Shown here: piece after piece, positions 1 through 64,000 of the stretch
Layout of the letters: the number at the start of each line of letters is the position of its first letter
Position numbering within the stretch: the stretch's first letter is position 1
DNA from: Gammaproteobacteria bacterium
GTDB taxonomy: Bacteria > Pseudomonadota > Gammaproteobacteria > Steroidobacterales > Foliamicaceae
Assembly (NCBI GenBank): GCA_963665145.1
Contig: OY762064.1
Span: 194,403 to 258,402 of the forward strand
Length of the DNA stretch: 64,000 nucleotides
Direction of reading: 5' to 3'
Program-made: the position numbers and the translations under genes
The notes under the pieces: model-generated
What the model saw: the letters and a program-made list of their open reading frames with translations, nothing else
Told to the model about the DNA's origin: nothing
Database searches by the model: none

Positions 1-2248
1 CCCGAATGCTTCGCCCGAGCCCCGGCAGGATTACGGTGTCGAATTCCAGTCCCTTGGCCTTGTGCATGGTCATGATCTGCACCTGTGCGCCGGTTTCCGG
101 GTTGGTCACGAACTCATCGGTCAGTTTGAGTGTGCGGGATACGGCGTTGTCGATCTGGCTTCCCTGACTCACCTCCTCCAGGCTGTCGAGAAATTCCGCG
201 GCATGCCGCGCAGAATTTGCGTCGATATTGCCCGCGGGACCGCCCAGGGCCAGCCAGGTGCCTTCCACCCAACTGCGAAAATCCAGTTGGCCCCCCAGCC
301 TGAGTGATCGTTCCAGCACACCGACGACCCGGGCCAGACGCTTGCGTCCGTCGCTGCTGAGTCGACCGACCCGCTCCGCATCGCCGAGCAGGTCCCGGAT
401 CGTGTCATGCGGCGCGTCGTGGCACAGCCTGTGAAGATCACTCAGGGAAAGGCCGCACCATGGCGCGCGCAGGACCGCCAGCCAGGCGATCCGGTCGGAC
501 AGTTGCGCCAGTGCGCGCGCCAGTGCGGCCAGGTCCTGAACGACGCTGAAGCGCTTGCGCCGGTCGAATTCAGTCCGGCCCACGGCGATACCGGTCTTGC
601 CCAGCGCGTGGCTGACCTCCTCTCCGTGGGTGCGGCTTCGGACCAGGATGCCGATTGTGTCGCTGGGATGGTCCTTCAGGGTGTCTCGAACGATGTGCTC
701 GACGAGTGCCACCTCCGACTCGTGATCGCCCTTACGAAAATAGCTCAACTGGACCTCGGCATCCTCGCTGATTGCCTCTGGTGCGGGCTTGCAGGGCGTG
801 TAGGAAACGGTGCCCATGAGCGTGTCGCCCCGCGCGGGAAAAACCCTTGGGAAAATACCGTTGAACCAGCTCACGAGCTTCGGCGCCGAGCGAAAGTTGA
901 CGGTGAGTTTGAGCAACTCGGGCCGCAGGTCTCTCAAGCCCGTCTCGCAGACTCCCAGGAAACCTCGTACGTCAGCTTCCCGGAAGCCGTAAATAGACTG
1001 CATGGGGTCTCCAACCATGAACACCGTGCGGCCATCGCCTTCCTGCCATTCTCGAATCATCTGCTCCAGCAGCTTGAGTTGGGTGTGCGAAGTATCCTGG
1101 AATTCATCCACGAGGATGTGGCGCAAGCGCGCGTCAAGGCGTTCGGCCAGGAATGAGGGCCGATTGTCATGGTCCAGGGCCTTGAGGGCCGCCTGGCTGA
1201 CTTCCGTGTAGTCGGTTTCTCTTCGCTGTGCGAACAGTACTTTCAGCTGGGCAAATGCGTTCTTCAGCACGCGCAAGACCGATTGCACCAGTTGCAGCCG
1301 GTGCTCTTCGTAGGTCGGCGCGTCCAGGATCCGCAGCCGGGCCAGCCGTTCGCGAAATTCCGTCGAACTTCGGATTGCCTGCTCCAGATCGGTTCCAACC
1401 TCTGTCTTGAACCGGACCAGCCAGTCGTCGTTCTTCTTCAGCAGGTCCCCGGCTGCGCGGCCCCATCCGGCAAGTGCATTCGGGTCCGACGGGTCATTGG
1501 GTCCTTCAGTGGATGCCCAGTGCCCGGCGAAGATCTTTTCGAATTGCCCTCGGCAACCTCCCAGGCTTTCCAGCATCCGGCCGGTCTCGCGCCGGACCAG
1601 GCCCCGTAGCGCTGAATTGAGTGCTGCGGCATTGCCGCCGGATCCCAGAAGCGGCAGCCATTGCTCGCGCTTTGCAAGCATTCCCGCAACCAGGTTGGTG
1701 AATTGCCGGCCGCTTCCGTCCAGGTGTCGAAGCAGGGTCTGGACATCCTGATCGCCTTGCCGAATACCGTCGTAAAGGAGAATCCGCGCAGCCGACTCAT
1801 ACAGTTGTGCTGAATCGGCGCGGAGCGAGCCCAGTGCCCCGCCTCCACTGGAGACGGGTGAACTCACTGCCAGCCAGGAACCCAGCGAGTCGATGGTGAT
1901 TATGCGCATGCGTGCGGGGTTGTCCGGCAGGTCCCAGCCGCGCTTTGTTGACTGCTCCAGTACGCGCCGGGCGAGCTTGAGGCTCAACCGGCGGTGGGGA
2001 GGTACCACACCGCTGCCGGCAGCCGCCTCGCGCAGGCTCCGGGCTACACGCTCACGCATTTCCGCGGCCGCCTTGCGGGTAAAGGTAATCGCCAGTACCG
2101 CGTCGGGTTCTTCCTCACGGCCAAGAAGATTCAGATAGCGCTGGACGAGAATCTCGGTCTTGCCCGAACCCGCCGGCGCCTGCACGATGAACGAGCGCTC
2201 CGGGTCCAGCGCCCGATCGCGAATTGCCTGGTCGGCCGGCGCGCTCAT
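1..2248 (-). CDS. UvrD/Rep-family helicase-nuclease subunit (AddA/RecB-like); C-terminal part lies beyond the window edge
   Basis: Absent from the ORF track because it has no stop in the window. My minus-strand translation from ATG 2248 gives MSAPADQAIRDRALDPERSFIVQAPAGSGKTEILVQRYL (Walker A), then HILVDEFQDTS and VGDPMQSIYGFREA near 1130-1000 (helicase motifs II/III), and MTMHKAKGLEFDTVILPG at nt 82-2. All are in one open frame. The start overlaps the stop of the upstream gene (ATGA, 2245-2248). Confidence 0.85.
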   Translation of the reverse strand, partial: MSAPADQAIRDRALDPERSFIVQAPAGSGKTEILVQRYLNLLGREEEPDAVLAITFTRKAAAEMRERVARSLREAAAGSGVVPPHRRLSLKLARRVLEQSTKRGWDLPDNPARMRIITIDSLGSWLAVSSPVSSGGGALGSLRADSAQLYESAARILLYDGIRQGDQDVQTLLRHLDGSGRQFTNLVAGMLAKREQWLPLLGSGGNAAALNSALRGLVRRETGRMLESLGGCRGQFEKIFAGHWASTEGPNDPSDPNALAGWGRAAGDLLKKNDDWLVRFKTEVGTDLEQAIRSSTEFRERLARLRILDAPTYEEHRLQLVQSVLRVLKNAFAQLKVLFAQRRETDYTEVSQAALKALDHDNRPSFLAERLDARLRHILVDEFQDTSHTQLKLLEQMIREWQEGDGRTVFMVGDPMQSIYGFREADVRGFLGVCETGLRDLRPELLKLTVNFRSAPKLVSWFNGIFPRVFPARGDTLMGTVSYTPCKPAPEAISEDAEVQLSYFRKGDHESEVALVEHIVRDTLKDHPSDTIGILVRSRTHGEEVSHALGKTGIAVGRTEFDRRKRFSVVQDLAALARALAQLSDRIAWLAVLRAPWCGLSLSDLHRLCHDAPHDTIRDLLGDAERVGRLSSDGRKRLARVVGVLERSLRLGGQLDFRSWVEGTWLALGGPAGNIDANSARHAAEFLDSLEEVSQGSQIDNAVSRTLKLTDEFVTNPETGAQVQIMTMHKAKGLEFDTVILPGLGRSIR

Positions 2249-5007
2249 GCCTGCTCCAGTTCCTGGATGCGGCTCAATACCTGGTACTGATTGCGCGCTC
2301 CGTCCTCGTAGGAGAAGATCTCGATACGCGCGTCTCCGCGGCACAAGGCATCCGCCGCGTCCTGCAGCGCTCGCCGCCAGCCCTCCAGGAGCTCTTGCCA
2401 GGTCAAGTACTGCTTGAAATCCCTGTGCCGGGAAATGGGCAGCAGTTTCGGCATTTTTTGCTTGCCCGGAATTTCCGAGTCCGGGTCGCATATGCCCCTT
2501 ACCGTGAGCTGCTGCCCGGAAAGAAATACGTACGCCACACCCGACACACCTTCGGTGACCAGCGCGTATGCCGGAAGCTGACTGGAGCGCAAGCGTTTGG
2601 GATTGAGCCCGGAGAGCGGGATTTCTCGGCCAGTCTTGTAATCGAGAACCAGGGGGCCACTGTTGGAGGCCGCCGCATCGACTCGATCCAGCCTCATCCG
2701 CAGGGTGACCCCCTCCAGCATCAATTGGGCTTGTTCTTCCAGCTTCTCAACGCGGAAACCACCCCGGCCCAGATCAAGACCAACCCAGTCGAGCGCCAGT
2801 TGCACTGTCCGTTCGCGCTCCAGCTGCATGAGCCCAAGCACCAGGGGCCGGACGCCTGGAGGCTCGTCTTTGGGAATCTCCGCGGCCCATTCCTCCAGCT
2901 TCGGGCCCAGGTCAGGTAATGAGGCACGCAGCGATGCAGCATCTCCATACTCGGTATAGAGACGGCACAAGAGCTTGTGCATGATGTCGCCGCGGTCAAG
3001 CGGGCTGATTCCGTCCCATGGCCCTGGAAATTCCTTTGCGTGCAGGCGGAACTCGGAAAACGCGCGAAACGGGTTCTTGAGTTGATGGTCCATCAGGCGC
3101 GTGCCGCCGCTGATCTCCTCGCTTTCATCCAGCGCGGGAGCCGGGTCCTTGTGGAGTTTCTCCAGAGAAGCACTGGCACGAAGGACTTCGGCGTAAGGCG
3201 TGACTTCTTCCGCCCCCACCACGCTTGCGTGGTCCTGTTTGCTCAATGCGGCAATCAGTGGACTGCAGGTTGTGGCCACCCCTTCTTCCGCAACCTTCGA
3301 CCAACTGAAAATGACTTTGTCAGCGCTTTGCAGCAAGGCCGCCGTCTGCCGGCGGGCCTGCTCCAGCGCAACCTGCGGGCTTGCCTGCGGCATTCTCAGT
3401 CGCCGTTGCAGTCCGAGCGGCAGCAATGGCGCGGGCCGGATCGACCTCGGCCACAAGGTGGCGCCCGCACCCGCCACCCACAGGCGCTCGAAGTGCATTC
3501 CCGCCGTTTCTTCGATCGGCAGGAGCTCGACCGCCTGGTCGGGGCCCTGAGGCTGAAATTTTCGCTCCCGTGCCATGGTGCGGATCCGGGTAAGCGCCAC
3601 CTGGAGGGGTACGCCCCTGGAGGACACGGCATCGCAGCCGCCAAAGTCCGACAGCAGGCGTCCCCATGCTTCCACCGCCTGCTGCTCGCTGCTCGCCAGC
3701 GGCCGCGCCCCGGGCCAGCCCATCTCGCGCAAGAATGTGGTGAACACTGCGGCCCAGGTGCGATAGGAGTGCGTATTGCCTTTCCCTCGCGCTGATCGTG
3801 ATGCCTTCCAGCCCTGCCGAAGAGTTTCGGCAAGAATGGGTGCTCCACGCTCTACCCGGGCCCCTGCCCGGGCCATCAACTGGGTACGCGTAATTTCGCC
3901 GCCTACCAGTCTTTCCCGTATCCTGCGCTCAAGACGCGCACGGGCGCCGGCTTCCTTGTTCGACCCGCGCAGGTAAGCGCCGCGCAATACGCGACTGGCA
4001 ACTTCGAAGTCGATTGCCGTGGGCAGCAGGCAAAGCAGATCCAGCGCCATTTCCGCCGGCCCGACATGCGCCAGGGACTGTGCCTCGGCGCTGTTCAGCG
4101 GTGCATCCTGGGGAAAGCCTCTTGCCTGCCAGGCCGGTTGCATTCGATCCAGCAAAGCCCGGCGCGCCCGCGGCGCCCGCTCGTGAAAATCGAGAAGCAC
4201 GACGCCTGCGTTGCCCTCGCAGGTCCAATTCGCTGCTGCCTGCAACTCCTCGTCAGCGGTCTCGTAATCGATCCGGCAAACTTCCGCCGCCCTGGGAGCC
4301 CGAGGAGGATCCATGACGGAAACTCCGCCGGAGCGAAGGACCTGAATCAGATCAGTCTGCGGAGGCGGCAATGGTCCGTCCAGACCGAGCAGATAGAGCG
4401 GCCCGGTCGTTGATACGGCTCCAGCCATCAAATCCTGTGTCAGGAGCTGTGTAAGTCCCGCAGGTTCAAGCCAGCTGCCTGACTGGCACAGCTCCTCGAA
4501 GCGTCCGACCCATAGGGCAAAGCGCCGTTCATCCTCGCCTTCAATCTCGGAACGCAAGCGTTCAAGATTCAATCCATACTCGATCGCCAGGTTCCAGCTC
4601 TTGCGGGCGAGGTCGGCGTTCTGCTCCAGGTCGAAGCCTTCCACCGCGTCCCCTGCCAGGGCCTGTTCCCAGAGCATCAGCGAACCATGGGACGACAGCA
4701 AGGTGGACTCCCCGGCCTTTCCTCCACGCAGCAGCGATTCTTCCCACAGCCGCCGCATCCATTCCTGCCATGAGAACACCGCCGGCCGTCGCCATACGCT
4801 TGCATTCGCCTCCCGGCGCCACTGTCCGTAGCGGAAGCGAATGCGCCGCGCCAGTCTTGCCGTGCCGGTAATCGCCATTGCCCCATCGCGGAGCGCGGGA
4901 AACAATTGCTGAGCGAGGATTTCCTGGTACGAGAGCGGGTTCAACTTAAGTTCTGTATCGGAGCCTGGCCTAAAGGTTAAGCTACCCTCGCTCAATTGCC
5001 AATCCAC
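2245..5007 (-). CDS. PD-(D/E)XK nuclease family protein, AddB-like partner of the helicase
   Basis: 920-aa ORF with GTG start and a 4-nt overlap with the downstream helicase gene. The C-terminal 'RMRLDRVD...PLVLDYKTG' matches the RecB-family nuclease motif (D...D-Y-K). Size and position fit AddB-type subunits. Confidence 0.7.
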   Translation of the reverse strand: MDWQLSEGSLTFRPGSDTELKLNPLSYQEILAQQLFPALRDGAMAITGTARLARRIRFRYGQWRREANASVWRRPAVFSWQEWMRRLWEESLLRGGKAGESTLLSSHGSLMLWEQALAGDAVEGFDLEQNADLARKSWNLAIEYGLNLERLRSEIEGEDERRFALWVGRFEELCQSGSWLEPAGLTQLLTQDLMAGAVSTTGPLYLLGLDGPLPPPQTDLIQVLRSGGVSVMDPPRAPRAAEVCRIDYETADEELQAAANWTCEGNAGVVLLDFHERAPRARRALLDRMQPAWQARGFPQDAPLNSAEAQSLAHVGPAEMALDLLCLLPTAIDFEVASRVLRGAYLRGSNKEAGARARLERRIRERLVGGEITRTQLMARAGARVERGAPILAETLRQGWKASRSARGKGNTHSYRTWAAVFTTFLREMGWPGARPLASSEQQAVEAWGRLLSDFGGCDAVSSRGVPLQVALTRIRTMARERKFQPQGPDQAVELLPIEETAGMHFERLWVAGAGATLWPRSIRPAPLLPLGLQRRLRMPQASPQVALEQARRQTAALLQSADKVIFSWSKVAEEGVATTCSPLIAALSKQDHASVVGAEEVTPYAEVLRASASLEKLHKDPAPALDESEEISGGTRLMDHQLKNPFRAFSEFRLHAKEFPGPWDGISPLDRGDIMHKLLCRLYTEYGDAASLRASLPDLGPKLEEWAAEIPKDEPPGVRPLVLGLMQLERERTVQLALDWVGLDLGRGGFRVEKLEEQAQLMLEGVTLRMRLDRVDAAASNSGPLVLDYKTGREIPLSGLNPKRLRSSQLPAYALVTEGVSGVAYVFLSGQQLTVRGICDPDSEIPGKQKMPKLLPISRHRDFKQYLTWQELLEGWRRALQDAADALCRGDARIEIFSYEDGARNQYQVLSRIQELEQA

Positions 5008-5016
5008 TTAAGGCGC

Positions 5017-6990
5017 ATGGAATATCCGCTTCTGCTTGAACCGATAACGCTGGCCGGTCGAACGGTGCGCAATCGCGTGGTCCACGCGTCGATGAGCACG
5101 CGTTATACACAGAACCAGGAGATCGATCCGCGCCTGGTGCGCTACCACGCCAATCGAGCCGCAGGCGGGGTGGGAATGATTGTTACCGAGCCGCTGAACG
5201 TGCTGCCCTGGCATGATAGGTCGCACCGCCCTGCCCTGTTCGAGCCGAACGGCCTCGATGCCCTGGCCCACTGGGCCGACGCCGTTGAGAGCCGGGGCTG
5301 CCGTCTGCTGGGGCAGTTTCAGGATTCCGGTCGCGGCCACCGGGAGGCGGGCCGCTCGCAGCTGGCCTGGGCGCCATCGGCGCTGCCTGATGACTTGAGC
5401 TGGACCATGCCCAGGGAGATGCCCCGGCACCGCATTCAAGAGGCAATCGAGCACTTTGGCAAAGGCGCCCGACGGCTGGAAGAAGCTGGCTTCAGCGGGG
5501 TGGAGTTGTCCGCCGGGCACGGCCACCTGTTTCATCAGTTCCTGTCGCCCGCAGCCAACATACGGGAGGACGAATACGGCGGCGACCTGGAAGGCAGGAC
5601 CCGATTTGTCAGAGAACTAATAGAAATAATAACAAGTAATTGTAGGAATGATTTCATAATAGGTCTTAAGCTCCCGGGGACTGACGGGATACGGGGAGGC
5701 ATCGATCATCCGGAGTCTGCGCGTATTACTGCGCGACTGGCAGAGTCCGGCGGCTTTCACTACCTGGTCTATTGCGACGGCTCACATTCCCATACGCTGG
5801 AAACTCACATTCCCGACATGAGTTACCCGCGCGCGCCGTATGTCGACGGGCACGCGGAGATCGCGGCCAACGCGCCGGATGTTCCGCTCATCGCTCTGGG
5901 ATTGATCACGGACCCGGCGGAAGCGGAAGGGATCCTGTCGTCCGGCAAGGCGCAGATGGTGGCGCTGGGCCGGCCGCTGGTCACCGACGCGGCCTGGGTC
6001 AGGAAATCTGCGGAAGGCAGGCAGTCCGAGATTCGCTACTGTGTGTCCTGCAATACCTGCTGGGCCACGATCGTCGAGCGCAAGCCGATCCTTTGCGACA
6101 ACAATCCCCGGCTCTCTCAGCCCGACGAAGTGGACTACTGGCCGCTTCCGACCAGTGCCGGGCGGCGCGTCGTGGTTGTGGGCGCCGGTCCGGCGGGCCT
6201 GGAGGCTGGCTGGGTGGCTGCCGCGCGTGGCCACGAGGTGACGGTATTCGGTTCATCCGAGCGACCCGGGGGCAAGGCATACCTCCACGCCCAATTGCCC
6301 GGCGGCGAGAACGTCAGCAGCGTCTACGATTATCAGGAAATGGCAGCGGCCAAGGCCGGCGCCACGGTACACCTTGGATTCCGGGCAGGTGTGGACGACG
6401 TGCGGCAATGCGAGCCGAACGTGGTGGTCCTGGCGGGCGGCGCCTCAATGCTGTGGCCAGACGGATGGCCCGGGGTGTGGCGCGATTTCGTATTCGATGT
6501 TCGCGACGTCAGTCGCGAAATGCTGGACCGGCCCGACGAGAACATTGACGGAACGGCGGTGTTATGGGACCAGGATCACACGCTGGCTACCTACGCAGCC
6601 GCCGAATTGCTGGCGCAGCGTTTCTCCCGTTTGGTCATCGTGACTCCCCGCGAGCGCCTCGCAAGCGACGTGGGCCTGGTAACGCGGCAGGGAATTTATC
6701 GCCGCCTGTATGGCATGCCGAATGTAGAGATCCTGCTCCTCTCGGACATCCATGCTGATTCCGCGCTGGATGAAGGCCGCGTAACCTGCCGTAATGTGCT
6801 TAACGGTTCCTTCACCGATATCCATGACCTGGCCCTGCTGACCTGGTCCGGCAGTCGCGCGCCCAACGATGAACTAGCCGCGCCGCTGAGGGCGGAAGGC
6901 CTGGAAGTGGTGTGCGTAGGCGATTGCGACATGCCGCGGACGCTGCTCGCCGCAACCTCCGACGGCCATGCGCTGGGCCGCGCGCTATAG
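5017..6990 (+). CDS. NADH:flavin oxidoreductase, 2,4-dienoyl-CoA reductase-like (OYE barrel + Fe-S + FAD/NAD(P) domain)
   Basis: 'GVELSAGHGHLFHQFLSP' and 'REDEYGGDLEGRTRF' are Old Yellow Enzyme motifs. 'YCVSCNTCW...ILCDNNP' is an Fe-S Cys cluster. 'VVVVGAGPAGLEAG' is a Rossmann motif. Start taken at ATG 5017 (MEYPLLLEP); the ORF track begins at TTG 4996. Confidence 0.85.
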   Translation: MEYPLLLEPITLAGRTVRNRVVHASMSTRYTQNQEIDPRLVRYHANRAAGGVGMIVTEPLNVLPWHDRSHRPALFEPNGLDALAHWADAVESRGCRLLGQFQDSGRGHREAGRSQLAWAPSALPDDLSWTMPREMPRHRIQEAIEHFGKGARRLEEAGFSGVELSAGHGHLFHQFLSPAANIREDEYGGDLEGRTRFVRELIEIITSNCRNDFIIGLKLPGTDGIRGGIDHPESARITARLAESGGFHYLVYCDGSHSHTLETHIPDMSYPRAPYVDGHAEIAANAPDVPLIALGLITDPAEAEGILSSGKAQMVALGRPLVTDAAWVRKSAEGRQSEIRYCVSCNTCWATIVERKPILCDNNPRLSQPDEVDYWPLPTSAGRRVVVVGAGPAGLEAGWVAAARGHEVTVFGSSERPGGKAYLHAQLPGGENVSSVYDYQEMAAAKAGATVHLGFRAGVDDVRQCEPNVVVLAGGASMLWPDGWPGVWRDFVFDVRDVSREMLDRPDENIDGTAVLWDQDHTLATYAAAELLAQRFSRLVIVTPRERLASDVGLVTRQGIYRRLYGMPNVEILLLSDIHADSALDEGRVTCRNVLNGSFTDIHDLALLTWSGSRAPNDELAAPLRAEGLEVVCVGDCDMPRTLLAATSDGHALGRAL

Positions 6991-7027
6991 CCTGGGAGAG
7001 AGGGCGCCTCGCCCTCAAATCCCGGGG

Positions 7028-8044
7028 CTACATGAACGGACGGACCACCTTGTTGGACTCCATGTAGCAGTACGACAGCATCCAGTAAAGGTTGGTGCCG
7101 ATGCGTTCGGCGGTGGGTTCCGTAAAGACGTAGCCGAGCGACTTGATCTCGTCGCCGATGTATTCCAGCACGTAGAGCACCAGCACGTCGCGGGTGAAGA
7201 CGTCGCTGTAGTTGTTGAGCGGCCAGTCCACCTGGGATAGCCGGATGCCGATCACCCTGCCGTCCGAATGGGTGATGCGCGCTCCGCCGCCGCGGTCGTG
7301 CACCTGGAGGCCGTCGTATCGCCTGTATTCCTCGTCACGCCCACCGCTCACGCCGGGGATGTCGATGTAGCAACTCATCACGCGCGCCGCGTGCAGCTCG
7401 TAGGTCCCCCCGGGATGATCCCGGCCACCCGGCGCATCCAGCCACAACTGCTGCTCGCCCAGTACCGATTCACTTGCCCATGCCGCGCACTCGCCTTCAG
7501 CCTGGCCGCGGAATTGCGCGGCCTCGCGGGTCCAGTAGACGACGCAATCCGGCGGCCCATCCGGTCTTGCCGTAACGCCGGCGCCTTCGGCCATCGGCTC
7601 CAGGTTCTCAACCGGCCGGTCCCAGACCTCCATGCGCGTCGCCTCCCGTTCGTTGTCCGGCGAAAGGGTCAGCGCTCCCGCACGGGTAAGTTCGGAATAG
7701 TCTCCGCCGGCGAATTCCCGGAAGGCCATCAGCATGGAATCCGGCCCTCCGACGCGTTCGACGCGAATTTCGATACGGTCGTGGCGCTCGTTTTCCGGGT
7801 AGCCGATGCGACGGTCGAAATACACCTGGTTGTAGTTGTCGTAAACGCGCGCCAGAAGTTCAGCAAGGACCATGGCATTGCGTTCCGTGGGCGTGGAGTC
7901 CTCGCCTTGCGCGAATGCCGGGGAGGCCGTTGCGAGGCTGGCAAAGCCGGCAAGCACAATCAAGGCGTGGGAGAGAGGACGTCTCGTGCTCTCTGGAGGG
8001 CGGGACGCAATCCCTCCCGGTATTCTTCTACCCCGGCTATCCAT
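7028..8044 (-). CDS. exported hypothetical protein (weak CpcT/CpeT-lyase-like motifs)
   Basis: 338-aa ORF with an N-terminal signal-like 'LIVLAGFASLATASPAFAQGED'. 'LAELLARVYDNYNQVYF' and 'CVVYWTREAAQFRGQAEGEC' resemble the CpcT/DUF1001 pattern (recalled from memory, unverified). 8-nt overlap with the upstream gene. Confidence 0.55.
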   Translation of the reverse strand: MDSRGRRIPGGIASRPPESTRRPLSHALIVLAGFASLATASPAFAQGEDSTPTERNAMVLAELLARVYDNYNQVYFDRRIGYPENERHDRIEIRVERVGGPDSMLMAFREFAGGDYSELTRAGALTLSPDNEREATRMEVWDRPVENLEPMAEGAGVTARPDGPPDCVVYWTREAAQFRGQAEGECAAWASESVLGEQQLWLDAPGGRDHPGGTYELHAARVMSCYIDIPGVSGGRDEEYRRYDGLQVHDRGGGARITHSDGRVIGIRLSQVDWPLNNYSDVFTRDVLVLYVLEYIGDEIKSLGYVFTEPTAERIGTNLYWMLSYCYMESNKVVRPFM

Positions 8045-8774
8045 GTTCGATCTCCAGGTCCATGAGCTCGTAGTAGGTCATCATGTAGCCGTAGACGGCG
8101 CCGCGCAGAAAGATGTAGTGGCCGTCGGCGGTACACCAGACATCGTATTTGGGATGTTCGTTGGGCAACCCCACGTTTTCGCCGAACCGGAAATGCAGGG
8201 CGTCGAACTCGCCCGCGCCCACTGTGATCTTCTCTTCACCCACGTATTCGATGGCGGGGGTGATGCTGAACAGCAGCGGGCCGGTCGCGCCGCGATGGTC
8301 GGGTGACGACATCAGCAGTTGAGGGAATCTCTGGACGCCGGGCCCCTTGCTCAAGTCGAACATGCTCAATACCCAGGAATCGCAGATGATGGCGTGGTCG
8401 ACAAACGCCCGGGGACGCTCGATCAGGCTCATCTTCTGCGACACACGGCCTTCAATCGCCGTGTAGGTTTCGCACTCTGCCTCGTCTTCCGAGAAACGGA
8501 ACCAGCCGCTGCCCATGAATCGGTCGCCGACCGAAATGCGCACGAAGCAGTCCAGCGGGTGCCAGTTCTCGTCCAGGGTCAGTGCGACATTGCGCATGAC
8601 GCTCGGGCGGTCGTCGATCTCGCTTTGCGCCATGCAGGTACGGTGCCCGTCGGAATGAACCGTGATCGTGAATCTCTCCCGGCCCCGTTCCTGGTCCATG
8701 CGCTCCGGCTTCTTGCTCAGGTAAGCAATACGGCCGTGGTAATTCACATGGTCAACTTGAAGTATGTCGCTCAT
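8037..8774 (-). CDS. hypothetical protein
   Basis: 245-aa ORF, co-directional and overlapping the next gene by 8 nt (ATGGATAG). I recognise no motif. Confidence 0.6.
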   Translation of the reverse strand: MSDILQVDHVNYHGRIAYLSKKPERMDQERGRERFTITVHSDGHRTCMAQSEIDDRPSVMRNVALTLDENWHPLDCFVRISVGDRFMGSGWFRFSEDEAECETYTAIEGRVSQKMSLIERPRAFVDHAIICDSWVLSMFDLSKGPGVQRFPQLLMSSPDHRGATGPLLFSITPAIEYVGEEKITVGAGEFDALHFRFGENVGLPNEHPKYDVWCTADGHYIFLRGAVYGYMMTYYELMDLEIEHG

Positions 8775-8805
8775 TTAAGCGTCCTCCCGTTTGGATTGAA
8801 ATTGG

Positions 8806-9309
8806 TTAATCCATCACTCCGTGCCCGCGCCGCGGCACGAGCACAGTTCGATCAAATACGCAAACAACGTTCCCATGCTGATTGCGGCCCGTGGTGCGCA
8901 CCTTCACGATGCCGGCGTTTGCGCGTGACTTTGATGGCCTCTTGCTCAGCACCTCGCTTGATCCGTAGAGCGTGTCGCCGATGAACAGCGGGTGCGGAAG
9001 GCGAACGTCGGTCCAGCCCAGGTTGGCGATGGCCTTTTCGCTGACGTCCGAGACGCTCATCCCCACAAGTACCGAAAGCGTGAGCGTGCTCACGATCAGG
9101 CGCCGGCCGAATTCGGTCTTCGACGCGTACTCCTTGTCGAAGTGCAGCGGATGGGTGTTCATGGTCAGCAAGGTGAACCAGGTGTTGTCGGCCTCGGTCA
9201 GCGTGCGGGCCGGGGAGTGTTCGTACACGTCCTCCTTGCGGAATTCCTCGTAGTAGCGTCCGCCTGTGCGCCGCACAACGCGGCCCTTTTCTGGGCTCGT
9301 TTCCGCCAC
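8806..9309 (-). CDS. MaoC-like (R)-specific enoyl-CoA hydratase/dehydratase (hot-dog fold)
   Basis: 167 aa. 'LLTMNTHPLHFDKEYA' and 'RLIVSTLTLSVLVGMSV' are a typical MaoC dehydratase core. Confidence 0.8.
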   Translation of the reverse strand: MAETSPEKGRVVRRTGGRYYEEFRKEDVYEHSPARTLTEADNTWFTLLTMNTHPLHFDKEYASKTEFGRRLIVSTLTLSVLVGMSVSDVSEKAIANLGWTDVRLPHPLFIGDTLYGSSEVLSKRPSKSRANAGIVKVRTTGRNQHGNVVCVFDRTVLVPRRGHGVMD

Positions 9310-9317
9310 TATGGAGG

Positions 9318-9626
9318 CTAGAGGTCCTGGCAGTGAATGAACACGGGGTCGGAGGCAAACTGGCGAAACTCGCTTGCCAGTCCGCCCACCACTGCCGATT
9401 GGATGTCTTCGCCGAATTTCTCCATGCTGTTGAGGTCGATGACCTCCACGTACTGGTAAGGCGGATCATCCGTGCCGCCCAAAAGGCCAACGGAGCGCAG
9501 TACCCTGAACCGATCCACCGACGGCAGCCGGTTCACTTCCACCAGGTCGCGGCTGCGCGCCCAGGCCTGGTATTCGGCTTGGTCGGCGCCCTCCTTCAAG
9601 TTGAACAGCACGATGACGCAATCCAT
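9318..9626 (-). CDS. small dimeric alpha/beta-barrel-type protein (EthD/REDY-like), function unknown
   Basis: 102-aa ORF starting 2 nt after the upstream gene's stop. 'VIVLFNLKEGADQAEYQAWA...YQYVEVIDL' has a ferredoxin-like barrel pattern. The family assignment is tentative. Confidence 0.5.
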   Translation of the reverse strand: MDCVIVLFNLKEGADQAEYQAWARSRDLVEVNRLPSVDRFRVLRSVGLLGGTDDPPYQYVEVIDLNSMEKFGEDIQSAVVGGLASEFRQFASDPVFIHCQDL

Positions 9627-9628
9627 AT

Positions 9629-10231
9629 TCAGTTCTCCTGGTTCTCGCCGGAGGGCTCGGCCGCAGCTTCTTCTTCGATGTCGGTAACCAGTTCCTCAAT
9701 GGCTTCGGCTTCTTCGTCTTCGGGAGGCACCGGCAATGGCGTCGTCTGGCCGAAATGCGCTCGAACGGCCGCTTGCGTGGCTTCATCCAACCGGTAGACG
9801 CCGGTTACCGAGATCGGGAAACGGTCGAATGAGCCGTCACTGATCTGCAAGCGCTCACCGGGGTTGCCGCAGATCCTGCCGGTAGTCGAACGAAACTGCA
9901 ATCCGTATGCGTGGCGAAGGCTCATGGACGGCGGTGAGACCTCGACATGGTAAGTGCGACGGCGTCCGTCGAAGACCAGAAGGTTGGACTCATCGAGCAC
10001 TTCGAAGTTGTCGATGCTCCGCTGGAAGAAGCAGTCCGAGCTTGCCGCATCGTGCTGGAAGCGGGCGAATTTTGAGGGTCGGTCGGCAGGGGACCTTTCG
10101 CTGCCCGCGGTGGTGCAGGAAATCAGTAGTGCTCCAGTCAACGCCACGATGGCCGCGCTCCTGGCTACTGCCAGGCATAGTCTTGGCAAGGGCAGGAGGC
10201 CCTCGTTCCCAATTTCGGTTCGCATTCTCAT
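9629..10231 (-). CDS. lipoprotein of unknown function (DUF6491-like) with acidic C-terminal tail
   Basis: Start chosen at ATG 10231, which overlaps the sseA stop by 1 nt (TGATG). Lipobox 'ALLISC'. The 'RTYHVEV...GRICGN' pattern matches the family as I recall it. The tail 'PPEDEEAEAIEELVTDIEEEAAAE' is acidic. Confidence 0.6.
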   Translation of the reverse strand: MRMRTEIGNEGLLPLPRLCLAVARSAAIVALTGALLISCTTAGSERSPADRPSKFARFQHDAASSDCFFQRSIDNFEVLDESNLLVFDGRRRTYHVEVSPPSMSLRHAYGLQFRSTTGRICGNPGERLQISDGSFDRFPISVTGVYRLDEATQAAVRAHFGQTTPLPVPPEDEEAEAIEELVTDIEEEAAAEPSGENQEN

Positions 10232-11094
10232 CACGCAACTCCTCCGGGCTCCGAACCGCGCGCCACCGGCCGGGTATCCGATTGGGACCATTCGCTCCAG
10301 GACCCGGTATAGAGGGCAGCGCCGGGCAAGCCGGCCAATTCCATCGCGAACAGGTCATGGCAGGCGGTAACTCCCGAACCGCACATGACGCAGGCCGCGG
10401 ACGGTTCCGCGCCGTCCAGCAGCCTGAGGTATCGCCGGCGCAGTTCGGCTGGTGGAAGGAACCTGCCATTGGCGTCCAGGTTCTCGCGGAAAAATGCGTT
10501 GACCGCTCCCGGTACATGGCCTGCCTGGGCATCCAATGGCTCCGAAAGGCCCTGGTAGCGCGCAGCGTCGCGGGCATCCAGCATGCGCATGTCGCCGCTC
10601 AGCGCGGCGCGCTCCACTTCCGTCAGATTCACGACCGGCCGGCAATGGCCCCCTACCGCGTAATTCGTTGTCCGGATGGCTGGTTCCGTGGTCTCCAGCG
10701 GCCTGTTTTCCGCCTCCCAGGCCTGTAGCCCACCGTCGAGCAGCCCGGCCCGCTCGTGTCCAACCCAGTTCAGCATCCACCACAAGCGCCCGGCGATGGC
10801 GCAGCCCAGGTTGTCATATGCGACGACCAAAGTATCCGGAGTGATTCCCCAGCTGCCGAGGGTCGCTGCGAAATCCGCCGGGTCCGGTAAGGGATGGCGC
10901 CCGCCTCCCCCTGATGTCTCCCCGGCAAGGTCGCTGTCGAGGTCCGCATACGGAGCGCCGGGAATGTGACTTTCGGTCCAAAGCGCCCGTCCGCCCGCAG
11001 GATTCATCAGGTCGAAACGGCAATCGACCGCCCTTGCCTCGCCCGCCTCAATTGCGGACTGCAGCTCCGACGGCGTGATCAACAAGGCGGCCAT
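10231..11094 (-). CDS. sseA: 3-mercaptopyruvate/thiosulfate sulfurtransferase (tandem rhodanese)
   Basis: 287 aa with the active-site loop 'CGSGVTACH' and two rhodanese halves. The start abuts the etfA stop (TAGATG). Confidence 0.85.
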
Positions 11095-12045
11095 CTACGA
11101 ACTCTCCACCGCGGCCTGGATTTCCGGGACGATGGAAAACAGGTCGCCCACCAGGCCGATGTCGGCGATCTCGAAAATAGGGGCTTCGGGATCCTTGTTG
11201 ATCGCCACGATCACGCCGGCGTCCTTGATCCCGGTCAGGTGCTGTATGGCGCCGGAAATGCCGATGGCGAAATACAAGTCCGGGGCAATAATCTTGCCGG
11301 TCTGTCCGACCTGCATGTCATTCGACACGTAGCCGGCGTCCACTGCGGCGCGGGATGCACCCACCGCGGCGCCGATCCGGTCCGCCAGTTCATAGAGCAG
11401 GGAGAAATTCTCGGCGCTTCCCAGCGCGCGGCCTCCGGAGACGACGACACTGGCGCTTTGCAGGTCCGGCCTCTCCGAGTCGCCGGTCTTCAGTTCGATC
11501 CAGCGTGTGTGCTGCGGCAACTCGACGTCCAGTTGCACGTTCTCGACAGTTCCCTGGCTTCCTTCGTCGGCGGCCGGCCAGGAGGCCAGCCGGGCCGTGG
11601 CGACAACGATGTGATCCGCGGGCGCTTCGACGGTAAGCACGCCGTTTCCCGCATAAATCGGGCGCTTGAACCGCTGTTCGCCTTCCACGCTCATGATGTC
11701 GCTGACCTGGGGGGCGCCCAGCAATGCGGCAAGGCGCGGCATCAGGTCCTTGCCGAAGGTCGTGGAGGGGCCCAGAACGTGGCTGTAGCCCTCGCCTGCC
11801 AGCGCAGCCAGCTGCACCGCCTGGATCGCAGCGACGGGATTGGCGTTCTCCGGGCGATCCACGCACAGAACACGCGCCACGCCGGCTATACGCGCGGCTT
11901 GTTGTGCAATGCCGTCGCAATCCTGCCCAAGGACCGCGACATCCACGCCCTGCGGATTGATCGAAAGGGCGCAATTGGCGACTCTCGCAACACCCGCATG
12001 CAGGTCCTGTCCATCGTGTTCGGCTACGACCAACACTCTGTTCAT
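11095..12045 (-). CDS. etfA: electron transfer flavoprotein alpha subunit
   Basis: 316 aa with the C-terminal FAD-binding block '[37 protein letters not shown]'. Confidence 0.92.
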
Positions 12046-12054
12046 ACGATCACC

Positions 12055-12807
12055 TCAGCCCAGGAATCCACGTTCCCGCAGCATTCCCACCAGGGCGGGC
12101 ACATCTTCAACCACTACGCCCTTCTGGCGCTGTTCGGGCGGTTCGTAAGCCACCGGTTCAAGCCGCGGCGGCGCGGCCAGGCCGAGCTCGTCGGCCGACA
12201 GCGTTTCCAGCGGTTTGCGCCGGGCTTTCATGATGTCCGGCAGCTTGATATAGCGGGGTTCGTTCAGTCGCAGGTCGGTCGTGATGACCGCAGGCAAGTC
12301 GACTTCAAGCACCTCCAGGCCCGCATCCACCTCGCGGGTTACGCGGGCGGTATCGCCGTTCAATTGCACTTCAGATGCGAACGTGGCCTGCGGGCGCCCC
12401 CAGAGCGTGGCGAGCATCTGGCCGGTCTGGCTGCAGTCGTCATCGATCGCCTGCTTACCCATGATGACGATATCGGGCTCCTCGCGCCGAACGATTTCCA
12501 GCAGAATGCCGGCGACCGCCAGCGGCTCCACGTCACCTTCGCTCTTGACCAGTAGCGCGCGGTCGGCTCCCATCGCCAGCCCGGTGCGAAGCTGTTGCTG
12601 GCATTCGTCGCCGCCAATCGTGACCGCCAGAATTTCGCCGGCCTCGCCGCGTTCGCGCATCCGAAGTGCTTCTTCCAGGGCGATCTCGTCGAACGGGTTG
12701 ATGCTCATCTTCAGGCCCTCGGTAGCCATGCCGCTGCCGTCGGGCTTGACCCGCACGCGGACGTTGTAGTCCACGACGCGTTTGAGCGTAACCATGATCT
12801 TGCGCAT
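12055..12807 (-). CDS. etfB: electron transfer flavoprotein beta subunit
   Basis: 'MRKIMVTLKRVVDYNVRVRVKPDGSG' is a canonical EtfB N-terminus. Start set at ATG 12807 (250 aa). The longer track ORF (to 12957) reads through the REP-like repeat. Confidence 0.9.
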   Translation of the reverse strand: MRKIMVTLKRVVDYNVRVRVKPDGSGMATEGLKMSINPFDEIALEEALRMRERGEAGEILAVTIGGDECQQQLRTGLAMGADRALLVKSEGDVEPLAVAGILLEIVRREEPDIVIMGKQAIDDDCSQTGQMLATLWGRPQATFASEVQLNGDTARVTREVDAGLEVLEVDLPAVITTDLRLNEPRYIKLPDIMKARRKPLETLSADELGLAAPPRLEPVAYEPPEQRQKGVVVEDVPALVGMLRERGFLG

Positions 12808-12877
12808 CTTGCCGCGAACTCTCCGCTGTCGATCGGGAACGGCGAATTCTAACCCGTCCGACGCGCGGCCGTCTCCT

Positions 12878-12955
12878 GGGAACGAGGGCTTCCGGCCCTC
12901 GACGAGGACAGGATTTTCTCGCTCCCGGCGTCGAGGGCCGGAAGCCCTCGTTCCC
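12878..12955. repeat. REP-like perfect inverted repeat (27-bp arms, 24-nt loop)
   Basis: Arm 1 is 12878-12904 (GGGAACGAGGGCTTCCGGCCCTCGACG). Arm 2 at 12929-12955 is its exact reverse complement. The element lies in the divergent intergenic region upstream of etfB. Confidence 0.85.
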
Positions 12956-12998
12956 AAGTAGCGTTAGACTATGCGCCGGATTATTGGAGGGAATGCTC

Positions 12999-13751
12999 AT
13001 GACTGGAGCTGAAGGCGATCTCGGCCACACGATCTGGCTGATTCTTCACTTGGTGCTGTTTGCTTACTGGCTGGGGGGCGACATCGGCGTGTTTTATTCC
13101 ACCCGAATGATTCTCAACCGCTCGAACACTCCGGACCAGAGGTTCATGGCATCGCGCATCATGCTGTGGATCGACCTCTTGCCGCGCCTGTGTCTTAGCA
13201 TGATGCTCACCGTGGGGGGCATTCTCTCGGAATACGTAGGCGTATCTCATCCGCTTTGGCAATATGTAATGATCGTCGTGCTGGGCCCGGTCTGGTTTAC
13301 CGTGCTGCTGATCATGCATTTCAAGCACAACGCCAGCTTCATGCCCATGCTGACCAAGCTGGATCTGTGGTTCCGCTGGTTCCTTATTTTCGCTATCGTG
13401 GCTTCCGTTTGGTGGTCCGTCTCCACCGGACGGCTGGACAGCGCGCCCTGGCTCGCACCCAAGCTGATCATTTTTGCGCTCCTGGTTCTGTGCGGCGTCA
13501 TGATTCGGCTCTTTATTCCCGGGTTCATCGCCGGCGTCAGAGCGCTGAGCCAGGGCTCGATTACCGAAGAGCAGGACGACGCGATGAAGCGCAGCATCCA
13601 TCGGGTGCGGCCCTGGGTGTTTGGGATCTGGGCCGGTTTGATTGTGGAAGCCTTCCTGGGAATCTTCAAACCCGGCGCCCCGGCAGCCGCGGAAGCCGTA
13701 GGCAACCTCATGCATACCCTCCAGGGCATTGCCGTTCCGCTTTTCGGGTAG
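12999..13751 (+). CDS. polytopic membrane protein of unknown function (paralog of 30153-30818)
   Basis: Multiple hydrophobic segments. GGAGG lies 8 nt upstream of ATG 12999. The N-terminal 'IWLILHLVLFAYWLGGDIGVF' parallels 'LLVIHIAVLGYWLGAEFVI' of the other copy. Confidence 0.7.
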   Translation: MTGAEGDLGHTIWLILHLVLFAYWLGGDIGVFYSTRMILNRSNTPDQRFMASRIMLWIDLLPRLCLSMMLTVGGILSEYVGVSHPLWQYVMIVVLGPVWFTVLLIMHFKHNASFMPMLTKLDLWFRWFLIFAIVASVWWSVSTGRLDSAPWLAPKLIIFALLVLCGVMIRLFIPGFIAGVRALSQGSITEEQDDAMKRSIHRVRPWVFGIWAGLIVEAFLGIFKPGAPAAAEAVGNLMHTLQGIAVPLFG

Positions 13752-13754
13752 TCA

Positions 13755-14342
13755 ATGCCGCAACCTCAATTGCCGCGCATCGCTCCGGAGGACATGCCGG
13801 AGCATATCCGGCGTGGCTGGGAACGGTCCATGGCCCTGCGCGGGGATGCCACCTGGTTTGAGGTCATGGCGCATGCACCGGAGCTGTACGACTGGTACGG
13901 AGAGTTCTATGAGCGCTTGTTCCGCAGCGGCCGGGTTGAGCGGGTCATCAAGGAACTGGCCCGCTTGCGCCTTTCCACCACCCACGGCTGCCGTTTCTGC
14001 AACCAGGGCAATCGTCCCGATGCGCTGGAAGCGGGGGTGGCCCAGGAGCAGATCGACCAGCTGGACGAATACGAAAGTGGCCCGTTCTCCGAACGCGAGC
14101 GGGCCGCACTGGCGCTTGCCGATCAGATGGTGCTGACCAATCCTTCCGGCACACTGGATGCCGCCTTGCACGAGAGGCTGAAGAAGCACTTCGATCCGGC
14201 GGAGATCATGGAACTGGGCATGGTCATGGCGGTGCTGACCGGCATGGCCAAGATGCTGTTTACCTTCGACCTGGTGGAAAAGGAAAACAACTGCCCGTTT
14301 CCGGCGTCGAGGGCTGGGAGCTCTCGTTCCCAGGGGGGTTAG
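13755..14342 (+). CDS. carboxymuconolactone decarboxylase (AhpD-like) family protein
   Basis: 195 aa. 'RLRLSTTHGCRFCNQG' carries the CxxC of the AhpD/CMD fold. The last ~13 codons run through a copy of the REP-like element. Confidence 0.75.
   Translation: MPQPQLPRIAPEDMPEHIRRGWERSMALRGDATWFEVMAHAPELYDWYGEFYERLFRSGRVERVIKELARLRLSTTHGCRFCNQGNRPDALEAGVAQEQIDQLDEYESGPFSERERAALALADQMVLTNPSGTLDAALHERLKKHFDPAEIMELGMVMAVLTGMAKMLFTFDLVEKENNCPFPASRAGSSRSQGG
14305..14331. repeat. third (single-arm) copy of the REP-like element
   Basis: CGTCGAGGGCTGGGAGCTCTCGTTCCC matches arm 2 of the 12.9-kb palindrome at 24/27 positions, and both copies are preceded by CCGG. Confidence 0.7.
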
Positions 14343-14902
14343 AAGCTGGAGTCGGGCTCCTTTAGGAATTCCAGTTCTTCGGGCGTTGATCTGCGCCCCA
14401 GCGCTTCGTTGCGGTGCGGGAAGCGTCCGAAGCGCTCGATGATCACCAGGTGTTTGCGGGCCCATTCCACGTCTTCGCCGACGGGGTCCAGGCGTTCTGC
14501 CATTAGCTTCAGACAAAGCCGCTGGTCCCCAAGGTCCTCGCTGTGCTCGAAGGGCAGGTACAGGAACTTGCGCATTTCCCGCGTGACGCCGTCTTGAAGA
14601 TCCAGGCCCGAATCCACCGCGTGCCGGGCTATCTCAAGGGCCTGCCCGTCAGTGGCGAAGGCGCGGGCGTCGTCCCGGAACAGGTTTCGCGGAAACTGGT
14701 CCAGAAGCAGGCATAAGGCTACGCAACCCGTCCCGCTGTCCCGCCACTGATCGTACCTTCCCTGAGCTGCGGCCTGGCAATCGGCAAGGAAACGCCGGCG
14801 GATGGTTTGATCGAACTCGTCGTTTTTTGCAAACCAGAATTCCGGTCCGGAATCCTCGAACCAGAACGTAAGCAGCTCCTGCTGCAGGCCCGCAGGCGTC
14901 AA
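14339..14902 (-). CDS. DUF924 family protein
   Basis: 187 aa. 'WFAKNDEFDQTIRRRF', 'LLLDQFPRNLFR' and 'IIERFGRFPHRN' are hallmark DUF924 blocks. The TTG start overlaps the upstream stop (TTGA). Confidence 0.8.
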   Translation of the reverse strand: MTPAGLQQELLTFWFEDSGPEFWFAKNDEFDQTIRRRFLADCQAAAQGRYDQWRDSGTGCVALCLLLDQFPRNLFRDDARAFATDGQALEIARHAVDSGLDLQDGVTREMRKFLYLPFEHSEDLGDQRLCLKLMAERLDPVGEDVEWARKHLVIIERFGRFPHRNEALGRRSTPEELEFLKEPDSSF

Positions 14903-15918
14903 GCGAAGCGCACCAGGGCCTTACCCACGTTCTTGCCGCGCATGAGCCGGCAGAACGCATCCGGGGCCATCTCTATGCCCTCCGCAACATCCTCGCGATA
15001 ACGAATCCGGCCTTCCTTGAGCCAGCGAGTGCAGGCCCGCAGAAAGTCCTGCTGCTTGTCCTCGTGGTCATACACCACCAGGCCGCGGACCGTGGCCCGG
15101 GCCATTACCAGGGGAATCAGGCTGGGGCCCGGCGGCGGAGGCCCGGTGTTGTTGTAACCGCTCATCATGCCGCACAGCACAACGCGCGCGCCCAGGGCCA
15201 GCTGGCCCATCGCCGCGGTCAGAACGTCTCCTCCCACGTTATCGAAATAGATATCGATTCCGTCGGGACAGGCTTGTTTCAGGTTCTCGCCCAGGTCCCC
15301 GGTCTTGTAATCGACACATTCCTCAAAGCCGAACTCTTCGGTCACGATCCCGCACTTCTCCGGACCGCCGGCAATCCCTACCGCACGGCAGCCGGCAATT
15401 CGCGCCAGCTGCCCGACCATGCAACCCACCGGGCCGCATGCCGCCGAAACCAGGACGGTCTCGCCGGGCATGGGCTCGCCCAGATGCAGCAGACCCGCCC
15501 AGGCAGTCAGTCCCGGCATCCCGAGTATCCCGATCGCCGTGCTGACGGGCGCCGCGTCCGGATCCAGCTTGCGCAAATCGATCGCGCCGGTGCTGAGACC
15601 GTATTCCTGCCAGCCATTGGAGCAGACCGCGATGTCGCCCGGAGAGAAATCCGGATGACGCGATTCCACGACCTGCGCAACCGTGCGTCCGGGCATTACG
15701 CTCCCGGGGCCTACTTTTTCCGCGTACAGGTGACGCCCGGAAATGACCCCGCGCAGATAGGGATCGAGTGACAGGTACAGCGTGCGGGAGAGAAATTCTC
15801 CGTCCGCCGGCCTTTCGATCGGTCCTTCGGACAGCTCAAAGTCCGAAGTCTCGGGTACGCCTTCGGGGAAGCGGCGAAGCAGTACCTGCCGCTGGGTGCC
15901 CGGTAGGTCCGGACTCAA
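14899..15918 (-). CDS. NADP-dependent alkenal/one oxidoreductase (MDR family, YncB/CurA-like)
   Basis: 339 aa. 'LSLDPYLRG' and 'VLVSAACGPVGCMVGQLARIAGC' match the nucleotide-binding motif of the PTGR/YncB subgroup. The TTG start overlaps the peroxiredoxin stop (TTGA). Confidence 0.85.
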   Translation of the reverse strand: MSPDLPGTQRQVLLRRFPEGVPETSDFELSEGPIERPADGEFLSRTLYLSLDPYLRGVISGRHLYAEKVGPGSVMPGRTVAQVVESRHPDFSPGDIAVCSNGWQEYGLSTGAIDLRKLDPDAAPVSTAIGILGMPGLTAWAGLLHLGEPMPGETVLVSAACGPVGCMVGQLARIAGCRAVGIAGGPEKCGIVTEEFGFEECVDYKTGDLGENLKQACPDGIDIYFDNVGGDVLTAAMGQLALGARVVLCGMMSGYNNTGPPPPGPSLIPLVMARATVRGLVVYDHEDKQQDFLRACTRWLKEGRIRYREDVAEGIEMAPDAFCRLMRGKNVGKALVRFA

Positions 15919-16397
15919 AGCTGTTCCAGCGCCGCTTCAGCCGAAGAACAGCTCAGTCCACCGCCCTCTTCCACGTTCAGTTCGGTAACCACTCCGTCCT
16001 CCACGACTATGGAGAATCTCTGGCCACGCATTCCCATTCCAAATCCCGAGGCGTCCAGTTCAAGTCCCAGCGCCCGGGTGTAGTCTCCGTTGCCGTCGGC
16101 CAGCATCATTACGGAGTCTCCTGCGCCGCCGGCGCGGCCCCAGGCATCCATCACGAATACGTCGTTGACCGCCATGCAGGCGATCTGGTCAATACCCTTG
16201 GCATGCAGGGCATCGGCGTTATTGACGTAGCCTGGAAGATGCTCATTGGAGCATGTCGGAGTGAACGCTCCCGGAACCGAAAACAGGACGACTTTCTTCC
16301 CTTTGAACAGGTCGCCGGCGGAAATGTGCCCGGGACCGCTGCCCGTCATGATGCCGAATCCGCCTTGTGGCATTGCCTGCCCTTTCTCGATGCTCAT
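15915..16397 (-). CDS. peroxiredoxin (Prx5-like / type II)
   Basis: 160 aa. 'VLFSVPGAFTPTCS' contains the peroxidatic Cys motif. Confidence 0.88.
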   Translation of the reverse strand: MSIEKGQAMPQGGFGIMTGSGPGHISAGDLFKGKKVVLFSVPGAFTPTCSNEHLPGYVNNADALHAKGIDQIACMAVNDVFVMDAWGRAGGAGDSVMMLADGNGDYTRALGLELDASGFGMGMRGQRFSIVVEDGVVTELNVEEGGGLSCSSAEAALEQL

Positions 16398-16514
16398 ATT
16401 GATCCTCCCGGAATAAGAAAAAGAGGCGACATTCTAATCCAGGGCGCCATCTACGCCACACACTTGACCCGGGTCCGAAGCCCCTCCTCCCCGTCAACGG
16501 CATACAATCGCGCC

Positions 16515-17360
16515 ATGCGAATGTCGGCCGATGAGTTTCGTAAAGCGCGGAGGAAGTCCGTAACGCTGATGGGGATGTCCGGCGTGGGCAAAACCGTGCT
16601 GGCCAATCGCCTTCCGGCCACGCGTTGGTTCATTTACTCGGGGGACTACCGGATCGGCACCCAGTACCTGCGCGAGCCGATCCTGGACAATATCAAGCTC
16701 CGCGCCATGGAAGTGCCGTTTTTGCGGGACTTGTTGCGCAGCGACTCGATTTACATCGAGAGCAATATCACCGTGCAGAATCTCAGGCCGATCTCCACGT
16801 TCCTCGGCAAGCTGGGCGATTCCGAACAAGGCGGACTGTTGCTCAAGGAGTTTCGGCGGCGCCAGGAACTGCACCGCGACGCGGAATCCCGGGCCATGCG
16901 CGACGTCGCTTCGTTTATCGAGAAAGCCGAGCGAATTTACGGTTACAAGCATTTTGTGAACGACGCCGGCGGCAGCATCTGCGAGTTGGGCGATGCCGAC
17001 GCCCTGAAAACGCTGGTCCGGCACACGGTAATTCTCTACCTGGAAGCCTCCGCCGAAGATGAGGAAAAACTGGTGGAGCGGGCGCGCCGCGACCCCAAAC
17101 CGATGTACTACTCACCCGACTTCCTCAACCGCAGTCTTCCCGAATTCCTGGCCGAGTACAGACTGGACGATATGAGCAAGGCCAGGCCGGACGACTTTAC
17201 GCTGTGGGCGTTCCCAAGGCTCATTGCGCACCGTCGTCCCTTATACGCTCAATTGGCCAGGGAGCACGGCTACTCGGTGCCGGCCCGCGTGGCGCAGCAA
17301 GCGCGCTCCGAAGCCGACTTCGTGGACCTGGTTGCTGACGCTATCGCAGCAGGCAGCTGA
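16515..17360 (+). CDS. P-loop NTPase (shikimate-kinase-like AAA family), function unknown
   Basis: Start at ATG 16515 (MRMSADEF). Walker A is 'GMSGVGKT'. The upstream 249 codons of the track ORF are antisense to the peroxiredoxin gene and were discarded. Confidence 0.7.
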   Translation: MRMSADEFRKARRKSVTLMGMSGVGKTVLANRLPATRWFIYSGDYRIGTQYLREPILDNIKLRAMEVPFLRDLLRSDSIYIESNITVQNLRPISTFLGKLGDSEQGGLLLKEFRRRQELHRDAESRAMRDVASFIEKAERIYGYKHFVNDAGGSICELGDADALKTLVRHTVILYLEASAEDEEKLVERARRDPKPMYYSPDFLNRSLPEFLAEYRLDDMSKARPDDFTLWAFPRLIAHRRPLYAQLAREHGYSVPARVAQQARSEADFVDLVADAIAAGS

Positions 17361-17362
17361 AC

Positions 17363-20362
17363 TCAGTCACCCTGCGTCATTCGAAGCTGCAGGTAGTAGT
17401 TTCGCCCGTACTCGATGCCCTGATGGGCGTCGGCAAAAAACCCGAAATACCGGTCCGCAAGCGGCGCGCGCTTGTCGAACATGTTGTTGACTCCGAATCT
17501 CAAACGCCAGTCGCGATCGTACATATCCCAGTTGTAGTCGAAGGTGCCATTCCAGGTCGTTACCGACGGAATCCAGTACTGGGTGCCGTCGTCGAGGGTC
17601 AGCGAATTCTGGTAGAAATCTCCCAGATGCCGACCCGATATCGATACCCGCAAGGGGTCACGGCGCCAGGAAAGGAACAGTGTTTGCCTGACCTTCTGGT
17701 TGCCGTCCTTATGCAGCAGGTCATCGAACCCGGAAACAGGAATGCTGGCGGGAATGACGCCGTCTTCCTTCGCCGCAAGCAATTCGGCCGCCGTGCCGCC
17801 GGGAACCTGGTCGAACTTGGTCAGGAATGAGGCGAGATAGGTCAGGCTGAAATCACCGGCAGGGGTTTCCAGGAAATAGCGAATACTTGCGTCCCAGCCC
17901 TTCAGTGTCCGTGTATCCAGGTTGGTGTACTTGTCGTCGATGTAGCGAATCAGGCCGGCTGGGCAGATTCCCGCAGCCTCATATATCGCCGCTTCGTCGG
18001 GTTCCAGACCCGCTTCGCGCACCACGGCCGGGTTTCCGACTGAGCCGCTGCAATTGCCCGCACCATTCTGCAGGCGCAGCAGCAGGTCCAGCACCGTGTG
18101 GTTCTCCTCGCCCAACAGCCCGATCGTGTCTTCCTTTTCGATGGACCACCAGTCCAGCGTGATCGTGAGCGTATCCAGGGGCTGAACGGCGATCCCGAAG
18201 GAATAGTTGTCGGATTCCTCGGGATCGAGCAGTTTGCTGCCCTGCGCAACGCGCTGGGTGCTGTTCCTGCAGTCCAGCGTGTCCTGCTCCGGGTCGCCGC
18301 CGTTATTGGCGGCGTAGAAGCAGGCGAAGTCGGTGCGGGTGTTCTGCCGCGCCACGATGACTTCGTTGATGGTGATCAGGTTGGGCGCCCGGAAGGCCTG
18401 CGACCAGGAGCCGCGCAGCAGCACGGTCGGCGCAATCTGCCAGCCTGCCGCAAATTTGCCCACGACCGAACTTCCCACGTCGGAGAAGTTCTCGTAACGG
18501 GCCGCCAACTGCAGGTCGATATTGTTCATCAGCGGCAATTGCAACTCGGTAAACACGGAAGTTACGTTGCGGCTGCCGGAGTTGTCCGGCGTGGGACTGG
18601 AATTGACCACGTCGGAAACGTAGGGATAGGTGTCGCCCTGAAAATCCGTGAAGACGTGTGTTCCATCGAGCCGGGGATCGCGGTCATCCTCGAAGGTCTC
18701 GCGGCGAAACTCCACACCGGCCACACCACCCGCGGGGCCCCAGGGCAGATTAAACAATTCCGGCGTGGAGACCTGGAAATCTCCCATTGCCAGTGTCGTT
18801 GCGCTGTTGCGGTAGACATCCACCAGGGCGCGCTCGATATTGCTGTCCACTCCGCCGCTGAAAGGGTTGTACGCCGCCGGAGTCGGGTCCGACAGGGCTT
18901 CCGCCATGAGCAGATTGGAGACCCGGTTGCGTGTCAGGTCGTCCTTCTCGGCCCGCGACCACACCGCCGCCGCTTCCCAGTCCCACTTGCCGGCCTGGCC
19001 GCGCAGACCCTGGAGCACTCGATAAACGTTGCCGTCGTTCTCAACGACACGGGGAAATTGGTGGTACCGGTAGTTGTCGATCTCCAACTCCAGTCCCTCG
19101 CATGGGACCTGGCTTGGCAGAACCGAATCGGGCAGGCGGTTGGGCGAACCGCACGGTCCGAACGGGTTGTAGTAATTGTCGGCGGCGACTCTCAGCTTGA
19201 CGGTGCTGAAAGAAGCCGAAGCATGCCGAAAGAGATGTGTGTCCGACATGTAATACAGCAGCTCCGAGAAGCTCTCCATGCCGTTCTCAAACTCATGGTT
19301 GACAAAGACGAAGATGTTGCCCCGCTTGAGGTCGGAAGAAAGATCGCGGGTTGCATTGAGGTTGCGGCGATACGTGCCCTGACCGTCTATGCCGCCGCAG
19401 GTGCCGTAACCCAGGTCCCATTGGCAGCGGGGGTCTCCTGCCGGATAGGTTTCGAATTCTCCGCTGCCGTCGGTGAGCACGTTGCGCAAACCGGTACTGC
19501 GGGCGCTGGAGCGAACGTCGTACTGGCCATACAGGGAGTTGGCGCTGTTGTTACGGAATCGCGTATCGCCGGCCCAGGGCGAGTCGGCCGGCACCCGCCG
19601 GCGGAAGTCGGCGTCGGCCCAGCGCTCGTCTTCGTGTGCGCTGATGCGATCACGAACGTAGTAGTTGGCCAGGACGCCGACATGGGTTCGCTCTCCATTG
19701 AAGAAATCGCCCCATTCCAGCGCAATGCGTTGCGTGTCCCGGCTCACGTGGTCGTACGCTCCGTAGCGCAAATAGACCCGCAAACGGTCGATGTCCTTTC
19801 TGACGACGTAATTGACCACACCGGCCACGGCGTCCGCGCCGTAAAGCGCCGATGCCCCGTCCTTCAGGATTTCAACCCGGTCCATGCCGTAAATTGGAAT
19901 CGTCTGCGTGTTTGCCGTGTTTACGGGGACAAAACTGCCGCCGACTTCCTCGGTCTGATAACTCGCGGCGTTCACGACCCGGCGGCCGTTGAACAGCACC
20001 AGTGTGTTCCCGGTACCCAGGCTGCGCAGGTTGAAGGCGCCGATGTCGCCGCGGGCGGAATTCACGCCGCCGCTGATGTTCTCGGCCTCGTTGAAAAAGT
20101 TCTGACCCTGCTCGGGCACGAATTGCAACAATTCATCGCCGGAATCCACGCCCATGGCTTCGATCTCTTCGGCGCCGATAACGGAAACCGGCAAGGCACC
20201 CGTAATGTTGGCGCCCTTGATGTGGCTGCCGGTAACGACGATTTCCTCCATTTCCTGCTCTTCGCCGTTACCTACTGCAGTGTCCTGGGCGAAGCCCGTG
20301 ACGCTGCCGGCGAGAAACAAGGAAGACGCCGACACTGCGGCCAAAGATCTGCATTTCAGCAT
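17363..20362 (-). CDS. TonB-dependent outer-membrane receptor
   Basis: Start at ATG 20362 gives the signal peptide 'MLKCRSLAAVSASSLFLAGSVTGFAQD'. Plug region 'EEIVVTGSHIKG...RVEILKDGASALYGADAVAGVVNYV'. About 1000 aa of beta-barrel-type sequence. Confidence 0.9.
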   Translation of the reverse strand: MLKCRSLAAVSASSLFLAGSVTGFAQDTAVGNGEEQEMEEIVVTGSHIKGANITGALPVSVIGAEEIEAMGVDSGDELLQFVPEQGQNFFNEAENISGGVNSARGDIGAFNLRSLGTGNTLVLFNGRRVVNAASYQTEEVGGSFVPVNTANTQTIPIYGMDRVEILKDGASALYGADAVAGVVNYVVRKDIDRLRVYLRYGAYDHVSRDTQRIALEWGDFFNGERTHVGVLANYYVRDRISAHEDERWADADFRRRVPADSPWAGDTRFRNNSANSLYGQYDVRSSARSTGLRNVLTDGSGEFETYPAGDPRCQWDLGYGTCGGIDGQGTYRRNLNATRDLSSDLKRGNIFVFVNHEFENGMESFSELLYYMSDTHLFRHASASFSTVKLRVAADNYYNPFGPCGSPNRLPDSVLPSQVPCEGLELEIDNYRYHQFPRVVENDGNVYRVLQGLRGQAGKWDWEAAAVWSRAEKDDLTRNRVSNLLMAEALSDPTPAAYNPFSGGVDSNIERALVDVYRNSATTLAMGDFQVSTPELFNLPWGPAGGVAGVEFRRETFEDDRDPRLDGTHVFTDFQGDTYPYVSDVVNSSPTPDNSGSRNVTSVFTELQLPLMNNIDLQLAARYENFSDVGSSVVGKFAAGWQIAPTVLLRGSWSQAFRAPNLITINEVIVARQNTRTDFACFYAANNGGDPEQDTLDCRNSTQRVAQGSKLLDPEESDNYSFGIAVQPLDTLTITLDWWSIEKEDTIGLLGEENHTVLDLLLRLQNGAGNCSGSVGNPAVVREAGLEPDEAAIYEAAGICPAGLIRYIDDKYTNLDTRTLKGWDASIRYFLETPAGDFSLTYLASFLTKFDQVPGGTAAELLAAKEDGVIPASIPVSGFDDLLHKDGNQKVRQTLFLSWRRDPLRVSISGRHLGDFYQNSLTLDDGTQYWIPSVTTWNGTFDYNWDMYDRDWRLRFGVNNMFDKRAPLADRYFGFFADAHQGIEYGRNYYLQLRMTQGD

Positions 20363-20390
20363 GATTCCTACCCCTGGGGAAAACCCAACA

Positions 20391-20418
20391 ATTCTATATC
20401 CTTGTGGCCTGTTTACAA
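20391..20418 (-). promoter_or_regulatory. candidate sigma70 promoter for the TonB-dependent receptor
   Basis: The minus strand reads TTGTAA (20418-20413), a 16-nt spacer, then TAGAAT (20396-20391). It lies in the 58-nt AT-rich gap between the fusion gene and the receptor gene. Confidence 0.35.
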
Positions 20419-20420
20419 AA

Positions 20421-23060
20421 CTATTTGTCGGCCGGCGCCAGATCCGCAAATGCTGCTTGCAGTCCCAGTGACGCCTCGAGAAGTTCCTTGTTGGCACCGT
20501 CCAGCCACGCCTGGTCGCGCGCCAGGGATTCCCGGTGATCGCCAAGCATCCGGGCCACCTCCGTCGGTTGCGGCCCGCCCAGGCCCTTGCGTGCCGCAAG
20601 CATTGAGGCGGGATCCATCGCCCGGCGAACAGTATTGACCGGAACCGGCAGCGGTTTGCCCGTCACCTCCCGGTAGATTTCTCGAAACTCCTCGTCCGAC
20701 AGCGAGCGAGCGCGCCGCTGCTTAGCGCGCGCGTAGTCCGTAAGGGCCGAGGCGTATCCATGAGCGGTGCGAAACGGCAGCCAGGCCTCGCGGACCAGCA
20801 TGTCCGCAACTTCCGTCATGGTGGAAAAACCGCGCCGCAATTCTTCGAGCGCCCGTTCACGGTCCACGCGGAGCAGCCCGATCAGGCGAGCGTACCGACG
20901 GTACATCAGTTCACCTTCTTCAGACAGCTCGAGGATTGGAGTGGCTTCGCGGTAATCGTGCATCCCGGTATTGGTGTTGTGCGCCAGCAGCAGCTGGGTT
21001 TGCGCGCTGCCCAGCACAATGCTGGCCTGGCTCCGCACGCGGTCCAGGGGCCGTGGGTTGCGTTTCTGCGGCATGATCGTGCTGATGCCAACAGCGGACC
21101 GGTCCAGCAAAATCCACGGCCGGGGGTTGTGGTACTGAGTGTGCAGGTTCTCGACCAGCTGGCCGATCGGGACGGCCGAAAGCGCCAGAATGCCGGCAAG
21201 CTCCCTTCTCAGGTCCCCGGACGAAACCAGGTTGGCGTCGTAGCTGTTGTCTTCCGGCCCCGCGAAACCCAGGAGTTCCGCCAGGCGTGGCCGGTTCAAG
21301 GCGAAACCCGAGGTGCCGAGCGCCGCGGAGCCCAGCGGGCTCAGGTTCATGCGGGCGTAGCCCTCGCGATAGCGCTGGACGTCGCGCTCAAGATTGGCGG
21401 AGAACGCCAGCAGGTAGTGCCCCAGCGTGGTCGGCTGCGCCTGCACGCCATGGGTGTAGGCCGGGATCGGTGTGCCGGCCTCCTGTTCCGCGAGCTTCAG
21501 CAGCGCAGCGCGCGAACGCAGTGCGCCTGCCGCCAGCTCCAGCCATCGGTCGCGGATCAGCATGCGGCGAGTGGCGCCGTGGAGGTCCTGTCGCGAGCGC
21601 CCCAGGTGCAGGTCGCTGACACTCTCGCCCGCAAGCTCAATCAGGCGTTCTTCGAAGGGAAGGTAATTGGGTGTTCTCGCTGCGCCCTCGGCTTCCTGCT
21701 CGGCTTGCAGTTGAATGATCCCGCCCGCAATGGTTTCCGCCTGCCGGCGGTCAATCAGGCGTTCCTCCAGCAGCATCACCAATGAAGCCTTGTTGGCTTC
21801 GACGAGATAACAGAAGAAATCCGGGCATTGGGCGCCACGGCGGGCAGCCAGCGCCCCGTCGCCGCCACCCAGAACGGTCACCAGGGAGTCCGCAAGTACG
21901 CCGGCGGTAGCGGTGATTTCAGCCCGGTCCGTGTCGTCACCTGTTTCCACGGTGATGGAAGGCACCCCGAAGCGGCGATAGAAGTAATTCTTCGCGATGG
22001 CGGTTTCCTTCGAAGGGCGCGGCGCTCTTTCGAATTCGTATACCGAGCCGCTGGCCCTGGCCAGGCGCAGCCAGCGGGAGGCAAGAGCCGGTGGACGGGT
22101 CGCGTCCTTCAGCGTGGGAACATAGAAAACGTTGCGCCAGGTGCCATGAAAATCAAGCATCAGGGCTATTTCCCTGCCCTGCTCCTGCAGGCCGTCCACC
22201 AGGTCCCTTACCGCCCGGGTTTCCTTCTGCCTGAACGATCCCCAATCGCGATTGAGGTCGGTGCCGCCCAGGTTGTGCCGCCAATGACCCGCGGCGACTC
22301 CGTCGGGATTGAGGTTGGGTATGACCACGAGGCTGTGTTCGCGATAGAAGCTGCACTTGCCTGAGGCCGCGTCCGCGCAGGCCCTGGCGCGATCCTGCAA
22401 CAACCGTTCGGCAAAGGCGGTGAACATCAGCGCTCCGGGAACTTCGGGTGGATGCTGCCGGCCCAGCAGGAGCAGGTAGCGGGGAGCCTGCGGATCGGTC
22501 TGGGCGGCTTGTATCGAACGGCCGCCTTCGGTTTCTCCAATGCTGCGCCACTTGAGGTCGGGATAGCGATCAGCCATTCTTTTGCGCCACGTCTCGTAGA
22601 AGTCCAGCCCCAGGTTTTCCTGTGCGGACACGAACAGGCCGTCCGCCCCGGGTTGCAGCTCCATCGTGACCCGCCCGTCCTCGTGGGCGAGCCAGTTCCG
22701 TTCCGGCAGGCGAGCCCAATCACTGCCGTCGCTGCTGATCTTCGGCCAATAGCGGTGCCGGCTTGAGGTGTAGCGCAGGGTCACCACGATCGTGCCTTGT
22801 TCATCAGCCTTACTGGGACGAATATGGAACCCGTACCAGGGGCTTGCATTGATCGGGGGAGCGTCCTCGGGCTCTATGGTCAGAATTACGCCGCGCTCAT
22901 TGAATACACGGCAGGCATTCGCCCGCGCACCCTCAAAATCCACTCGAATTTCATAGAGGCCCGTGTCGCACAGCGGAGCGCCTTGCGGTTCCTGACCGTG
23001 CGCGACGGAGAATGCGGAAAAGGCTGCAGTGGCTGCGGCCAGTCTCAGAAGTCGATTCAT
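20421..23060 (-). CDS. exported bifunctional fusion: M14 zinc carboxypeptidase (N-terminal) + argininosuccinate-lyase-like fumarate-lyase-superfamily domain (C-terminal)
   Basis: Start at ATG 23060 overlaps the upstream stop (ATGA). Signal peptide 'MNRLLRLAAATAAFSAFSVAHGQ'. M14 motifs: 'GRQHPPE' (HxxE), 'NPDG', 'LDFHG', 'ITVETG'. ASL-type motifs: 'LGRSRQD', 'AYTHGVQAQPTT', 'ISTIMPQKRNP'. One uninterrupted 879-codon frame. Confidence 0.85.
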   Translation of the reverse strand: MNRLLRLAAATAAFSAFSVAHGQEPQGAPLCDTGLYEIRVDFEGARANACRVFNERGVILTIEPEDAPPINASPWYGFHIRPSKADEQGTIVVTLRYTSSRHRYWPKISSDGSDWARLPERNWLAHEDGRVTMELQPGADGLFVSAQENLGLDFYETWRKRMADRYPDLKWRSIGETEGGRSIQAAQTDPQAPRYLLLLGRQHPPEVPGALMFTAFAERLLQDRARACADAASGKCSFYREHSLVVIPNLNPDGVAAGHWRHNLGGTDLNRDWGSFRQKETRAVRDLVDGLQEQGREIALMLDFHGTWRNVFYVPTLKDATRPPALASRWLRLARASGSVYEFERAPRPSKETAIAKNYFYRRFGVPSITVETGDDTDRAEITATAGVLADSLVTVLGGGDGALAARRGAQCPDFFCYLVEANKASLVMLLEERLIDRRQAETIAGGIIQLQAEQEAEGAARTPNYLPFEERLIELAGESVSDLHLGRSRQDLHGATRRMLIRDRWLELAAGALRSRAALLKLAEQEAGTPIPAYTHGVQAQPTTLGHYLLAFSANLERDVQRYREGYARMNLSPLGSAALGTSGFALNRPRLAELLGFAGPEDNSYDANLVSSGDLRRELAGILALSAVPIGQLVENLHTQYHNPRPWILLDRSAVGISTIMPQKRNPRPLDRVRSQASIVLGSAQTQLLLAHNTNTGMHDYREATPILELSEEGELMYRRYARLIGLLRVDRERALEELRRGFSTMTEVADMLVREAWLPFRTAHGYASALTDYARAKQRRARSLSDEEFREIYREVTGKPLPVPVNTVRRAMDPASMLAARKGLGGPQPTEVARMLGDHRESLARDQAWLDGANKELLEASLGLQAAFADLAPADK

Positions 23061-25456
23061 GGTTTGAAACTCATTTCCATTTCGGTGTCGGCGGCAATTG
23101 CCCGGTCGGAGAACCACCAGTAGCCGATTTCGCCCGAAAGCCAGGTTGGAAGCTGGTCGTTGAGGTGCGGGTCGAACAGCCGCGAGCTGACACCGCCCGG
23201 AATCACCGCCATGACCTTGTCCTCGTCGCCCAGGTCCGCCACGAATCTCAATGAATCGATCACCCGGGGATTGAAGTTGCCCAGGCCCGGAAAGCGCGCG
23301 CGTCCCAGCGTCTCACCGGATCCGCGGCCGGGATAGTCACCGCCGCCCAACAGACGATCCGCCAACTCGCCGGGTACCCAGGGATTGTGGATCTTCAGGC
23401 GGCTCAGGTTTCCCCATTGCCAGGCTTGAGGATCCTCTCCCAACCGTAATGTCAGCACCAACCAGGCGCGGCGGGCCGCTGCGCGGATCATTTCGCCGCG
23501 GTCTTCGATCGCTTCGGTTCGCCGGTTGTCAAACCATTGCGACTTCCCGGCGAGCAACATCCGGTGCAGGCGCTCCTGCCAGTAATAGATGTCCGACGCG
23601 TATTGGCGAACCAGCTGACCGCCCAGCTCGTCCTGGAATACCTGTAGCACCAGGTCCTGCATGATGGCCTGGAACAGTGCCGCGCCGGCTTTGTCCGGTT
23701 CGTCCAGGTAGTTCCAGCCACGCAGGATATCGGCGGCGGCCCGGGTCTCGGGGTCGACCTCCAGGGCCTCTATGAACAATGGCGTGAGGCTGCGGGCCAT
23801 GGGGTTGAGCGTATCGACGATCGCCGCCCAATGGTCTTCGGCGGACAGCACATGCTCGCCGTCGAACAGTTCCTTCATGCGCCGATAACGCCAGGAAGCC
23901 GCCGTGTAGCTGGTCCAGTGGCCGCGAAAATCGCCACTGACCGTACGATGGTTCGCATTGCCCACCCAGCCGCGTTGAGGATTGAGAGAACCGGGTGCCT
24001 GCGCGAACGGCACGAAACCCTGCCAGTCGTCGATCGAATCCACGACCGGCACCGGCAATGAGCCGTCACCCCGGCGCCGCACCGGAACGTGGCCCGCCGT
24101 GAAATGCGCGATATTGCCCTTCGTGTCTCCCACGGTGTAATTAAAGGGGGCGTTGATTTCGCTGATGATCTCCCCGGCTTCCAGGGTGTCGCGCGCCAGC
24201 ATTACCCGCTCGATTCCTACCTGCGGGCCGATGTTCTCCGCTACGCTCCAGCGCAACGAATACACGCGGCCATCGTCGCCGGTGAGCCCATGGTCCGAAA
24301 TGACCGGCCCCCGGCGGGTGTACCGAATTGTCAAAGGCAGTTCCCGGTAACCTCCCGCCGCTCTCCGGTCCCGAACCCGGATGACTTCCTCTACTACCTG
24401 GTACGGAATCGATTCTTCGCCCTGAAGGTAATTCCCGGGCTTTTGCGGGTCGTCCCGTTCGATGAACAGGTCCGCGACATCCGAGTACGCGTTGGTTACG
24501 CCCCAGGCAACAAAGTTCGAGCGCCCTGCCCCCAATCCGGGCGTTCCGGTGCCCGCGGCCCCGACCGCCCGCCACTGGGGAGTGATCAGGCCAACGGGAT
24601 GCCAGATCCCGGGCAGGCGGCGCGCGTCAATGTGCGGGTCATTGGCCACGATGGGGGCGCCGCCGGAGGAACGCGGCCCGGACGTGGCCCAGCTGTTCGA
24701 GCCGTCTGCCGGATCAGGTAGCTGCGGAAAGGTCTCCGGCGCGCCCACCGGCATGGCATTTTCGGCCAGGCTGTAATCCGAGGCCCATTCGCTGCCATCG
24801 TCCGGGTTGACGGTAAGCATGGATATCTCCGCGGCCCGTTCGGAACCCAGGTGATCCACCAGTGCCTGGCTGAGCAGTTCCGTGCGCCAGTTGCCGGTGC
24901 TGTTGATGGCAAGGAACAGGTATTGCGTGGTCATGTCTTCAACGGTGAACGGCGCCGGAGGTTCGGGCGCAAGCCTGACCGCCAGGGGGAATTCTTCCGA
25001 TTGCGTTGCGATATAGGCGTTCACGCCCTGCAGGTACCACTCATGCAATTCCCGGCTCGGTGAGGCCATTTGCTCGGCCCACACCCTCCCCATGCGGCTC
25101 GTTCCGATGACGCGCATCAGGGTGTCGTTGCCGACGCCCGCCTGGCCTATCTGCTCGGCGAGCCTGCCATGAATCAGTTCACGCGTCAGCAGCATCTGCG
25201 AAAGGCGGTCCTGAGCGGTGACGAAGCCCTGAATGCGGATCACGTCGGCCAGCGACTCTGCATAGATGTAGGGTATTCCCTGGCGGTCCCGTTTTACCGT
25301 GACTTCGGCGTCCAGCATGCCGAGGACCATCGGATGTTCAATATCGCGGCCGCGGTCCGGGATATTGCTGCTCTGGAGCCAGGCAAGACCGATTGCCAAG
25401 GCCAGGGCGAACAGCACCACAAGAGCGGCCAGGGCCAGAAGGATTCTTCTCAGCAT
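23057..25456 (-). CDS. penicillin-acylase family (S45 Ntn-hydrolase) protein, copy 1
   Basis: Start at ATG 25456 with AGGAAG 6 nt upstream. N-terminal anchor 'MLRRILLALAALVVLFALALAIGLAW'. 'IPYIYAESLADVIRIQGFVTAQDRL'. The beta-subunit nucleophile context is 'DGSNSWATSG'. Confidence 0.88.
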   Translation of the reverse strand: MLRRILLALAALVVLFALALAIGLAWLQSSNIPDRGRDIEHPMVLGMLDAEVTVKRDRQGIPYIYAESLADVIRIQGFVTAQDRLSQMLLTRELIHGRLAEQIGQAGVGNDTLMRVIGTSRMGRVWAEQMASPSRELHEWYLQGVNAYIATQSEEFPLAVRLAPEPPAPFTVEDMTTQYLFLAINSTGNWRTELLSQALVDHLGSERAAEISMLTVNPDDGSEWASDYSLAENAMPVGAPETFPQLPDPADGSNSWATSGPRSSGGAPIVANDPHIDARRLPGIWHPVGLITPQWRAVGAAGTGTPGLGAGRSNFVAWGVTNAYSDVADLFIERDDPQKPGNYLQGEESIPYQVVEEVIRVRDRRAAGGYRELPLTIRYTRRGPVISDHGLTGDDGRVYSLRWSVAENIGPQVGIERVMLARDTLEAGEIISEINAPFNYTVGDTKGNIAHFTAGHVPVRRRGDGSLPVPVVDSIDDWQGFVPFAQAPGSLNPQRGWVGNANHRTVSGDFRGHWTSYTAASWRYRRMKELFDGEHVLSAEDHWAAIVDTLNPMARSLTPLFIEALEVDPETRAAADILRGWNYLDEPDKAGAALFQAIMQDLVLQVFQDELGGQLVRQYASDIYYWQERLHRMLLAGKSQWFDNRRTEAIEDRGEMIRAAARRAWLVLTLRLGEDPQAWQWGNLSRLKIHNPWVPGELADRLLGGGDYPGRGSGETLGRARFPGLGNFNPRVIDSLRFVADLGDEDKVMAVIPGGVSSRLFDPHLNDQLPTWLSGEIGYWWFSDRAIAADTEMEMSFKP

Positions 25457-25540
25457 GGGCAAACTTCCTGAGAACGCGCGTCCAGGCGGGCCTGCCGTTC
25501 CTGCGCCGGCGCGTGTCCAGCGCAAACGCGTGGCTGGATC

Positions 25541-27934
25541 TCAGGGTGCAAAGGTAAGCTCCTGCTCAGTATTGGAATTGATTGCTTCATCGGAGAACCA
25601 CCAGTAGTTGATTTCTCCTGACAGCCACATCGGCAGCTGGTCATTGAGATGCGGATCAAACAGCCGTCCGCTGACGCCCCCGGGAACGACAGCCATCACC
25701 TTGTCCGGATCGCCCAGGTCGGCCACAAACCGCAAGGAATCGATGGCGCTGGCGCCGAAATAGGGATTTCCGTAGGATCCCCACAGGGTTTCGGATGACC
25801 CGGTACGCGGGAACTCGCCGCCGCCAAGCAAGCGGTTGAGGAAGTCTCCCGGCACGGGTGCGGGGCTTGAGAACCGAGTGGAGCTGAGATCGCCCCAGCG
25901 CCAGTCTCTCGGATCCTTACCCAGGCGTTCCGACAGCTCCGACCAGGCGCCGCGGGCGGCCTCTCCTACCAGGTCGTCCAGGCTTTCGCGCTCCGGCGTC
26001 GAAATGTCATCGAACCAGTCCGACTCGCCGGCAACAAGCATTCTATGCACGCGTTCCTGCCAGAAAGATGGAGAACCTTCGTAACCATGCACGAACCCTC
26101 CCATTTCATCGGCGAAGATCGCATGGATCAATTTGCGGATCATTACCTGAAACAGGGCCGGCGCCGCCAGGTCCGCATCATCATAGTAGTTCCACTCACG
26201 CAGAATGGTTCCTGTAGCCTGCAATTCAGGGTCGCTCTCCAGTGAATCGACCAGGATGGGCGCAAGGGCCTGGGCAAGGGTATTCCGGGTGTCGATGATG
26301 GCCGCCCAATGATCTTCTGCAGTTAGCACCTGGTCATTGTCGAAGAGTTCCAGCATCCGCCGGTAACGCCAGGACGGGGCCGAGTAACTGCTCCAGACAC
26401 CGTCAAAATCGCCTCGCACGGTGCGGTGATTGGCGTTGCCCACCCAGCCGCGCGCCGGGTTCACCACCGAGGGCGCCTCCTCGAAAGGCACCCAACCCAA
26501 CCAGTTGTCCTGCGCGTCCTCGACCCGCAGGGGAATCGCTCCGTCGCCCAGGCGCCGAACGGGAATACGCCCGGACGTAAAGTGGGCGATGTTGCCCCGA
26601 GTATCGGCCACGTTGTAGTTCAGCGCCCCGACAATGTCACGGATCGCCTCGCCCGCCTCGAACACATCGCGGGACAGCATCAGGCGATCAACCCCGATCT
26701 GGCGCCCCAGGATCTCCGCCACGCTCCAACGCAAGGAAACCGTGCGTCCGCTGTGGTCCCTGAGCAGGAAGTCGGAGACCACAGGCCCTCGGCGCGTATG
26801 ACGAATCTCAAGTGGACGCTCACGATACCCTCCCGGAGCGTCCCGATCGCGTATCCGTATGGTTTCGTTGACAATCGTAAACGGCACGGAGCGTTCGCCT
26901 TCCAGATAATGCCCGTCGCGTTCGGGGTCTTCCTCTTCGATGAAAAGGTCCGAAATATCAGCCGCGGAGTTAGTGACTCCCCATGCGATATGACTGGATC
27001 TCCCGACTGCCAGTCCGGGCCAACCCACGCCTGCAACGCCCACGGCCCGCCAATCAGGCGTGATCAGCGCGACGGGATACCAGATGCCTGGCAGCCGCCG
27101 GGCATCCAGGTGCGGGTCGTTCGCCAGTATCGGCGCGCCTCGCGCAGACCGATCTCCGGACATGACCCAGCTGTTCGAGCCCCCGGCCGGTTTGGCGGGC
27201 CGGAGTGCGGCCTCTTCGGGAAACGGCCGCGGCCGGTCATGCGCAAATTCGTATTGCGACGCCCATTGGCTGCCGTCGTCCGGGTTATAACTCAAGAGCG
27301 AAATCTCCGAGGCCTTGGTCCGACCCAACCGGTCCACCAGTTCCTGGGCCAGCCATTCCGACCGCCAGTTTTCCGTCAGATCGTAGGCCTGAAGCAGATA
27401 ATGGCCGCAGATGTCCTCAAGGGTATAAGGCGCAGGCGAGTCTCCCATCAAGCGCACCAGAAGCGGAAATTCCGCCGGTTTCCTGGCCAGGTAGGCATTG
27501 ATACCTTCAAGGTACCATTCATGAAGTTCACGGCTGGGTGATTCCAGGTTGTCGGCGAAGCGCTTCGCCAGCCGGGTGATTTCCAGCACGCGAACCATCA
27601 CATCGGTGGACACCCCGATGGGCCCCAGTGTTTGGGCAAGCCTGCCGTTGGCTGCTTCGCGGGTGAGAAGCAACTGCGTGAGTCGGTCCTGCGCAGTCAG
27701 GTAGCCTTGAATGCGAATCGCGTCGGCCAATGTTTGCGCGTAGATGTAAGGAACGCCGTTGAGATCTCGCTTGACGGTAACCGGCGACTCCAGTACCGGC
27801 AGGGACATGACTTCGCCTGCTGACCCGCCACGCTGAGGAATATTACTGCTGCGGATCCAAAGGAAAGAAAAAGAGGATATCAGAACTATTAATGATATCA
27901 ATATAATAAGAGATATACTAAATTTTTTTATCAA
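25541..27934 (-). CDS. penicillin-acylase family (S45 Ntn-hydrolase) protein, copy 2
   Basis: Paralog of copy 1, roughly 55-60% identical by eye. 'VPYIYAQTLADAIRIQGYLTAQDRL' and 'GGSNSWVMSG'. I place the start at TTG 27934 (IKKFSISLIILISL...), by analogy with copy 1 and because it overlaps the upstream stop as TTGA. The track ORF starts at GTG 28000. Confidence 0.85.
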   Translation of the reverse strand: MIKKFSISLIILISLIVLISSFSFLWIRSSNIPQRGGSAGEVMSLPVLESPVTVKRDLNGVPYIYAQTLADAIRIQGYLTAQDRLTQLLLTREAANGRLAQTLGPIGVSTDVMVRVLEITRLAKRFADNLESPSRELHEWYLEGINAYLARKPAEFPLLVRLMGDSPAPYTLEDICGHYLLQAYDLTENWRSEWLAQELVDRLGRTKASEISLLSYNPDDGSQWASQYEFAHDRPRPFPEEAALRPAKPAGGSNSWVMSGDRSARGAPILANDPHLDARRLPGIWYPVALITPDWRAVGVAGVGWPGLAVGRSSHIAWGVTNSAADISDLFIEEEDPERDGHYLEGERSVPFTIVNETIRIRDRDAPGGYRERPLEIRHTRRGPVVSDFLLRDHSGRTVSLRWSVAEILGRQIGVDRLMLSRDVFEAGEAIRDIVGALNYNVADTRGNIAHFTSGRIPVRRLGDGAIPLRVEDAQDNWLGWVPFEEAPSVVNPARGWVGNANHRTVRGDFDGVWSSYSAPSWRYRRMLELFDNDQVLTAEDHWAAIIDTRNTLAQALAPILVDSLESDPELQATGTILREWNYYDDADLAAPALFQVMIRKLIHAIFADEMGGFVHGYEGSPSFWQERVHRMLVAGESDWFDDISTPERESLDDLVGEAARGAWSELSERLGKDPRDWRWGDLSSTRFSSPAPVPGDFLNRLLGGGEFPRTGSSETLWGSYGNPYFGASAIDSLRFVADLGDPDKVMAVVPGGVSGRLFDPHLNDQLPMWLSGEINYWWFSDEAINSNTEQELTFAP

Positions 27935-28935
27935 GATAATTTCACTTCGAGTTCTCGATCCAGCCCGAAAATCATTGCCAGCAGGGCGACCCGCATCCAC
28001 ATGCCGTTGCGCTCCTGGCGCCAGTACATGACGCGGGGGTCGTTGTCGACCGCGGGGTCAAGCTCGGGGCCTCGCGGAAGCGGATGCATGACTATCGCCT
28101 CGGCCGGAAATTTGGCGAGCTGCTCGGGACCGATAGCGTAAGAGGCGTAATCGGTGCCAATGGTCTCATCTTCGTCGTCATATTCCCACTGCAGCCGGGT
28201 GAGGTACAAGGCGTCCAGATCATCCAGGACATCAGCAAGGGAACTGGTCGATTCGTAAGCCACCCTGTGGCTGTCAAGGTGTTCCAGGATGTCCTGCCCG
28301 ATCTCGAATCCCGGGGGCGCCACAAACCGCAATTGGACGTCTTTGTAGTTCTTCATCAGGTAGCTGAGCGAGCGCACGGTCCGGCCGCGTCGCAGGTCGC
28401 CCATCATCGCTATGGTCTTGCCGTCGATTCCGCCGCGGTGTTCGAAACTGCGCTCCAGCGTATAGATATCCAGCAGCGACTGGGTCGGATGCTGGTCCGG
28501 TCCGCTGCCGGCGTTGATTACCGGAACGGGACGGGGGATGCTGTCCATCAGTTCGGCGGCGCGCGCCGCTTTGCCCCCTTCCGGCGTGCGCATGATGATC
28601 ACGTCCGCGTAGGAACTGAAGGTCCGGATGCTGTCCTCGAAGGTTTCTCCCTTTACCTCGGAGGAAATGGACGGGTTGCGGATTTCGCTGGTCTGCATGC
28701 CCAGGATATGGCAGGCGCTGTTGAAGGACAGAAAGGTTCGCGTCGAAGGCTGCGTGAAATACAGCATGGCGCGGCGATTGGGGGCCAGTTTCTGCAGGCT
28801 GTTTGAGCCGGCGCGCGACTTTGCAAGTGTTCGTATGTGAGTGGCCAGCCGGCACAGGCGGTCCAGCATTTGCCGGTCGAATTGCCGGGTATCTGTAACG
28901 TGGAAAAGCCCGCTGTTTCCGATCATGCGCGCCAT
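27931..28935 (-). CDS. aspartate carbamoyltransferase-like protein (divergent PyrB-type catalytic chain)
   Basis: 334 aa. 'QPSTRTFLSF', 'VKGET', 'IIMRTPEGG', 'DQHPTQSLLD', 'GDLRRGRTVRSL', 'LYLTRLQWEY' and 'HPLPRGPEL' align block by block with E. coli PyrB motifs. STRTR is changed to STRTF and RVQKER to RLQWEY. Confidence 0.8.
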   Translation of the reverse strand: MARMIGNSGLFHVTDTRQFDRQMLDRLCRLATHIRTLAKSRAGSNSLQKLAPNRRAMLYFTQPSTRTFLSFNSACHILGMQTSEIRNPSISSEVKGETFEDSIRTFSSYADVIIMRTPEGGKAARAAELMDSIPRPVPVINAGSGPDQHPTQSLLDIYTLERSFEHRGGIDGKTIAMMGDLRRGRTVRSLSYLMKNYKDVQLRFVAPPGFEIGQDILEHLDSHRVAYESTSSLADVLDDLDALYLTRLQWEYDDEDETIGTDYASYAIGPEQLAKFPAEAIVMHPLPRGPELDPAVDNDPRVMYWRQERNGMWMRVALLAMIFGLDRELEVKLS

Positions 28936-28976
28936 TATCCTTGAAGCGGCAGGCCAAGGGTAAACTTTCCGCCGCC

Positions 28977-30023
28977 ATGCCCACCAACGTCACACCGGAA
29001 TACAAGAAGGCCGAGCAGGCCTTTCGCGCAGCCCGCGAGCCGGCGGACCGGCTGCGCTGCTTGCGGGAAATGCTGCGCCTGATTCCCAAGCACAAGGGCA
29101 CCGAGCATGTTCAGGCGGACATCAAGACACGCATCAAGCAGCTCACTACGGAGTTGTCCTCACCACGCAAGGGCGGTGCGCGTTCCGGTCCCGCGCACGC
29201 GGTCCGGAGCGAAGGGGCGGCCCAGGTGGCGCTGCTGGGCGCTCCCAATGCCGGCAAGTCCATGTTGCATTCGGCACTGACGGGTTCGCAGTCCACCGTA
29301 GGCGCCTGGCCGCACACGACCGAAACGCCAATCCCGGGCATGGCGCCCTACAACGACATTTACTTTCAACTTGTGGACTTGCCTCCAGTGGCTACGGAGC
29401 GAACCCAGCCGTGGTTGGGGACCGCCCTGCAGCCTGCTGACGCTGCGCTTTTAGTCGCGGACATCGCATCGCCCGATTGTGTCGGGGAGCTTGAGGTCGT
29501 TTTGGAGAAAATGGCGGAGAAGCGCGTCAGCCTCGTGCCCCAGTGGCCCGGACTGCCCGACCCGCGCAAGCCTCGCCGAAAGAAGCGCCGGGTAAGGCGT
29601 CAGCAGGACACATTCGAAGACCTCTTTCGCATAAGCCTCCCTGCCCTGCTGGTCGCGAACAAGAGTGATCTCGGCGCCGACGAGAGAGTCTTGAGCAAAC
29701 TCCGCGGCAGATTCGGCTATCCCGAGGTCCGGGTGTCGGCAAAGACCGGCGAAAACCTGGATGCCATACCTGACTTCCTGTTCAAGGGCCTTGGCGTGGT
29801 GCGCGCCTACACCAAGACCCCGGGCAAGCCGCCTGATCTCGGCCGGCCCTTTACCCTGCGCTACGGCGCCACGGTCAGCGATCTGGCCACGCTGGTCCAC
29901 AAGGAGATTGCCGGAAGCCTGCGTTTCGCCCGAATCTGGGGCGATAAGGTCTATGACGGCCAGCAGGTCAGCCCCCGCCACCTCATTCGGGACGGCGACA
30001 TCCTTGAGCTTCATCACCGTTAG
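28977..30023 (+). CDS. DRG/Obg-class GTPase with C-terminal TGS domain
   Basis: Start at ATG 28977 (MPTNVTPEYKKAEQAF...). G1 'GAPNAGKS', G2 'PHTTETP', G4 'NKSD', G5 'SAK'. TGS-like C-terminus 'VVRAYTKTPGK...GDILELH'. G3 reads 'DLPP' instead of DxxG. Confidence 0.8.
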   Translation: MPTNVTPEYKKAEQAFRAAREPADRLRCLREMLRLIPKHKGTEHVQADIKTRIKQLTTELSSPRKGGARSGPAHAVRSEGAAQVALLGAPNAGKSMLHSALTGSQSTVGAWPHTTETPIPGMAPYNDIYFQLVDLPPVATERTQPWLGTALQPADAALLVADIASPDCVGELEVVLEKMAEKRVSLVPQWPGLPDPRKPRRKKRRVRRQQDTFEDLFRISLPALLVANKSDLGADERVLSKLRGRFGYPEVRVSAKTGENLDAIPDFLFKGLGVVRAYTKTPGKPPDLGRPFTLRYGATVSDLATLVHKEIAGSLRFARIWGDKVYDGQQVSPRHLIRDGDILELHHR

Positions 30024-30152
30024 CCTGTGTCTTGCCGATTGGCGCCTTTTCTCTCCCCCCGTATTGGAGAGGCGCCGTCCTTGGCTCGGTTCCGCCATCC
30101 TGGCTCCAACGCTCTGCACAGTGAGGGGGAAAGAACAGGCTTTAGGCTGCGC

Positions 30153-30818
30153 TCAGGTGCCGGGTTTGAGGACGGACAAGATCGCGATTGCGGCAATGCA
30201 AAGCCAGAGTAGCCCCAGCAGCGCGGTGCCGCTCGCGTAGTTCTTTCGGATGGCGCTTTCCCGCGCGGAGTTGGAGCCTTCGGCTTCAATTTGCCGCCAG
30301 ATGCCGAAGAACTGGATGATGTAGTAGCGGATGCCGACACCACAGGCGATGACAGCACCGAAGAGAACCAGCTTCCAGGCCAGCCAGCCTTGAAGTGAAA
30401 TGGCCCCGAATGCCGCGGCCAGGCCGGCCACGACCAGTACAGCCATCAGCACATAACGCATCAGGCGATCCAGAAACGCCAGTTGCTTTCCGGCCGTAGC
30501 GTGCCGCAAGCGATGGATGAGCTCGACGAACGCCAGCCAGGACAGAGCGACAACGCCTGCTGTCCATGCCAGCGTTGCATCGCCCGGAAAGTAGCCCAAC
30601 AAGGCCGAAAGAACGGTCCCCAGGCCTGCCTGGAGCACCAGCGCGTAGCGAACGTGCTGGTCCACGTCCATGACATGCTCCATCAGGCGTTTGCGCTCGG
30701 CAAAGGGCATCGACGCCGCCCGGCAGACATAGCGGAATTCGCTGTTGATGACGAACTCGGCGCCCAGCCAGTAGCCGAGCACTGCGATATGGATGACGAG
30801 GAGTACGTTGATGAGCAT
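30153..30818 (-). CDS. polytopic membrane protein of unknown function (paralog of 12999-13751)
   Basis: 221 aa with about 6 hydrophobic segments. It starts 15 nt after the AKR gene ends. The N-terminal 'HIAVLGYWLGAEF' motif is shared with the 13-kb copy. Confidence 0.7.
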   Translation of the reverse strand: MLINVLLVIHIAVLGYWLGAEFVINSEFRYVCRAASMPFAERKRLMEHVMDVDQHVRYALVLQAGLGTVLSALLGYFPGDATLAWTAGVVALSWLAFVELIHRLRHATAGKQLAFLDRLMRYVLMAVLVVAGLAAAFGAISLQGWLAWKLVLFGAVIACGVGIRYYIIQFFGIWRQIEAEGSNSARESAIRKNYASGTALLGLLWLCIAAIAILSVLKPGT

Positions 30819-30833
30819 GCGCGGAACCAGTTG

Positions 30834-31811
30834 TCAATCTATGGTTTCGAGTACGGTCTGGTTCCTGGCCGTTTCCGGCAGTTCCATGTACGGACGGGTG
30901 CTATAGGCCTCGTCCAGCTGGCTCAGCACCAGGTCGGGGAGTACCGTGTCGGCCGCGGCCAGCGCATCCTTGACGTGTGCGAGACGGGTCGCGCCGACGA
31001 GCGGGGTCGTTACGGATGGCCGGGTCCACAGCCAGGCCAGCGCGGCGCAGGCGGGTTTGATGCCGTATTCGTCCGATACCTGCGCCAGCACATCGAGCAC
31101 CCGGTCACGCGGTGCGCCGTACATCTGGTCGGCGACATCGTCTGTTCTTCCGCGGTGAGTCGATGCCGGAACACGCGGACGCGCAAGCCGCCCGCGTGCG
31201 AGCGGGCTCCATGGCAACACGGCAATTCCCTGATCTGCGCAAAACGGGAGCAGATCGCGTTCTTCCTCGCGGTACAGCAGGTTGTAGTGGACTTGCACGG
31301 CCTCGAACTCGGGCCAGCCGTTGGCCCGGGCCGTGAAATTCATCTTGGCCAGCTGCCAGGCGCGCAGATTGCACGCCCCCAGGTGGCGAACCTTGCCGTC
31401 GCGCACCAGCCGGCCGAGAGCCTCCATCGTTTCTTCGACAGGGGTTTTGTCGTCAAAGAGGTGTATCTGCAGCAGATCAATGGTCTCGACATCCATTCGC
31501 CGTAGCGATGCCTCGCAGGATGCACGAACGTTGCGCGCCGTAAGACCCCACTCCCCTTCACCGACCGGGAAGTAGAGCTTTGTCGCGATCATGACGCGCT
31601 CGCGCGCCGCGGCCTCGCGCAACATGCGCCCAAGCACGCGTTCACTGCGCCCGGTGGAATAGACGTTGGCGGTATCGAAAAAGGTAATGCCGAGTTCGAG
31701 TGACCGAGCGAGTATCTCCAGAGATTCCTGCTCGTCGATTACCCAGGGCCGCCAACTGCTGGAACCGAAACCCATGCAGCCGAGCGCGACCCGCGGCAGG
31801 GACAAGGTCAT
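30834..31811 (-). CDS. aldo/keto reductase
   Basis: Start at ATG 31811 overlaps the upstream stop by 1 nt (TGATG). 'LGCMGFG', 'ITFFDTANVYSTGRSE' and 'IDLLQIH' are AKR motifs. The 480-aa track ORF has a spurious N-terminal extension. Confidence 0.85.
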   Translation of the reverse strand: MTLSLPRVALGCMGFGSSSWRPWVIDEQESLEILARSLELGITFFDTANVYSTGRSERVLGRMLREAAARERVMIATKLYFPVGEGEWGLTARNVRASCEASLRRMDVETIDLLQIHLFDDKTPVEETMEALGRLVRDGKVRHLGACNLRAWQLAKMNFTARANGWPEFEAVQVHYNLLYREEERDLLPFCADQGIAVLPWSPLARGRLARPRVPASTHRGRTDDVADQMYGAPRDRVLDVLAQVSDEYGIKPACAALAWLWTRPSVTTPLVGATRLAHVKDALAAADTVLPDLVLSQLDEAYSTRPYMELPETARNQTVLETID

Positions 31812-33064
31812 CAGAGCTGCTTGCCGAGAATTGCCGGGGCGCCCTTTGAGGTCGTCTCGACATCGATCAACGGATCTCCGGTGGGAACGCCGAGCAGCAA
31901 CTTGCCTGTCGGCGCAATGGTTTGATCCCAATTGAGCTCGATGTGTGTGGCTACAGCCCGGCAATCGCGATACAGCCGTTGAACGGGATTGGACGCCTTT
32001 TGCCCCGTGACGCCCATCATGGCCGCCAGAGAATCCGCTGTGGACGCGCACAGCCGCGACCCGAATGTCACCAGTCGCCACACACGCAGCAACCGCTCGC
32101 CGACAATCTCCTCGCCTGCCGCGCCGGCAGCATGAAGGTCCCTGATCACTTCCTCGAACAGCAACTCTGCGGCATCGAGCTTCGCGCGCGCTTCGCCAAC
32201 GCGGACCTGAACCGGAAGTTGCGACACGATCGATTCGCCAAAGAGCCTTCCGGTGCGAGCCCGGGTTTGCGAACAATAGGACTCCAGCGCCCCACGCGCC
32301 GCGCCGAGCAGCGGCCCGAGAAACCAGCTTCTCTGGTAGGGGAAAGTACGGACGCGGTGTACGTAGCTTTCCGCAATCGCGGCGCCCGGCGGATTCATGC
32401 TGGCAAACTCTTCGATGGTCACAATGCGCCTGGCCGGCACGAGCACCTGTTCGGCCGAGACGTCATGGCTGCCGGTACCGCGAAGGCCTTCGACATGCCA
32501 GGTGTCGTGGACGCGATACTCGCCAGGGAGCAGTAACGCGAAGTGAGAAATCCCTCCTTTGGGATCTTCGCGGGCGGTGACCATCACGCCGCTTGCTATG
32601 TTCACGCCGCTGACGAATGCCCACCGCCCCGTCAGCCGCCAGTCGGAACCGTCGCGGAGAATGGCTCCTCCGCCGGCGGATCCGCTTGCCAGCACGGCAT
32701 CATCGCCGGCGCTGGCAAAGAATTCTTCCTGGGCCTCCGGCAGGAACCGGGCTACGAACATCACGTGGGAAAAGACCAGTGACACCAGCCACCCAGTTGA
32801 TCCACACTCCCGCGCGAGTCGCTCGCTCACGGTGAAATGGGGTCCCCAGTCAAGACCGTAGCCTCCGTAACGGCGGGGCCTGTAGATCTTGTGCAGCCCG
32901 GCCGCCTTCAGCGCCTTCACTACCTCGGGTACAGGGTCGCGCAACTCCTCGGAGTGGACGGCATTCTCACCCACAAGCGGCGCGAGCGCCTCGGCCGCAG
33001 AGGCCAGTTCACCCGCTGTGGGCACAGTGGAATCCGTTGAGGCCGAGGCGGTGTAGTCAGGCAT
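31811..33064 (-). CDS. acyl-CoA-dehydrogenase-fold flavin-dependent monooxygenase (type-2 ACAD, HsaA/DszC-like)
   Basis: 'RLTGRWAFVSG' and 'WHVEGLRGTGSHDVSAEQVLVP' are typical of the group. The start is uncertain (ATG 33064 or TTG 33085). Confidence 0.75.
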   Translation of the reverse strand: MPDYTASASTDSTVPTAGELASAAEALAPLVGENAVHSEELRDPVPEVVKALKAAGLHKIYRPRRYGGYGLDWGPHFTVSERLARECGSTGWLVSLVFSHVMFVARFLPEAQEEFFASAGDDAVLASGSAGGGAILRDGSDWRLTGRWAFVSGVNIASGVMVTAREDPKGGISHFALLLPGEYRVHDTWHVEGLRGTGSHDVSAEQVLVPARRIVTIEEFASMNPPGAAIAESYVHRVRTFPYQRSWFLGPLLGAARGALESYCSQTRARTGRLFGESIVSQLPVQVRVGEARAKLDAAELLFEEVIRDLHAAGAAGEEIVGERLLRVWRLVTFGSRLCASTADSLAAMMGVTGQKASNPVQRLYRDCRAVATHIELNWDQTIAPTGKLLLGVPTGDPLIDVETTSKGAPAILGKQL

Positions 33065-33260
33065 CTTGGTACCAGGAGAAAGCAAATTGCCATTTCAAGA
33101 ATAATCGCGACGCCGCGGAATCTCCAACAACATCGGAACAATGGCTTGTCGAAAAGCCATCGCCGGGAAGAGGTTGCGGTGTTGAGGTGGACGTAGAGGA
33201 CAAGACCGGCAACACTACCCATTAGGGAAACCGGCAGACAAAAGGGCAGGCGAAATCTCC

Positions 33261-34181
33261 ATGAGCAACGACAACATCAATCCTGGCGGGTCGGCGGGTG
33301 CCGAGTCGCGAGGGACCTGGTCTGAGAGCGCCTTAAAGGCCTTGCATCATTTGTCGCTCAAGGACCGCGTCGTCATCATCACCGGCGGCAGCCGCGGGTT
33401 CGGCTGGTTCATGGCGGAGGAATTGCTGCGGGCCGGCGCGCGAGTGACACTGACCGGGCGCAACAGCGACACCCTGGCGAGGGTGCTTGACAAAGCTCAG
33501 CGACTCGCCGGACCCGGCCGCTGCATTGCAGTAGCCGGAGACGTCACCCGGCCGGAAGATTGTGTCCGCACCGTGGAAGAAACCGTTCGTGAATTCGGCC
33601 GTATGGACGTCCTGATCAATAACGCCGGGCGATCATACGGAGAGTTCGGAGACAGGCTTTCGAAAATCACGCCTTTCTACGACGTCACGGAATCGCAATT
33701 GCGCGCAATTGTTGAGACCAACCTGTTCGGCGTCTTCTTCATGACTCAAGCCGTTATTCCGTACATGTTGAAACGGAAATTCGGCAAGGTGATTTCCATC
33801 TCCACGAGCCTGCTCAACATGGTCCGGCCCGGAAATTCCGTTTACGGGTCTTCAAAGGCGGCGCTCGAGACCGCGCATCGTTGCTGGGCGGGCGAAATGA
33901 AGGACACCGGCATCGACGTGAATATCCTGTTGCCCGGCGGTCCGTCGGATACCGAGCTGATCACGCCGGAAATGGTGCCTGGCGTTGTCGGTGAGCGGGC
34001 CGGTGGCCGCCTGTTGCCGGGCGACATTATCGTGCCGCCGGGCGTTTGGATGTGTACGGACGCAACCAACGGGATGACCGGAGAAAGGGTGATCGCACGC
34101 TTTTGGGATGAGCAACTCGCCCCGGACGAGGCATTTCAGGGCTGCCTGCAGGAGCACGTGGAAGAGCCGTCGATCATGTAG
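33261..34181 (+). CDS. short-chain dehydrogenase/reductase
   Basis: 'VVIITGGSRGFG' (TGxxxGxG), 'NNAG' and 'SVYGSSKAAL' (YxxxK). Confidence 0.88.
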   Translation: MSNDNINPGGSAGAESRGTWSESALKALHHLSLKDRVVIITGGSRGFGWFMAEELLRAGARVTLTGRNSDTLARVLDKAQRLAGPGRCIAVAGDVTRPEDCVRTVEETVREFGRMDVLINNAGRSYGEFGDRLSKITPFYDVTESQLRAIVETNLFGVFFMTQAVIPYMLKRKFGKVISISTSLLNMVRPGNSVYGSSKAALETAHRCWAGEMKDTGIDVNILLPGGPSDTELITPEMVPGVVGERAGGRLLPGDIIVPPGVWMCTDATNGMTGERVIARFWDEQLAPDEAFQGCLQEHVEEPSIM

Positions 34182-34232
34182 CCGCTCAGGGAGCCAGGCT
34201 AGTGGCGCCTTCCTGCGGCCTGCGGCAGGCGC

Positions 34233-34569
34233 TTACGAACAGATTTTGGGTTCTGTGCCGAGTGACGCGTCGAGAGAAAAGCTGTTGGCGGGCCAACCCC
34301 CGGCGCAGATGAGTTCCGCTGCCGAGGTAATTGAGAGTTCAGAACGTTTAGATTTCTGGCCGTGTCCTTCCAGCAGGCCCCGCAAGGAAATCTCGCCCGA
34401 GGAATGACCGGCCTCGTAGAGCGACAGCGGGCGCATGCGGAGGCGCGTAAAGCGGACGGCGCCGGTGTGCCGCGATGGGTCGTCGGAGGGTACGGCGGAT
34501 CCTGTCAGGATGAACTGGCCGGCCAGCGAGCGCCGTGTCAACGATTCTATTGAGGTAGTTTGCGGTCAT
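34233..34569 (-). pseudogene. decayed remnant of a COG1373-type AAA ATPase (DUF4143 family) gene
   Basis: Two frames are involved. 'MTANYLNRIVDTALAGR' (from 34569) shifts into '...GQFILTGSAVPS...GAVRFTRLRMRPLSLYEAG' (34541-34233). The ILTGS...GR...PLS.E block is typical of this family. The Walker A region and the C-terminal DUF4143 half are absent. Confidence 0.55.
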
Positions 34570-34929
34570 GGCGCCAGCGTTTTGGAGAATGCAGAAACAA
34601 TAGCCTTGGCAATCCCCGATTGAAAGCTGTAACGGGTAATTTATGGAAAAAAGAAAGAGTAAATAATAGATATAAGAAAAGGTAATTTAGCGAACGGATG
34701 ACAATTTGTTTATCGAAAGGTGACCGAACGAAGCACAATTAGCCTGACATTTGTGGTGGTGAAGGGAAGTAGCGGCAGGAAGCCCGCTTGAGGCGTAACA
34801 TGTATCGTGGCGATCAACGAATTGAAGAGGTCGGGACAGATGACGATCAATCTGTGTGACTTCGTTTCGGTTGCCGGCAAAAGCGTAGCGCCGGGCGCGC
34901 TCAGGCGAAGGTGGTGAAGGGGTACTGAC

Positions 34930-35385
34930 ATGGCAAATTTCACAACCTTGACAGCGAACACGAGGCGCAGCGGCGGCTGCCTGTGCGGTGCGGTACGTTA
35001 CGAGGCCAGGGGGCCGCTCAGGCCGGTGGTCTATTGTCATTGCAGCCAGTGCCGGCGAACGACTGGACATTTCCTGGCGGCCACGGCCGTAGCGAAGGAT
35101 GAGCTGGTCATTGACCCGGACGCCGATCTTTGCTGGTTCGCCTCCTCCGAATCCGCCTCCAGGGGATTCTGCGGGCGTTGCGGTTCCAGTCTCTTCTGGG
35201 TGTCCGAGGCCGAGGACTACATCTGCATCATGGCGGGCAGCCTCGATGATCCTGGCGGAATCGAAGCCGTTGAACATGTCTTTGTCGATGACAAGCCGGA
35301 TTACTATCAACTGAACGACGACCTGCCGAAACACCCGGGAGGCGGCCATCAGGGGTACTGGTTTCGTGGGTCGCGCTCAGGTTGA
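34930..35385 (+). CDS. GFA (glutathione-dependent formaldehyde-activating / CENP-V) family protein
   Basis: 'GGCLCGAVRYEA...VYCHCSQCRRTTGH...FCGRCGSSLFW' are the zinc-binding Cys motifs of the GFA family. Confidence 0.85.
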   Translation: MANFTTLTANTRRSGGCLCGAVRYEARGPLRPVVYCHCSQCRRTTGHFLAATAVAKDELVIDPDADLCWFASSESASRGFCGRCGSSLFWVSEAEDYICIMAGSLDDPGGIEAVEHVFVDDKPDYYQLNDDLPKHPGGGHQGYWFRGSRSG

Positions 35386-35427
35386 TTCGGTCGTAACCCA
35401 CATCGAAAGCCTGGAGAATACCGCCTG

Positions 35428-36240
35428 ATGCGTCCTACGAAAGCTTATGCACCCAGCCGTTTCGGCCAACTGCACTATCGGATTGCGACTCCCGAAGCGG
35501 TATCGCAACCACCGTTGCTGTGCCTGCACCAGACGCCAAGCAACAGTCGTCAATGGGAACCCATCCAGCCGTTTCTGGCAAAGGACAGGGCGGTCATTGC
35601 CGCCGACACCCCGGGTTATGGCATGAGCGACCCGCCGCCCGAACCGCTTGAAATCGCGGACTACGCTGACACGATGTTCAGTTTCATGGAGCACCTGGCC
35701 AGCCGTGGGATCGTTGCGCCGGGTCCTTTCGATGTAATGGGATATCACACGGGCTCGATCACCGCCACCGAAATGGCGCGCCGGGAAAGGCAGCGGGTTC
35801 GGCGTTGCGTATTGTTTGGCCTGGCGGCGTACCCGGACGACGTTCGCGGCGAGAGACTCGACCGACTGAGCGAACGTTTTCCCCCGCCCGACCGCACGCT
35901 TCGTCATGTCGAAAAACTCTGGTCACTCATTGGCGAGCTGGCAGACCCTGGAATTCCAGCCGAAGAACTTCATGTCGGCATGGCCGACGCTCTGCGACTG
36001 GGAAAGCGGCTCCCGTGGGGATATATCGCTGTCTATCGCTATGATTTCCTGGGCGCCATGGCTGAAGTCAGCCAACCGGTGCTTGTTCTCAACCCCGAGG
36101 ACGACCTGTGGGCCGTGACCCACCAGACCTCGCACCTTTTCAGGAACGGACGGCGTATCGACATCCCGGGCGTTTCCCACGGTGTTCTTACTATTCGGCG
36201 CGACTATCTCGTCGAGGAGATTGAGCGCTTCCTGAGGTAA
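35428..36240 (+). CDS. alpha/beta-fold protein, type A (His at nucleophile-elbow position)
   Basis: 270 aa. 'PPLLCLHQTPSNS', 'PGYGMSDPPP', the elbow 'VMGYHTGS' (His107, codon 35746-35748) where GxSxG is expected, and a C-terminal 'GVSHGV'. Confidence 0.8.
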   Translation: MRPTKAYAPSRFGQLHYRIATPEAVSQPPLLCLHQTPSNSRQWEPIQPFLAKDRAVIAADTPGYGMSDPPPEPLEIADYADTMFSFMEHLASRGIVAPGPFDVMGYHTGSITATEMARRERQRVRRCVLFGLAAYPDDVRGERLDRLSERFPPPDRTLRHVEKLWSLIGELADPGIPAEELHVGMADALRLGKRLPWGYIAVYRYDFLGAMAEVSQPVLVLNPEDDLWAVTHQTSHLFRNGRRIDIPGVSHGVLTIRRDYLVEEIERFLR

Positions 36241-37322
36241 TGACCAGGCTGATCAAGCAGCTGGCCATCGTCGCCCTGATTCTGGCGTCAGGCATCGCAG
36301 CATTCGTGTTCGCCGCCCGTGCCGGCCTGTTAACGCCGAGCGAGACTACGCTGCGCGCCCGCTACGGAATGGAGGAATCGCAATTCATGACTGTCGACGG
36401 GCAGACTGTGCATTTCACCGACCAGGGCGAGGGTCCGGTTGTCGTGCTCGTGCATGGCAGCTACGGCAGCTTGCGCAATTGGGAGGAGTGGGTCGAGGCG
36501 TTGACCCCGCGTTACCGGGTCATACGCTTCGACCGTCCGCGCATGGGCCTGTCCGGTCCGGCGCCTGGCGGGCGGACCGGGAGTGAACAGGAAATTCGCG
36601 TTATTGACGTGCTCACGGAAAAGCTTGGGGTAGAGCGCTTCTTTCTGGCGGTGACTTCAAGCGCCGGGGTTTCCGGTACCGCCTACGCCACGGACCATCC
36701 GCAGCGGATACGTGGCCTGATACTGAGCAACATTGCCGTCGGGTCCTATACGGGGCGACCGGAGCGTCCGGCAACCATGCGTTTCCTGCTGGCGATGGAT
36801 TCCTGGTTGAACGGCTGGCGCTCAACCGAATTCTGGCGTCAGGTTCTGCTCATCAATCTCGAGAACGACGAGAAAGTCACGGAAGATCTTGCGCGCGAGT
36901 GGTCGGAACTGAATAACCGGGCTCAGCGCATGCCACCCCCTACCCCAGGCAACCGGGCCGAGCTTTCGCAACGGACTATCGAGGGTCTCGGCCGTATGTC
37001 GGTGCCAACGCTATTGCTCTGGTCCGATAACGACCACGAGCGGCCCGTGGAAATCGTCGGCGGCTACGGCTATGAACTACTGGGGTCGCCGGACAAGGGC
37101 CTGGAGATCGTGGCGAATTGCGGACACATCCTGCCGCTGGACTGCGGATCGGAAAGCGCTCGCAATGCGCTGGCCTTTTCGACCGGCTCACCGCAGCCGA
37201 AGCGGAGTAATCAAGCAATCAGGCGGAAGCGTCGGAGACGAATTCCGCAACCCGCTCGGCCCAGCTCCGGGGATCCAGCATCAGTGAGAAGGAACCGCCC
37301 TCGGAAAAAACCTCCAGGCTGA
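36240..37322 (+). CDS. membrane-anchored alpha/beta hydrolase, type B
   Basis: The ATG overlaps the upstream TAA (TAATG). N-terminal TM 'LAIVALILASGIAAFVF'. 'VVLVHGSYGSLRNW', elbow 'AVTSSAGVSG', 'NCGHILP'. An Arg-rich 40-aa tail is encoded antisense to the next gene. Confidence 0.75.
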   Translation: MTRLIKQLAIVALILASGIAAFVFAARAGLLTPSETTLRARYGMEESQFMTVDGQTVHFTDQGEGPVVVLVHGSYGSLRNWEEWVEALTPRYRVIRFDRPRMGLSGPAPGGRTGSEQEIRVIDVLTEKLGVERFFLAVTSSAGVSGTAYATDHPQRIRGLILSNIAVGSYTGRPERPATMRFLLAMDSWLNGWRSTEFWRQVLLINLENDEKVTEDLAREWSELNNRAQRMPPPTPGNRAELSQRTIEGLGRMSVPTLLLWSDNDHERPVEIVGGYGYELLGSPDKGLEIVANCGHILPLDCGSESARNALAFSTGSPQPKRSNQAIRRKRRRRIPQPARPSSGDPASVRRNRPRKKPPG

Positions 37323-38187
37323 AGTCGGACCGCCGGGCGGCTACCTGCCTGTCCTGCTCGTGAAGGCTGTCGCCGCTGTCCGTAAGAACGCGAACGGGCG
37401 CACGAATCCGGTCCACATCCGCCGCCATATCGTTGGAGAAGACAGCCCGGTAGGTGGGTGTGTCGAAGCCGGCCCACCAGGCGCCCAGCGTTCCCCAGTT
37501 CGCCGTCGAAAGCCCGCGAGGAACGGGCGCGCGGGTGTGTATTGCAGCAAATGTTTCCGACATGTGCGAACCGTCCCCCCGCAGCTGGACCTGCGGCGCT
37601 GCCTGGGCAAGCCTGGACTCACGCTCGGCTGCGCTGTACACCGGACAACCATGGAGCACGACGGAAGCTGTGCGTTCCGGATGGCGGGCCGCGAACGACG
37701 CGGCAATTGCAGCGCCGGTGTGATGCCCGGCCACCGCGACCCGCTCTACGTTCAGGCGCTCAAGCAGATCCACAAGATTGTCGGCAAGGTCTGCGATGGT
37801 TACCGAGTCCGGCGGAGGGTCCGACATCCCGTAACCCGGATTGTCCGGCGCGATCGTGTCAAAACCCATTTCCGCCAGGAGGGGTTGTATGTCAACCCAT
37901 TCGGCCAGGCCGAACGGCGTTTGATGCAGTAACAGGACCGGCGTCTTGCGCTCGCCGCCGGCCTGCCCGCGCAAACGGCGGTAATGCAAGGCGCCCAGCC
38001 GGCACTTGGCATAACCCTTCCCGCCCGCCAGGGCCGAAGCGCCCGTCCATTTCTCTCCTACGCCCGCGTAAGGGGCCTTGCCGGTACTCACTGTTGTTTC
38101 TCCTTTTGCCATTGCCGAGCTTATCCATTGCCCGCGCCCGGCCACCGCGCCGCCGATCAGGCCCCCGATGACCGTTCTGCGACGCAT
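37219..38187 (-). CDS. exported (Tat-like signal) alpha/beta-fold protein, type A' (His at nucleophile-elbow position)
   Basis: 'MRRRTVIGGLIGGAVAG' is a twin-arginine-type leader. 'VLLLHQTPFG', 'PGYGMSDPPP', elbow 'VAGHHTGAA'. Clear paralog of 35428-36240. Confidence 0.8.
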   Translation of the reverse strand: MRRRTVIGGLIGGAVAGRGQWISSAMAKGETTVSTGKAPYAGVGEKWTGASALAGGKGYAKCRLGALHYRRLRGQAGGERKTPVLLLHQTPFGLAEWVDIQPLLAEMGFDTIAPDNPGYGMSDPPPDSVTIADLADNLVDLLERLNVERVAVAGHHTGAAIAASFAARHPERTASVVLHGCPVYSAAERESRLAQAAPQVQLRGDGSHMSETFAAIHTRAPVPRGLSTANWGTLGAWWAGFDTPTYRAVFSNDMAADVDRIRAPVRVLTDSGDSLHEQDRQVAARRSDFSLEVFSEGGSFSLMLDPRSWAERVAEFVSDASA

Positions 38188-38193
38188 CAGGGC

Positions 38194-39651
38194 CTAGAAT
38201 TCAAGCAGCCGTTCGCCCAGCAAACGGCCAAAGACGATGCAAGGCATGACCATCATGCCGCCTACGAAGGCATTGCCCTGAAGTTGCCCGGAACCCAGAA
38301 TCTCGCCGGCGGCGTACAAGCCCGGGATTGCGGCGCCGTCCGGGCGGACGACCTTCAAACTCTCGTTGACCGCAACGCCGACGGTGGAGGATACGGACCC
38401 GCCCTGCTGGCGGATGGCGTAAAACGGGGGCTTATCGATCGATGCGGGCAAATGGGACCGGCCCAGCGCATCCCTGCCCTGCGCGACTCCGGCATTGAAT
38501 TCCGCGACCGTCTTCGCCAGGCGCCCGCCGGGCACGCCGATATCTGCCGCGAGCGATTCCAGGCTGTCGGCCCTACGGAAAACCTCGCAGGTATTGAAAG
38601 CCTCCGCCATCCGTTCTCGTGGCCAGTCATATACGATCGGCGGCGCCTTGCGGAAAATGGAATCGTCGAAAACGATCCAGTAGCGTAACTCCGGCTGGTC
38701 CAGCAGCGCGTGCTCGCGGACATCAATGCTGGGCTCGTCTTCCCTTACGAAGCGCTGTCCATGGGCGTTTACATAGATCTCCCAGGGCAGCCGCGCCTCG
38801 GGGTAGGTATTGGCCCGGCCCAGCATTGCCTTGGGGTACGGTCCGTCCACCAGCAGCCAGCCGAAATTCGAGAGATACTGTTCGCGCCCGCGCAGGTATC
38901 CGCCCGCCGCAACCGCAAGGTCGTAGCCGTCGCCCTGGGCAAATTCATACGCGCCGTTCAGGTATAGCCTGTAACCGCACAGACGCCGGAACATCACAGG
39001 ATTGGCTGCGTATCCGCCGCTGGTCAGCAAAACGTTCTTTCCTGCGGCTGACGATTCCTTGCCCTCTCCATCGATGAGTTCGACGCCGTTCACAATCCCG
39101 TCGCGATCCTGCATCAGGCCCGTCACCCTCGTGCCGGTGAGAACCTTGATACGGCCAAGGGCTTCCTGTTCACGCATCGCCGGCTCCAGCACGTCCAGGA
39201 CCGACTTGCCGAAGTCGTTGCCCCAGTAGTAACGCGCCACCTCATAGCGTTCATGGGCGCTTTCGATGGACGGGCATTGGTCCTGGACGTCGAAACCGCG
39301 CTCCATCATCCAGTCGAAGGCGTCCGCGGCGTTGAAGATGCTCAGCCTTGCAAGCACCGGATCGATCGTGCCGCGGCTGATGCGCATCACCTCTTCCAGG
39401 TGCTTCTCGGGCGAATCCTCGATGCCCTTCTCCGCCTGCAAGCGGGTGCCCGCCGCGCTCATCTGTCCGAAGCTCACCAGCAGCGTTCCGCCTATCTTCT
39501 CCGCCGCTTCGACAAGCAGCACCCGCCCGCCTCGTTTTGCCGCCATGGTTGCCGCCGGCAGCCCCGTCGTTCCGGCGCCAACCACGATCGCGTCCCATTG
39601 TCCGGTTTTCGAATTGCCGCTCACGCCATTCTCCGTGACCAAGTCGTTCAT
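38194..39651 (-). CDS. FAD-dependent oxidoreductase (FAD_binding_2 type; fumarate-reductase/3-ketosteroid-dehydrogenase-like flavoprotein)
   Basis: 'WDAIVVGAGTTGLPAATMAAKRGGRVLLVE' (dinucleotide-binding motif) and a C-terminal 'IPGLYAAGEILG'. Confidence 0.82.
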   Translation of the reverse strand: MNDLVTENGVSGNSKTGQWDAIVVGAGTTGLPAATMAAKRGGRVLLVEAAEKIGGTLLVSFGQMSAAGTRLQAEKGIEDSPEKHLEEVMRISRGTIDPVLARLSIFNAADAFDWMMERGFDVQDQCPSIESAHERYEVARYYWGNDFGKSVLDVLEPAMREQEALGRIKVLTGTRVTGLMQDRDGIVNGVELIDGEGKESSAAGKNVLLTSGGYAANPVMFRRLCGYRLYLNGAYEFAQGDGYDLAVAAGGYLRGREQYLSNFGWLLVDGPYPKAMLGRANTYPEARLPWEIYVNAHGQRFVREDEPSIDVREHALLDQPELRYWIVFDDSIFRKAPPIVYDWPRERMAEAFNTCEVFRRADSLESLAADIGVPGGRLAKTVAEFNAGVAQGRDALGRSHLPASIDKPPFYAIRQQGGSVSSTVGVAVNESLKVVRPDGAAIPGLYAAGEILGSGQLQGNAFVGGMMVMPCIVFGRLLGERLLEF

Positions 39652-39739
39652 TGGGTAGTGGATTCTGGCATATACTGCTCAGCGAATATCCGGCAACCCG
39701 GACGGCGTGCTCAAACCGCATTCTCAAACAGGCTTCGCA

Positions 39740-40708
39740 ATGAATCGAAAACTCTGCCTGGCCATGTTGCTGTTCGCGCTGGCGGTTCCGTCATTTCCCT
39801 GTCCCGCCTTCGCGGACGAATTCGCTGATCGGCGCATTACTCTTGAGTCACTGCGGCAAAAGTATGCCGATCCGGATGGGCGGATCGCAGAAATCGGCGG
39901 GGTTGAGGTCTACTACAAGGATCAGGGCGAAGGCCCGGCCATCCTGATGATCCATGGTTCGCGCAGCACGCTGCGCACCTGGGACCGCATCGCCCCGGCC
40001 CTGGTCGATCGCTATCGGGTGATTCGCTACGACCTGCCGCCCCATGGTCTTTCGGGTTCGGTGTCGGACGAGGCGGCGGAGAGACTTGAACCGGCCAGCT
40101 TTATCGCCGGCCTGCTGAACCACATCGGCGTCGACCAGGTGACCTGTGTTGGAGTGTCCAGCGGCGGCACAACCTGTATGTACTTTGCGGCCACCTACCC
40201 CGATCGGGTGAACAGGCTGATCATGTCGAACTCCCCGTCGGATCCGGTCAGGACCGACCACATGATTCTTACGCCGGAATTCGAGAAAGCACTCGAGGAA
40301 TTCACCGAAACAGGCTTCGAATCGAAATTTTTCATAAACGAATTCCTGACCTACTACAGCGGGGACCCGCGGCGCATCTCGGAGCAGACCCGCCTGGAGT
40401 ACTTTGATTTCAATCGTCGAGTGACGGAGGCCAACTCGACTGCATTGATCGGAATCGTCCAGGACCACGAGAAAGCCAGGAAGGCGATGGCCAGCGTGCG
40501 CGCTCCCACACTGCTGATCTGGGGCGGCCGCGACGCGTTGCTGATCCCGGCGGCAGCCGGCGTGCTCGGCAGCTATCTTGAGAATGCCCAGGTCTCGACC
40601 GTTTTCTTGCCGGACGTGGGCCATTATCCGCCGTTGGAATCCCCGCACAGGTTTGCGAGGATCGTTGCTGCGTACATCGAGGCCGCTACGCCAACCGCTA
40701 CCCTGTGA
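39740..40708 (+). CDS. secreted alpha/beta hydrolase, type B'
   Basis: Start at ATG 39740 gives the signal peptide 'MNRKLCLAMLLFALAVPSFPCPAFA'. 'ILMIHGSRSTLRTW', elbow 'CVGVSSGGT', 'DVGHYPP'. Paralog of 36240-37322 (shared 'DQGEGP', 'RYRVIR.D.P..GLSG'). Confidence 0.82.
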   Translation: MNRKLCLAMLLFALAVPSFPCPAFADEFADRRITLESLRQKYADPDGRIAEIGGVEVYYKDQGEGPAILMIHGSRSTLRTWDRIAPALVDRYRVIRYDLPPHGLSGSVSDEAAERLEPASFIAGLLNHIGVDQVTCVGVSSGGTTCMYFAATYPDRVNRLIMSNSPSDPVRTDHMILTPEFEKALEEFTETGFESKFFINEFLTYYSGDPRRISEQTRLEYFDFNRRVTEANSTALIGIVQDHEKARKAMASVRAPTLLIWGGRDALLIPAAAGVLGSYLENAQVSTVFLPDVGHYPPLESPHRFARIVAAYIEAATPTATL

Positions 40709-40711
40709 AGA

Positions 40712-41710
40712 TTACGCCGCCGCAGCGTTGCGGTTGGCATCGGCCAGAACGCGGGCCAGCAAGCCGGTAAGTCTCACGCCCTCATCGTGTAACACGGCCC
40801 GATTCGGCCTGCCATCGACAGCCAGCAGGAATTCCTGCAGTTGGGCTTCGAATACGGGACGCAGGTCCTTTTGCCCCATTCGCTGAGCGCCTCTTGCATC
40901 TTCACCCATCACGTGCCGGCCATCGACCTGGAGTTCATCACCGTTGTCGATGCGCACGAGCGCGTTTTCGTAATGCAAAGTCTTGCGATCGATGACGAAC
41001 GGCTGGTTGTAGGAAACGTGGATACCGGCGAGACAACCGGCCGGGTAGCGAAGCAGAATCATCGCTTCGTCCTCACCGTGCCATCCGGACTGAAAGCGTG
41101 CGGCCTGGCAATGCACCGTCAACGGGTCCTGCCCGACGATCAGTTGCACGAAGTCCAGCGCATGGGGCGCCAGCAGGGACAGGATCAACCCTTCGTCGGG
41201 CGAGCGAGTACGCCACCAGTCCGCCTGCGGTCCGTCCCAGTGCACGCACAGGGAGACCTCGACCGCCCGAAGGCGCCCGAAGTCGTGGCGATGATCCTGA
41301 ACGTATCGAATGGCGGGCGTATGCCGAAAAGTATGGCCAATGGCAAGTATCCGATTCGACTTCTCGGCGGCGCGCGCCATCCGCTTCGCATCCGCCACAT
41401 TGTCCGCCATCGGCTTTTCCACCAGAACGTGCTTTCCGGCGGATAGCGCCCGGACGGTTTGCTCCGCGTGCAAGGCGTTGGGCGTGCACACGATTACCGA
41501 GTCGATGCCCGGCAACTCCAAGAGTTCGCCCAGGCTCCCGGCAACTGAAGGCACCGCGAATTCTTGCGCCAGACTCTCCGCCCTCGCGCGATCCGGGTCC
41601 GCCACGGCAATCAATTGCGCCTGACCTGGAAGAGCTGCGATCGCCGCGGCGTGGGAAGCTGCGATTCGTCCGCAGCCCAGAATTCCAATTTCGTGAAGTG
41701 CGTGGGTCAT
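40712..41710 (-). CDS. Gfo/Idh/MocA family oxidoreductase
   Basis: Start at ATG 41710. 'IGILGCGRIAASHAAAI' is the N-terminal Rossmann motif and 'VLVEKPMA' is the family EKP motif. Confidence 0.85.
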   Translation of the reverse strand: MTHALHEIGILGCGRIAASHAAAIAALPGQAQLIAVADPDRARAESLAQEFAVPSVAGSLGELLELPGIDSVIVCTPNALHAEQTVRALSAGKHVLVEKPMADNVADAKRMARAAEKSNRILAIGHTFRHTPAIRYVQDHRHDFGRLRAVEVSLCVHWDGPQADWWRTRSPDEGLILSLLAPHALDFVQLIVGQDPLTVHCQAARFQSGWHGEDEAMILLRYPAGCLAGIHVSYNQPFVIDRKTLHYENALVRIDNGDELQVDGRHVMGEDARGAQRMGQKDLRPVFEAQLQEFLLAVDGRPNRAVLHDEGVRLTGLLARVLADANRNAAAA

Positions 41711-41805
41711 GCGAATGCAGTCTAAGTGCTTCTCATGTTTCCAGTGAAATGGACAATAGGCAACATAGACGGGAGAATCCAGCGATTGGCCGGTAAGGGG
41801 GAACC

Positions 41806-42336
41806 ATGAGCGCAAGGACATCGACCAGGAGGGCTTTGATCTCAGCTTCGGGGGCGAGCGCGGCGCTTGCCCTGTTGCTTTCCGGCTGGAGCGGCAATAT
41901 CAGGCCGGAGTTTGCCGAAGGTCAGCCCCCATGGGTGAAGAGGTTCTTCAATCTGTTTACCGACACAAGTGGAGTGGCGCAAATGCGGGAGGTGCCGTTG
42001 ACCGGTCCGGGCACGCAGCCGCCCCATCGACTGATCCGTCATTCTGCCGCCCGCGTAACCGTAGGCTCGATCCCACCCGGATTCATGTACGACTGGCACG
42101 TCGCCGATCAACCCAACATCCTGATCCCGATATTCGGAACCCTCGTGGTCGAATTGCGAGACGAAAGCAGTTACGAGCTTCGCCACGGAGATATTCTTTT
42201 TGCTGAAGACTGCGTCGGAAGCGGTCACAGGTCCGGTGCCGGCCCCGAAGGTCAATTCGGTGTATCGGTACAACTCGACAAGTCATTGTGTCCGGCTGCG
42301 GGCGAGTCCAATCTGGGCCGGCTGCTGACCGATTGA
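41806..42336 (+). CDS. exported hypothetical protein (Tat-like leader; possible cupin fold)
   Basis: 'MSARTSTRRALISASGASAALALL' is a leader. A beta-rich C-terminal half contains 'HGDILFAED..GSGH'. The fold call is tentative. Confidence 0.55.
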   Translation: MSARTSTRRALISASGASAALALLLSGWSGNIRPEFAEGQPPWVKRFFNLFTDTSGVAQMREVPLTGPGTQPPHRLIRHSAARVTVGSIPPGFMYDWHVADQPNILIPIFGTLVVELRDESSYELRHGDILFAEDCVGSGHRSGAGPEGQFGVSVQLDKSLCPAAGESNLGRLLTD

Positions 42337-42338
42337 TC

Positions 42339-43754
42339 GTGGAACGCAGGGAAACGCTGCAGAACGGTACCGGCGGCAACGGTATCGCAAGAGGCAAAGG
42401 CGGAGCGACGCTCCCGCTGCGAACCCGGCTGGGCTGGGGTCTCGGCTCCATGCCGATCACCATTCTGAATCTGTCGTCAAACGTCCTGTTGCTGCGTTAC
42501 ATGACGGACTCGCTCGGGATTGCAGCGTCCGTCGCAGCGCTGATCTTTGCCGGAGCGAAGGTCTGGGATGCGGTCAGCGACCCGTTGATGGGCGCATTCT
42601 CGGATCGTGTTTCCACGCGGTGGGGCCGCAGGCTGCCATGGTTGGCAACGGGTGGATTGCTTTGCGTGGTGGCCGTTGTGGCGCTGTACACGACCCCCGA
42701 TCTGAGCGGGACGCCACTGCTCGTATACCTGGCGGCCATGCTGCTGGTGTTTGCCACGGCCTACACCATGTTCAATATCCCCTACATCGCCATGGCGGTG
42801 GAACTAACCCCCAGTTATCACGAGCGCACCCAGCTCATGTCCTTCCGGGTCGTGTTTTCCTCTTGCGGCTCGTTGATCGGCCTGACTCTGGCTCCCGTTC
42901 TGCTGGCATGGTGGGGAGCCACCCGGGCAGGTCACGCCAGGATGTCCTGGGTGCTGGCGGGATTTGCGGTAGTGTCGCTGCTGGCGTGCGTATGGTCGCT
43001 GCGCAACGCCCCACAGACACATCAACAACTGCAACAGCCGCCGCTCAAGCAGCAACTGCGTTCGGCGCTGGAGAACGTTCCTTTCCTGTGGCTGTTGGCG
43101 GCGAAGATGGTGTACTTCCTGGCGCTGGCACTCTCCGTTTCCACCCTCGCCTACTTTACGAAGCATGTATTGCAGGTTTCCGACGAGTTTCTCGGCCTTT
43201 TCCTTGGTTTTCAGAGTCTGGTGCTCATCGCCTCTCAACCCCTCTGGCTGGGCGTCGCACGCCGATGGGGAAAGAGGAACGGCTACATCATCGCCGCGGC
43301 GCTCTATGGCGTTGCGCACTTTTCCTGGTGGTTTGCCGAACCCGGTGAACCTGTCAGCCTGGTTCTCCTGCGCGGGCTCTTCATTGGCGTTGCCGGTGGC
43401 GGAACCTTTCTGCTGACGCAGGCGATGCTGCCCGACGCACTGGAATATGACTATCTTAGAACGGGCCTGCGACGCGAGGGGTCATTTACGGGGCTCTATG
43501 TGCTTGTCGAAAAGCTGTCCGGCGCTCTCGGAGTCGCGTTTATCGGCCTTTTTCTTGGCGCCATGGGCTATATCGAAGCGACCGAGGGAGAAAGGATCGA
43601 GCAGTCCGAAAGCGCGCTGCTCGGGCTGTATGTCTGCATCGGAGTCCTGCCGCTCGTGCTGCAGGCGATCAGCATAGCTGCCATATCCCGCTACGGCCTC
43701 GGCGAGCATGAGCTGGAGAGCTTGCGGTCCGCCGCAAGAGATCGACACAGATGA
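42339..43754 (+). CDS. MFS transporter, glycoside-pentoside-hexuronide (GPH/MelB-like) family
   Basis: 'GWGLGSMPITILN' and 'KVWDAVSDPLMGAFSDRVSTRWGRRLPW' are GPH signature regions, followed by 12 predicted hydrophobic spans. Start placed at GTG 42339, just after the upstream stop; the track ORF starts at 42288. Confidence 0.8.
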   Translation: MERRETLQNGTGGNGIARGKGGATLPLRTRLGWGLGSMPITILNLSSNVLLLRYMTDSLGIAASVAALIFAGAKVWDAVSDPLMGAFSDRVSTRWGRRLPWLATGGLLCVVAVVALYTTPDLSGTPLLVYLAAMLLVFATAYTMFNIPYIAMAVELTPSYHERTQLMSFRVVFSSCGSLIGLTLAPVLLAWWGATRAGHARMSWVLAGFAVVSLLACVWSLRNAPQTHQQLQQPPLKQQLRSALENVPFLWLLAAKMVYFLALALSVSTLAYFTKHVLQVSDEFLGLFLGFQSLVLIASQPLWLGVARRWGKRNGYIIAAALYGVAHFSWWFAEPGEPVSLVLLRGLFIGVAGGGTFLLTQAMLPDALEYDYLRTGLRREGSFTGLYVLVEKLSGALGVAFIGLFLGAMGYIEATEGERIEQSESALLGLYVCIGVLPLVLQAISIAAISRYGLGEHELESLRSAARDRHR

Positions 43755-44584
43755 ACGAACATCCCCTCAACCCGATTACCACGCAGCACCGGAACACTTA
43801 TCGGAGGGATGGCGTGGTTTGCCTTCGGCAAGTGTTCGATCGGCAATGGGTCGAGCAATTGAAGCTGGGCGTGGACCGGCTATTGCAGGATCCGGCCGGA
43901 TACGGCGTGCCTGGACCGTCGCACGGCGCCTCGATGGCTTCGGTCTGCTTCATGTGGCGCCAACCGGGCGTATTCCGGGATTTCGTCTTGAATTCGCCCG
44001 CCGGAGAGATTGTGGGCCGGGTCATCGGGGCGGACACGATCCGCGCCTATCACGACCACCTGTTCCACAAGCCTCCCGGTTCGACCAAGGTGATGGTCTG
44101 GCACTGCGACGAGACCGCATGGCCGGTTACGGGCGAGATGGCCCCCAACATCTGGGTTGCGTTGACCCCAGTGGACCGGCAGAACGGGCGCGTGGAATAT
44201 ATCGCGGGATTTCATCGGCACTGCGTGGAAAACAACCTGCATTTCGGGTTCTCTCCCGACCAGGCCGCCGGGCTCTGTCCCGACTTCGAGATGGAGCGGG
44301 ACAACCCGGACTTTCCGTTCCGTTTCGTCTCCTTCGACATGGAACCGGGCGACGCGGTCGTCATTCACCCGTCAACGCCCCATTTCTCCAGGGGGAACGA
44401 CTCGGAGACCATGCCCCGCACCGGATTGGCGGTGCGCGTCTTTGGCGACGACGTGCGCTGGTATCCGGCCGCCTACAAGGCCACCATCCCCGGCGTCGAC
44501 GCCCTTCCGGAAGGCGAAGCGCCCTCGGGCAGGTTCTTCCCGGTTATCTGGCAACGCGAAATTACCAAGGACATCGAGGCCTGA
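43751..44584 (+). CDS. phytanoyl-CoA dioxygenase (PhyH) family Fe(II)/2-oxoglutarate oxygenase
   Basis: ATGA overlap with the transporter gene. 'YRRDGVVCLRQVF' is the N-terminal block. 'VWHCDETAW' (HxD) and 'VVIHPSTPH' supply facial-triad candidates. Confidence 0.8.
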   Translation: MNEHPLNPITTQHRNTYRRDGVVCLRQVFDRQWVEQLKLGVDRLLQDPAGYGVPGPSHGASMASVCFMWRQPGVFRDFVLNSPAGEIVGRVIGADTIRAYHDHLFHKPPGSTKVMVWHCDETAWPVTGEMAPNIWVALTPVDRQNGRVEYIAGFHRHCVENNLHFGFSPDQAAGLCPDFEMERDNPDFPFRFVSFDMEPGDAVVIHPSTPHFSRGNDSETMPRTGLAVRVFGDDVRWYPAAYKATIPGVDALPEGEAPSGRFFPVIWQREITKDIEA

Positions 44585-44667
44585 AAACAAACTTCGTGAG
44601 TACTGTTTTCCGCACAAGTGCACCTTCGGCGTTCGAGGCACCTTCCGGTTCTGATGATCGGTCGGGG

Positions 44668-46146
44668 TTACGAAGTGGCGACCTGGTAGCGGCGCAGCGT
44701 CAGGAACGGAATGAGGATCGCACCGATCAGCAGTACCAGCATCCCGAGCAGGGACGGCAGCAGGCGCGTCAGCACTGTGCCGAACGGCTCCTCCCGAAAC
44801 TCAAACGCCGGGAACTGGTCATAGTCCGCGGGCTTGAGCGGGTAGCGCTGGAGGAACTTCACGGTGAAATACTCGCCCCATTCCTCGTGAAAGACGTAGG
44901 CCTGGTTGAGGAAGTGCTCATACCGGTTTGCGCTTGTTCCGGAGATTTCATTCAGCGCCAACTGCATCATGATCGCGGGCGAGATGAACTGGAACCGCTG
45001 CACCAGGCTCTCCTGGCGGTTTAATTGCGCCTGGAACTCGTCGTAAAGCGGGCGCACCGCCTTTTCGATCGCATTACGGTTGGACATAGCAACGGTTAGG
45101 AAATCCAGCGCCCGCTCGTCGCCCTCCGGCACGAATTCGAGGTGGTCGTAGTAGTACTCGTCCAGCCGGGCCATGTAGTTCTTTTCGGCTGCCGTCTGCG
45201 CCTCTCGTGCCGCGGTGGTCAGTTCCATGCGCGACGGCGCCGGATAGATGGTGGTGGCCAGCAGGCTTACCAGCGTGGGCACGACCACCACCAGGGCCAG
45301 CCAGGTTCCCGCCAGCGCGATGCCGTTGGCTGCCGAGTTCCTGCCGTACACATTGACCAGCACCGACATGGCAAACCAGAAGAGCGTGTACACCAGCGTC
45401 GCCGACATCCACAGGCCGAAGCGTGCCCAGGTATCGGCCGCGCCCAGGTTGGTAGCCACGGCGAACAGCGCCAGCAGCCCCAATAACAGAACGCCCGCAA
45501 GCAGGACGCCGGCGCGCGCAACGATCTTTGACGCCATCAGTTCCTTGAGCGAGATCGGGTGCGCCAGGATCATCGCCAGCGTTCCCCTTTCCTTCTCGCC
45601 GGACAGCAGGTCGTAGCTGATCGCCAGAACGAATATGGGCAGCAGAAAGATCACCACGAACGCGATGTCGAAGGCCCCGGTCATGAGATTGACGGGGTTC
45701 TCCAGCTCGTTGTCTTTGGTGATGTTCATCGTCGGGTTCATCGACACCGGAACGTAATTGAGCTGAATGTCGCTTTGACCGATCGAAAACGAGGCCAGAC
45801 CGGTAGGAGGCATCGTGAGGTACTTGGACGTCTCGGCGCCGACGGCCCCGGCGTTGGTGCCCTGGGGAGGCCCCGCTCCCGGGGCGTGCCGCGCGGAGGC
45901 GAACTGGTATTCCCCGCCCTCCGACAGAACCTGTGCTTCGTATCGTTCCGTATCTGCCCGCATCCTGGCGCGGCGGCTGTCCTCGAACGCAATCGCTGCG
46001 TTTGCACCTTCGACCTGGCGGTCGATGGAACGCTGGCCGGACCAGGCGGCGAACGCGATCGCTCCGGCAATCAGGACAAGCAACGAGCGGAAAGCCCTTG
46101 AACGGAAGAGTTGCCGCGTCTCGTGGGAAATAATGATTCGTTTCAT
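44668..46146 (-). CDS. ABC-2-type transporter permease (DUF3526-like large permease), copy 2
   Basis: Start at ATG 46146 overlaps the upstream stop (ATGA). An N-terminal TM is followed by a large loop and a C-terminal cluster of 5 TM segments. Confidence 0.75.
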   Translation of the reverse strand: MKRIIISHETRQLFRSRAFRSLLVLIAGAIAFAAWSGQRSIDRQVEGANAAIAFEDSRRARMRADTERYEAQVLSEGGEYQFASARHAPGAGPPQGTNAGAVGAETSKYLTMPPTGLASFSIGQSDIQLNYVPVSMNPTMNITKDNELENPVNLMTGAFDIAFVVIFLLPIFVLAISYDLLSGEKERGTLAMILAHPISLKELMASKIVARAGVLLAGVLLLGLLALFAVATNLGAADTWARFGLWMSATLVYTLFWFAMSVLVNVYGRNSAANGIALAGTWLALVVVVPTLVSLLATTIYPAPSRMELTTAAREAQTAAEKNYMARLDEYYYDHLEFVPEGDERALDFLTVAMSNRNAIEKAVRPLYDEFQAQLNRQESLVQRFQFISPAIMMQLALNEISGTSANRYEHFLNQAYVFHEEWGEYFTVKFLQRYPLKPADYDQFPAFEFREEPFGTVLTRLLPSLLGMLVLLIGAILIPFLTLRRYQVATS

Positions 46147-47585
46147 CCGTCTTCCTCCACGCTCAGGCGGCGGACGGCCCACAACGCGAGGGCCACGGAA
46201 AATCCCAGCCAGAGCAGCAGAGCAATGAAGTTGCCGGCATGTTCGGAAAGGGTCGCGCCAAGTCCCTGCGACTCGAATTCGAACGGCGGCACCATTGCGA
46301 ACACCGCTTCATCCGCAACGAAAACGCCGCCCCCGGCGGCCGTGTTGAAACTTGCCGCGGCGGTGCCGAGGTAATCGTTGACCTTGAGCACCATTTCCCG
46401 ACGGTAGGCCTCGGCCGCGTCGGCGAAGTGGATGTGCCGGATCAGGTCGGTGCCGGCCAGGGCCATCGAAAGTGACCGCAACGGGAGGGTTGGGGCTACG
46501 ATGCCGACCCGGTCCTGCAGCCTTCGCTGGTTCATATAGGAGTCGCGCAGCCGACCGTAGTGCTCTTCAAAGACGGGGAAATCGTATTCCTCGAATTTCT
46601 GCAGGCGCAGCGCGCCGACATACACCGGAAGCTCGGCCACCGAGGACGCTCCATATTGGGCGAATATTTCCGCTGCCTCCTGCTCGAAGCGGACGAAGGG
46701 TGGAATTCCGTTGAATCCGCGCATTTGATGCGAGCGCATGTCCGCCATCCATTTTCCGAAGGCGGGTGTCGGATGGACCGACTTGGAAATCTCCACTGCG
46801 GCTTTCGGTGCCAGGAATCCCGCGAACGCCCAGAAACCCACCAGGATCATCAGGGCCGTGCGGGCGGTCTTCGCCCAGGCCGACACCGCCAGCGTGAGGA
46901 ACAGGAATATGGCCCCGTAGAGCAGATAGGATGCCGATATCAGTGCGACCCGCGCGCCCGGCGATTCATTGTCGGCCGACAGGTCGGCCAGGGACAGCGC
47001 AACGCCACCTGCCAGCGCGCAAAGCCCGACAACCAGGAAAACCGCGAAGCCGATTCCCAGGGCCTTGCCCCACAGTAGCTGGCGGTTGCTTACGCCCATG
47101 CTCATTACCTGTCGGAGCGTTCCGCTCTCGCGCTCGCCGGAAAAGGCCGTGAAGCCGAGAAAGATGATCAGCAGCGGCATCAAAAGCTGCAGGATCATGG
47201 CCCCGCTCAGGTCTCCAAATCGCCCGATGGAACTCTGGTCGGTTGCCGGCCGGCCGACCGCGAAGTTTTGCTTGTGCGCTTCCATGAACAGCGCGGTGCC
47301 GGCGTAGCTGTTGATGCCGCTGTCGAAGAACGCCAGGGGGCCTGCGGGTTTGAAGGCGTAGTTGCCGTAGTGGGCCCCGGAGTGCGGGTTCTTGTCGCCC
47401 TGGTTGAGCCATTGGGCGTTGGTCTGGTCCTGTGACAGCCGCTGGGTGTCCATATGGGCGCTGTATTTCTGGTACCCGGCGGCCAGGGCGGTCAGCAGCA
47501 ACAGGGCCATGATCCCGGCGGTCCATTTGAACCGCCCGTCGCGCACGATTTCGGAGAATTCCTTGCGAGCAATGGAAGCGATCAT
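46143..47585 (-). CDS. ABC-2-type transporter permease (DUF3526-like large permease), copy 1
   Basis: 480 aa. 'MIASIARKEFSEIVRDGRF' is a typical ABC-2 permease N-terminus. Same architecture as the downstream paralog. Confidence 0.75.
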   Translation of the reverse strand: MIASIARKEFSEIVRDGRFKWTAGIMALLLLTALAAGYQKYSAHMDTQRLSQDQTNAQWLNQGDKNPHSGAHYGNYAFKPAGPLAFFDSGINSYAGTALFMEAHKQNFAVGRPATDQSSIGRFGDLSGAMILQLLMPLLIIFLGFTAFSGERESGTLRQVMSMGVSNRQLLWGKALGIGFAVFLVVGLCALAGGVALSLADLSADNESPGARVALISASYLLYGAIFLFLTLAVSAWAKTARTALMILVGFWAFAGFLAPKAAVEISKSVHPTPAFGKWMADMRSHQMRGFNGIPPFVRFEQEAAEIFAQYGASSVAELPVYVGALRLQKFEEYDFPVFEEHYGRLRDSYMNQRRLQDRVGIVAPTLPLRSLSMALAGTDLIRHIHFADAAEAYRREMVLKVNDYLGTAAASFNTAAGGGVFVADEAVFAMVPPFEFESQGLGATLSEHAGNFIALLLWLGFSVALALWAVRRLSVEEDG

Positions 47586-47601
47586 AAGCTTTTCCTCTGA
47601 T

Positions 47602-48339
47602 TCAGGCGGAACCGGCGCCCTCCTGCGCGTAGTGTCCGCCGGCGTGCATGTGCTGGAGATAGATTTTCTCCACGTCGGCGTGAGAAACCTCGTCGGTGCT
47701 CAGTTCACCCACCAAACGTCCCTCTCTCATGATTCCGATACGTGTCCCTGTTTCCTTGGCGCGAAAGAGGTCATGCGTGGCCATCAGGATTGCGGCACCA
47801 TCGGACTTGAGTTTCAGCAGCAATTCGGAGAACTCATTGCTGGCCTTGGGATCCAGTCCCGCAGTCGGCTCGTCAAGGAGAAGCGCCCTGGCCTGCTTGG
47901 CAAGGGCGATGGCCACGCCGACTTTCTGGCGCATACCCTTCGAATAGGTCTTGACGCGCCGACTTATCGCTTCGGGCTGCAGCCCGACCTGGTGCAGAAA
48001 CTCGCGATATTCCTCCTGGGAATAGTCGTGACCGCCCAGTTGCGCGAAATAACGCAGGTTTTCCAGTGCAGTCAGGTTTCCGTACAGCATGACCTGCTCG
48101 GGAATGTAGGCGAGCAGTTTCTTGCTCTCCAGCGGCTCTTCGGTCACGTCCAGGCCGCACACCGTGGCAGTGCCGCCGTCCGGCTCGATAAAGTTGAGGA
48201 AGAGGCTGATGGTGGTGGTCTTGCCGGCGCCGTTGGCGCCGAGAAGGCAGTAGATGTCGCCCCCTTCCACGGTCATATCCAGGCCCTTGAGGGCTTCGAT
48301 GTCGCCGTAGCTCTTGGTAAGTTTCGTAGCTTGCAGCAA
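47602..48339 (-). CDS. ABC transporter ATP-binding protein
   Basis: TTG start with GGGGGAG 8 nt upstream. Walker A 'GANGAGKTT', signature 'YSKGMRQK', Walker B 'LLLDEPTAGLD'. Confidence 0.9.
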   Translation of the reverse strand: MLQATKLTKSYGDIEALKGLDMTVEGGDIYCLLGANGAGKTTTISLFLNFIEPDGGTATVCGLDVTEEPLESKKLLAYIPEQVMLYGNLTALENLRYFAQLGGHDYSQEEYREFLHQVGLQPEAISRRVKTYSKGMRQKVGVAIALAKQARALLLDEPTAGLDPKASNEFSELLLKLKSDGAAILMATHDLFRAKETGTRIGIMREGRLVGELSTDEVSHADVEKIYLQHMHAGGHYAQEGAGSA

Positions 48340-48484
48340 AGCGCTATCTCCCCCACGCGCTCCCGATTATAGAGTGTGCGCGGGCAGCCGCGATACGTCG
48401 CAGTGATTGCTTGCCTGGGCTTTCAAATCAATTGCAAAGCGCCCTTAACGCAAGCGCCCTGGCGAGCTCTTTCCTGAGCATCAA

Positions 48485-50170
48485 CTAATCGTCGTTCAGG
48501 CGTTGATGTCTTTGGTATTCATAGAGTGAGGGGACCGATTCGAGCGGTTCGTTGAGCATTTCGACATACGGCGTTGGCCGGTAATCCAGTTTGAATTGCC
48601 GATTGCCGTGCAGACCGACTATTCGGGCCATCGGTCCTTCATCGAGGCCCTGCACCGTGACGACTTCATCTGCGTATGCGCCACCCGTAACGAGTACGCG
48701 TAGATTCCAGGTGGTATTGAACCCGCCATGACCGGGCTGCCAGTAGCCGGCGCCACTTCCGTCAAACACTAAAACGACCGGCCCGTCGTTGCTTCTCACT
48801 GCCTGCATGTGCAGGGTTACGTTGTCGAACAGGTTTTGATGATTCGCACCGGCATGCTGGTCGAGCGTCGGGTTGACGAGAACCTCCGCGTTCCTGAAAA
48901 CGCATTTCGTTGATTGGGTGTTGAAAGACAAGGAATGCAGAACCGGATTCATGACCGTAATGTTCTCGGCCAACACGTTATGAACGTTGCCCATGTGAAC
49001 GGCGTAGTGAGCGCGCCGGGCGCCATCGGTAATTACGTCCTTGAAAGTCAGGTTCGCGCTGTTGTAGCTCAGGATGCCGCTATCGGCGTTGGTAATGCGA
49101 ATGTTCCTTGCCCAGGAATCGAACGAGCTTGTGAAGTAAATGCCGTTGTAGCCGCGCTCCATGTGGTGGCCGAAGAACGGAGAATCGGGAAACTGGAGTG
49201 TGAGGTCTTCGATTCCAACGTGCTGCAGGCCATCCCACGCGGCAAGCTGTGCAGGAATCGTGTCATTCGCATCATGCAGCAGCGAGTCGGCCAGCTGCAC
49301 GTTGCGGCCGTCGACCGATAGCACCCGGGATGTCTGGCGAACCAGGGGGCGCCCGGGAAACGACCAATGATGAGAGCCCGCGCTTTCATATTCCGTTTCG
49401 TAGAGGGACTTGATGATGCCGGCGTCGGGTCCCGTGCGGTTCATCCACTGCAACTGAATGATGTCGCCGGCGTCAATATCGGCTGTCGAGGAAAGCACGA
49501 TCGTCCGGGCGCCTCTTTCGCCAGTCTCAATGTCCGCCAGTTTTTCATTCTCCGGGTCGTATTCAACCAGGTACGGCGCTGCGCGTACGCCCGGCTTCTG
49601 AATCCAGATGAATCCACCGCTCCATGAATACTCGGAGAAATAGTCATCGAGATTCCTGTCCGGCTCTACCTGGCGCTTGTCGAGCTCAACCAGGTACTGT
49701 CTGAGTTCATCCAGTGACGAACTTCTGTCGACCTGGTCCAAAGGTCGGGGGAAGTGGAGAAGGGTACCGCCCGAGCCCGAGCCTGCGCCCTGCAAGACAA
49801 AATCCGGTCGTTCTATTCTCAGTACTTCCGAGATTACATATCGTCCGACCGAAAACCGGACGATCACGGGGCCGGCTATGCCATTTGCATGTGATATCGC
49901 AGCCAGAACTGCTTTTGTATCGTCTATTCCGTCGTTGGCGGACGCACCGAAATCATCAACCCTGACCACGGTACCCGATGCTTCCGGTATCGCGGGCAGG
50001 CCATTCCCGTACCCCGCAAAAGAAAAATCCGGGAGGTAATTGTCCCGCACTATTGTCTCTAGGGACAATATTGTGGGAAGCTCGCCCTTCGATTGACCCA
50101 CAACCAGGATTGGCGAGCAGAAAAGCATAAATGCCATGCCAATCTGTAAAAATGTTTTCTTATTTTTCAT
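48485..50170 (-). CDS. secreted right-handed beta-helix protein (pectate-lyase-superfamily / glycoside-hydrolase-like)
   Basis: Start at ATG 50170 gives the signal peptide 'MKNKKTFLQIGMAFMLFCSPILVVGQS'. 'VVRVDDFGASANDGIDDTKAVLAAI' is the N-terminal motif of Pectate_lyase_3-type proteins. Repetitive beta-helix-like 'N.T..N' coils follow. Confidence 0.7.
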   Translation of the reverse strand: MKNKKTFLQIGMAFMLFCSPILVVGQSKGELPTILSLETIVRDNYLPDFSFAGYGNGLPAIPEASGTVVRVDDFGASANDGIDDTKAVLAAISHANGIAGPVIVRFSVGRYVISEVLRIERPDFVLQGAGSGSGGTLLHFPRPLDQVDRSSSLDELRQYLVELDKRQVEPDRNLDDYFSEYSWSGGFIWIQKPGVRAAPYLVEYDPENEKLADIETGERGARTIVLSSTADIDAGDIIQLQWMNRTGPDAGIIKSLYETEYESAGSHHWSFPGRPLVRQTSRVLSVDGRNVQLADSLLHDANDTIPAQLAAWDGLQHVGIEDLTLQFPDSPFFGHHMERGYNGIYFTSSFDSWARNIRITNADSGILSYNSANLTFKDVITDGARRAHYAVHMGNVHNVLAENITVMNPVLHSLSFNTQSTKCVFRNAEVLVNPTLDQHAGANHQNLFDNVTLHMQAVRSNDGPVVLVFDGSGAGYWQPGHGGFNTTWNLRVLVTGGAYADEVVTVQGLDEGPMARIVGLHGNRQFKLDYRPTPYVEMLNEPLESVPSLYEYQRHQRLNDD

Positions 50171-50297
50171 GTATTTATTATCGCTATATGGTCTGCAGAG
50201 GTTTCTCATGGTTGTTCCCGAACAATACTACCAAGACAAAATCCGGGTGGCAAATGTCCATCGCTTCCTGCGAAAAAAGGTGTGAAGGTGGCACCTA

Positions 50298-50325
50298 TTG
50301 ACACCGGTGGAACTTGGAGTATGCT
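50298..50325 (+). promoter_or_regulatory. candidate sigma70 promoter for the second TonB-dependent receptor
   Basis: TTGACA (50298-50303), a 16-nt spacer, then TATGCT (50320-50325), about 60 nt upstream of GTG 50387. The spacer contains the palindrome CACCGGTG (50302-50309). Confidence 0.4.
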
Positions 50326-50386
50326 AGTCTTCGGTCGAATCAGACCATCCGTTTTGGGGTGAGAGAACTTACCGAGGAACAATACA

Positions 50387-53305
50387 GTGAAATATCAACC
50401 TAGTATTGCTGCGCTCGCGCTAGCTGCGACGACGCTGGTCTTTTCATCCGCGACTATCGCGCAGGACGACGAAGCTCTGGAAGAGATCGTTGTTACGGGT
50501 ATCCGCGGATCTTTGGCTGCTGCCGTCGATCAAAAACGAGACTCGGACCAACTGGTCGAGGTCATTATTGCGGAGGATATCGGCAAGCTGCCCGATCAAA
50601 ACCTCGCGGAAGTCCTTGAAAATATTACCGGCATCCAGATTACCCGTAGGGCCGGTGTTGGCACCGGCGTTCAGATCCGCGGCACAAATTCAAACCGGGT
50701 GGAATTCAATGGTGTTTCCACCGCAAATTCGGGTTCCGGCCGTAGTGGAATCAATTTTGAAGATGTCAATCCGGCGATTATTTCAGCGGTCGAAGTGACC
50801 AAGTCACCGGATGCCAGGACCATCGAAGGCTCTGTCGGCGGCACGATTAACCTGAAGACGATACGCCCGCTTGATCTGCCGGCGACATTGGCCGCGCTCA
50901 GGGTTCAGTACGAAGACAGCAGCCTGAGCTCTGAGAGCATGACTCCAAGATTCTCCGGCGCATTTGGTGACTCATGGTCGACCGACGCGGGCGAAATCGG
51001 TTTTGTGATCAGTGGTAGCTATACCGAGCAGGAATCGGTGTCATTTCGTCCTCGTACCGACCGCGACAACCGCGTTTCGCCGGCGGGCGCGGTCGATCCA
51101 TCTGAATTTCTCGGTATCCAGTTCCTGGTTCAGGAGCAGGAAAATTACGACTACGAGACCGTCAATCTCGCCTCAACCTTCGAGTGGGCGCCGAGTGACA
51201 GCCTGAACTTTCATCTCGATGTGATTGTCAATGATCAGGAGCGAAGCCAGGACAGTTACAGGCTTCAGGCATCCGGCGTCAGCACGCTGAGAAACCTCAG
51301 TGTCCCAACAGCTTATGAAACGGTTGATTTCGGTGTCGGTCCCGGCAGGTTCCCGGCAGCGCTTCAGGGCACGCTCGAGCCCGACCTGGCCAACGATGAT
51401 GACGATCCCAACCTGCGTTTCTCAAGCGATACCGGTTCCCGTGTCACCGACAGTCAAGTCATTGCGCTTGGTGGTGATTGGAATGGTGAAAGATGGTCGG
51501 TAAGCGCCGAGTTTGCGACGACAGCGTCGGACACGTCCAACCCCAACCTGAGCACGACGCTGAACTTCATTAACCCGAACTGCCCTCTCGATGCGAGCAG
51601 CAACGATAACTGCGTGCCGTTCATCTATGATTTGTCCGGCGGCACGTTGGCGTGGGGCGTCAATTTCGATTCACCCTTTGCGCCGGCGCCGGCTGATCTG
51701 TTGGACCCGGCCAATGTTGTTCTGGACCAGGTGATTGTTGGTCGCAACACAACTGAAAACGAAGAAGATGCATTCCGCATGGACATCTCCTGGGACATGG
51801 ATTGGAGCGGCCTTACCACGCTAGACTTTGGCTTCCGCATCGGTGAGTCCTCAAGTCGATTCAACCGTGTTCAAGACCGGATTGGTGGTTTCAGCCGGAT
51901 GGTGGACAGCCCGAACGGTGTCTTGTTCTCACAGCTGCTGGTGCCGGGTCCCAGTAACTTTGATAAAGGCGACGGCAGATCGTTGTTCATTCGTGATTTC
52001 CTGCTCGTCGATCCGGATCGCGCCTTTTCCGACCCGGACGGAACGCTGGCGATTCTGCAAGAAGCGGTTATTGCACACGATACGGCCAGCCCGGATATCG
52101 CGAACCTTGTATCCGATCAGAATCAGTTCTATGACGTTGGTGAAGAGACCACCGCTTTGTATGCACAAGCGAACTTCGAGGCCGGTATTTTCCGCGGCAA
52201 CGTAGGCGTGCGCTATGTGGAGACTGAAGTCGATTCAGTAGCGTATGGCTTTGAGGATGAGGCAGGAAACAGATCGCTGGTGTCAACAAAGGGCAAGTAT
52301 GACTTCCTGCTGCCGCGATTGAATGTAGTCGCCGAGGCAACCGAAGACGTGCTTGTTCGTTTTGGCTATGGCTCGGACATCAGGCGTCCAGGTTTCAACA
52401 GGATCAGCACTGCATTTTCGGCTGACAATCAGGAAAACTCTGCTATTGACCAGGGTAACCCCAACCTCAAGCCTGAAGAAGTCGATTCGTTGGATTTCGC
52501 AGTCGAGTGGTACTTTGCCGAGTCTGCGCTGGTCAGCCTCGGTTACTTCACGAAGGATCGCACCGACATCATTGGGCAAGTCTTCGAGGGCGCACTGCTG
52601 GTTAACGATCCAACTTCTACCAGTGGCCTGGCCCGTGAAACAGATCCAAGTTGCCCGGGCGGTGGTATCTGGAACCCGACGGTCATACCGAATGTATTGG
52701 GCGACCCGAATGTCCTGGGATTGTGTGTTGACTACCAGACCTGGACCAATGACCCGACAACGACTACCCAGTCCGGTTTCGAGTTTGCCCTCCAATACGA
52801 CCTTTCCAGTTTCGAAGATCGTCTGGGTTGGGCGTCTGGTTTCGGTGTCATTTTCAACTACACCAACCAGGATTTCAGCGGTGGTTCAATCGTGGATTGC
52901 ACGTCGGGACGTGGTCGGCAGGTTCTCGGTCCGGATATCTGCATTCCTCGAGGACTGCTTGACTTCTCTGAAGATGCGTACAACATCACGCTCTACTACG
53001 AGAAGCACGGTCTGTCCGCAAGAGCGCGTTACACGTGGCGCGAATCGTTCCGCACACAGGACTTCGGTGGCGGCGCCAACACGAGCGGTAGCAGTACATT
53101 CAGCTTCCCGGTCCATTCACTCGACAGAGGTCAGCTGAATGCCAGCGTCAACTACTCGGTCAATGATCATCTCGATATCGGTCTTGAAGTCGTAAACCTT
53201 ACCGAAGAGCGTATTGATCAACATTGTGTCAGTAAGACCGGGCCGCTGTGTTTCGTTGGACTCCCCGACAGACGCATCGTTTTCGGTGGAATCTACCGCT
53301 TCTGA
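50387..53305 (+). CDS. TonB-dependent outer-membrane receptor (polysaccharide/oligosaccharide-type)
   Basis: GTG start with GAGGAA 7 nt upstream. Signal 'IAALALAATTLVFSSATIAQDD'. Plug 'EEIVVTGIRGS...DQNLAEVLENITGIQITR'. Canonical C-terminal 'FGGIYRF'. Confidence 0.9.
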   Translation: MKYQPSIAALALAATTLVFSSATIAQDDEALEEIVVTGIRGSLAAAVDQKRDSDQLVEVIIAEDIGKLPDQNLAEVLENITGIQITRRAGVGTGVQIRGTNSNRVEFNGVSTANSGSGRSGINFEDVNPAIISAVEVTKSPDARTIEGSVGGTINLKTIRPLDLPATLAALRVQYEDSSLSSESMTPRFSGAFGDSWSTDAGEIGFVISGSYTEQESVSFRPRTDRDNRVSPAGAVDPSEFLGIQFLVQEQENYDYETVNLASTFEWAPSDSLNFHLDVIVNDQERSQDSYRLQASGVSTLRNLSVPTAYETVDFGVGPGRFPAALQGTLEPDLANDDDDPNLRFSSDTGSRVTDSQVIALGGDWNGERWSVSAEFATTASDTSNPNLSTTLNFINPNCPLDASSNDNCVPFIYDLSGGTLAWGVNFDSPFAPAPADLLDPANVVLDQVIVGRNTTENEEDAFRMDISWDMDWSGLTTLDFGFRIGESSSRFNRVQDRIGGFSRMVDSPNGVLFSQLLVPGPSNFDKGDGRSLFIRDFLLVDPDRAFSDPDGTLAILQEAVIAHDTASPDIANLVSDQNQFYDVGEETTALYAQANFEAGIFRGNVGVRYVETEVDSVAYGFEDEAGNRSLVSTKGKYDFLLPRLNVVAEATEDVLVRFGYGSDIRRPGFNRISTAFSADNQENSAIDQGNPNLKPEEVDSLDFAVEWYFAESALVSLGYFTKDRTDIIGQVFEGALLVNDPTSTSGLARETDPSCPGGGIWNPTVIPNVLGDPNVLGLCVDYQTWTNDPTTTTQSGFEFALQYDLSSFEDRLGWASGFGVIFNYTNQDFSGGSIVDCTSGRGRQVLGPDICIPRGLLDFSEDAYNITLYYEKHGLSARARYTWRESFRTQDFGGGANTSGSSTFSFPVHSLDRGQLNASVNYSVNDHLDIGLEVVNLTEERIDQHCVSKTGPLCFVGLPDRRIVFGGIYRF

Positions 53306-53370
53306 CGAAAGGACATCGATGACAAGCTCTCACTTCGCAGGCAAGCTCCGGACCATTTCCAGGGTTTGCC

Positions 53371-54231
53371 TTGAGTCCCCCGTTGGGCACTAAGGCGGAT
53401 ATCGACGGGTTATCGCGAGAATGTGACGCGATTTCCAGGCGCCTGGTGGCTGCACGAATGGCTGCCGAAGCATTGCCGGATTTTCCGGGCACCCTTCCGG
53501 ACTCATTGGACGAGGCGTACGCAATTCAGACAGCGTCAATAGCGCGTTGGGCGGATACAGTCGCCGGCTGGAAGATCGGGATGATCCCGGCGGATCATCG
53601 GATACGAGTGGGTGATGAGCGCCTGGCCGGTCCAATATTCAAATCTTCTATTGTCAGGATAGAGCCTGGCGCCACCAGTACCATGCCGATTTACGAAGGT
53701 GGATTCGCGGCGGTAGAGGCGGAGTTTGTTCTGGAGCTTGGCTGCGCCGTCCACCCGTCGGGAACGGAATACTCCAACGGAGATCTGATCGACCTTGTGT
53801 CTGCGCTATTCGTCGGGGTGGAGATTGCCAGCAGTCCCATGGCTGCAATCAACAAACTGGGTCCGACCTGTGTTGTTTCCGACTTCGGCAACAACGCCGG
53901 ATTGCTCCTGGGGCCTGCAGTAGCAGATTGGAATTCCAGAGACCTGGATTCAATGACTGCGAAAGTCATGATCGACGGCGCCGTTGTCGGTAATGCGACG
54001 GCAAACGCCATTCCGGGCGGTCCGTTGGCGGCGTTGCGCTTTCTCTTGGGTTTTGCTGCGGCTCGGAGTATTGAACTTCCTGAAGGGACGTTCATTTCGA
54101 CCGGTGCAGCTACCGGCATTCATGATGTGTCGGTATCTTCTTCGGCGCGTGTTGATTTCGGCTCGTTTGGCTGGTTCGATGTGAAGTTTGAGTCCAAACG
54201 CCAGAGCAGTAGAATTCCGAATCGACGCTGA
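53371..54231 (+). CDS. FAH-superfamily hydratase (2-keto-4-pentenoate hydratase / MhpD-like)
   Basis: 'LDEAYAIQTASIARWADTVAGWKIG' and 'EAEFVLELG' are typical blocks of the MhpD/HpcG hydratase family. The start is uncertain (TTG 53371 or a later codon). Confidence 0.65.
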   Translation: MSPPLGTKADIDGLSRECDAISRRLVAARMAAEALPDFPGTLPDSLDEAYAIQTASIARWADTVAGWKIGMIPADHRIRVGDERLAGPIFKSSIVRIEPGATSTMPIYEGGFAAVEAEFVLELGCAVHPSGTEYSNGDLIDLVSALFVGVEIASSPMAAINKLGPTCVVSDFGNNAGLLLGPAVADWNSRDLDSMTAKVMIDGAVVGNATANAIPGGPLAALRFLLGFAAARSIELPEGTFISTGAATGIHDVSVSSSARVDFGSFGWFDVKFESKRQSSRIPNRR

Positions 54232-54237
54232 TGGGGA

Positions 54238-55341
54238 TTGGAGAAATCCGTGGGAAGAAAAAGCCGCAAAGCAGACACGGATTTCAAAGCTGCCGCCCGC
54301 AGTTGGCTTGACAATAATCTCGACGGCCGAAAGCCGACAATGGGGGATGTAGCCCGGCTTGCCGGCGTCTCCAAAAAAACAGTATCCCGGGTCATTAACG
54401 ATTCACCGCAGGTAAATGATGCGACACGCGCCGGGATCAAGGAGCTCATAAATGACATCGGCTATAAGCCGGACCCACAGGCGCGCGGTTTCGCTTTTCG
54501 GCGTTCGTTTCTTGTTGGCATGATCTCCGACAATCCTACGCCGCAGTACGTGGTCAATGTACAACTGGGTATTCTTGATGGTCTGAAGGGCACCGACTTC
54601 GAACTGGTGGTTCATCCTTGCGATCGCAAGAGCGACACCTTTATTGAGGACGCACGAAAGTTCATCGAAATGCAGAAACTCTACGGCGTTGTCCTGACGC
54701 CGTCCGTATCCGAGGACGAGCGCCTTGCAGAAACGTTGCGCGAAATCGGTTGCGCCTACATTCGCATCGCCTCCGTCGCACTGGATATGGAGCGGCGAAT
54801 GATTGTTACCAACGATCGCGTCGGCGCTCGTGAGGCAGCTCGGCACCTGGCGAAGCTGGGTCACACCCGGATTGCATTAATCGCTGGTCGCAGGAGCTTT
54901 CGCTCCGCGCACGAGCGTCGATCCGGTTTTGAGGACGGCCTGACGGAGTTTGGCATTCGCCTGCCGACGGACTATGTATTGCAGGGCGACTATACGTTTG
55001 AGTCGGGCTTGGCCAGAGGCGCCGAAATACTCGATCTTGACCCGCCGCCGACAGCTGTTTTCGCGGCCAATGATGAAATGGCTGCCGGTGTGTTGCAGGC
55101 CCTGCATGTTGCAGGCCTGAAGGCGCCGGAAGTTCTTTCGGTTGCCGGTTTCGATGACTTTGAGACGGCAACTCGAATATGGCCCCGTCTGACGACGGTC
55201 CATACTCCGGCACGCAAGATTGGCCAGCTCGCGGCTCAACGTCTCCTGGCCTTTGACGATGAAGAAGCACCGCTGGGGCCGAACCAAACCGTTCCCGAAC
55301 TGATTGTCCGGGAGTCGACTCGAGAGCTGGACAGTTCGTAA
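54238..55341 (+). CDS. LacI-family transcriptional regulator
   Basis: HTH '[33 protein letters not shown]', followed by a periplasmic-binding-protein-like sugar domain. The true start may be downstream of 54238 (for example ATG 54340). Confidence 0.88.
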
Positions 55342-55360
55342 ACAACAGGGGAGTCACAGC

Positions 55361-56203
55361 GTGTATTCAAAAACCTACCAGGCGACGCACCCGGACATGA
55401 TGGATGGAGTCAGTAACGAAGCCCTGCGAGATCGTTATCTCGTTACCGACATGTTCGTAGCCGACGAAATTCACCTGAACTATTCGCACAATGAACGCAT
55501 GATTGTTGGCGGCGCCGCACCTGTATCAGACACGGTTGTATTGCCGGATCAGACCGACCCTGTAGCGGGAGTGCCTTTTCTTGACAGGCGTGAATTGGGT
55601 GTGGTCAACGTGGGTGGCGGTAGCGGGAAAATAACGGTCGACGGCAAGACATTCGCGATGAAGCCTCGCGATGGTTTGTACATACCCATGGGATCGAAAG
55701 AGGTCTCTTTCGAGTGTGAAAGCAAGGACAATCCTGCGCGCTACTATCTCGCCTCAACGCCTGCGCACGCGCGATTCGACCTGGTCAGGATTTCTATCGA
55801 CGATGCTGTTCCTCTTGAACTGGGTTCACTCGAGACGTCAAACGAGCGCACGATTTACAAGTACATCGTGCCCGAGACCTGCCGATCAGCACAGTTGCTG
55901 CTGGGGTTGACGATTCTCAATCCGGGCAGTGTCTGGAACACAATGCCGCCACACCTGCACGATCGACGATCCGAAATCTACTTCTACTTCGAACTGGGTG
56001 ACGATGAGAAGGTGTTCCACTTCATGGGTGAGCCCGACTCGATGCGCCATATCGTTGTCAGCGATTCAGAAGCGGTGATTTCTCCACCGTGGTCGATTCA
56101 TATGGGCAGTGGAAACTCCAACTATTCCTTCATTTGGGCGATGGGCGGCGAGAACCTCGACTACACGGACATGAACGTTCTCGATATCTGCCAACTCAAG
56201 TAG
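55361..56203 (+). CDS. kduI: 5-dehydro-4-deoxy-D-glucuronate (4-deoxy-L-threo-5-hexosulose-uronate) ketol-isomerase
   Basis: GTG 55361 with AGGGGAG upstream. Aligns end to end by eye with E. coli KduI: '[30 protein letters not shown]', '[11 protein letters not shown]', '[19 protein letters not shown]', '[10 protein letters not shown]'. Confidence 0.9.
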
Positions 56204-56226
56204 CGGAAAACGACGTTTACGCCTTC

Positions 56227-57369
56227 TTAAAAGGCGGCGTCCAGATCTTCGATTAAGTCTTCAGGGTCTTCCAGGCCGACGGAAAAGCGGACAAGTCCGT
56301 CACGCAATCCAACGCGGCGGCGTTCCTCCGCATCAACGTCCGCATGCGTCATGGTCACCGGATGCGTGATCAGCGATTCCACGGCGCCCAGGTTTTCCGC
56401 CAGCGTCCAGAGCTGAACCCGGTTCATCAGGTTCTTGCCGGCCTCAAGGCCACCCTTCAGCTCGCACCAGAGCATGGCGCCGTAACCGCTTGCCTGGCGG
56501 CCGGCCAGTTCGTGCTGGTCGAACGATTCCAGCCCTGGGTAACAGACCTCCCCCACTGCCGGATGCTGGCTCAGGTATTGTGCGATTGCCAAGGCGCTGG
56601 CCGATTGCTTGTCCATGCGCACGGTAAGTGTCTTTACGCCCTGCAAGGTTAGCCATGCAACCATGGGCGACATTATGCTGCCGGTAGCGTTCTGGACGAA
56701 CCGCAGTTTCTCGTCCAATTCGGAATTCGCTGTAACCAGGGCCCCGCCCACTGTCGCGTTGTGGCCATCCAGGTACTTGGTGGTGCTGTGCAGTGAGACA
56801 TCAGCCCCCAATGCGAGCGGTTGCTGGTAATAGGGCGACAGGAAGGTGTTGTCCACGACATGGACCAGGTGGTTCTCTCGGGCGATTTCAGACAAGGCGG
56901 CGATGTCGCTCAGCACCAGCGTGGGATTGGCAGGCGTCTCGGTCAGTAATAGCCGTGTCCGGGGCGTGACGGCGGCGCGCACTGCATCAGGATCGGCGGT
57001 ATCCACGAACGTGAAACGGACCCCGAATCGCGCAAACACCTGCGTGCAAACACGGTAAGTTCCCCCGTACGCGACCTGCGAGACCAGCGCATGATCACCT
57101 GCGTTCAGGAAGGCATGCAGGCTTGCGCTGATCGCTGCCATGCCGGTCGAGAAACAGGTGCAATCTACACCCCCCTCCAAGCGGGTCAAGCGCTTCTCCA
57201 GCGCTCTCACCGTCGGATTTCCGCTGCGTGAATAGGAGTAACCCTTGGACAGGTACTCGTCCACGGACGGCTGGGCGAAGGTCGTGGACTGATAGATCGG
57301 CGGGAGCACCGATCCGGTCAAGGGGTCCGGTTCCGCTCCCGCGTGAATCTGTTTGGTGGCGAATCGCAT
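56227..57369 (-). CDS. Cys/Met-metabolism PLP enzyme (cystathionine beta-lyase / gamma-synthase family)
   Basis: Start at ATG 57369 (MRFATKQIHAGAEPDPLTGSV). PLP-lysine block 'HSTTKYLDGHN'. 1-nt gap to the upstream ACAD stop. Confidence 0.85.
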   Translation of the reverse strand: MRFATKQIHAGAEPDPLTGSVLPPIYQSTTFAQPSVDEYLSKGYSYSRSGNPTVRALEKRLTRLEGGVDCTCFSTGMAAISASLHAFLNAGDHALVSQVAYGGTYRVCTQVFARFGVRFTFVDTADPDAVRAAVTPRTRLLLTETPANPTLVLSDIAALSEIARENHLVHVVDNTFLSPYYQQPLALGADVSLHSTTKYLDGHNATVGGALVTANSELDEKLRFVQNATGSIMSPMVAWLTLQGVKTLTVRMDKQSASALAIAQYLSQHPAVGEVCYPGLESFDQHELAGRQASGYGAMLWCELKGGLEAGKNLMNRVQLWTLAENLGAVESLITHPVTMTHADVDAEERRRVGLRDGLVRFSVGLEDPEDLIEDLDAAF

Positions 57370-57370
57370 C

Positions 57371-59128
57371 TCAGAATTGCTCCGGCTCAAGCGCCATGGT
57401 ACTGTCGGCGCCGGCACGAATACGACGCGCCCGCGCGCTGACCTGCGGCATGAAATTCTCCGCATAGAAACGCGCGCTTACACGGCGCGCCTGCGTTGCC
57501 GGATCGTCGCCGCCTGCCGCGGCGAGGGCAGCACGGGCGTGTAGCCAGCCGCCGCACAAGTATCCCAGCAACATCATGAGGTTAAAGGCTGCTGCCCCCG
57601 GCAGCTCGTCCTCCTTGCCGATTTCACTGAAGAACCACTTCACCACCGCTCTCGTTTCCTCGAGGCCTTCTTTCAAGGCCGCGGCGACCACCTGATCATC
57701 GGCAGCAAGCACATCCGCCTGACTTGCCGTTTCCTGGATCTCCTGCAGCAATTCGGCCAGCGCCGCGCCCTGGTCGCGGATCATCTTGCGGCCAACCAGG
57801 TCCCCCGCCTGGATACCGGAGGTTCCCTCGTAGATCGTAGTAATGCGCGCATCGCGATAGTGCTGGGCCGCGCCGGTTTCCTCGACGTAACCCATGCCGC
57901 CGTGAATCTGAATGCCCAGCGACGTCAGTTCGATTGCGACCTCGCAGATCCAGCCCTTTACGATCGGCGTCAGCAGGTCCAGTCGGCGCTGATGAAAGGC
58001 GCGGCGGCTCTCATCCGGGTGACGTCGCGCGAAGTCCGTATGCATTGCGGCCATATAGGCCAGCGATCGCATCGCAAAAACCTGCGATTTCATTTCCATC
58101 AGCATCCGCCGCACATCGGGATGCCTCAGGATAGGAACGGTCTCGCGGCTTCCGGGCGACTTGCCCTGCATGCGGGTCCGGGCATACTCCAGTGCCTGCT
58201 GGTATGCGCGTTCGGAAATTGCGACACCCTGCAGCCCCACAGAAACGCGCGCGTCGTTCATCATCGCGAACATATGCGGCAGCCCCTGGTTTTCCTGGCC
58301 GACCAGGTAACCGATGGCGTCTTCGTAGCTCATTACGCAGGTCGGACTGGCATGGAGGCCCAGCTTGTGTTCCACGGACACCGGACGGACGCTATTCAAC
58401 TCTCCTGCGCCTCCGTTCTCGTCCGGAATCCGTTTGGGCACGACGAACAGGGAGAGTCCCCGGGTACCCTGCGGCGCGTCCGGCAGGCGCGCAAGCACCA
58501 GGTGCACGATGTTCCCGGCCATGTCGTGATCGCCGAAGGTAATGAATATCTTCTGTCCATTGATGCGGTAGTGACCGTTCTCCGGCTTTGCCTGGCAGCG
58601 AACCAGGCCGAGGTCGGATCCGGCCTGCGGCTCGGTCAGGTTCATGGTGCCGGTCCACTCGCCACTGACAAGGCGGGGAAGGTACTGCTGTCGCAATTCG
58701 TCGCTGGCGTGCAATTCCAGTGCATGCAGCGCACCCTGGCTCAATAGCGGACAAAGCGACCAGGCCAGGTTCGCGGATTGCCACATTTCCTGGACCGGCA
58801 TCGATATCACCTGCGGCAGGTCCTGGCCTCCGTAGGCCTCCGGCGCCGAGATGCTGCCCCAACCACCCTCGACAAAGGCTTGATACGCCTTGCCGAATTC
58901 CTCGGGTACGTGCACCTGCCCATCCACAACCCCGGCGCCGTTCTGGTCTCCCTGGGAATTGAGCGGCGCAAGCACGTTGCTTGCCAGCTCACCCGCCTCG
59001 TCCATGACGGAGCGGACAAGGTCCGGCGTCACCATGTCGCAGCCAGGTAAATCGGCAATTCCGTCCATCCCGGCGACGGATTCCAGGATAAACAGCATTT
59101 CATCGACAGGGGGTCGATACTCGGACAT
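57371..59128 (-). CDS. acyl-CoA dehydrogenase (long form with C-terminal extension)
   Basis: 585 aa. 'TMNLTEPQAGSDLG', 'GQKIFITFGDHD' and 'GGMGYVEETGAAQHYRDARITTIYEGTSGIQ' are ACAD motifs. Confidence 0.9.
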   Translation of the reverse strand: MSEYRPPVDEMLFILESVAGMDGIADLPGCDMVTPDLVRSVMDEAGELASNVLAPLNSQGDQNGAGVVDGQVHVPEEFGKAYQAFVEGGWGSISAPEAYGGQDLPQVISMPVQEMWQSANLAWSLCPLLSQGALHALELHASDELRQQYLPRLVSGEWTGTMNLTEPQAGSDLGLVRCQAKPENGHYRINGQKIFITFGDHDMAGNIVHLVLARLPDAPQGTRGLSLFVVPKRIPDENGGAGELNSVRPVSVEHKLGLHASPTCVMSYEDAIGYLVGQENQGLPHMFAMMNDARVSVGLQGVAISERAYQQALEYARTRMQGKSPGSRETVPILRHPDVRRMLMEMKSQVFAMRSLAYMAAMHTDFARRHPDESRRAFHQRRLDLLTPIVKGWICEVAIELTSLGIQIHGGMGYVEETGAAQHYRDARITTIYEGTSGIQAGDLVGRKMIRDQGAALAELLQEIQETASQADVLAADDQVVAAALKEGLEETRAVVKWFFSEIGKEDELPGAAAFNLMMLLGYLCGGWLHARAALAAAGGDDPATQARRVSARFYAENFMPQVSARARRIRAGADSTMALEPEQF

Positions 59129-59282
59129 GGGACTTGGGCAACAACTCGCTTACCGGGCGAGTATTGTACCCGGCGGGGAAAAAATGCCGCTAGAGCGAAT
59201 TGACCTGTAATCGGAAATTTTCGCCGTAAGCTAGTGCCGTGTCACGCTCATATTCGATCTTTCAATACATAAAGGGGGAATC

Positions 59283-60113
59283 ATGCGCCTGTTTCCTGTT
59301 CTTCTGGCCACAATCCTTGTTGCGCCGCCGCTTGCTACGGCAAACCAGTCCGATTCACTGGATTCCAGGGCCCCCGCTCCCAAGGAATTGCGGACCTGGG
59401 TGGACGCCCGCGCCGGAACCGGGGAGCCGGTTTACTGGATTGCGGAGGGCGGTGTTTATGACTATCCCTCCGGCAAGAAGCGCTTTGGAATGATCGGCTT
59501 TGACGCCTCTACCGTAATCTGGCCTGAAACTTCCCAAGGCGAGGTCATTCACCTGACCCGAAAGACGTTTGCCTACACGGACCCGGAAAGCGGAGAAATC
59601 CTGACCGAATATCAAGGCAAAGCCGTGGAGCCCATCGCCTATCCCTACCAGCTAATAACCTACCGTATGGAAGGCGGCAGGATTCATGGCGACGTTGAGC
59701 AGGGCGTGAGTCCGGCCATTCAGAAGATTCGCTCGCGCGAAGGCATGCGGGCGCGCTGGCTCGGCACGAGCACCCTGTCCGTTACGGCATCCGTGTTCCT
59801 GGATTTTCCTGTCGGTAATGGGGGGCGCTACGAGGCTTGGGAGAACTACGTTTTTTTTCTTCACGACGACCGTCAGGTGGATGAGCCCCATCAGCTGAGC
59901 TGGCAGCGCTACGGCGCATTGCCCCCCTTTGCCGGCGAAGGACCCGCGATCTATCACCTGATTTCGTGGCGGGTCGAAGAACTGGATGAATTCCCGCCTG
60001 AATTACTCCGGTGGGCCCGGGGGGAAATGCCGATGTGGCTAAAGCCCCCCGCCGACCTGGACGAGGTGCGCGAATTGCAGAAAGGCGTAAAAGGAGAAGC
60101 CTGGCCCGAGTAA
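59283..60113 (+). CDS. exported DUF1838-like protein
   Basis: Sec signal 'MRLFPVLLATILVAPPLATA'. 'EPVYWIAEGGVYDYPSGK...FAYTDPESGEILTEY' matches the family pattern as I recall it (unverified). Confidence 0.6.
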   Translation: MRLFPVLLATILVAPPLATANQSDSLDSRAPAPKELRTWVDARAGTGEPVYWIAEGGVYDYPSGKKRFGMIGFDASTVIWPETSQGEVIHLTRKTFAYTDPESGEILTEYQGKAVEPIAYPYQLITYRMEGGRIHGDVEQGVSPAIQKIRSREGMRARWLGTSTLSVTASVFLDFPVGNGGRYEAWENYVFFLHDDRQVDEPHQLSWQRYGALPPFAGEGPAIYHLISWRVEELDEFPPELLRWARGEMPMWLKPPADLDEVRELQKGVKGEAWPE

Positions 60114-60117
60114 CCGC

Positions 60118-60951
60118 TCAGTCCGGCCGGGCAGTCAGCTTGTCCGGGTATTCCGCCTCCAGGCGTTCTCGATAGCCCGAGGGCAATGAATCAATCGAAT
60201 CGAGCTTGAGGCCGGCTGCGTGCCAGATCATGTGGCCGGGCCGCTCCCCCATGTTCATCCAGCTGCGCCACGGCATGAAAACGGTTGAAGCAAACTGCGT
60301 GCTCAGGCGCTGTACGTTGGGGTCATTGAACTGCTGAAGCGAGCAGTTCATTGTCTGCCTCTGAAGCCGGGGTTGTTGCATGCCGGGCGGGTATTCGGTC
60401 TCCTTCGTCATCCAGATCTGGCCGCCACCAGCGACCATACGATAGGCAGGCGGCCGTTCCGGCATTTGGGAAAGGAACGGTGTGGGGCGAATTCCCTTTA
60501 CCGAGTAATTGAATCCCCTGCCCGCACCGCCGCCCTGTACCGCTGCGGGCACCTCGAGCAGCTTGCCGGAGTAAGGATTGTTCCATTCCCGCAGCCAATC
60601 GCCTGTCTCGGCATTGCGGAGAAAAGAGACGGTGTGCCCGACCAATTCATACTCCCCGCCGTCGAGATGCCGCATCCAGTACATCTCCATGCCCTCGAAG
60701 GCGAACAGGAGGCGCGGCGCCTTGTCCTCTTCCGCGCCGTAGATGATTCCGGTGTACCACCAGGGAACATCCTCTTCGCGCAGACTGGCTTGCAGCCGAA
60801 TCAGCGCCCGCAGTTGGTCGGCGGGGCCGGCAAGTGCCGGCAGCAAGCCAGGGTCATCGCCGGGCAACGAGGAAAGAGGCGCGGCGAAGACAGCCAGCCC
60901 CCCTGCACCGGCAAGTATTTCCCGCCGGCTCAGTTTCTTTTTCATCCTCAC
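60118..60951 (-). CDS. exported (Tat leader) DUF1838-like protein
   Basis: 'MKKKLSRREILAGAGGLAVFAAP' is a twin-arginine leader. 'VPWWYTGIIYGAEED...FLRNAETGDWLREWNNPYSGK' parallels the convergent neighbour. Confidence 0.6.
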   Translation of the reverse strand: MRMKKKLSRREILAGAGGLAVFAAPLSSLPGDDPGLLPALAGPADQLRALIRLQASLREEDVPWWYTGIIYGAEEDKAPRLLFAFEGMEMYWMRHLDGGEYELVGHTVSFLRNAETGDWLREWNNPYSGKLLEVPAAVQGGGAGRGFNYSVKGIRPTPFLSQMPERPPAYRMVAGGGQIWMTKETEYPPGMQQPRLQRQTMNCSLQQFNDPNVQRLSTQFASTVFMPWRSWMNMGERPGHMIWHAAGLKLDSIDSLPSGYRERLEAEYPDKLTARPD

Positions 60952-60978
60952 TCGCTTCCCCGCTTGTATCAGGGATTC

Positions 60979-62733
60979 CTAAGGGGACCGGACGGCATCC
61001 AGCACCATTCTCGCCATCAAGCCACCCATGCGCGGATCGTCATTGGGAGGGCTCCACATTGCCCAGGTTCCGCGGTATTGCCGCTGCACCGGCCCATCCG
61101 CCGACGGCTTGCCCCTGGCCGGGTCATAGCCGATATGCCCGTAGGCCGGTATGTCGTAACCCAGTGACGGGTCCATATCGTTTCGGCGCCGGTCAGGGGG
61201 TGTCTGGCGCTCAGGCGGATAGTTCCTTCCGTCCGCACAGCCGCCGAGTTCCAGGCAGCAGGCCACTTCGGCCTCTCCGTCCCTGCACTGGGTGTTTACC
61301 CAGATGCCCCAGTAGTCGGCGAACGGATGGCCGGCGCCGGGATATCGAACGTAGTCCCCGTCGTCGTAGTACAGCCAGCTGCGGTAGCCGATCTCCTTGC
61401 CGATCTGATTGGGCACTTCAACCAGGTTCAACACCGAGTCGGCGACGATTTGAGGGAACGCGACCACGATGTGCTGAACGCCTTCTTCCTTGAGGTATTC
61501 GAGCGCTTCCCAGTATCGATAACCCCATTTACCCGAAGGGTGTACGCCAGGCTGTTCGTAGAGCGCTGCATATCCAAGGTTCTCGCCCCGCATTGGCCTG
61601 CTGCGTTCATAGCGTCCAGCCGGTGATTCCGGCAGCAGTTCATTCACGACCATGTCGCCGGCCCAGGCGCTGACAATCCGGCGTTGCCTGAGTTCCGGAT
61701 ACAGGCGCAGCAATTCGAGTTCAATCGTGCGATGCAGCGTCAGCGTATCGTCGATCTTGGGGTCAAAGTACTCGTCGTAGCGCCGCAAGGCGTGGCCCAG
61801 CAGAACGATGCCGATGTCCGCTTCGCCCACCTGTGGATTGAATCGCCGGGCGATGCCTTCCGCGTGCAGCAGGGCCAGTTGCGGGGACTGCACAACCGGG
61901 TTGGGACGTTCTGCGATGGCCACACTGCGATCAGCGGCCGGCGGTCCCAGCGAACGTGTCCATCCGGCCGGCTCCACCGGGTAGGAGTCCCGCATCAGGT
62001 CTCGGGGATCATTCAACCAGCGAAGGGAAACGGGTTCAGCGCCTTCTACTGCCTCGGCGTCCAGTCTCCGGCGCAGTGTCCGAATCACGTCGTGTGTCTT
62101 GGAAAACCTCGCGCCCCCCACAGTCATGTCGATCGCAATGATCTCCGTCACTCCCTGATCCAGCAGCCGTGGTATCGGTCCATCGACGTTGTGTCTCTGT
62201 GGATCACAGTCCTCCCACGGCGCGTCCGGAGGCCCGCACCAGGTCAGGGCTTGACCCTGTTCGCTGCCCGGGCCGTAGACGAGTCGCGGCCAGGGATGGT
62301 GCTTGGGATTCGCAGCCATCCAGGACGCCATGTCCACCACGAACCGTACGCCGAGGTCCTTCGAGTGGGCCTCAAGTTCCTCTTCCAGGCTCAGCATCTG
62401 CGAACGGGTAATGCGATAGAAGGGGCTGGGGCCGCCGATGCGCTCATATTCGAATCCGTACTTGAGCCCTTCTTTGGGTCCGTTGCCGAACTGCATGAAC
62501 CGGGGCCAGATGCGCGGGTCCCAGAGAACTCGCTGATATACGGCGCTGTTGTGATCGTAGGAGAACAGCTGTGCGGCAGTGTCGAACGCCCCCCTCTCGC
62601 TCCAATCTTCGGCGCCGCCATGTATAACGAACAGCACCCCGATCACGCGCTCGGGTGTGTCTGAACGAGCGTCTGCGCCCAGGCACAGGAGAATTGACAG
62701 CCCGCAGGCAAGCAATCCGCTTCTTGCAGACAC
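60979..62733 (-). CDS. exported hypothetical protein with ferrochelatase/CbiX-like sequence features
   Basis: 584 aa with signal 'LLACGLSILLCLGADA'. 'VIGVLFVIHGG' and 'HIVVAFPQIVADSVLNLVEVPNQIGKEIGY' resemble the two lobes of class II chelatases. Cys-rich C-terminal region. The functional call is weak. Confidence 0.55.
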   Translation of the reverse strand: MSARSGLLACGLSILLCLGADARSDTPERVIGVLFVIHGGAEDWSERGAFDTAAQLFSYDHNSAVYQRVLWDPRIWPRFMQFGNGPKEGLKYGFEYERIGGPSPFYRITRSQMLSLEEELEAHSKDLGVRFVVDMASWMAANPKHHPWPRLVYGPGSEQGQALTWCGPPDAPWEDCDPQRHNVDGPIPRLLDQGVTEIIAIDMTVGGARFSKTHDVIRTLRRRLDAEAVEGAEPVSLRWLNDPRDLMRDSYPVEPAGWTRSLGPPAADRSVAIAERPNPVVQSPQLALLHAEGIARRFNPQVGEADIGIVLLGHALRRYDEYFDPKIDDTLTLHRTIELELLRLYPELRQRRIVSAWAGDMVVNELLPESPAGRYERSRPMRGENLGYAALYEQPGVHPSGKWGYRYWEALEYLKEEGVQHIVVAFPQIVADSVLNLVEVPNQIGKEIGYRSWLYYDDGDYVRYPGAGHPFADYWGIWVNTQCRDGEAEVACCLELGGCADGRNYPPERQTPPDRRRNDMDPSLGYDIPAYGHIGYDPARGKPSADGPVQRQYRGTWAMWSPPNDDPRMGGLMARMVLDAVRSP

Positions 62734-62745
62734 GGCGCTTCAGCC

Positions 62746-64000
62746 TCAGGACGCGTCGAGGCCCAGGGCCCCGGGATTCATGAGGTTGTCGGGATCCACT
62801 GTGCCCTTGACGGCGCGCAGCAGGCGCTCCGCTTCGGGAAGGCGCCCGCGCAGGTAGGGATAGGTCTTGCCGACTTGCAGGTGGCTTGCTCCAACCTGCC
62901 AGAAGATATCCAGGATACGCTGGCGCAGTTCTTCCACCAGCGCCCGCCCCTGGGGGTTTTCTTCGTGTTCCGGCAGAGTCGCCAGGTAGTCCTTGGGCAT
63001 GAATCGCTTATGGAAAACCGTCTGGCTGTCCTCCCAATAAAACACCGGTTCGTAAAGGAAAGCATTGGAATTGATGGTCATGAACATGGCGCCCTTGTCC
63101 ACCCGCAACTCCTTCATGCGCTCGGCGTTTTCCTCGTACATGGCCATCAGCCGACGCCGAAACTCCCCCACCTTGGAAAAGGCCATGATTCCGTGCAGCG
63201 GCACCCATCTTTCTCCCTTGACTCCCAGGACGGAATACATCGGAATGAATGGCATTGAGCGCAATACGGTGGGCACGGTATTGGCTATTTCGGTACCGTG
63301 CGGCCGCATGGTTTCACGCACCAGTTTCAGTTTGGACTTGATTTCGCTGGCGCCGTGCCCTTCCACGACGTAGTGTGCGGAATGACTGAAACCGGAAAAG
63401 AACCGCTTGCCGGCGAGCGCCATCCGAGTCAGACGGCTGACTGCTTCCACCGGGTTGCTGGAATCCCGGGCCACGTTCCACACGGCGCGGGCCGCATCGG
63501 CGGTGTCGGTCTTGGTGAGTTGGCCCTGCTGCAGCTTCGGATCCAGGCCGTAGTTGTCGGCAACCACCCCGAGCCGCGCTACCGCGGACATGCCGGCGGA
63601 CATGCCCTCGAAGGTGTCGAAGCCGAAGGACGCCGTGCCGGTGCGGGTCGGGCGCCTGATCAGCCTCAAGGTTATCCGCCCCTTGATGCCCATCGCTCCG
63701 GTATCTCCGGTGAACAGCCCCGTCAGGTCCGGCCCGTACCAGCGGAAGAAGGGTTGGGAAGTGCTGATGGCCGCAGAGCCGGTTCGCAGCAGTTCTCCGT
63801 TGCCCAGTACTACGTCAAAGGAAAGCACCGATTCTGCGGATAGTCCGTAGGTTCCGGACCCCATGCTCGCGGAGTTTTGCGAGGTCGAACCGCCTACCGT
63901 TGCCTTGAGGCCCGAGAAAGGTCCCCAGAACGGCGTGCGGACCTTTTCCTTGGCCAGCGCGGCGTTGAGCCGTTCCCAGGTGACCGCGGGCTCCACGGTC
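62746..64000 (-). CDS. FAD-linked oxidase (GlcD/vanillyl-alcohol-oxidase fold), N-terminus beyond window
   Basis: The ORF runs to the window edge. 'EPAVTWERLNAAL...GGSTSQNSASMGSGTYG...SFDVVLGNGELL' is the end of a FAD_binding_4 domain, and a C-terminal cap domain follows. The called GTG at 63996 is probably internal. Confidence 0.75.
   Translation of the reverse strand, partial: TVEPAVTWERLNAALAKEKVRTPFWGPFSGLKATVGGSTSQNSASMGSGTYGLSAESVLSFDVVLGNGELLRTGSAAISTSQPFFRWYGPDLTGLFTGDTGAMGIKGRITLRLIRRPTRTGTASFGFDTFEGMSAGMSAVARLGVVADNYGLDPKLQQGQLTKTDTADAARAVWNVARDSSNPVEAVSRLTRMALAGKRFFSGFSHSAHYVVEGHGASEIKSKLKLVRETMRPHGTEIANTVPTVLRSMPFIPMYSVLGVKGERWVPLHGIMAFSKVGEFRRRLMAMYEENAERMKELRVDKGAMFMTINSNAFLYEPVFYWEDSQTVFHKRFMPKDYLATLPEHEENPQGRALVEELRQRILDIFWQVGASHLQVGKTYPYLRGRLPEAERLLRAVKGTVDPDNLMNPGALGLDAS

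Follow-up and report, generated by a model that had tools for sequence, protein, structure and literature searches.

EDDS lyase, an amine lyase whose reaction on N-substituted aspartate yields fumarate, is the nearest characterized relative of the C-terminal domain of a fusion protein encoded in the window, the 64,000-nucleotide stretch of gammaproteobacterial DNA that was analysed here. Profile searches with the product of the fusion gene (20421..23060, minus strand) return Peptidase_M14 and AstE_AspA_cat domains followed by Lyase_1 and ASL_C2. The lyase domain, an aspartase/fumarase-superfamily C-N lyase at residues 410-879 (20421..21833, minus strand), scores 212.7 bits against EDDS lyase (6G3D-I/6RX8) in phmmer versus 127 bits against the best argininosuccinate lyase (ASL), and its best four Foldseek matches are all EDDS lyase, with 31-32% identity and TMt values of 0.82-0.83. 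Moreover, its score of 219.7 against TIGR00838 (argH) is under the cut-off of 279.5. ASL is therefore not the best description of this domain, which the original prediction had called "ASL-type". Residues S660, S489/R490, and Y703 align with S280, S111/R112, and Y320 of EDDS lyase, and the positions corresponding to these residues, and to N288, are conserved in the family. Asp-290, the contact for the EDDS distal amine, is replaced by arginine, however, in 118 of 120 family members, compared to 1 of 58 other ASL-like proteins, so that EDDS itself is unlikely to be the substrate; the pocket carries family-specific changes (NPR, GMHDYR). Resemblance to EDDS lyase rather than ASL weakens the earlier proposal of an Asp/Arg-containing substrate and shifts the reading to an N-substituted aspartate that would lose an amine. 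Neither the lyase domain nor the acylases discussed below have a characterized homologue above about 32% identity.

The preceding part of the fusion protein (residues about 23-400; 21861..22994, minus strand) comprises a beta-sandwich N-domain and an M14 zinc peptidase domain (PF00246, PF24827), and the AF2 model of the fusion places strands at residues 36-145 ahead of an alpha/beta fold. The M14 profile matches PDB entries 4a37, 3l2n, 4b6z, and 3k2k over residues 35-309, and the HxxE/H/E and NR motifs are invariant among the aligned family members (H203-P-P-E206, NPDG, DLNRDW, H305, E372). Although this part resembles the bacterial "cytosolic" carboxypeptidases, it differs from them in its predicted export. 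The fusion begins with a Sec-type signal peptide (residues 1-22; 22995..23060, minus strand; MNRLLRLAAATAAFSAFSVAHG/Q), hydrophobic N-terminal leaders being present in all 11 aligned members of the fusion family, and its three conserved cysteine pairs (C31/C50, C228/C236, C412/C417) would fit an oxidizing compartment in which disulfides are predicted to form.

The fusion gene lies within a string of five minus-strand genes (17363-28935) that encode an aspartate carbamoyltransferase (ATCase), acylase A, acylase B, the fusion, and a TonB-dependent outer-membrane receptor (TBDR); the co-directional layout, junctions, and domain assignments first proposed are all confirmed by the sequence and by profile searches. 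Genes overlap by 4 nt at two junctions, those between ATCase and acylase A (cTTGA, 27934-27931) and between acylase B and the fusion (ATGA, 23060-23057), where the acylase B stop overlaps the fusion start. An 84-nt spacer between the acylase genes (25457..25540, minus strand), in which AGGAAG stands 7 nt ahead of the acylase B start codon (ATG, 25456), gave no promoter-like or terminator-like match, and a 58-nt spacer precedes the TBDR gene (20363..20420, minus strand). The sigma-70-like sequence noted in the original prediction for this latter gap is present (TTGTAA-16-TAGAAT), but it matches only 9/12 consensus positions and is not statistically notable, matches of that grade numbering 4 in the region versus 2.3 +/- 1.6 in shuffles. 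Site and gap together make separate transcription of the TBDR possible. On the minus strand, none of the four junctions showed a terminator-like site, and the cluster genes may be co-transcribed. The cluster encodes no inner-membrane transporter, binding protein, or regulator. In agreement with the original prediction, inspection reveals export signals in four of the five products: in addition to the fusion, both acylases start with an apolar stretch of 23 residues, and the TBDR N-terminus reads ...LAGSVTGFA/QD, with a TonB-box-like EEIVVTGS after it. No export signal is present in the ATCase. We infer that the acylases, fusion, and TBDR are exported, and the M14 domain, lyase domain, and acylases, in all of which the catalytic motifs are intact, are predicted to be active.

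The TBDR (17363..20362, minus strand; 999 aa) has Plug and TonB_dep_Rec_b-barrel domains and matches none of the siderophore, B12, or SusC equivalogs. A CarboxypepD_reg N-domain, as described for Oar-type proteins, was not detected in this receptor by domain search. Only the gene for the exported M14::C-N-lyase fusion and the TBDR gene that immediately follows it are kept together in relatives down to about 40% identity, and this pair forms the conserved core of the locus. This adjacency is seen in the window clade, in lineages at 64, 55, 49, 44, 43, and 42% fusion identity, and in the metagenome loci L098 and L103. A TBDR lies within 6 kb of the fusion in 12 of the 13 loci with full flanks; one fusion lineage (P0057, locus L001) has no adjacent TBDR. 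In L002, L003, L005, L098, L103, and L170-L174, the gene immediately after the fusion or lyase encodes a homologue of the receptor with 57-89% identity. In L005, the lyase is encoded separately and bears a signal peptide of its own (MKSLLLLLGMTIPSWVQGA/EPCEDFYC); its gene is followed by a TBDR of the same family (57% identity) and then by two gamma-glutamyltranspeptidases (GGT), of which one starts with a clear signal sequence and the other has a hydrophobic stretch at its N-terminus. A signal peptide is also present in an acidobacterial lyase (L006, 41% identity). For exported M14 relatives that stand alone (about 40% identity, mostly with lipoboxes), 14 of the 15 loci with full flanks contain a TBDR homologue no more than 6 kb away; homologues near such genes are 36-67% identical to the receptor. 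Also encoded in these loci are DASS dicarboxylate carriers, DAO oxidoreductases, and PGA_cap and Amidohydro_3 proteins. The proposed link between the TBDR and exported enzymes that cleave amide or C-N bonds is non-random, and the suggested logic of a polysaccharide-utilization locus (PUL) gains strength from sister loci where this TBDR family is found beside other exported or amide-related enzymes. Seven more distant lineages, however, have the fusion with the TBDR only, lacking acylase and ATCase; the five genes do not form one conserved system.

Closer to the window, the five-gene order, the conservation of which was offered as a check on the prediction, is kept in six loci with fusion identities of 66-100%. 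L085, L087, L089, L090, and L172 have all five genes, and L088 has the same order with a single acylase, acylase A being missing. In L087, L088, and L172, too, the acylase and fusion genes overlap or nearly do so. Much of what is conserved within the clade is plain synteny, since the flank downstream (hypothetical, redoxin, ADH, DUF924) is retained as well. The S45 Ntn-hydrolase assignments of acylase A (25541..27934, minus strand; N-terminal anchor or uncleaved signal) and acylase B (23057..25456, minus strand; N-terminal anchor) hold, both proteins being full-length matches to PF01804 (Penicil_amidase; E 3.8e-168 and 7.2e-163, respectively). The nucleophile motif GGSNSW is present in acylase A, and DGSNSW in acylase B aligns with the catalytic serine. 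The two proteins are 58% identical, their genes contain direct DNA repeats spaced about 2480 nt apart, and on sequence comparison they are tandem duplicates. D-succinylase, and not PvdQ or an AHL acylase, is the nearest relative of the two acylases: the closest PDB match of acylase B is Cupriavidus D-succinylase (7EBY/7EA4; 151 bits, versus 86 bits for penicillin G acylase), and its PvdQ equivalog score is 20.9 against a cut-off of 950. The tandem pair is found only in the window clade, which is related to Candidatus Foliamicus, and acylases accompany the fusion in one clade only; the wider acylase family (47-53% identity) is present in many marine Gammaproteobacteria. A TTG start for acylase A has support in the anchor and the motif WxxSSNIPxRG, which precede the gene-caller's Met65 and are conserved both in acylase B and in relatives. 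The AT-rich 5' segment encoding the Ile/Lys/Ser-rich anchor of acylase A (27845..27934, minus strand) has about 28% GC compared to 62% for the genome, low GC (0.28-0.38) being kept in six clade members, and contains a promoter-like TTGATA-16-TATCCT (27901->27874).

On balance, we favor an interpretation in which the locus, placed behind an ordinary pyrB, functions as a module for the TonB-dependent uptake, and breakdown in the periplasm, of either an anionic amide or an N-(dicarboxyethyl) compound. The TBDR would import a scarce anionic compound with amide-linked and amine-linked dicarboxylate units, from which the membrane-anchored acylases would remove an N-acyl group, possibly of the succinyl or glutaryl type. 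The M14 domain would then hydrolyse a bond beside a free carboxylate, acting on a C-terminal, probably acidic, residue or on an N-acyl acidic amino acid, and the fused lyase domain would eliminate the remaining amine from N-substituted L-aspartate to give fumarate, with a serine base of the SS-loop as in EDDS lyase. Fumarate and amino-acid products would enter the cell via general inner-membrane carriers encoded outside the cluster. This order of steps, like the substrate class, is our suggestion. In the window clade, an exported S45 acylase would have been recruited directly upstream of the fusion, with overlapping stop and start codons, and later duplicated in tandem in most members.

Alternatively, pyrB, the acylases, and the fusion-TBDR pair might be functionally independent neighbours joined by synteny alone in a streamlined genome, the acylases serving, for example, as quorum-quenching AHL acylases or as deacylases of acylated siderophores. 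Every fusion-TBDR locus outside the clade lacks acylases and ATCase, the acylase family is widespread by itself, the flanking genes are syntenic as well, and the 84-nt gap and weak promoter-like sites also speak for such a mosaic. We nevertheless consider it unlikely, because the tight acylase B-fusion junction is kept at 68-80% fusion identity, the four downstream products are all predicted to be exported to the same compartment, and the PvdQ equivalog score is negligible. In addition, L005 pairs the same lyase-TBDR combination with two copies of another Ntn-amidase family, GGT, which suggests that an amidase is repeatedly needed for function.

The module might also serve to acquire metal rather than carbon or nitrogen, the TBDR importing the metal complex of an aminopolycarboxylate or opine-type metallophore (EDDS-, aspergillomarasmine-, or polycarboxylate-like), and the periplasmic lyase and peptidase destroying the ligand and so freeing the metal. 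Metal chelates are the classical cargo of TBDRs. (S,S)-EDDS, the substrate of the lyase domain's nearest characterized relative, is a natural zincophore, and both the lack of a catabolic inner-membrane carrier in the cluster and the DASS/CitMHS-type di- and tricarboxylate carriers in sister loci can be counted in favor of this proposal. Even so, metal acquisition seems decidedly doubtful in view of the arginine at the Asp-290 position and of a receptor that has about 1000 aa rather than 650-800 aa and matches no siderophore-receptor equivalog. Moreover, no Fur-/Zur-type regulator, metal ABC importer, or reductase is located nearby, and we know of no natural ligand of this kind from this habitat.

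The original prediction had placed all five genes in one pathway for an N-acylated, Asp/Arg-containing molecule, with the ATCase-fold paralogue acting on a ureido- or carbamoyl-aspartate intermediate. In its favor, the genes are co-directional and tightly packed, with the TTGA overlap between ATCase and acylase A, their order recurs across the clade, and even contigs of just 11.5-26 kb carry both ATCase and fusion. The ATCase heading the string (27931..28935, minus strand; alternative start at 28926 per gene call; PF02729, OTCace_N, and PF00185, OTCace) is, however, probably an ordinary, cytoplasmic housekeeping pyrB, and a passenger rather than a pathway member, although it may be co-transcribed with the downstream genes. 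It scores 251 bits against the pyrB equivalog TIGR00670 (cut-off 237), its closest PDB match is Arabidopsis PYRB (6YPO, 223 bits), and it keeps all of the catalytic motifs (STRT, R(105), HPTQ, GRT, TRLQ, HPLPR). Its family, including the STRTF variant, is found at 66-70% identity across many Gammaproteobacteria, and a 68% identical orthologue (P0184) adjoins ruvX, a yqgE-like DUF179 gene, and gshB with no acylase nearby. The original prediction had named a sole housekeeping pyrB as part of an outcome that would count against the five-gene pathway, and these features point well in that direction. Since this predicted cytoplasmic enzyme never accompanies the fusion outside the window clade in the loci examined, and the other four products carry export signals, such a pathway is very improbable. 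Finally, it is scarcely credible that the receptor, despite its size, its lack of a nutrient-receptor equivalog match, and its constant adjacency to an exported enzyme, instead resembles Myxococcus Oar in helping such enzymes across the outer membrane to act extracellularly, a TBDT being needed for protease secretion in a case documented in PMC6434023, because no CarboxypepD_reg N-domain was detected in it, many stand-alone M14 relatives are lipoproteins, and sister loci have the inner-membrane carriers and cytoplasmic oxidoreductases that import would predict.

What endures of the original prediction is the TBDR-enzyme link, the gene order within the clade, and the PUL-like logic; the five-gene unit, the pathway role of ATCase, and the ASL and PvdQ/AHL identities do not. 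For this uncultured marine gammaproteobacterium, the uptake and breakdown module that we favor would combine an outer-membrane import channel with neighbouring exported enzymes for the cleavage of amide and C-N bonds.

Profile searches bear out the original prediction of five co-directional ORFs on the minus strand between positions 28935 and 17363, together with all of its domain calls. An aspartate carbamoyltransferase (ATCase; 27931-28935, minus strand) composed of OTCace_N and OTCace is followed, on the same strand, by two full-length S45 'penicillin amidases' (acylase A, 25541-27934; acylase B, 23057-25456), an 879-residue fusion protein (20421-23060) in which an M14 peptidase part precedes Lyase_1 and ASL_C2, and a TonB-dependent receptor with plug and beta-barrel domains (TBDR; 17363-20362). 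The four predicted junctions also stand on reading the sequence: the ATCase and acylase A genes overlap at cTTGA, an 84-nt spacer with AGGAAG located 7 nt 5' of the ATG separates the two acylases, acylase B meets the fusion at ATGA, and a 58-nt spacer containing TTGTAA-16-TAGAAT precedes the TBDR. Moreover, the export signals attributed to four of the five products are confirmed at the sequence level, with N-terminal hydrophobic segments on both acylases (23 apolar residues in each), the fusion (a Sec-type leader, ...SVAHG/Q), and the TBDR; the N-terminus of the ATCase has no hydrophobic export segment. The promoter-like match before the TBDR scores 9/12, and the region contains 4 such matches compared with 2.3 ± 1.6 in shuffled sequences, so that this match carries little weight. 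Promoter and terminator scans gave counts that are not above those in shuffles, and favor neither an operon nor independent units. No terminator-like sites separate the five genes, no regulatory RNA is matched in Rfam at E ≤ 1 within 15-31 kb, and a repeat search around the cluster found no mobile-element boundaries, the tandem duplication of the acylases being the sole repeat.

Searching with the fusion listed 120 clusters (at the 90% identity level), down to 41% identity, almost all of them full-length at 860-940 aa. Gene order is kept in related genomes: five loci (L085, L087, L089, L090, and L172; 73-100% identity in the fusion domains) show a divergent GTPase followed by ATCase, acylase, acylase, fusion, and TBDR, and a sixth (L088, fusion identity 68%) has a single acylase. 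The idea that all five genes form one conserved system, however, fails outside this clade, where the fusion keeps the TBDR alone. Lineages at 64, 55, 49, 44, 43, and 42% fusion identity, as well as metagenome loci L098 and L103, have the TBDR directly downstream and neither acylase nor ATCase at the fusion locus, and in the lineage of one homologue (P0057) the TBDR is also absent beside the fusion. Counting the loci that have 6 kb or more of sequence on either flank, some near-duplicates included, 12 of 13 fusions have a TBDR homologue no farther than 6 kb away, as does the single lyase-only locus. The proposal of an undescribed uptake and degradation system thus survives in part: its enzymes are TBDR-linked and would act on amide and C-N bonds, but conservation centers on only two of the five genes. 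A mosaic of unrelated neighbors, with which the loci lacking acylase and ATCase would agree, we regard as unlikely.

A split version of the system is present at 9950-18197 of locus L005 (CP170502.1, a complete Pseudomonadota MAG chromosome), in which a stand-alone exported lyase (56%), a TBDR (57%), and two gamma-glutamyltranspeptidases lie in a row. These transpeptidases are Ntn amidases and parallel the S45 acylases; no other independent sign is as good that the lyase-TBDR pair works together with an amidase. Among the matches listed, a lyase-motif profile scan of contigs returned mostly ordinary ArgH genes (beside lysA in Alphaproteobacteria), together with an ASL-like family of Firmicutes that has ABC transporter, PIG-L, and ROK genes as neighbors, and the only informative loci in this set were L005 and an acidobacterial locus, L006. 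No paper combining these components was found in open-access text, and none there dealt with 'Foliamicus'. Other genes near the fusion-TBDR pair in different lineages include an ankyrin-repeat protein and a histone-deacetylase-family amidohydrolase (L174, 15672-17242), a tannase-family esterase (L170, 15782-17320), and, in L173 (21985-22613 noted), a canonical ASL gene and a ClpP-like protein with Abhydrolase_11, the latter two also in L103; such neighbors may be further accessory hydrolases.

The TBDR fits a TonB-dependent transporter, expected to have a signal peptide, TonB box, plug, and 22-strand barrel domain, in that it matches PF07715 (59 bits) and PF00593 (103 bits) and has a leader and EEIVVTGS. 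No curated siderophore, B12, or SusC subfamily is matched: all 17 NCBIfam matches fall far below their cut-offs and cover mostly the plug alone (for the SusC signature, 21 against a cut-off of 46.2), and PDB matches are likewise confined to the plug, at E 2.5e-8 or weaker. Glycans, siderophores, and cofactors are the familiar targets of TonB-dependent utilization loci. The window locus resembles both Bacteroidota PULs and proteobacterial TBDR-linked loci in setting a TBDR beside exported degradative enzymes, but its enzymes cut amide and C-N bonds, SusD and glycoside hydrolases are missing, and the window version contains no regulator and no inner-membrane carrier. It is therefore not a PUL in the strict sense, there being no SusD-like or CAZyme genes in the 17-29 kb region. 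At the TBDR C-terminus (17363-17392), a short acidic tail (…LQLRMTQGD, …RVTGD) replaces the usual terminal aromatic of outer-membrane barrels in many family members; other TBDR relatives end in …RF or …SF. A convergent 281-aa ORF (16515-17360, plus strand), whose stop lies 2 nt from that of the TBDR, gives only a sub-threshold AAA_16 match and is kept downstream of the TBDR in L085, L087, and L088. Elsewhere in the window, a stretch of lower GC content (0.535-0.57) at 48485-56203 holds a second, unrelated TBDR locus, whose genes for a 972-aa TBDR, a beta-helix/pectate-lyase-like protein, KduI, a LacI regulator, and a hypothetical protein suggest utilization of the uronate or pectin type; the similarity of this 972-aa TBDR to the one at 17363-20362 is at plug level only.

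The lyase domain of the fusion (residues 410-879), which begins at a conserved C-x-D-F-[FY]-C motif at residue 412, had been labeled an ASL. It does share the ArgH fold, with Lyase_1 and ASL_C2, and covers positions 32-454 of the 455 in the argH model, but it misses the cut-off of that model (TIGR00838; 219.7 against 279.5), has NPR in place of ...KxNPD, and is predicted to be exported; in addition, a canonical ASL is encoded separately and close by in at least one relative genome, that of L173. Its closest solved relatives are not ASLs but the EDDS lyase of Chelativorans sp. BNC1 (6G3D-6G3I and 6RX8; PMC6973171), with 212.7 bits to 6G3D-I/6RX8 compared to at most 127 bits for any solved ASL. 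The fold agrees, EDDS lyase taking the top four Foldseek places for the AlphaFold model (pLDDT 80; 31-32% identity, TMt 0.82-0.83) with E 4e-26 versus 5e-20 for ASL. On these comparisons the ASL label should give way to 'exported EDDS-lyase-like C-N lyase'; public records, where they name the fusion protein, call it just 'lyase family protein'.

In EDDS lyase, Ser280 is the base, Ser111/Arg112/Ser281 hold the beta-carboxylate, and the amine is positioned by Asn288/Asp290 with Tyr320' (PMC7586795). The fusion residues S660 (the SS-loop Ser), S489/R490, and T/S661 align to Ser280, Ser111/Arg112, and Ser281, respectively, and the residues aligned to N288 and Y320 are conserved. The same chemistry, release of fumarate from an N-substituted L-aspartate, would be expected. 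The amine pocket is not retained as a full set, however, because the position of D290, which places the distal amine of EDDS, is Arg in 118/120 family members, as NPR or SPR. A family-specific GMHDYR is found in 117/120, whereas NPR occurs in only one of 58 other ASL-like proteins compared, which is also exported. We infer an anionic group on the amine that leaves the native substrate, and this putative charge, with the change of D290 to Arg, makes EDDS itself an unlikely substrate. The possibility that the lyase domain is an inactive binding module can be rejected because all catalytic positions are invariant. Metal acquisition by destruction of a chelator might be proposed, EDDS being a zincophore found in nature, but features of a metal regulon were not seen and we consider this explanation quite improbable.

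EDDS lyase is a soluble cytoplasmic enzyme, whereas the window lyase appears to be exported, with its own signal peptide or behind an exported M14 domain, and is genetically tied to a TBDR. Export is supported by N-terminal leaders in all 11 aligned members of the fusion family, by three conserved Cys pairs that would fit an oxidizing compartment, by the separate lyase gene of L005, the signal peptide of which ends directly before C-x-D-F-Y-C, and by the signal peptide of the L006 lyase (41% identity). To our knowledge, no exported member of the aspartase/fumarase superfamily has been described, and a limited search of open-access text found no exported fumarase-superfamily enzyme.

The fusion is laid out as a signal peptide, a beta-sandwich with the M14 domain, and the lyase domain; strands at residues 36-145 of the AF2 model form the N-terminal beta-sandwich that precedes the catalytic domain, and PF18027 is found in the sister protein at locus L145. 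PF00246 scores 46.6 versus 21.6 on the fusion, and the M14 profile places query residues 35-309 on residues 10-274 of PaCCP from P. aeruginosa (4a37) and also matches 3l2n, 4b6z, and 3k2k, which are bacterial 'cytosolic carboxypeptidase' (CCP)-like enzymes. These solved structures have low identity to the window M14 domain (E 1e-21, profile), but share the order of beta-sandwich then M14 and the features that we checked: zinc ligands HxxE...H, the catalytic Glu, and the carboxylate-binding Asn-Arg, represented by H203/E206, H305, E372, and N270/R271, show no variation among 11 sequences of 42-100% identity. Unlike the cytosolic CCP-like enzymes, the window protein is probably exported, as judged by the signal peptides or lipoboxes of the fusion family and of each of the 10 stand-alone relatives that were inspected. 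In addition, its M14 domain is fused to a lyase, and sister loci have an Amidohydro_3 fusion or a lipoprotein. We know of no physiological substrates for the bacterial CCP-like enzymes.

Relatives of the M14 domain number 269 at E ≤ 1e-30 in a 50%-representative library, most of about 400 aa and a minority of about 880-930 aa. When metagenomes were scanned with the M14 part alone, the stand-alone relatives (about 400 aa, about 40% identity) were found to have signal peptides in nearly all cases, and often lipoboxes, with a TBDR homologue (36-67% identity) within 6 kb in 14 of the 15 loci having full flanks. They belong to a module of the order DUF4886, TBDR, (PGA_cap or DASS Na+/dicarboxylate carrier), LysR, DAO-type flavoprotein, and M14, followed by (Amidohydro_3), (NhaC-type carrier), (cytochrome c), and (Orn/DAP-type decarboxylase), the Amidohydro_3 domain being sometimes fused to M14, as in L145. 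This arrangement is seen in L102, L130, L145, and some 60 further loci from metagenomes (L091-L168). The stand-alone M14 locus is an uncharacterized marine catabolic module in its own right, and the enzymes that accompany it suggest a chemistry of acidic, D-amino-acid, gamma-glutamyl, or dicarboxylate compounds. A single TBDR family accompanies the M14 domain family in nearly every case, and the stand-alone loci therefore make the window fusion one branch of a broad exported CCP-like peptidase family that is paired with that receptor family.

Acylases A and B are 58% identical, and their tandem repeat is visible in the DNA at about 2480 nt. PF01804 is matched in both from position 1 to 674 of 675, and the Gly-Ser-Asn nucleophile is kept in each, with GGSNSW and DGSNSW aligning to the catalytic Ser of D-succinylase. 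The comparison with PvdQ/AHL-type acylases made in the original prediction finds negligible backing, the equivalog NF051460, with its cut-off of 950, giving only 25.7 bits for one and 20.9 bits for the other; the closest solved relative is instead the D-succinylase of Cupriavidus sp. P4-10-C (7EA4/7EBY), at 151 bits compared with 86 bits for penicillin G acylase. The window acylases share with D-succinylase the full-length S45 fold, the Gly-Ser-Asn motif, and an N-terminal export sequence, but the match to it and to other S45 enzymes (penicillin G, glutaryl-7-ACA, and PvdQ/AHL acylases) is so remote that specificity is not transferable, and their N-terminus resembles an anchor that stays uncleaved more than it does a classical signal peptide. 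PvdQ-like siderophore maturation is not supported by the equivalog scores, and is conceivable as an analogy. The acylases, which have a wider family of relatives at 47-53% identity, are a lineage-specific accessory. Immediately behind the pyrB stop, the first 90 nt or so of acylase A (27845-27934, minus strand) have a GC content near 28%, compared with 62% for the genome, and encode its Ile/Lys/Ser-rich anchor, whereas the anchor of acylase B is GC-rich and composed of Ala/Leu. Low GC content (0.28-0.38) in this 5' segment is kept in six clade genomes, and a TG-extended promoter-like match lies within it; the segment could be an internal promoter, a UP-like element, or a coupled-translation feature.

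With regard to the first gene, the ATCase matches PF02729 (E 4e-33) and PF00185 (E 1e-25), passes the TIGR00670 equivalog (251 against 236.95), and falls under the cut-off of NF002032 (220 against 263). Among solved structures it comes closest to the ATCases of plants, archaea, humans, and E. coli, and PSTRT, MR, HPTQ, GRTVRS, TRLQ, and HPLPR all align with Arabidopsis PYRB (6YPO). The catalytic set checked (S-T-R-T, Arg105, H-P-x-Q, Arg167, Arg229/Gln231, and the HPLP loop) is invariant in the family alignment A3. By domains, motifs, and equivalog score the protein therefore fits PyrB, from which it differs in having STRTF, common to the whole orthologous family, where STRTR is usual, and in heading, unusually, a string of genes for exported enzymes. 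Homologues are 81-95% identical within the window clade, the 81% example being named Candidatus Foliamicus sp. with a 90% cluster that takes in the copy on the L088 contig, and 66-70% identical to a very large gammaproteobacterial set annotated as ATCase (7021 matches at E ≤ 0.001). The Foliamicus match puts the window close to Ca. Foliamicales. One orthologue at 68% (P0184) adjoins ruvX, a DUF179/YqgE-like gene, gshB, and hemC in a neighborhood with neither acylase nor TBDR; in Pseudomonas, pyrR-pyrB-pyrC' is flanked by ruvX-yqgE-gshB. A search of the window for a canonical pyrB site found no homologues of ruvX, DUF179, gshB, or hemC. The identity pattern and the context of P0184 fit a vertically inherited housekeeping pyrB, which most likely, on this comparative evidence, heads the string by chance in the window clade.

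A full five-gene pathway that includes the ATCase, as originally envisaged, might draw on the tight junction with acylase A, TTGA in the window; in L087, L088, and L172 the two genes likewise lie within a few nt of each other or overlap by as little, and this closeness may reflect co-transcription. The protein, however, passes the PyrB equivalog, is cytoplasmic, and is not seen beside the fusion outside the window clade, so that it is probably ordinary PyrB and the five-gene pathway is highly improbable. The pyrB case is a caution for annotation in that tight gene packing does not equal pathway membership. Upstream, only about 41-50 bp separate the ATCase start (28926/28935) from that of the divergent GTPase (MMR_HSR1 and TGS; called start about 28977), leaving very little space at 28936-28976 for two divergent promoters, and this divergent pair is kept throughout the window clade. 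Finally, the notion that the TBDR serves Oar-like secretion rather than uptake is extremely improbable in our estimation.

Anatomy, intact catalytic motifs, export signals, and TBDR pairing are all direct observations, and from them we infer substrate, step order, and regulation. We lean slightly towards TBDR uptake and periplasmic breakdown of an anionic amide or N-(dicarboxyethyl) compound. The substrate would be imported through the TBDR, after which the anchored S45 acylases, as an addition specific to the window clade, would take off an N-acyl group. The M14 domain might then hydrolyze a bond beside a free carboxylate, and the fused lyase, using its Ser base, would eliminate fumarate from the resulting N-substituted aspartate; the presence of both domains in one protein suggests that they perform consecutive steps on the same molecule. 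Products would enter the cell via carriers encoded elsewhere. Parts of the evidence are consistent with amino-acid or peptide conjugates of the N-succinyl or N-(1,2-dicarboxyethyl) type, with gamma-glutamyl or poly-acidic peptides, with peptidoglycan-derived D-amino-acid peptides, and with polycarboxylate or aminopolycarboxylate metal ligands.

We know of no TBDR locus centered on an exported fusion of a zinc peptidase with a C-N lyase that releases fumarate, and the subfamily of exported lyases, like its receptor, is widespread and entirely uncharacterized. A bolder and, as we see it, rather doubtful reading is that the proteins bearing NPR and GMHDYR constitute a new class of exported C-N lyase in the aspartase/fumarase superfamily, which would act in the periplasm with a dedicated TBDR to dismantle natural aminopolycarboxylate-type molecules. 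In these bacteria and many marine relatives, the substrates would be built on N-(1,2-dicarboxyethyl) groups, for example EDDS- or opine-like metal ligands and N-succino-peptides. If true, this would amount to new periplasmic enzyme chemistry and a hidden ligand pool in marine or host-associated habitats. Identity of the substrate would give a function to a widespread marine gene module, would make available a naturally exported relative of EDDS lyase, itself a useful biocatalyst, and could reveal an unrecognized class of dissolved organic nitrogen or metal-binding ligand.

Follow-up and report, generated by a model that had tools for sequence, protein, structure and literature searches.

The window, by which we mean the whole 64-kb stretch of DNA that was analysed, carries a gene of 879 codons plus stop (20421..23060, minus strand) whose translation matches the Pfam families M14, Lyase_1, and ASL_C2. 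The reading frame opens with the ATG at 23060 and runs unbroken to a stop codon at 20421-20423; translation of the plus strand of 20421-23060 gives many stops. The first-pass annotation had the coordinates and the 879-codon frame right but missed the strand, which is minus (window 23060→20421), and every motif that it quoted is found in the translation: MNRLLRLAAATAAFSAFSVAHG at residues 1-22, HPPE at 203-206, DFHG at 303-306, ITVETG at 369-374, SRQD at 489-492, and ISTIMPQKRNP at 659-669. Pfam recognizes Peptidase_M14 (E = 4e−12), with AstE_AspA_cat, in the first half of the protein and Lyase_1 (E = 3e−25), with ASL_C2 (E = 1e−10), in the second half. The boundary between the halves was placed at residues ~400-417 (window ~21810-21860), which falls within the junction of 21790-21880 proposed earlier. 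It includes the motif C412-P-D-F-F-C417 (21810..21827, minus strand) at the start of the lyase domain, in which both cysteines are invariant in the alignments, and the indel boundary relative to M14-only relatives lies at window position 21856.

The receptor gene and the two acylase genes around the fusion gene lie on the same minus strand. A TonB-dependent receptor (TBDR) of 999 amino acids with a signal peptide (17363..20362; Pfam Plug and β-barrel) lies 58 nt downstream. Immediately upstream is a gene for a penicillin-amidase-family (Ntn) acylase of 799 amino acids with an N-terminal membrane or signal anchor (acylase 2, 23057..25456; Pfam PF01804, E = 7e−163), whose stop codon overlaps the start ATG of the fusion gene (ccATGAat). 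Its best match in PDB is D-succinylase 7eby, and it is confined to the window's own clade. Further upstream is its paralogue, acylase 1 (25541..27934, minus strand), which is 58% identical to acylase 2, probably begins at a TTG codon at 27934, ahead of an AT-rich membrane-anchor segment, and is absent from syntenic relatives. This context of a conserved TBDR directly downstream and two Ntn-hydrolase acylases upstream was not recorded in the first-pass annotation. An aspartate carbamoyltransferase gene is also located upstream of the fusion gene. No Rfam match, and hence no rRNA or tRNA, was found in the 64-kb window, and the regions upstream of the fusion genes showed no conserved motif resembling an operator.

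The fusion is a real, conserved bacterial gene and not an assembly artefact, which bears out the first reading of the locus. Gene calls give an identical 879-amino-acid protein in independent assemblies, on one contig of 3.06 Mb and another of 3.9 kb, and 118 of the 120 homologues listed are full-length fusions of 851 to 960 amino acids. Homologues as distant as 41% identity, in more than 110 clusters, keep both architecture and length; clustering of the fusions at 50% identity gives ~9 groups, and at 90% identity more than 110. The architecture is thus not rare, but it is not an already characterised one: the homologues are annotated merely as "lyase family protein," and a literature search for the combination of M14, lyase, and TBDR found no description. 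A contig profile search with the full-length alignment used lyase-domain patterns, and among the matches listed there were stand-alone lyases and no fusion. Residue conservation, as reported below, was scored over 63 homologues.

Residues ~29-150 of the protein (22611..22976, minus strand) form an N-terminal β-sandwich pre-domain of the "cytosolic carboxypeptidase" (CCP) type with invariant Cys31 and Cys50, as judged from the profile alignment and an AF2 model. The monomer model, obtained in line with the structure prediction suggested earlier, has a pLDDT of 87; in it the pre-domain is all-β, with strands over residues 36-145. The family profile, from residue ~31, aligns to residue 10 of PaCCP 4a37 (E = 6e−20) and also to 3l2n. 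Residues ~151-400 (21861..22610, minus strand) constitute the M14 zinc carboxypeptidase catalytic domain (Pfam PF00246 and PF24827). Its key residues are H203 and E206 (22443-22454), H305 within DFHG (22143-22154), and the catalytic E372 (21945-21947), and these residues, as well as R261, N270, and R271, are invariant. The M14 half hence contains the HxxE…H zinc ligands, the catalytic Glu, and the Arg/Asn-Arg carboxylate clamp. In the S1′ region, where a basic or polar residue would point to an acidic C-terminal residue in the substrate, the BmCCP Lys is aligned to N358, with K357 adjoining, but the alignment is weak here and the assignment is ambiguous.

These sequence features place the N-terminal half in the bacterial "cytosolic carboxypeptidase" (M14D) type, in which a β-sandwich precedes M14. 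Structures of bacterial M14D enzymes have been solved since about 2010, and PaCCP (4A37), BcCCP (4B6Z), SdCCP (3L2N), and BmCCP (3K2K) combine the β-sandwich with M14 as the fusion does. Common to these enzymes and the fusion are the HPxE…H zinc site, the NPDG motif, the equivalents of R127/N144/R145/E270, and indications of an acidic substrate. The N-terminal β-sandwich domain is specific to CCPs, and our residue equivalences to carboxypeptidase A R127/N144/R145/E270 follow the same source (PMC3940198). The substrates of the bacterial M14D enzymes are unknown, and BcCCP was little active on a test glutamate substrate (PMC3940198). Bacterial M14D proteins have neither a signal peptide nor a C-terminal enzyme domain, whereas the fusion has conserved Cys pairs and is very probably exported; the cytosolic location that is a trait of M14D/CCP enzymes probably does not apply to it, given the signal-peptide-like N-termini conserved across the fusion family. 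The earlier contrast with M14 enzymes that usually stand alone was unhelpful, since the M14 here is of the two-domain M14D/CCP type and also occurs in fusion with a different enzyme.

Residues 412-879 (20424..21827, minus strand) are assigned to the aspartase/fumarase superfamily of C–N lyases by Pfam, NCBIfam, phmmer, and Foldseek, so that the concern that the C-terminal domain might fail the superfamily profiles did not materialize. The key residues are S489-R490-Q491-D492 (21585-21596), T536-H537 in THGVQAQP (21432-21455), the catalytic S660 within ISTIMPQKRNPR (21054-21086 for ISTIMPQKRNP), and, on the same minus strand, R670 and G699-M-H-D-Y703-R704. Among them, S489, R490, T536, H537, S660, and also Q542, P543, and K666 are invariant, and G699, H701, Y703, and R704 are conserved across the fusion family. 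Of the blocks that had been described as slightly off consensus, two are clade-specific, most family members having SGSSIMPQKRNPR with a canonical GSS, and the Q of SRQD is invariant family-wide. The missing N-terminal segment was correctly noticed: alignments begin at about residue 40 of the argininosuccinate lyase (ASL) and EDDS-lyase chains, and ~25 to 40 residues are absent.

The lyase half is closer to EDDS lyase than to ASL, as shown by sequence comparison: in a phmmer search against PDB it scores 212 bits with EDDS lyase and about 120 bits with true ASLs. Its best NCBIfam match, argH (TIGR00838), reaches 219.8 bits and is below the cut-off of 279.5 bits. The motif Y-N-K/R-D-x-Q-E-D-K, which we take from δ2-crystallin work to hold the arginine moiety, is absent; the Arabidopsis ASL sequence "YNRDFQEDK" aligns to "GM-HDYRE-A" of the fusion. 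These results agree with the first-pass view that the lyase is not a true argininosuccinate lyase, an identity that we reject on the sub-cut-off argH score, the lack of the arginine motif, the missing N-terminus, the signal peptide, and the acylase and TBDR neighbours. The lyase half has in common with ASL and δ-crystallin the subfamily fold, the three conserved regions, ASL_C2, and the T-H dyad. ASL, however, is cytoplasmic and biosynthetic, whereas the fusion lyase appears to be exported, is linked to a TBDR, and is devoid of the N-terminal segment and the arginine-side motif.

EDDS lyase (ethylenediamine-N,N'-disuccinate lyase) of Chelativorans sp. BNC1 (PDB 6G3D-6G3I, 6RX8) is the best match in both sequence (212 bits) and fold (Foldseek of the AF2 model against 6g3e, E = 1e−27, TM-score [target] = 0.84, 31 to 32% identity). 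It cleaves N-substituted L-aspartates to fumarate and an amine, and the roles of its residues have been described (PMC7586795, PMC6973171). Shared with the fusion lyase are the catalytic Ser (S280↔S660), the β-carboxylate pocket (S111/R112/S281↔S489/R490/S-T661), N288, and Y320 (↔Y703). In contrast, the amine-pocket Asp290 of EDDS lyase is R670 in the fusion (at least 90% conserved), at the position of an EDDS-lyase Gln the fusion retains the ASL-type His (T-H537), and SRQD and GMHDYR are specific to the fusion family. EDDS lyase is also a stand-alone protein of ~500 amino acids with no M14, and its first ~39 residues have no counterpart in the fusion. Because D290 is replaced by R670, the fusion lyase should not be filed as an EDDS lyase; its amine pocket only partly corresponds to N288/D290/Y320. 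Free-aspartate ammonia-lyase activity is unlikely as well, given the conserved large charged pocket (R670, H494, R498/R499, H701, and R704).

By inspection, the protein begins with a putative Sec-type signal peptide at residues 1-22 (MNRLLRLAAATAAFSAFSVAHG|QE; 22995..23060, minus strand), with n, h, and c regions MNRLLR / LAAATAAFSAFSV / AHG|Q. Similar n-h-c N-termini with AxA-like ends are present in essentially all fusion homologues. The segment has low pLDDT in the AF2 model, where it is predicted to be a helix, and contains no Cys, which rules out a lipoprotein signal. The Cys pairs 31/50, 228/236, and 412/417 are invariant or near-invariant in the fusion family. Stand-alone lyase relatives have signal peptides of their own (L003, L004, L005, L008, L009, L010, and L015); in L003 the signal peptide is followed by AEPCEDFYC. 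The operon partners of the fusion gene, the acylases and the TBDR, bear anchors or signals, and all are extracytoplasmic. Given the signal-like N-termini, the Cys pairs, the signals of the non-fused lyase relatives, and the extracytoplasmic partners, the fusion protein is very probably exported, as had been claimed, and we infer a periplasmic location. "Argininosuccinate lyases" have been detected in the periplasm of Achromobacter (PMC11533796). Compared by description, these Achromobacter xylosoxidans ASL paralogues from the periplasmic fraction resemble the fusion in having an ASL-type annotation with an export signal, but their predicted signal is Tat instead of Sec and they are not fused to M14. 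The neighbourhoods of the orphan exported lyases L008 and L010 held nothing informative.

In 11 of 12 loci, the fusion gene is followed by a co-oriented, orthologous TBDR of ~1000 residues; the fusion locus L083 has no adjoining TBDR. In other loci, the orthologues that come after the fusion or the stand-alone lyase are at 55 to 66% identity, more conserved than the fusion itself; among one another, the TBDRs of the fusion loci are 55 to 85% identical. Orthologous TBDRs also pair with M14-only genes, with M14 genes that have a D-aminoacylase gene beside them or fused to them, and with the stand-alone exported lyase L003, which has no M14. In three close syntenic relatives (L171-L173), exactly the lyase domain is lost, and M14 and the TBDR are kept. 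It follows from this loss that the carboxypeptidase and lyase activities are separable, and the lyase may serve a side branch instead of being an obligatory second step.

Where the orthologous TBDR is present, the same M14 module precedes, or is fused to, a D-aminoacylase (an N-acyl-amino-acid hydrolase) in 31 of 74 loci. In these uncharacterised pairs and fusions from marine metagenomes (for example, P0179, P0180, L089, and L143), M14 is 37 to 44% identical to that of the fusion, and a second enzyme that splits amides or amines lies C-terminal to M14, as in the fusion. Here this partner is a hydrolase of the Amidohydro_3 type, nearest to 1M7J/1RJP and 3GIP, whereas in the fusion it is a lyase. 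The D-aminoacylase loci also add a DadA-like D-amino-acid dehydrogenase, LysR, and PGA_cap, and the lyase-fusion loci have none of the three. The DadA-like gene is found in 20 of 34 long M14–D-aminoacylase loci; direct destruction of the amino acid by the lyase would account for its absence from lyase-fusion loci. Overall, the catabolic genes of the sister loci encode DadA, LysR, D-aminoacylase, and DASS/NhaC transporters. N-acyl-D-amino-acid derivatives were proposed as the cargo of a marine TBDT adjoining D-aminoacylase (Tang et al. 2012).

The conservation of catalytic residues in both halves shows, at the level of sequence, that both active sites are under selection. We propose, with about even confidence, that the fusion is a bifunctional enzyme, exported by the Sec route to the periplasm, that cooperates with the downstream TBDR and acts in two steps on an imported acidic, peptide-like substrate. 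A small compound of this kind, probably N-acylated, perhaps with D-amino acids, and with an aspartate in the C-terminal or penultimate position, would be carried through the outer membrane by the TBDR. In the window's clade, the two membrane-anchored, D-succinylase-like Ntn acylases may remove the acyl cap. The M14D domain would then hydrolyse off the C-terminal residue, exposing an N-substituted aspartate to the lyase domain, which presumably assembles as a tetramer like its relatives. Ser660 would act as the base that abstracts the Cβ proton of this aspartate, and elimination of the nitrogen substituent would yield fumarate and an amide or amine, with no cofactor or ATP. The order of the two steps, already proposed in the first-pass annotation, is suggested by analogy with the M14–D-aminoacylase adjacency and fusion, in which an enzyme that splits N-acyl-amino acids takes the place of the lyase. 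Enzymes of the aspartase/fumarase superfamily act on L-aspartate derivatives, so that what the sister loci suggest about D-amino acids may not hold for the lyase. We rejected poly-γ-glutamate and peptidoglycan stem peptides as lyase substrates, since glutamate has no Cβ-H activated by a carboxylate and the superfamily chemistry is inapplicable to it; both are plausible substrates for the M14-only and M14–D-aminoacylase loci.

A clearly less probable explanation is that the two domains act independently on different imported compounds, for example, peptide-linked acidic residues for one and amine-linked succino compounds for the other, and that the fusion merely ensures co-export and stoichiometry with no sequential pathway. 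The clean absence of the lyase from close syntenic relatives that keep M14 and the TBDR, the pairing of L003 with the same TBDR without M14, and the occurrence of exported lyases as orphans are all consistent with independent domains. Against it, the fusion and its conserved junction motif are retained throughout ~9 clusters (50% identity), and the parallel M14–D-aminoacylase adjacency or fusion suggests a coupled second step. A further alternative is metallophore piracy: the TBDR would import a metal–aminopolycarboxylate complex (EDDS- or aspergillomarasmine-like, with a ligand composed of N-substituted aspartates), and the periplasmic lyase would destroy the ligand and free the metal, by analogy with periplasmic esterases for enterobactin. 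EDDS lyase, the nearest relative to have been characterised, acts on a natural zincophore, and this fits the scenario, as do the strong TBDR coupling and, weakly, the PvdQ-family-like acylases in the operon; we nonetheless regard it as improbable. The TBDR, of the ~1000-amino-acid type, is far under every siderophore-receptor cut-off; no gene for metal handling, such as an ABC importer for metal or a Fur/Zur-type regulator, was found conserved near the examined loci; the sister loci have catabolic genes instead; and D290 of EDDS lyase is replaced by a conserved Arg.

A purely structural role for the lyase domain, as an inactive scaffold through which M14 tetramerises, is very unlikely. Aspartase/fumarase proteins have been recruited structurally, as in δ1-crystallin, and the N-terminal ~25 to 40 residues of ASL and EDDS lyase are missing here, but the catalytic Ser and Lys and the carboxylate-binding residues are invariant, the family-specific pocket motif (GMHDYR, R670) is conserved, and stand-alone exported versions exist. 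Two last possibilities are that the protein is simply the cytoplasmic ASL of the arginine pathway plus an accessory domain, or that misassembly or a frameshift has joined two genes; argH as the best NCBIfam match and the aspartate carbamoyltransferase gene upstream would be compatible with this. Both are effectively refuted already by the argH score below cut-off, the replacement of YN(R/K)DxQEDK by GM-HDYRE, the signal peptide and Cys pairs, the extracytoplasmic context, and the recovery of the same 879-amino-acid product in independent assemblies and of its architecture in more than 110 clusters.

Enzymes of the aspartase/fumarase superfamily are known from textbooks as cytoplasmic, and an exported lyase clade coupled to an importer in the outer membrane would widen both the locations and the substrates of this chemistry. 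The linkage of M14D to a conserved receptor, to a D-aminoacylase or lyase second step, to a D-amino-acid dehydrogenase, and to D-succinylase-like acylases narrows the search for M14D substrates to compounds that are acidic, N-acylated, and possibly contain D-amino acids. Relatives of EDDS lyase are prized as biocatalysts in the synthesis of N-substituted aspartates, and with an amine pocket that is basic and not acidic, the family could accept new anionic amine partners. More speculatively, and with rather low confidence, we suggest that these proteins represent a new class of periplasmic C–N lyases coupled to a dedicated TBDR, which would carry out β-elimination of non-hydrolysable N-(1,2-dicarboxyethyl) or N-acyl-aspartate linkages and release fumarate outside the cytoplasm. 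Natural aminopolycarboxylates would be candidate substrates, as would D-amino-acid peptides that end in aspartate and come from marine organic matter. If such a class exists, it would provide marine and sponge-associated Gammaproteobacteria with an unrecognised route to "refractory" acidic organic nitrogen or, alternatively, with a means of stripping metal from aminopolycarboxylate chelators.

The fusion is encoded on the minus strand, in a frame whose longest open version begins at GTG 23117 and whose 879-codon version runs from the ATG at 23060 to the stop codon at 20421-20423. The first-pass annotation had given the span 20421-23060 correctly but had missed the strand; the plus-strand translation is full of stops. 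All of the motifs it had quoted are found in the fusion translation, namely HPPE (residues 203-206), DFHG (303-306), ITVETG (369-374), SRQD (489-492), and ISTIMPQKRNP (659-669). The last is indeed off consensus, but its G→I and S→T changes are peculiar to the window's clade, most members having SGSSIMPQKRNPR. The Pfam hits are Peptidase_M14 plus AstE_AspA_cat for the N-terminal half, and Lyase_1 plus ASL_C2 for the C-terminal half. The union of the two domains is genuine, as had been proposed: the identical protein is encoded by a 3.06-Mb contig and by an unrelated 3.9-kb contig; 118 of the 120 homologues among the matches listed from a search of 5.8 billion proteins (41-100% identity) are 851-960 aa long with both domains present; and, in a protein library with 50%-identity clustering, about nine clusters match the full architecture in one continuous alignment. 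The homologues all come from metagenome-assembled genomes and bear only the public name "lyase family protein [Gammaproteobacteria bacterium]."

The lyase half scores 219.8 bits against argH (TIGR00838), under the cut-off of 279.5, and among solved structures it matches EDDS lyase (6G3D-6G3I and 6RX8; PMC6973171) at 212 bits and genuine argininosuccinate lyases (ASLs) at about 120 bits. The fold ranking of an AlphaFold model of the fusion (pLDDT 87.3, pTM 0.80) agrees with the sequence, with EDDS lyase first (E = 1e−27, TM 0.84) and ASLs next; none of the fold matches is a solved structure spanning both halves. Using the residue roles described for EDDS lyase (PMC7586795), we found that the catalytic base S280 corresponds to the invariant S660 of the fusion, and the β-carboxylate pocket (S111, R112, and S281) to the invariant S489 and R490 and to position 661, which is Ser or Thr. 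In contrast, the amine-side D290 of EDDS lyase is replaced by Arg in the fusion family (R670, conserved in at least 90%), and the arginine-side ASL motif YNRDFQEDK by GM-HDYRE. Based on this mapping, the domain has very probably kept the ability to split N-substituted aspartates with release of fumarate, the nitrogen substituent being very probably neither arginine nor ethylenediamine; the additional positive charge points to a leaving group that is anionic. The argH score and the replaced ASL motif also support the earlier proposal that this half probably acts on something other than argininosuccinate.

From residue ~31 onward, the N-terminal half can be aligned with the bacterial M14D-type "cytosolic carboxypeptidases" PaCCP (4A37), SdCCP (3L2N), BcCCP (4B6Z), and BmCCP (3K2K), and the CCP-specific N-terminal β-sandwich falls within the alignment. 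The zinc ligands H203, E206, and H305, the catalytic E372, and R261, N270, and R271 (matching R127, N144, and R145 of carboxypeptidase A) are invariant across 63 homologues.

Export of the fusion was judged by inspection of N-termini and comparison among homologues. Every complete homologue begins with a basic n-region and a hydrophobic stretch that lead to an AxA-like site shortly ahead of the invariant Cys31. Three cysteine pairs (31/50, 228/236, and 412/417) are invariant or nearly so, as would be expected of disulfide-bonded extracytoplasmic proteins. Non-fused lyase relatives, for example in L003, L004, L005, L008, L009, L010, and L015, have their own signal peptides directly ahead of the domain start, as in the stand-alone lyase of L003 (MKSLLLLLGMTIPSWVQG|AEPCEDFYC…); signal peptides are absent from more distant, cytoplasmic-looking relatives in Betaproteobacteria and Paenibacillus. 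The operon partners are extracytoplasmic too, with N-terminal hydrophobic anchors on both acylases and a signal peptide on the receptor. Tat export has been predicted for three "argininosuccinate lyases" of Achromobacter xylosoxidans, which were also detected in its periplasmic fraction (PMC11533796); exported members of the lyase subfamily have therefore been seen before, though never studied.

The minus-strand gene order is aspartate carbamoyltransferase, two acylases, the fusion, and a 999-aa TonB-dependent receptor (17363-20362). The start codon of the fusion shares bases with the stop codon of the gene before it (ccATGAat), an arrangement typical of translationally coupled genes. The tandem acylases (acylase 2, 23057-25456; acylase 1, 25541-27934) are penicillin-amidase family paralogues, 58% identical to each other, whose closest match is the D-succinylase 7EBY rather than PvdQ or penicillin G acylase. 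D-succinylase acts on N-succinyl-D-amino acids. Acylase 1 most plausibly starts at the TTG at 27934, which overlaps the stop TGA (27933-27931, minus strand) of the pyrB-like gene as TTGA; its first ~25 codons (27860-27934), encoding the membrane anchor, are strikingly AT-rich for a 62% GC genome, and the public gene call begins 126 nt further in, leaving out the anchor.

Among the compared loci, the acylases are confined to the window's own clade, and the only conserved partner of the fusion is the receptor, which directly follows it in 11 of the 12 loci whose flanks are long enough to tell (the window, L084, L085, L087, L088, L090, L097, and L167-L170); L083 is the exception. These receptors are 55-85% identical among themselves, a higher conservation than that of the fusion itself. 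Directly upstream of the fusion, the divergent loci L083 (7047-8654) and L085 (8350-9954) have a GMC-family oxidoreductase (copies 70% identical), and L084 has in its place a three-subunit molybdenum hydroxylase of the xanthine-dehydrogenase family; these may be accessory enzymes for an amine or amide product. Elsewhere in the window, GC content drops to 53-57% (versus ~62%) over 48000-56200, where genes for a pectate-lyase-like protein, a LacI-family regulator, another TonB-dependent receptor (972 aa), and a KduI/IolB-family member are found. The stretch resembles an island for the use of uronates or pectin-type sugar acids and may have been acquired horizontally.

Three relatives' loci, L171-L173, are syntenic with the window (74-79% nucleotide identity, same flanking genes) and lack the regions corresponding to 21855-20376 (the lyase domain) and 27890-25456 (acylase 1), keeping a single acylase. 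Their M14 gene ends at …GGGNG, exactly at the M14/lyase domain junction, and the receptor begins 32 nt later. Because their M14 protein clusters with full-length fusions at 90% identity, the absence of the lyase represents a secondary loss. The lyase is evidently a detachable module, and the M14-receptor pair apparently works without it. The downstream receptor is called in two pieces (792 + 185 aa) in L171 (7244-10231) and L172 (5841-8828) and is intact in L173 (940 aa, reaching the contig end); the split may reflect decay of the system in that lineage or an assembly error. L003 (9950-18197) shows the receptor-centred module in a third form: its exported lyase stands alone (54% identity to the fusion's lyase half) and is followed by an orthologous receptor (57% identity) and two tandem γ-glutamyltranspeptidases.

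When metagenomes were scanned with the M14 half as query, the matches were five fusions and 74 lyase-less M14 genes (36-43% identity). In the 34 lyase-less loci of at least 9 kb, we found a receptor sharing at least 45% identity with that of the window in 16 (30-45% in nine more), a LysR regulator in 21, a DadA-like D-amino-acid dehydrogenase, absent from lyase-fusion loci, in 20, and a secreted PGA_cap-family protein in 16. The PGA_cap family includes the peptide C-terminal epimerase MslH. A D-aminoacylase gene directly follows the M14 gene in 17 of the 34, and in L089 (757-3429), L143 (9938-12607), and the proteins P0179 and P0180 it is fused to the M14 C terminus; the lyase's position is therefore held elsewhere by an N-acyl-amino-acid hydrolase. 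These M14D-D-aminoacylase (Amidohydro_3) fusions are 889-890 aa long, lie in loci with LysR, the DadA-like dehydrogenase, and an orthologous receptor, and best match D-aminoacylase (1RJP/1M7J, E = 4e−63) and N-acyl-D-glutamate deacylase (3GIP) in the PDB; we found no description of the architecture in the literature searched. A recurrent marine locus (L104, L107, L130, L141, L163, and others) has the order DUF4886, receptor, PGA_cap, divergent from LysR, DadA-like, M14, and cytochrome c, NhaC, or D-aminoacylase; the weak match of its PGA_cap protein to MslH, as a lasso-peptide C-terminal epimerase, hints that peptides ending in a D-residue may be processed. For a marine TonB-dependent transporter encoded beside a D-aminoacylase, the proposed cargo was N-acyl-D-amino-acid derivatives (Tang et al. 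2012, PMC3400609).

On the best-supported reading, the fusion would act in the periplasm as a two-step enzyme for the neighbouring receptor. We propose that the receptor would import an acidic, peptide-like compound, which in the window's clade the D-succinylase-like acylases may first deacylate; the M14D domain would take off a C-terminal residue, and the lyase would then act on the N-substituted aspartate so exposed, β-eliminating its nitrogen substituent to give fumarate. The chemistry of that last step is of the kind established for the superfamily, as in the cleavage of SAICAR and of EDDS; both the substrate's identity and the sequence in which the steps occur are inferred. Rival explanations are that both domains act independently, that the lyase half destroys a metallophore, or that the lyase domain is a scaffold; that the fusion is a true ASL or an assembly artefact is effectively excluded.

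Both domain families are already known, as is the general concept of periplasmic degradative enzymes coupled to a receptor. In the literature searched, we found no description of the exported lyase-M14D-receptor combination. What appears to be new is this combination, in which an exported ASL/EDDS-lyase-like clade is fused to M14D and tightly coupled to one receptor orthologue.
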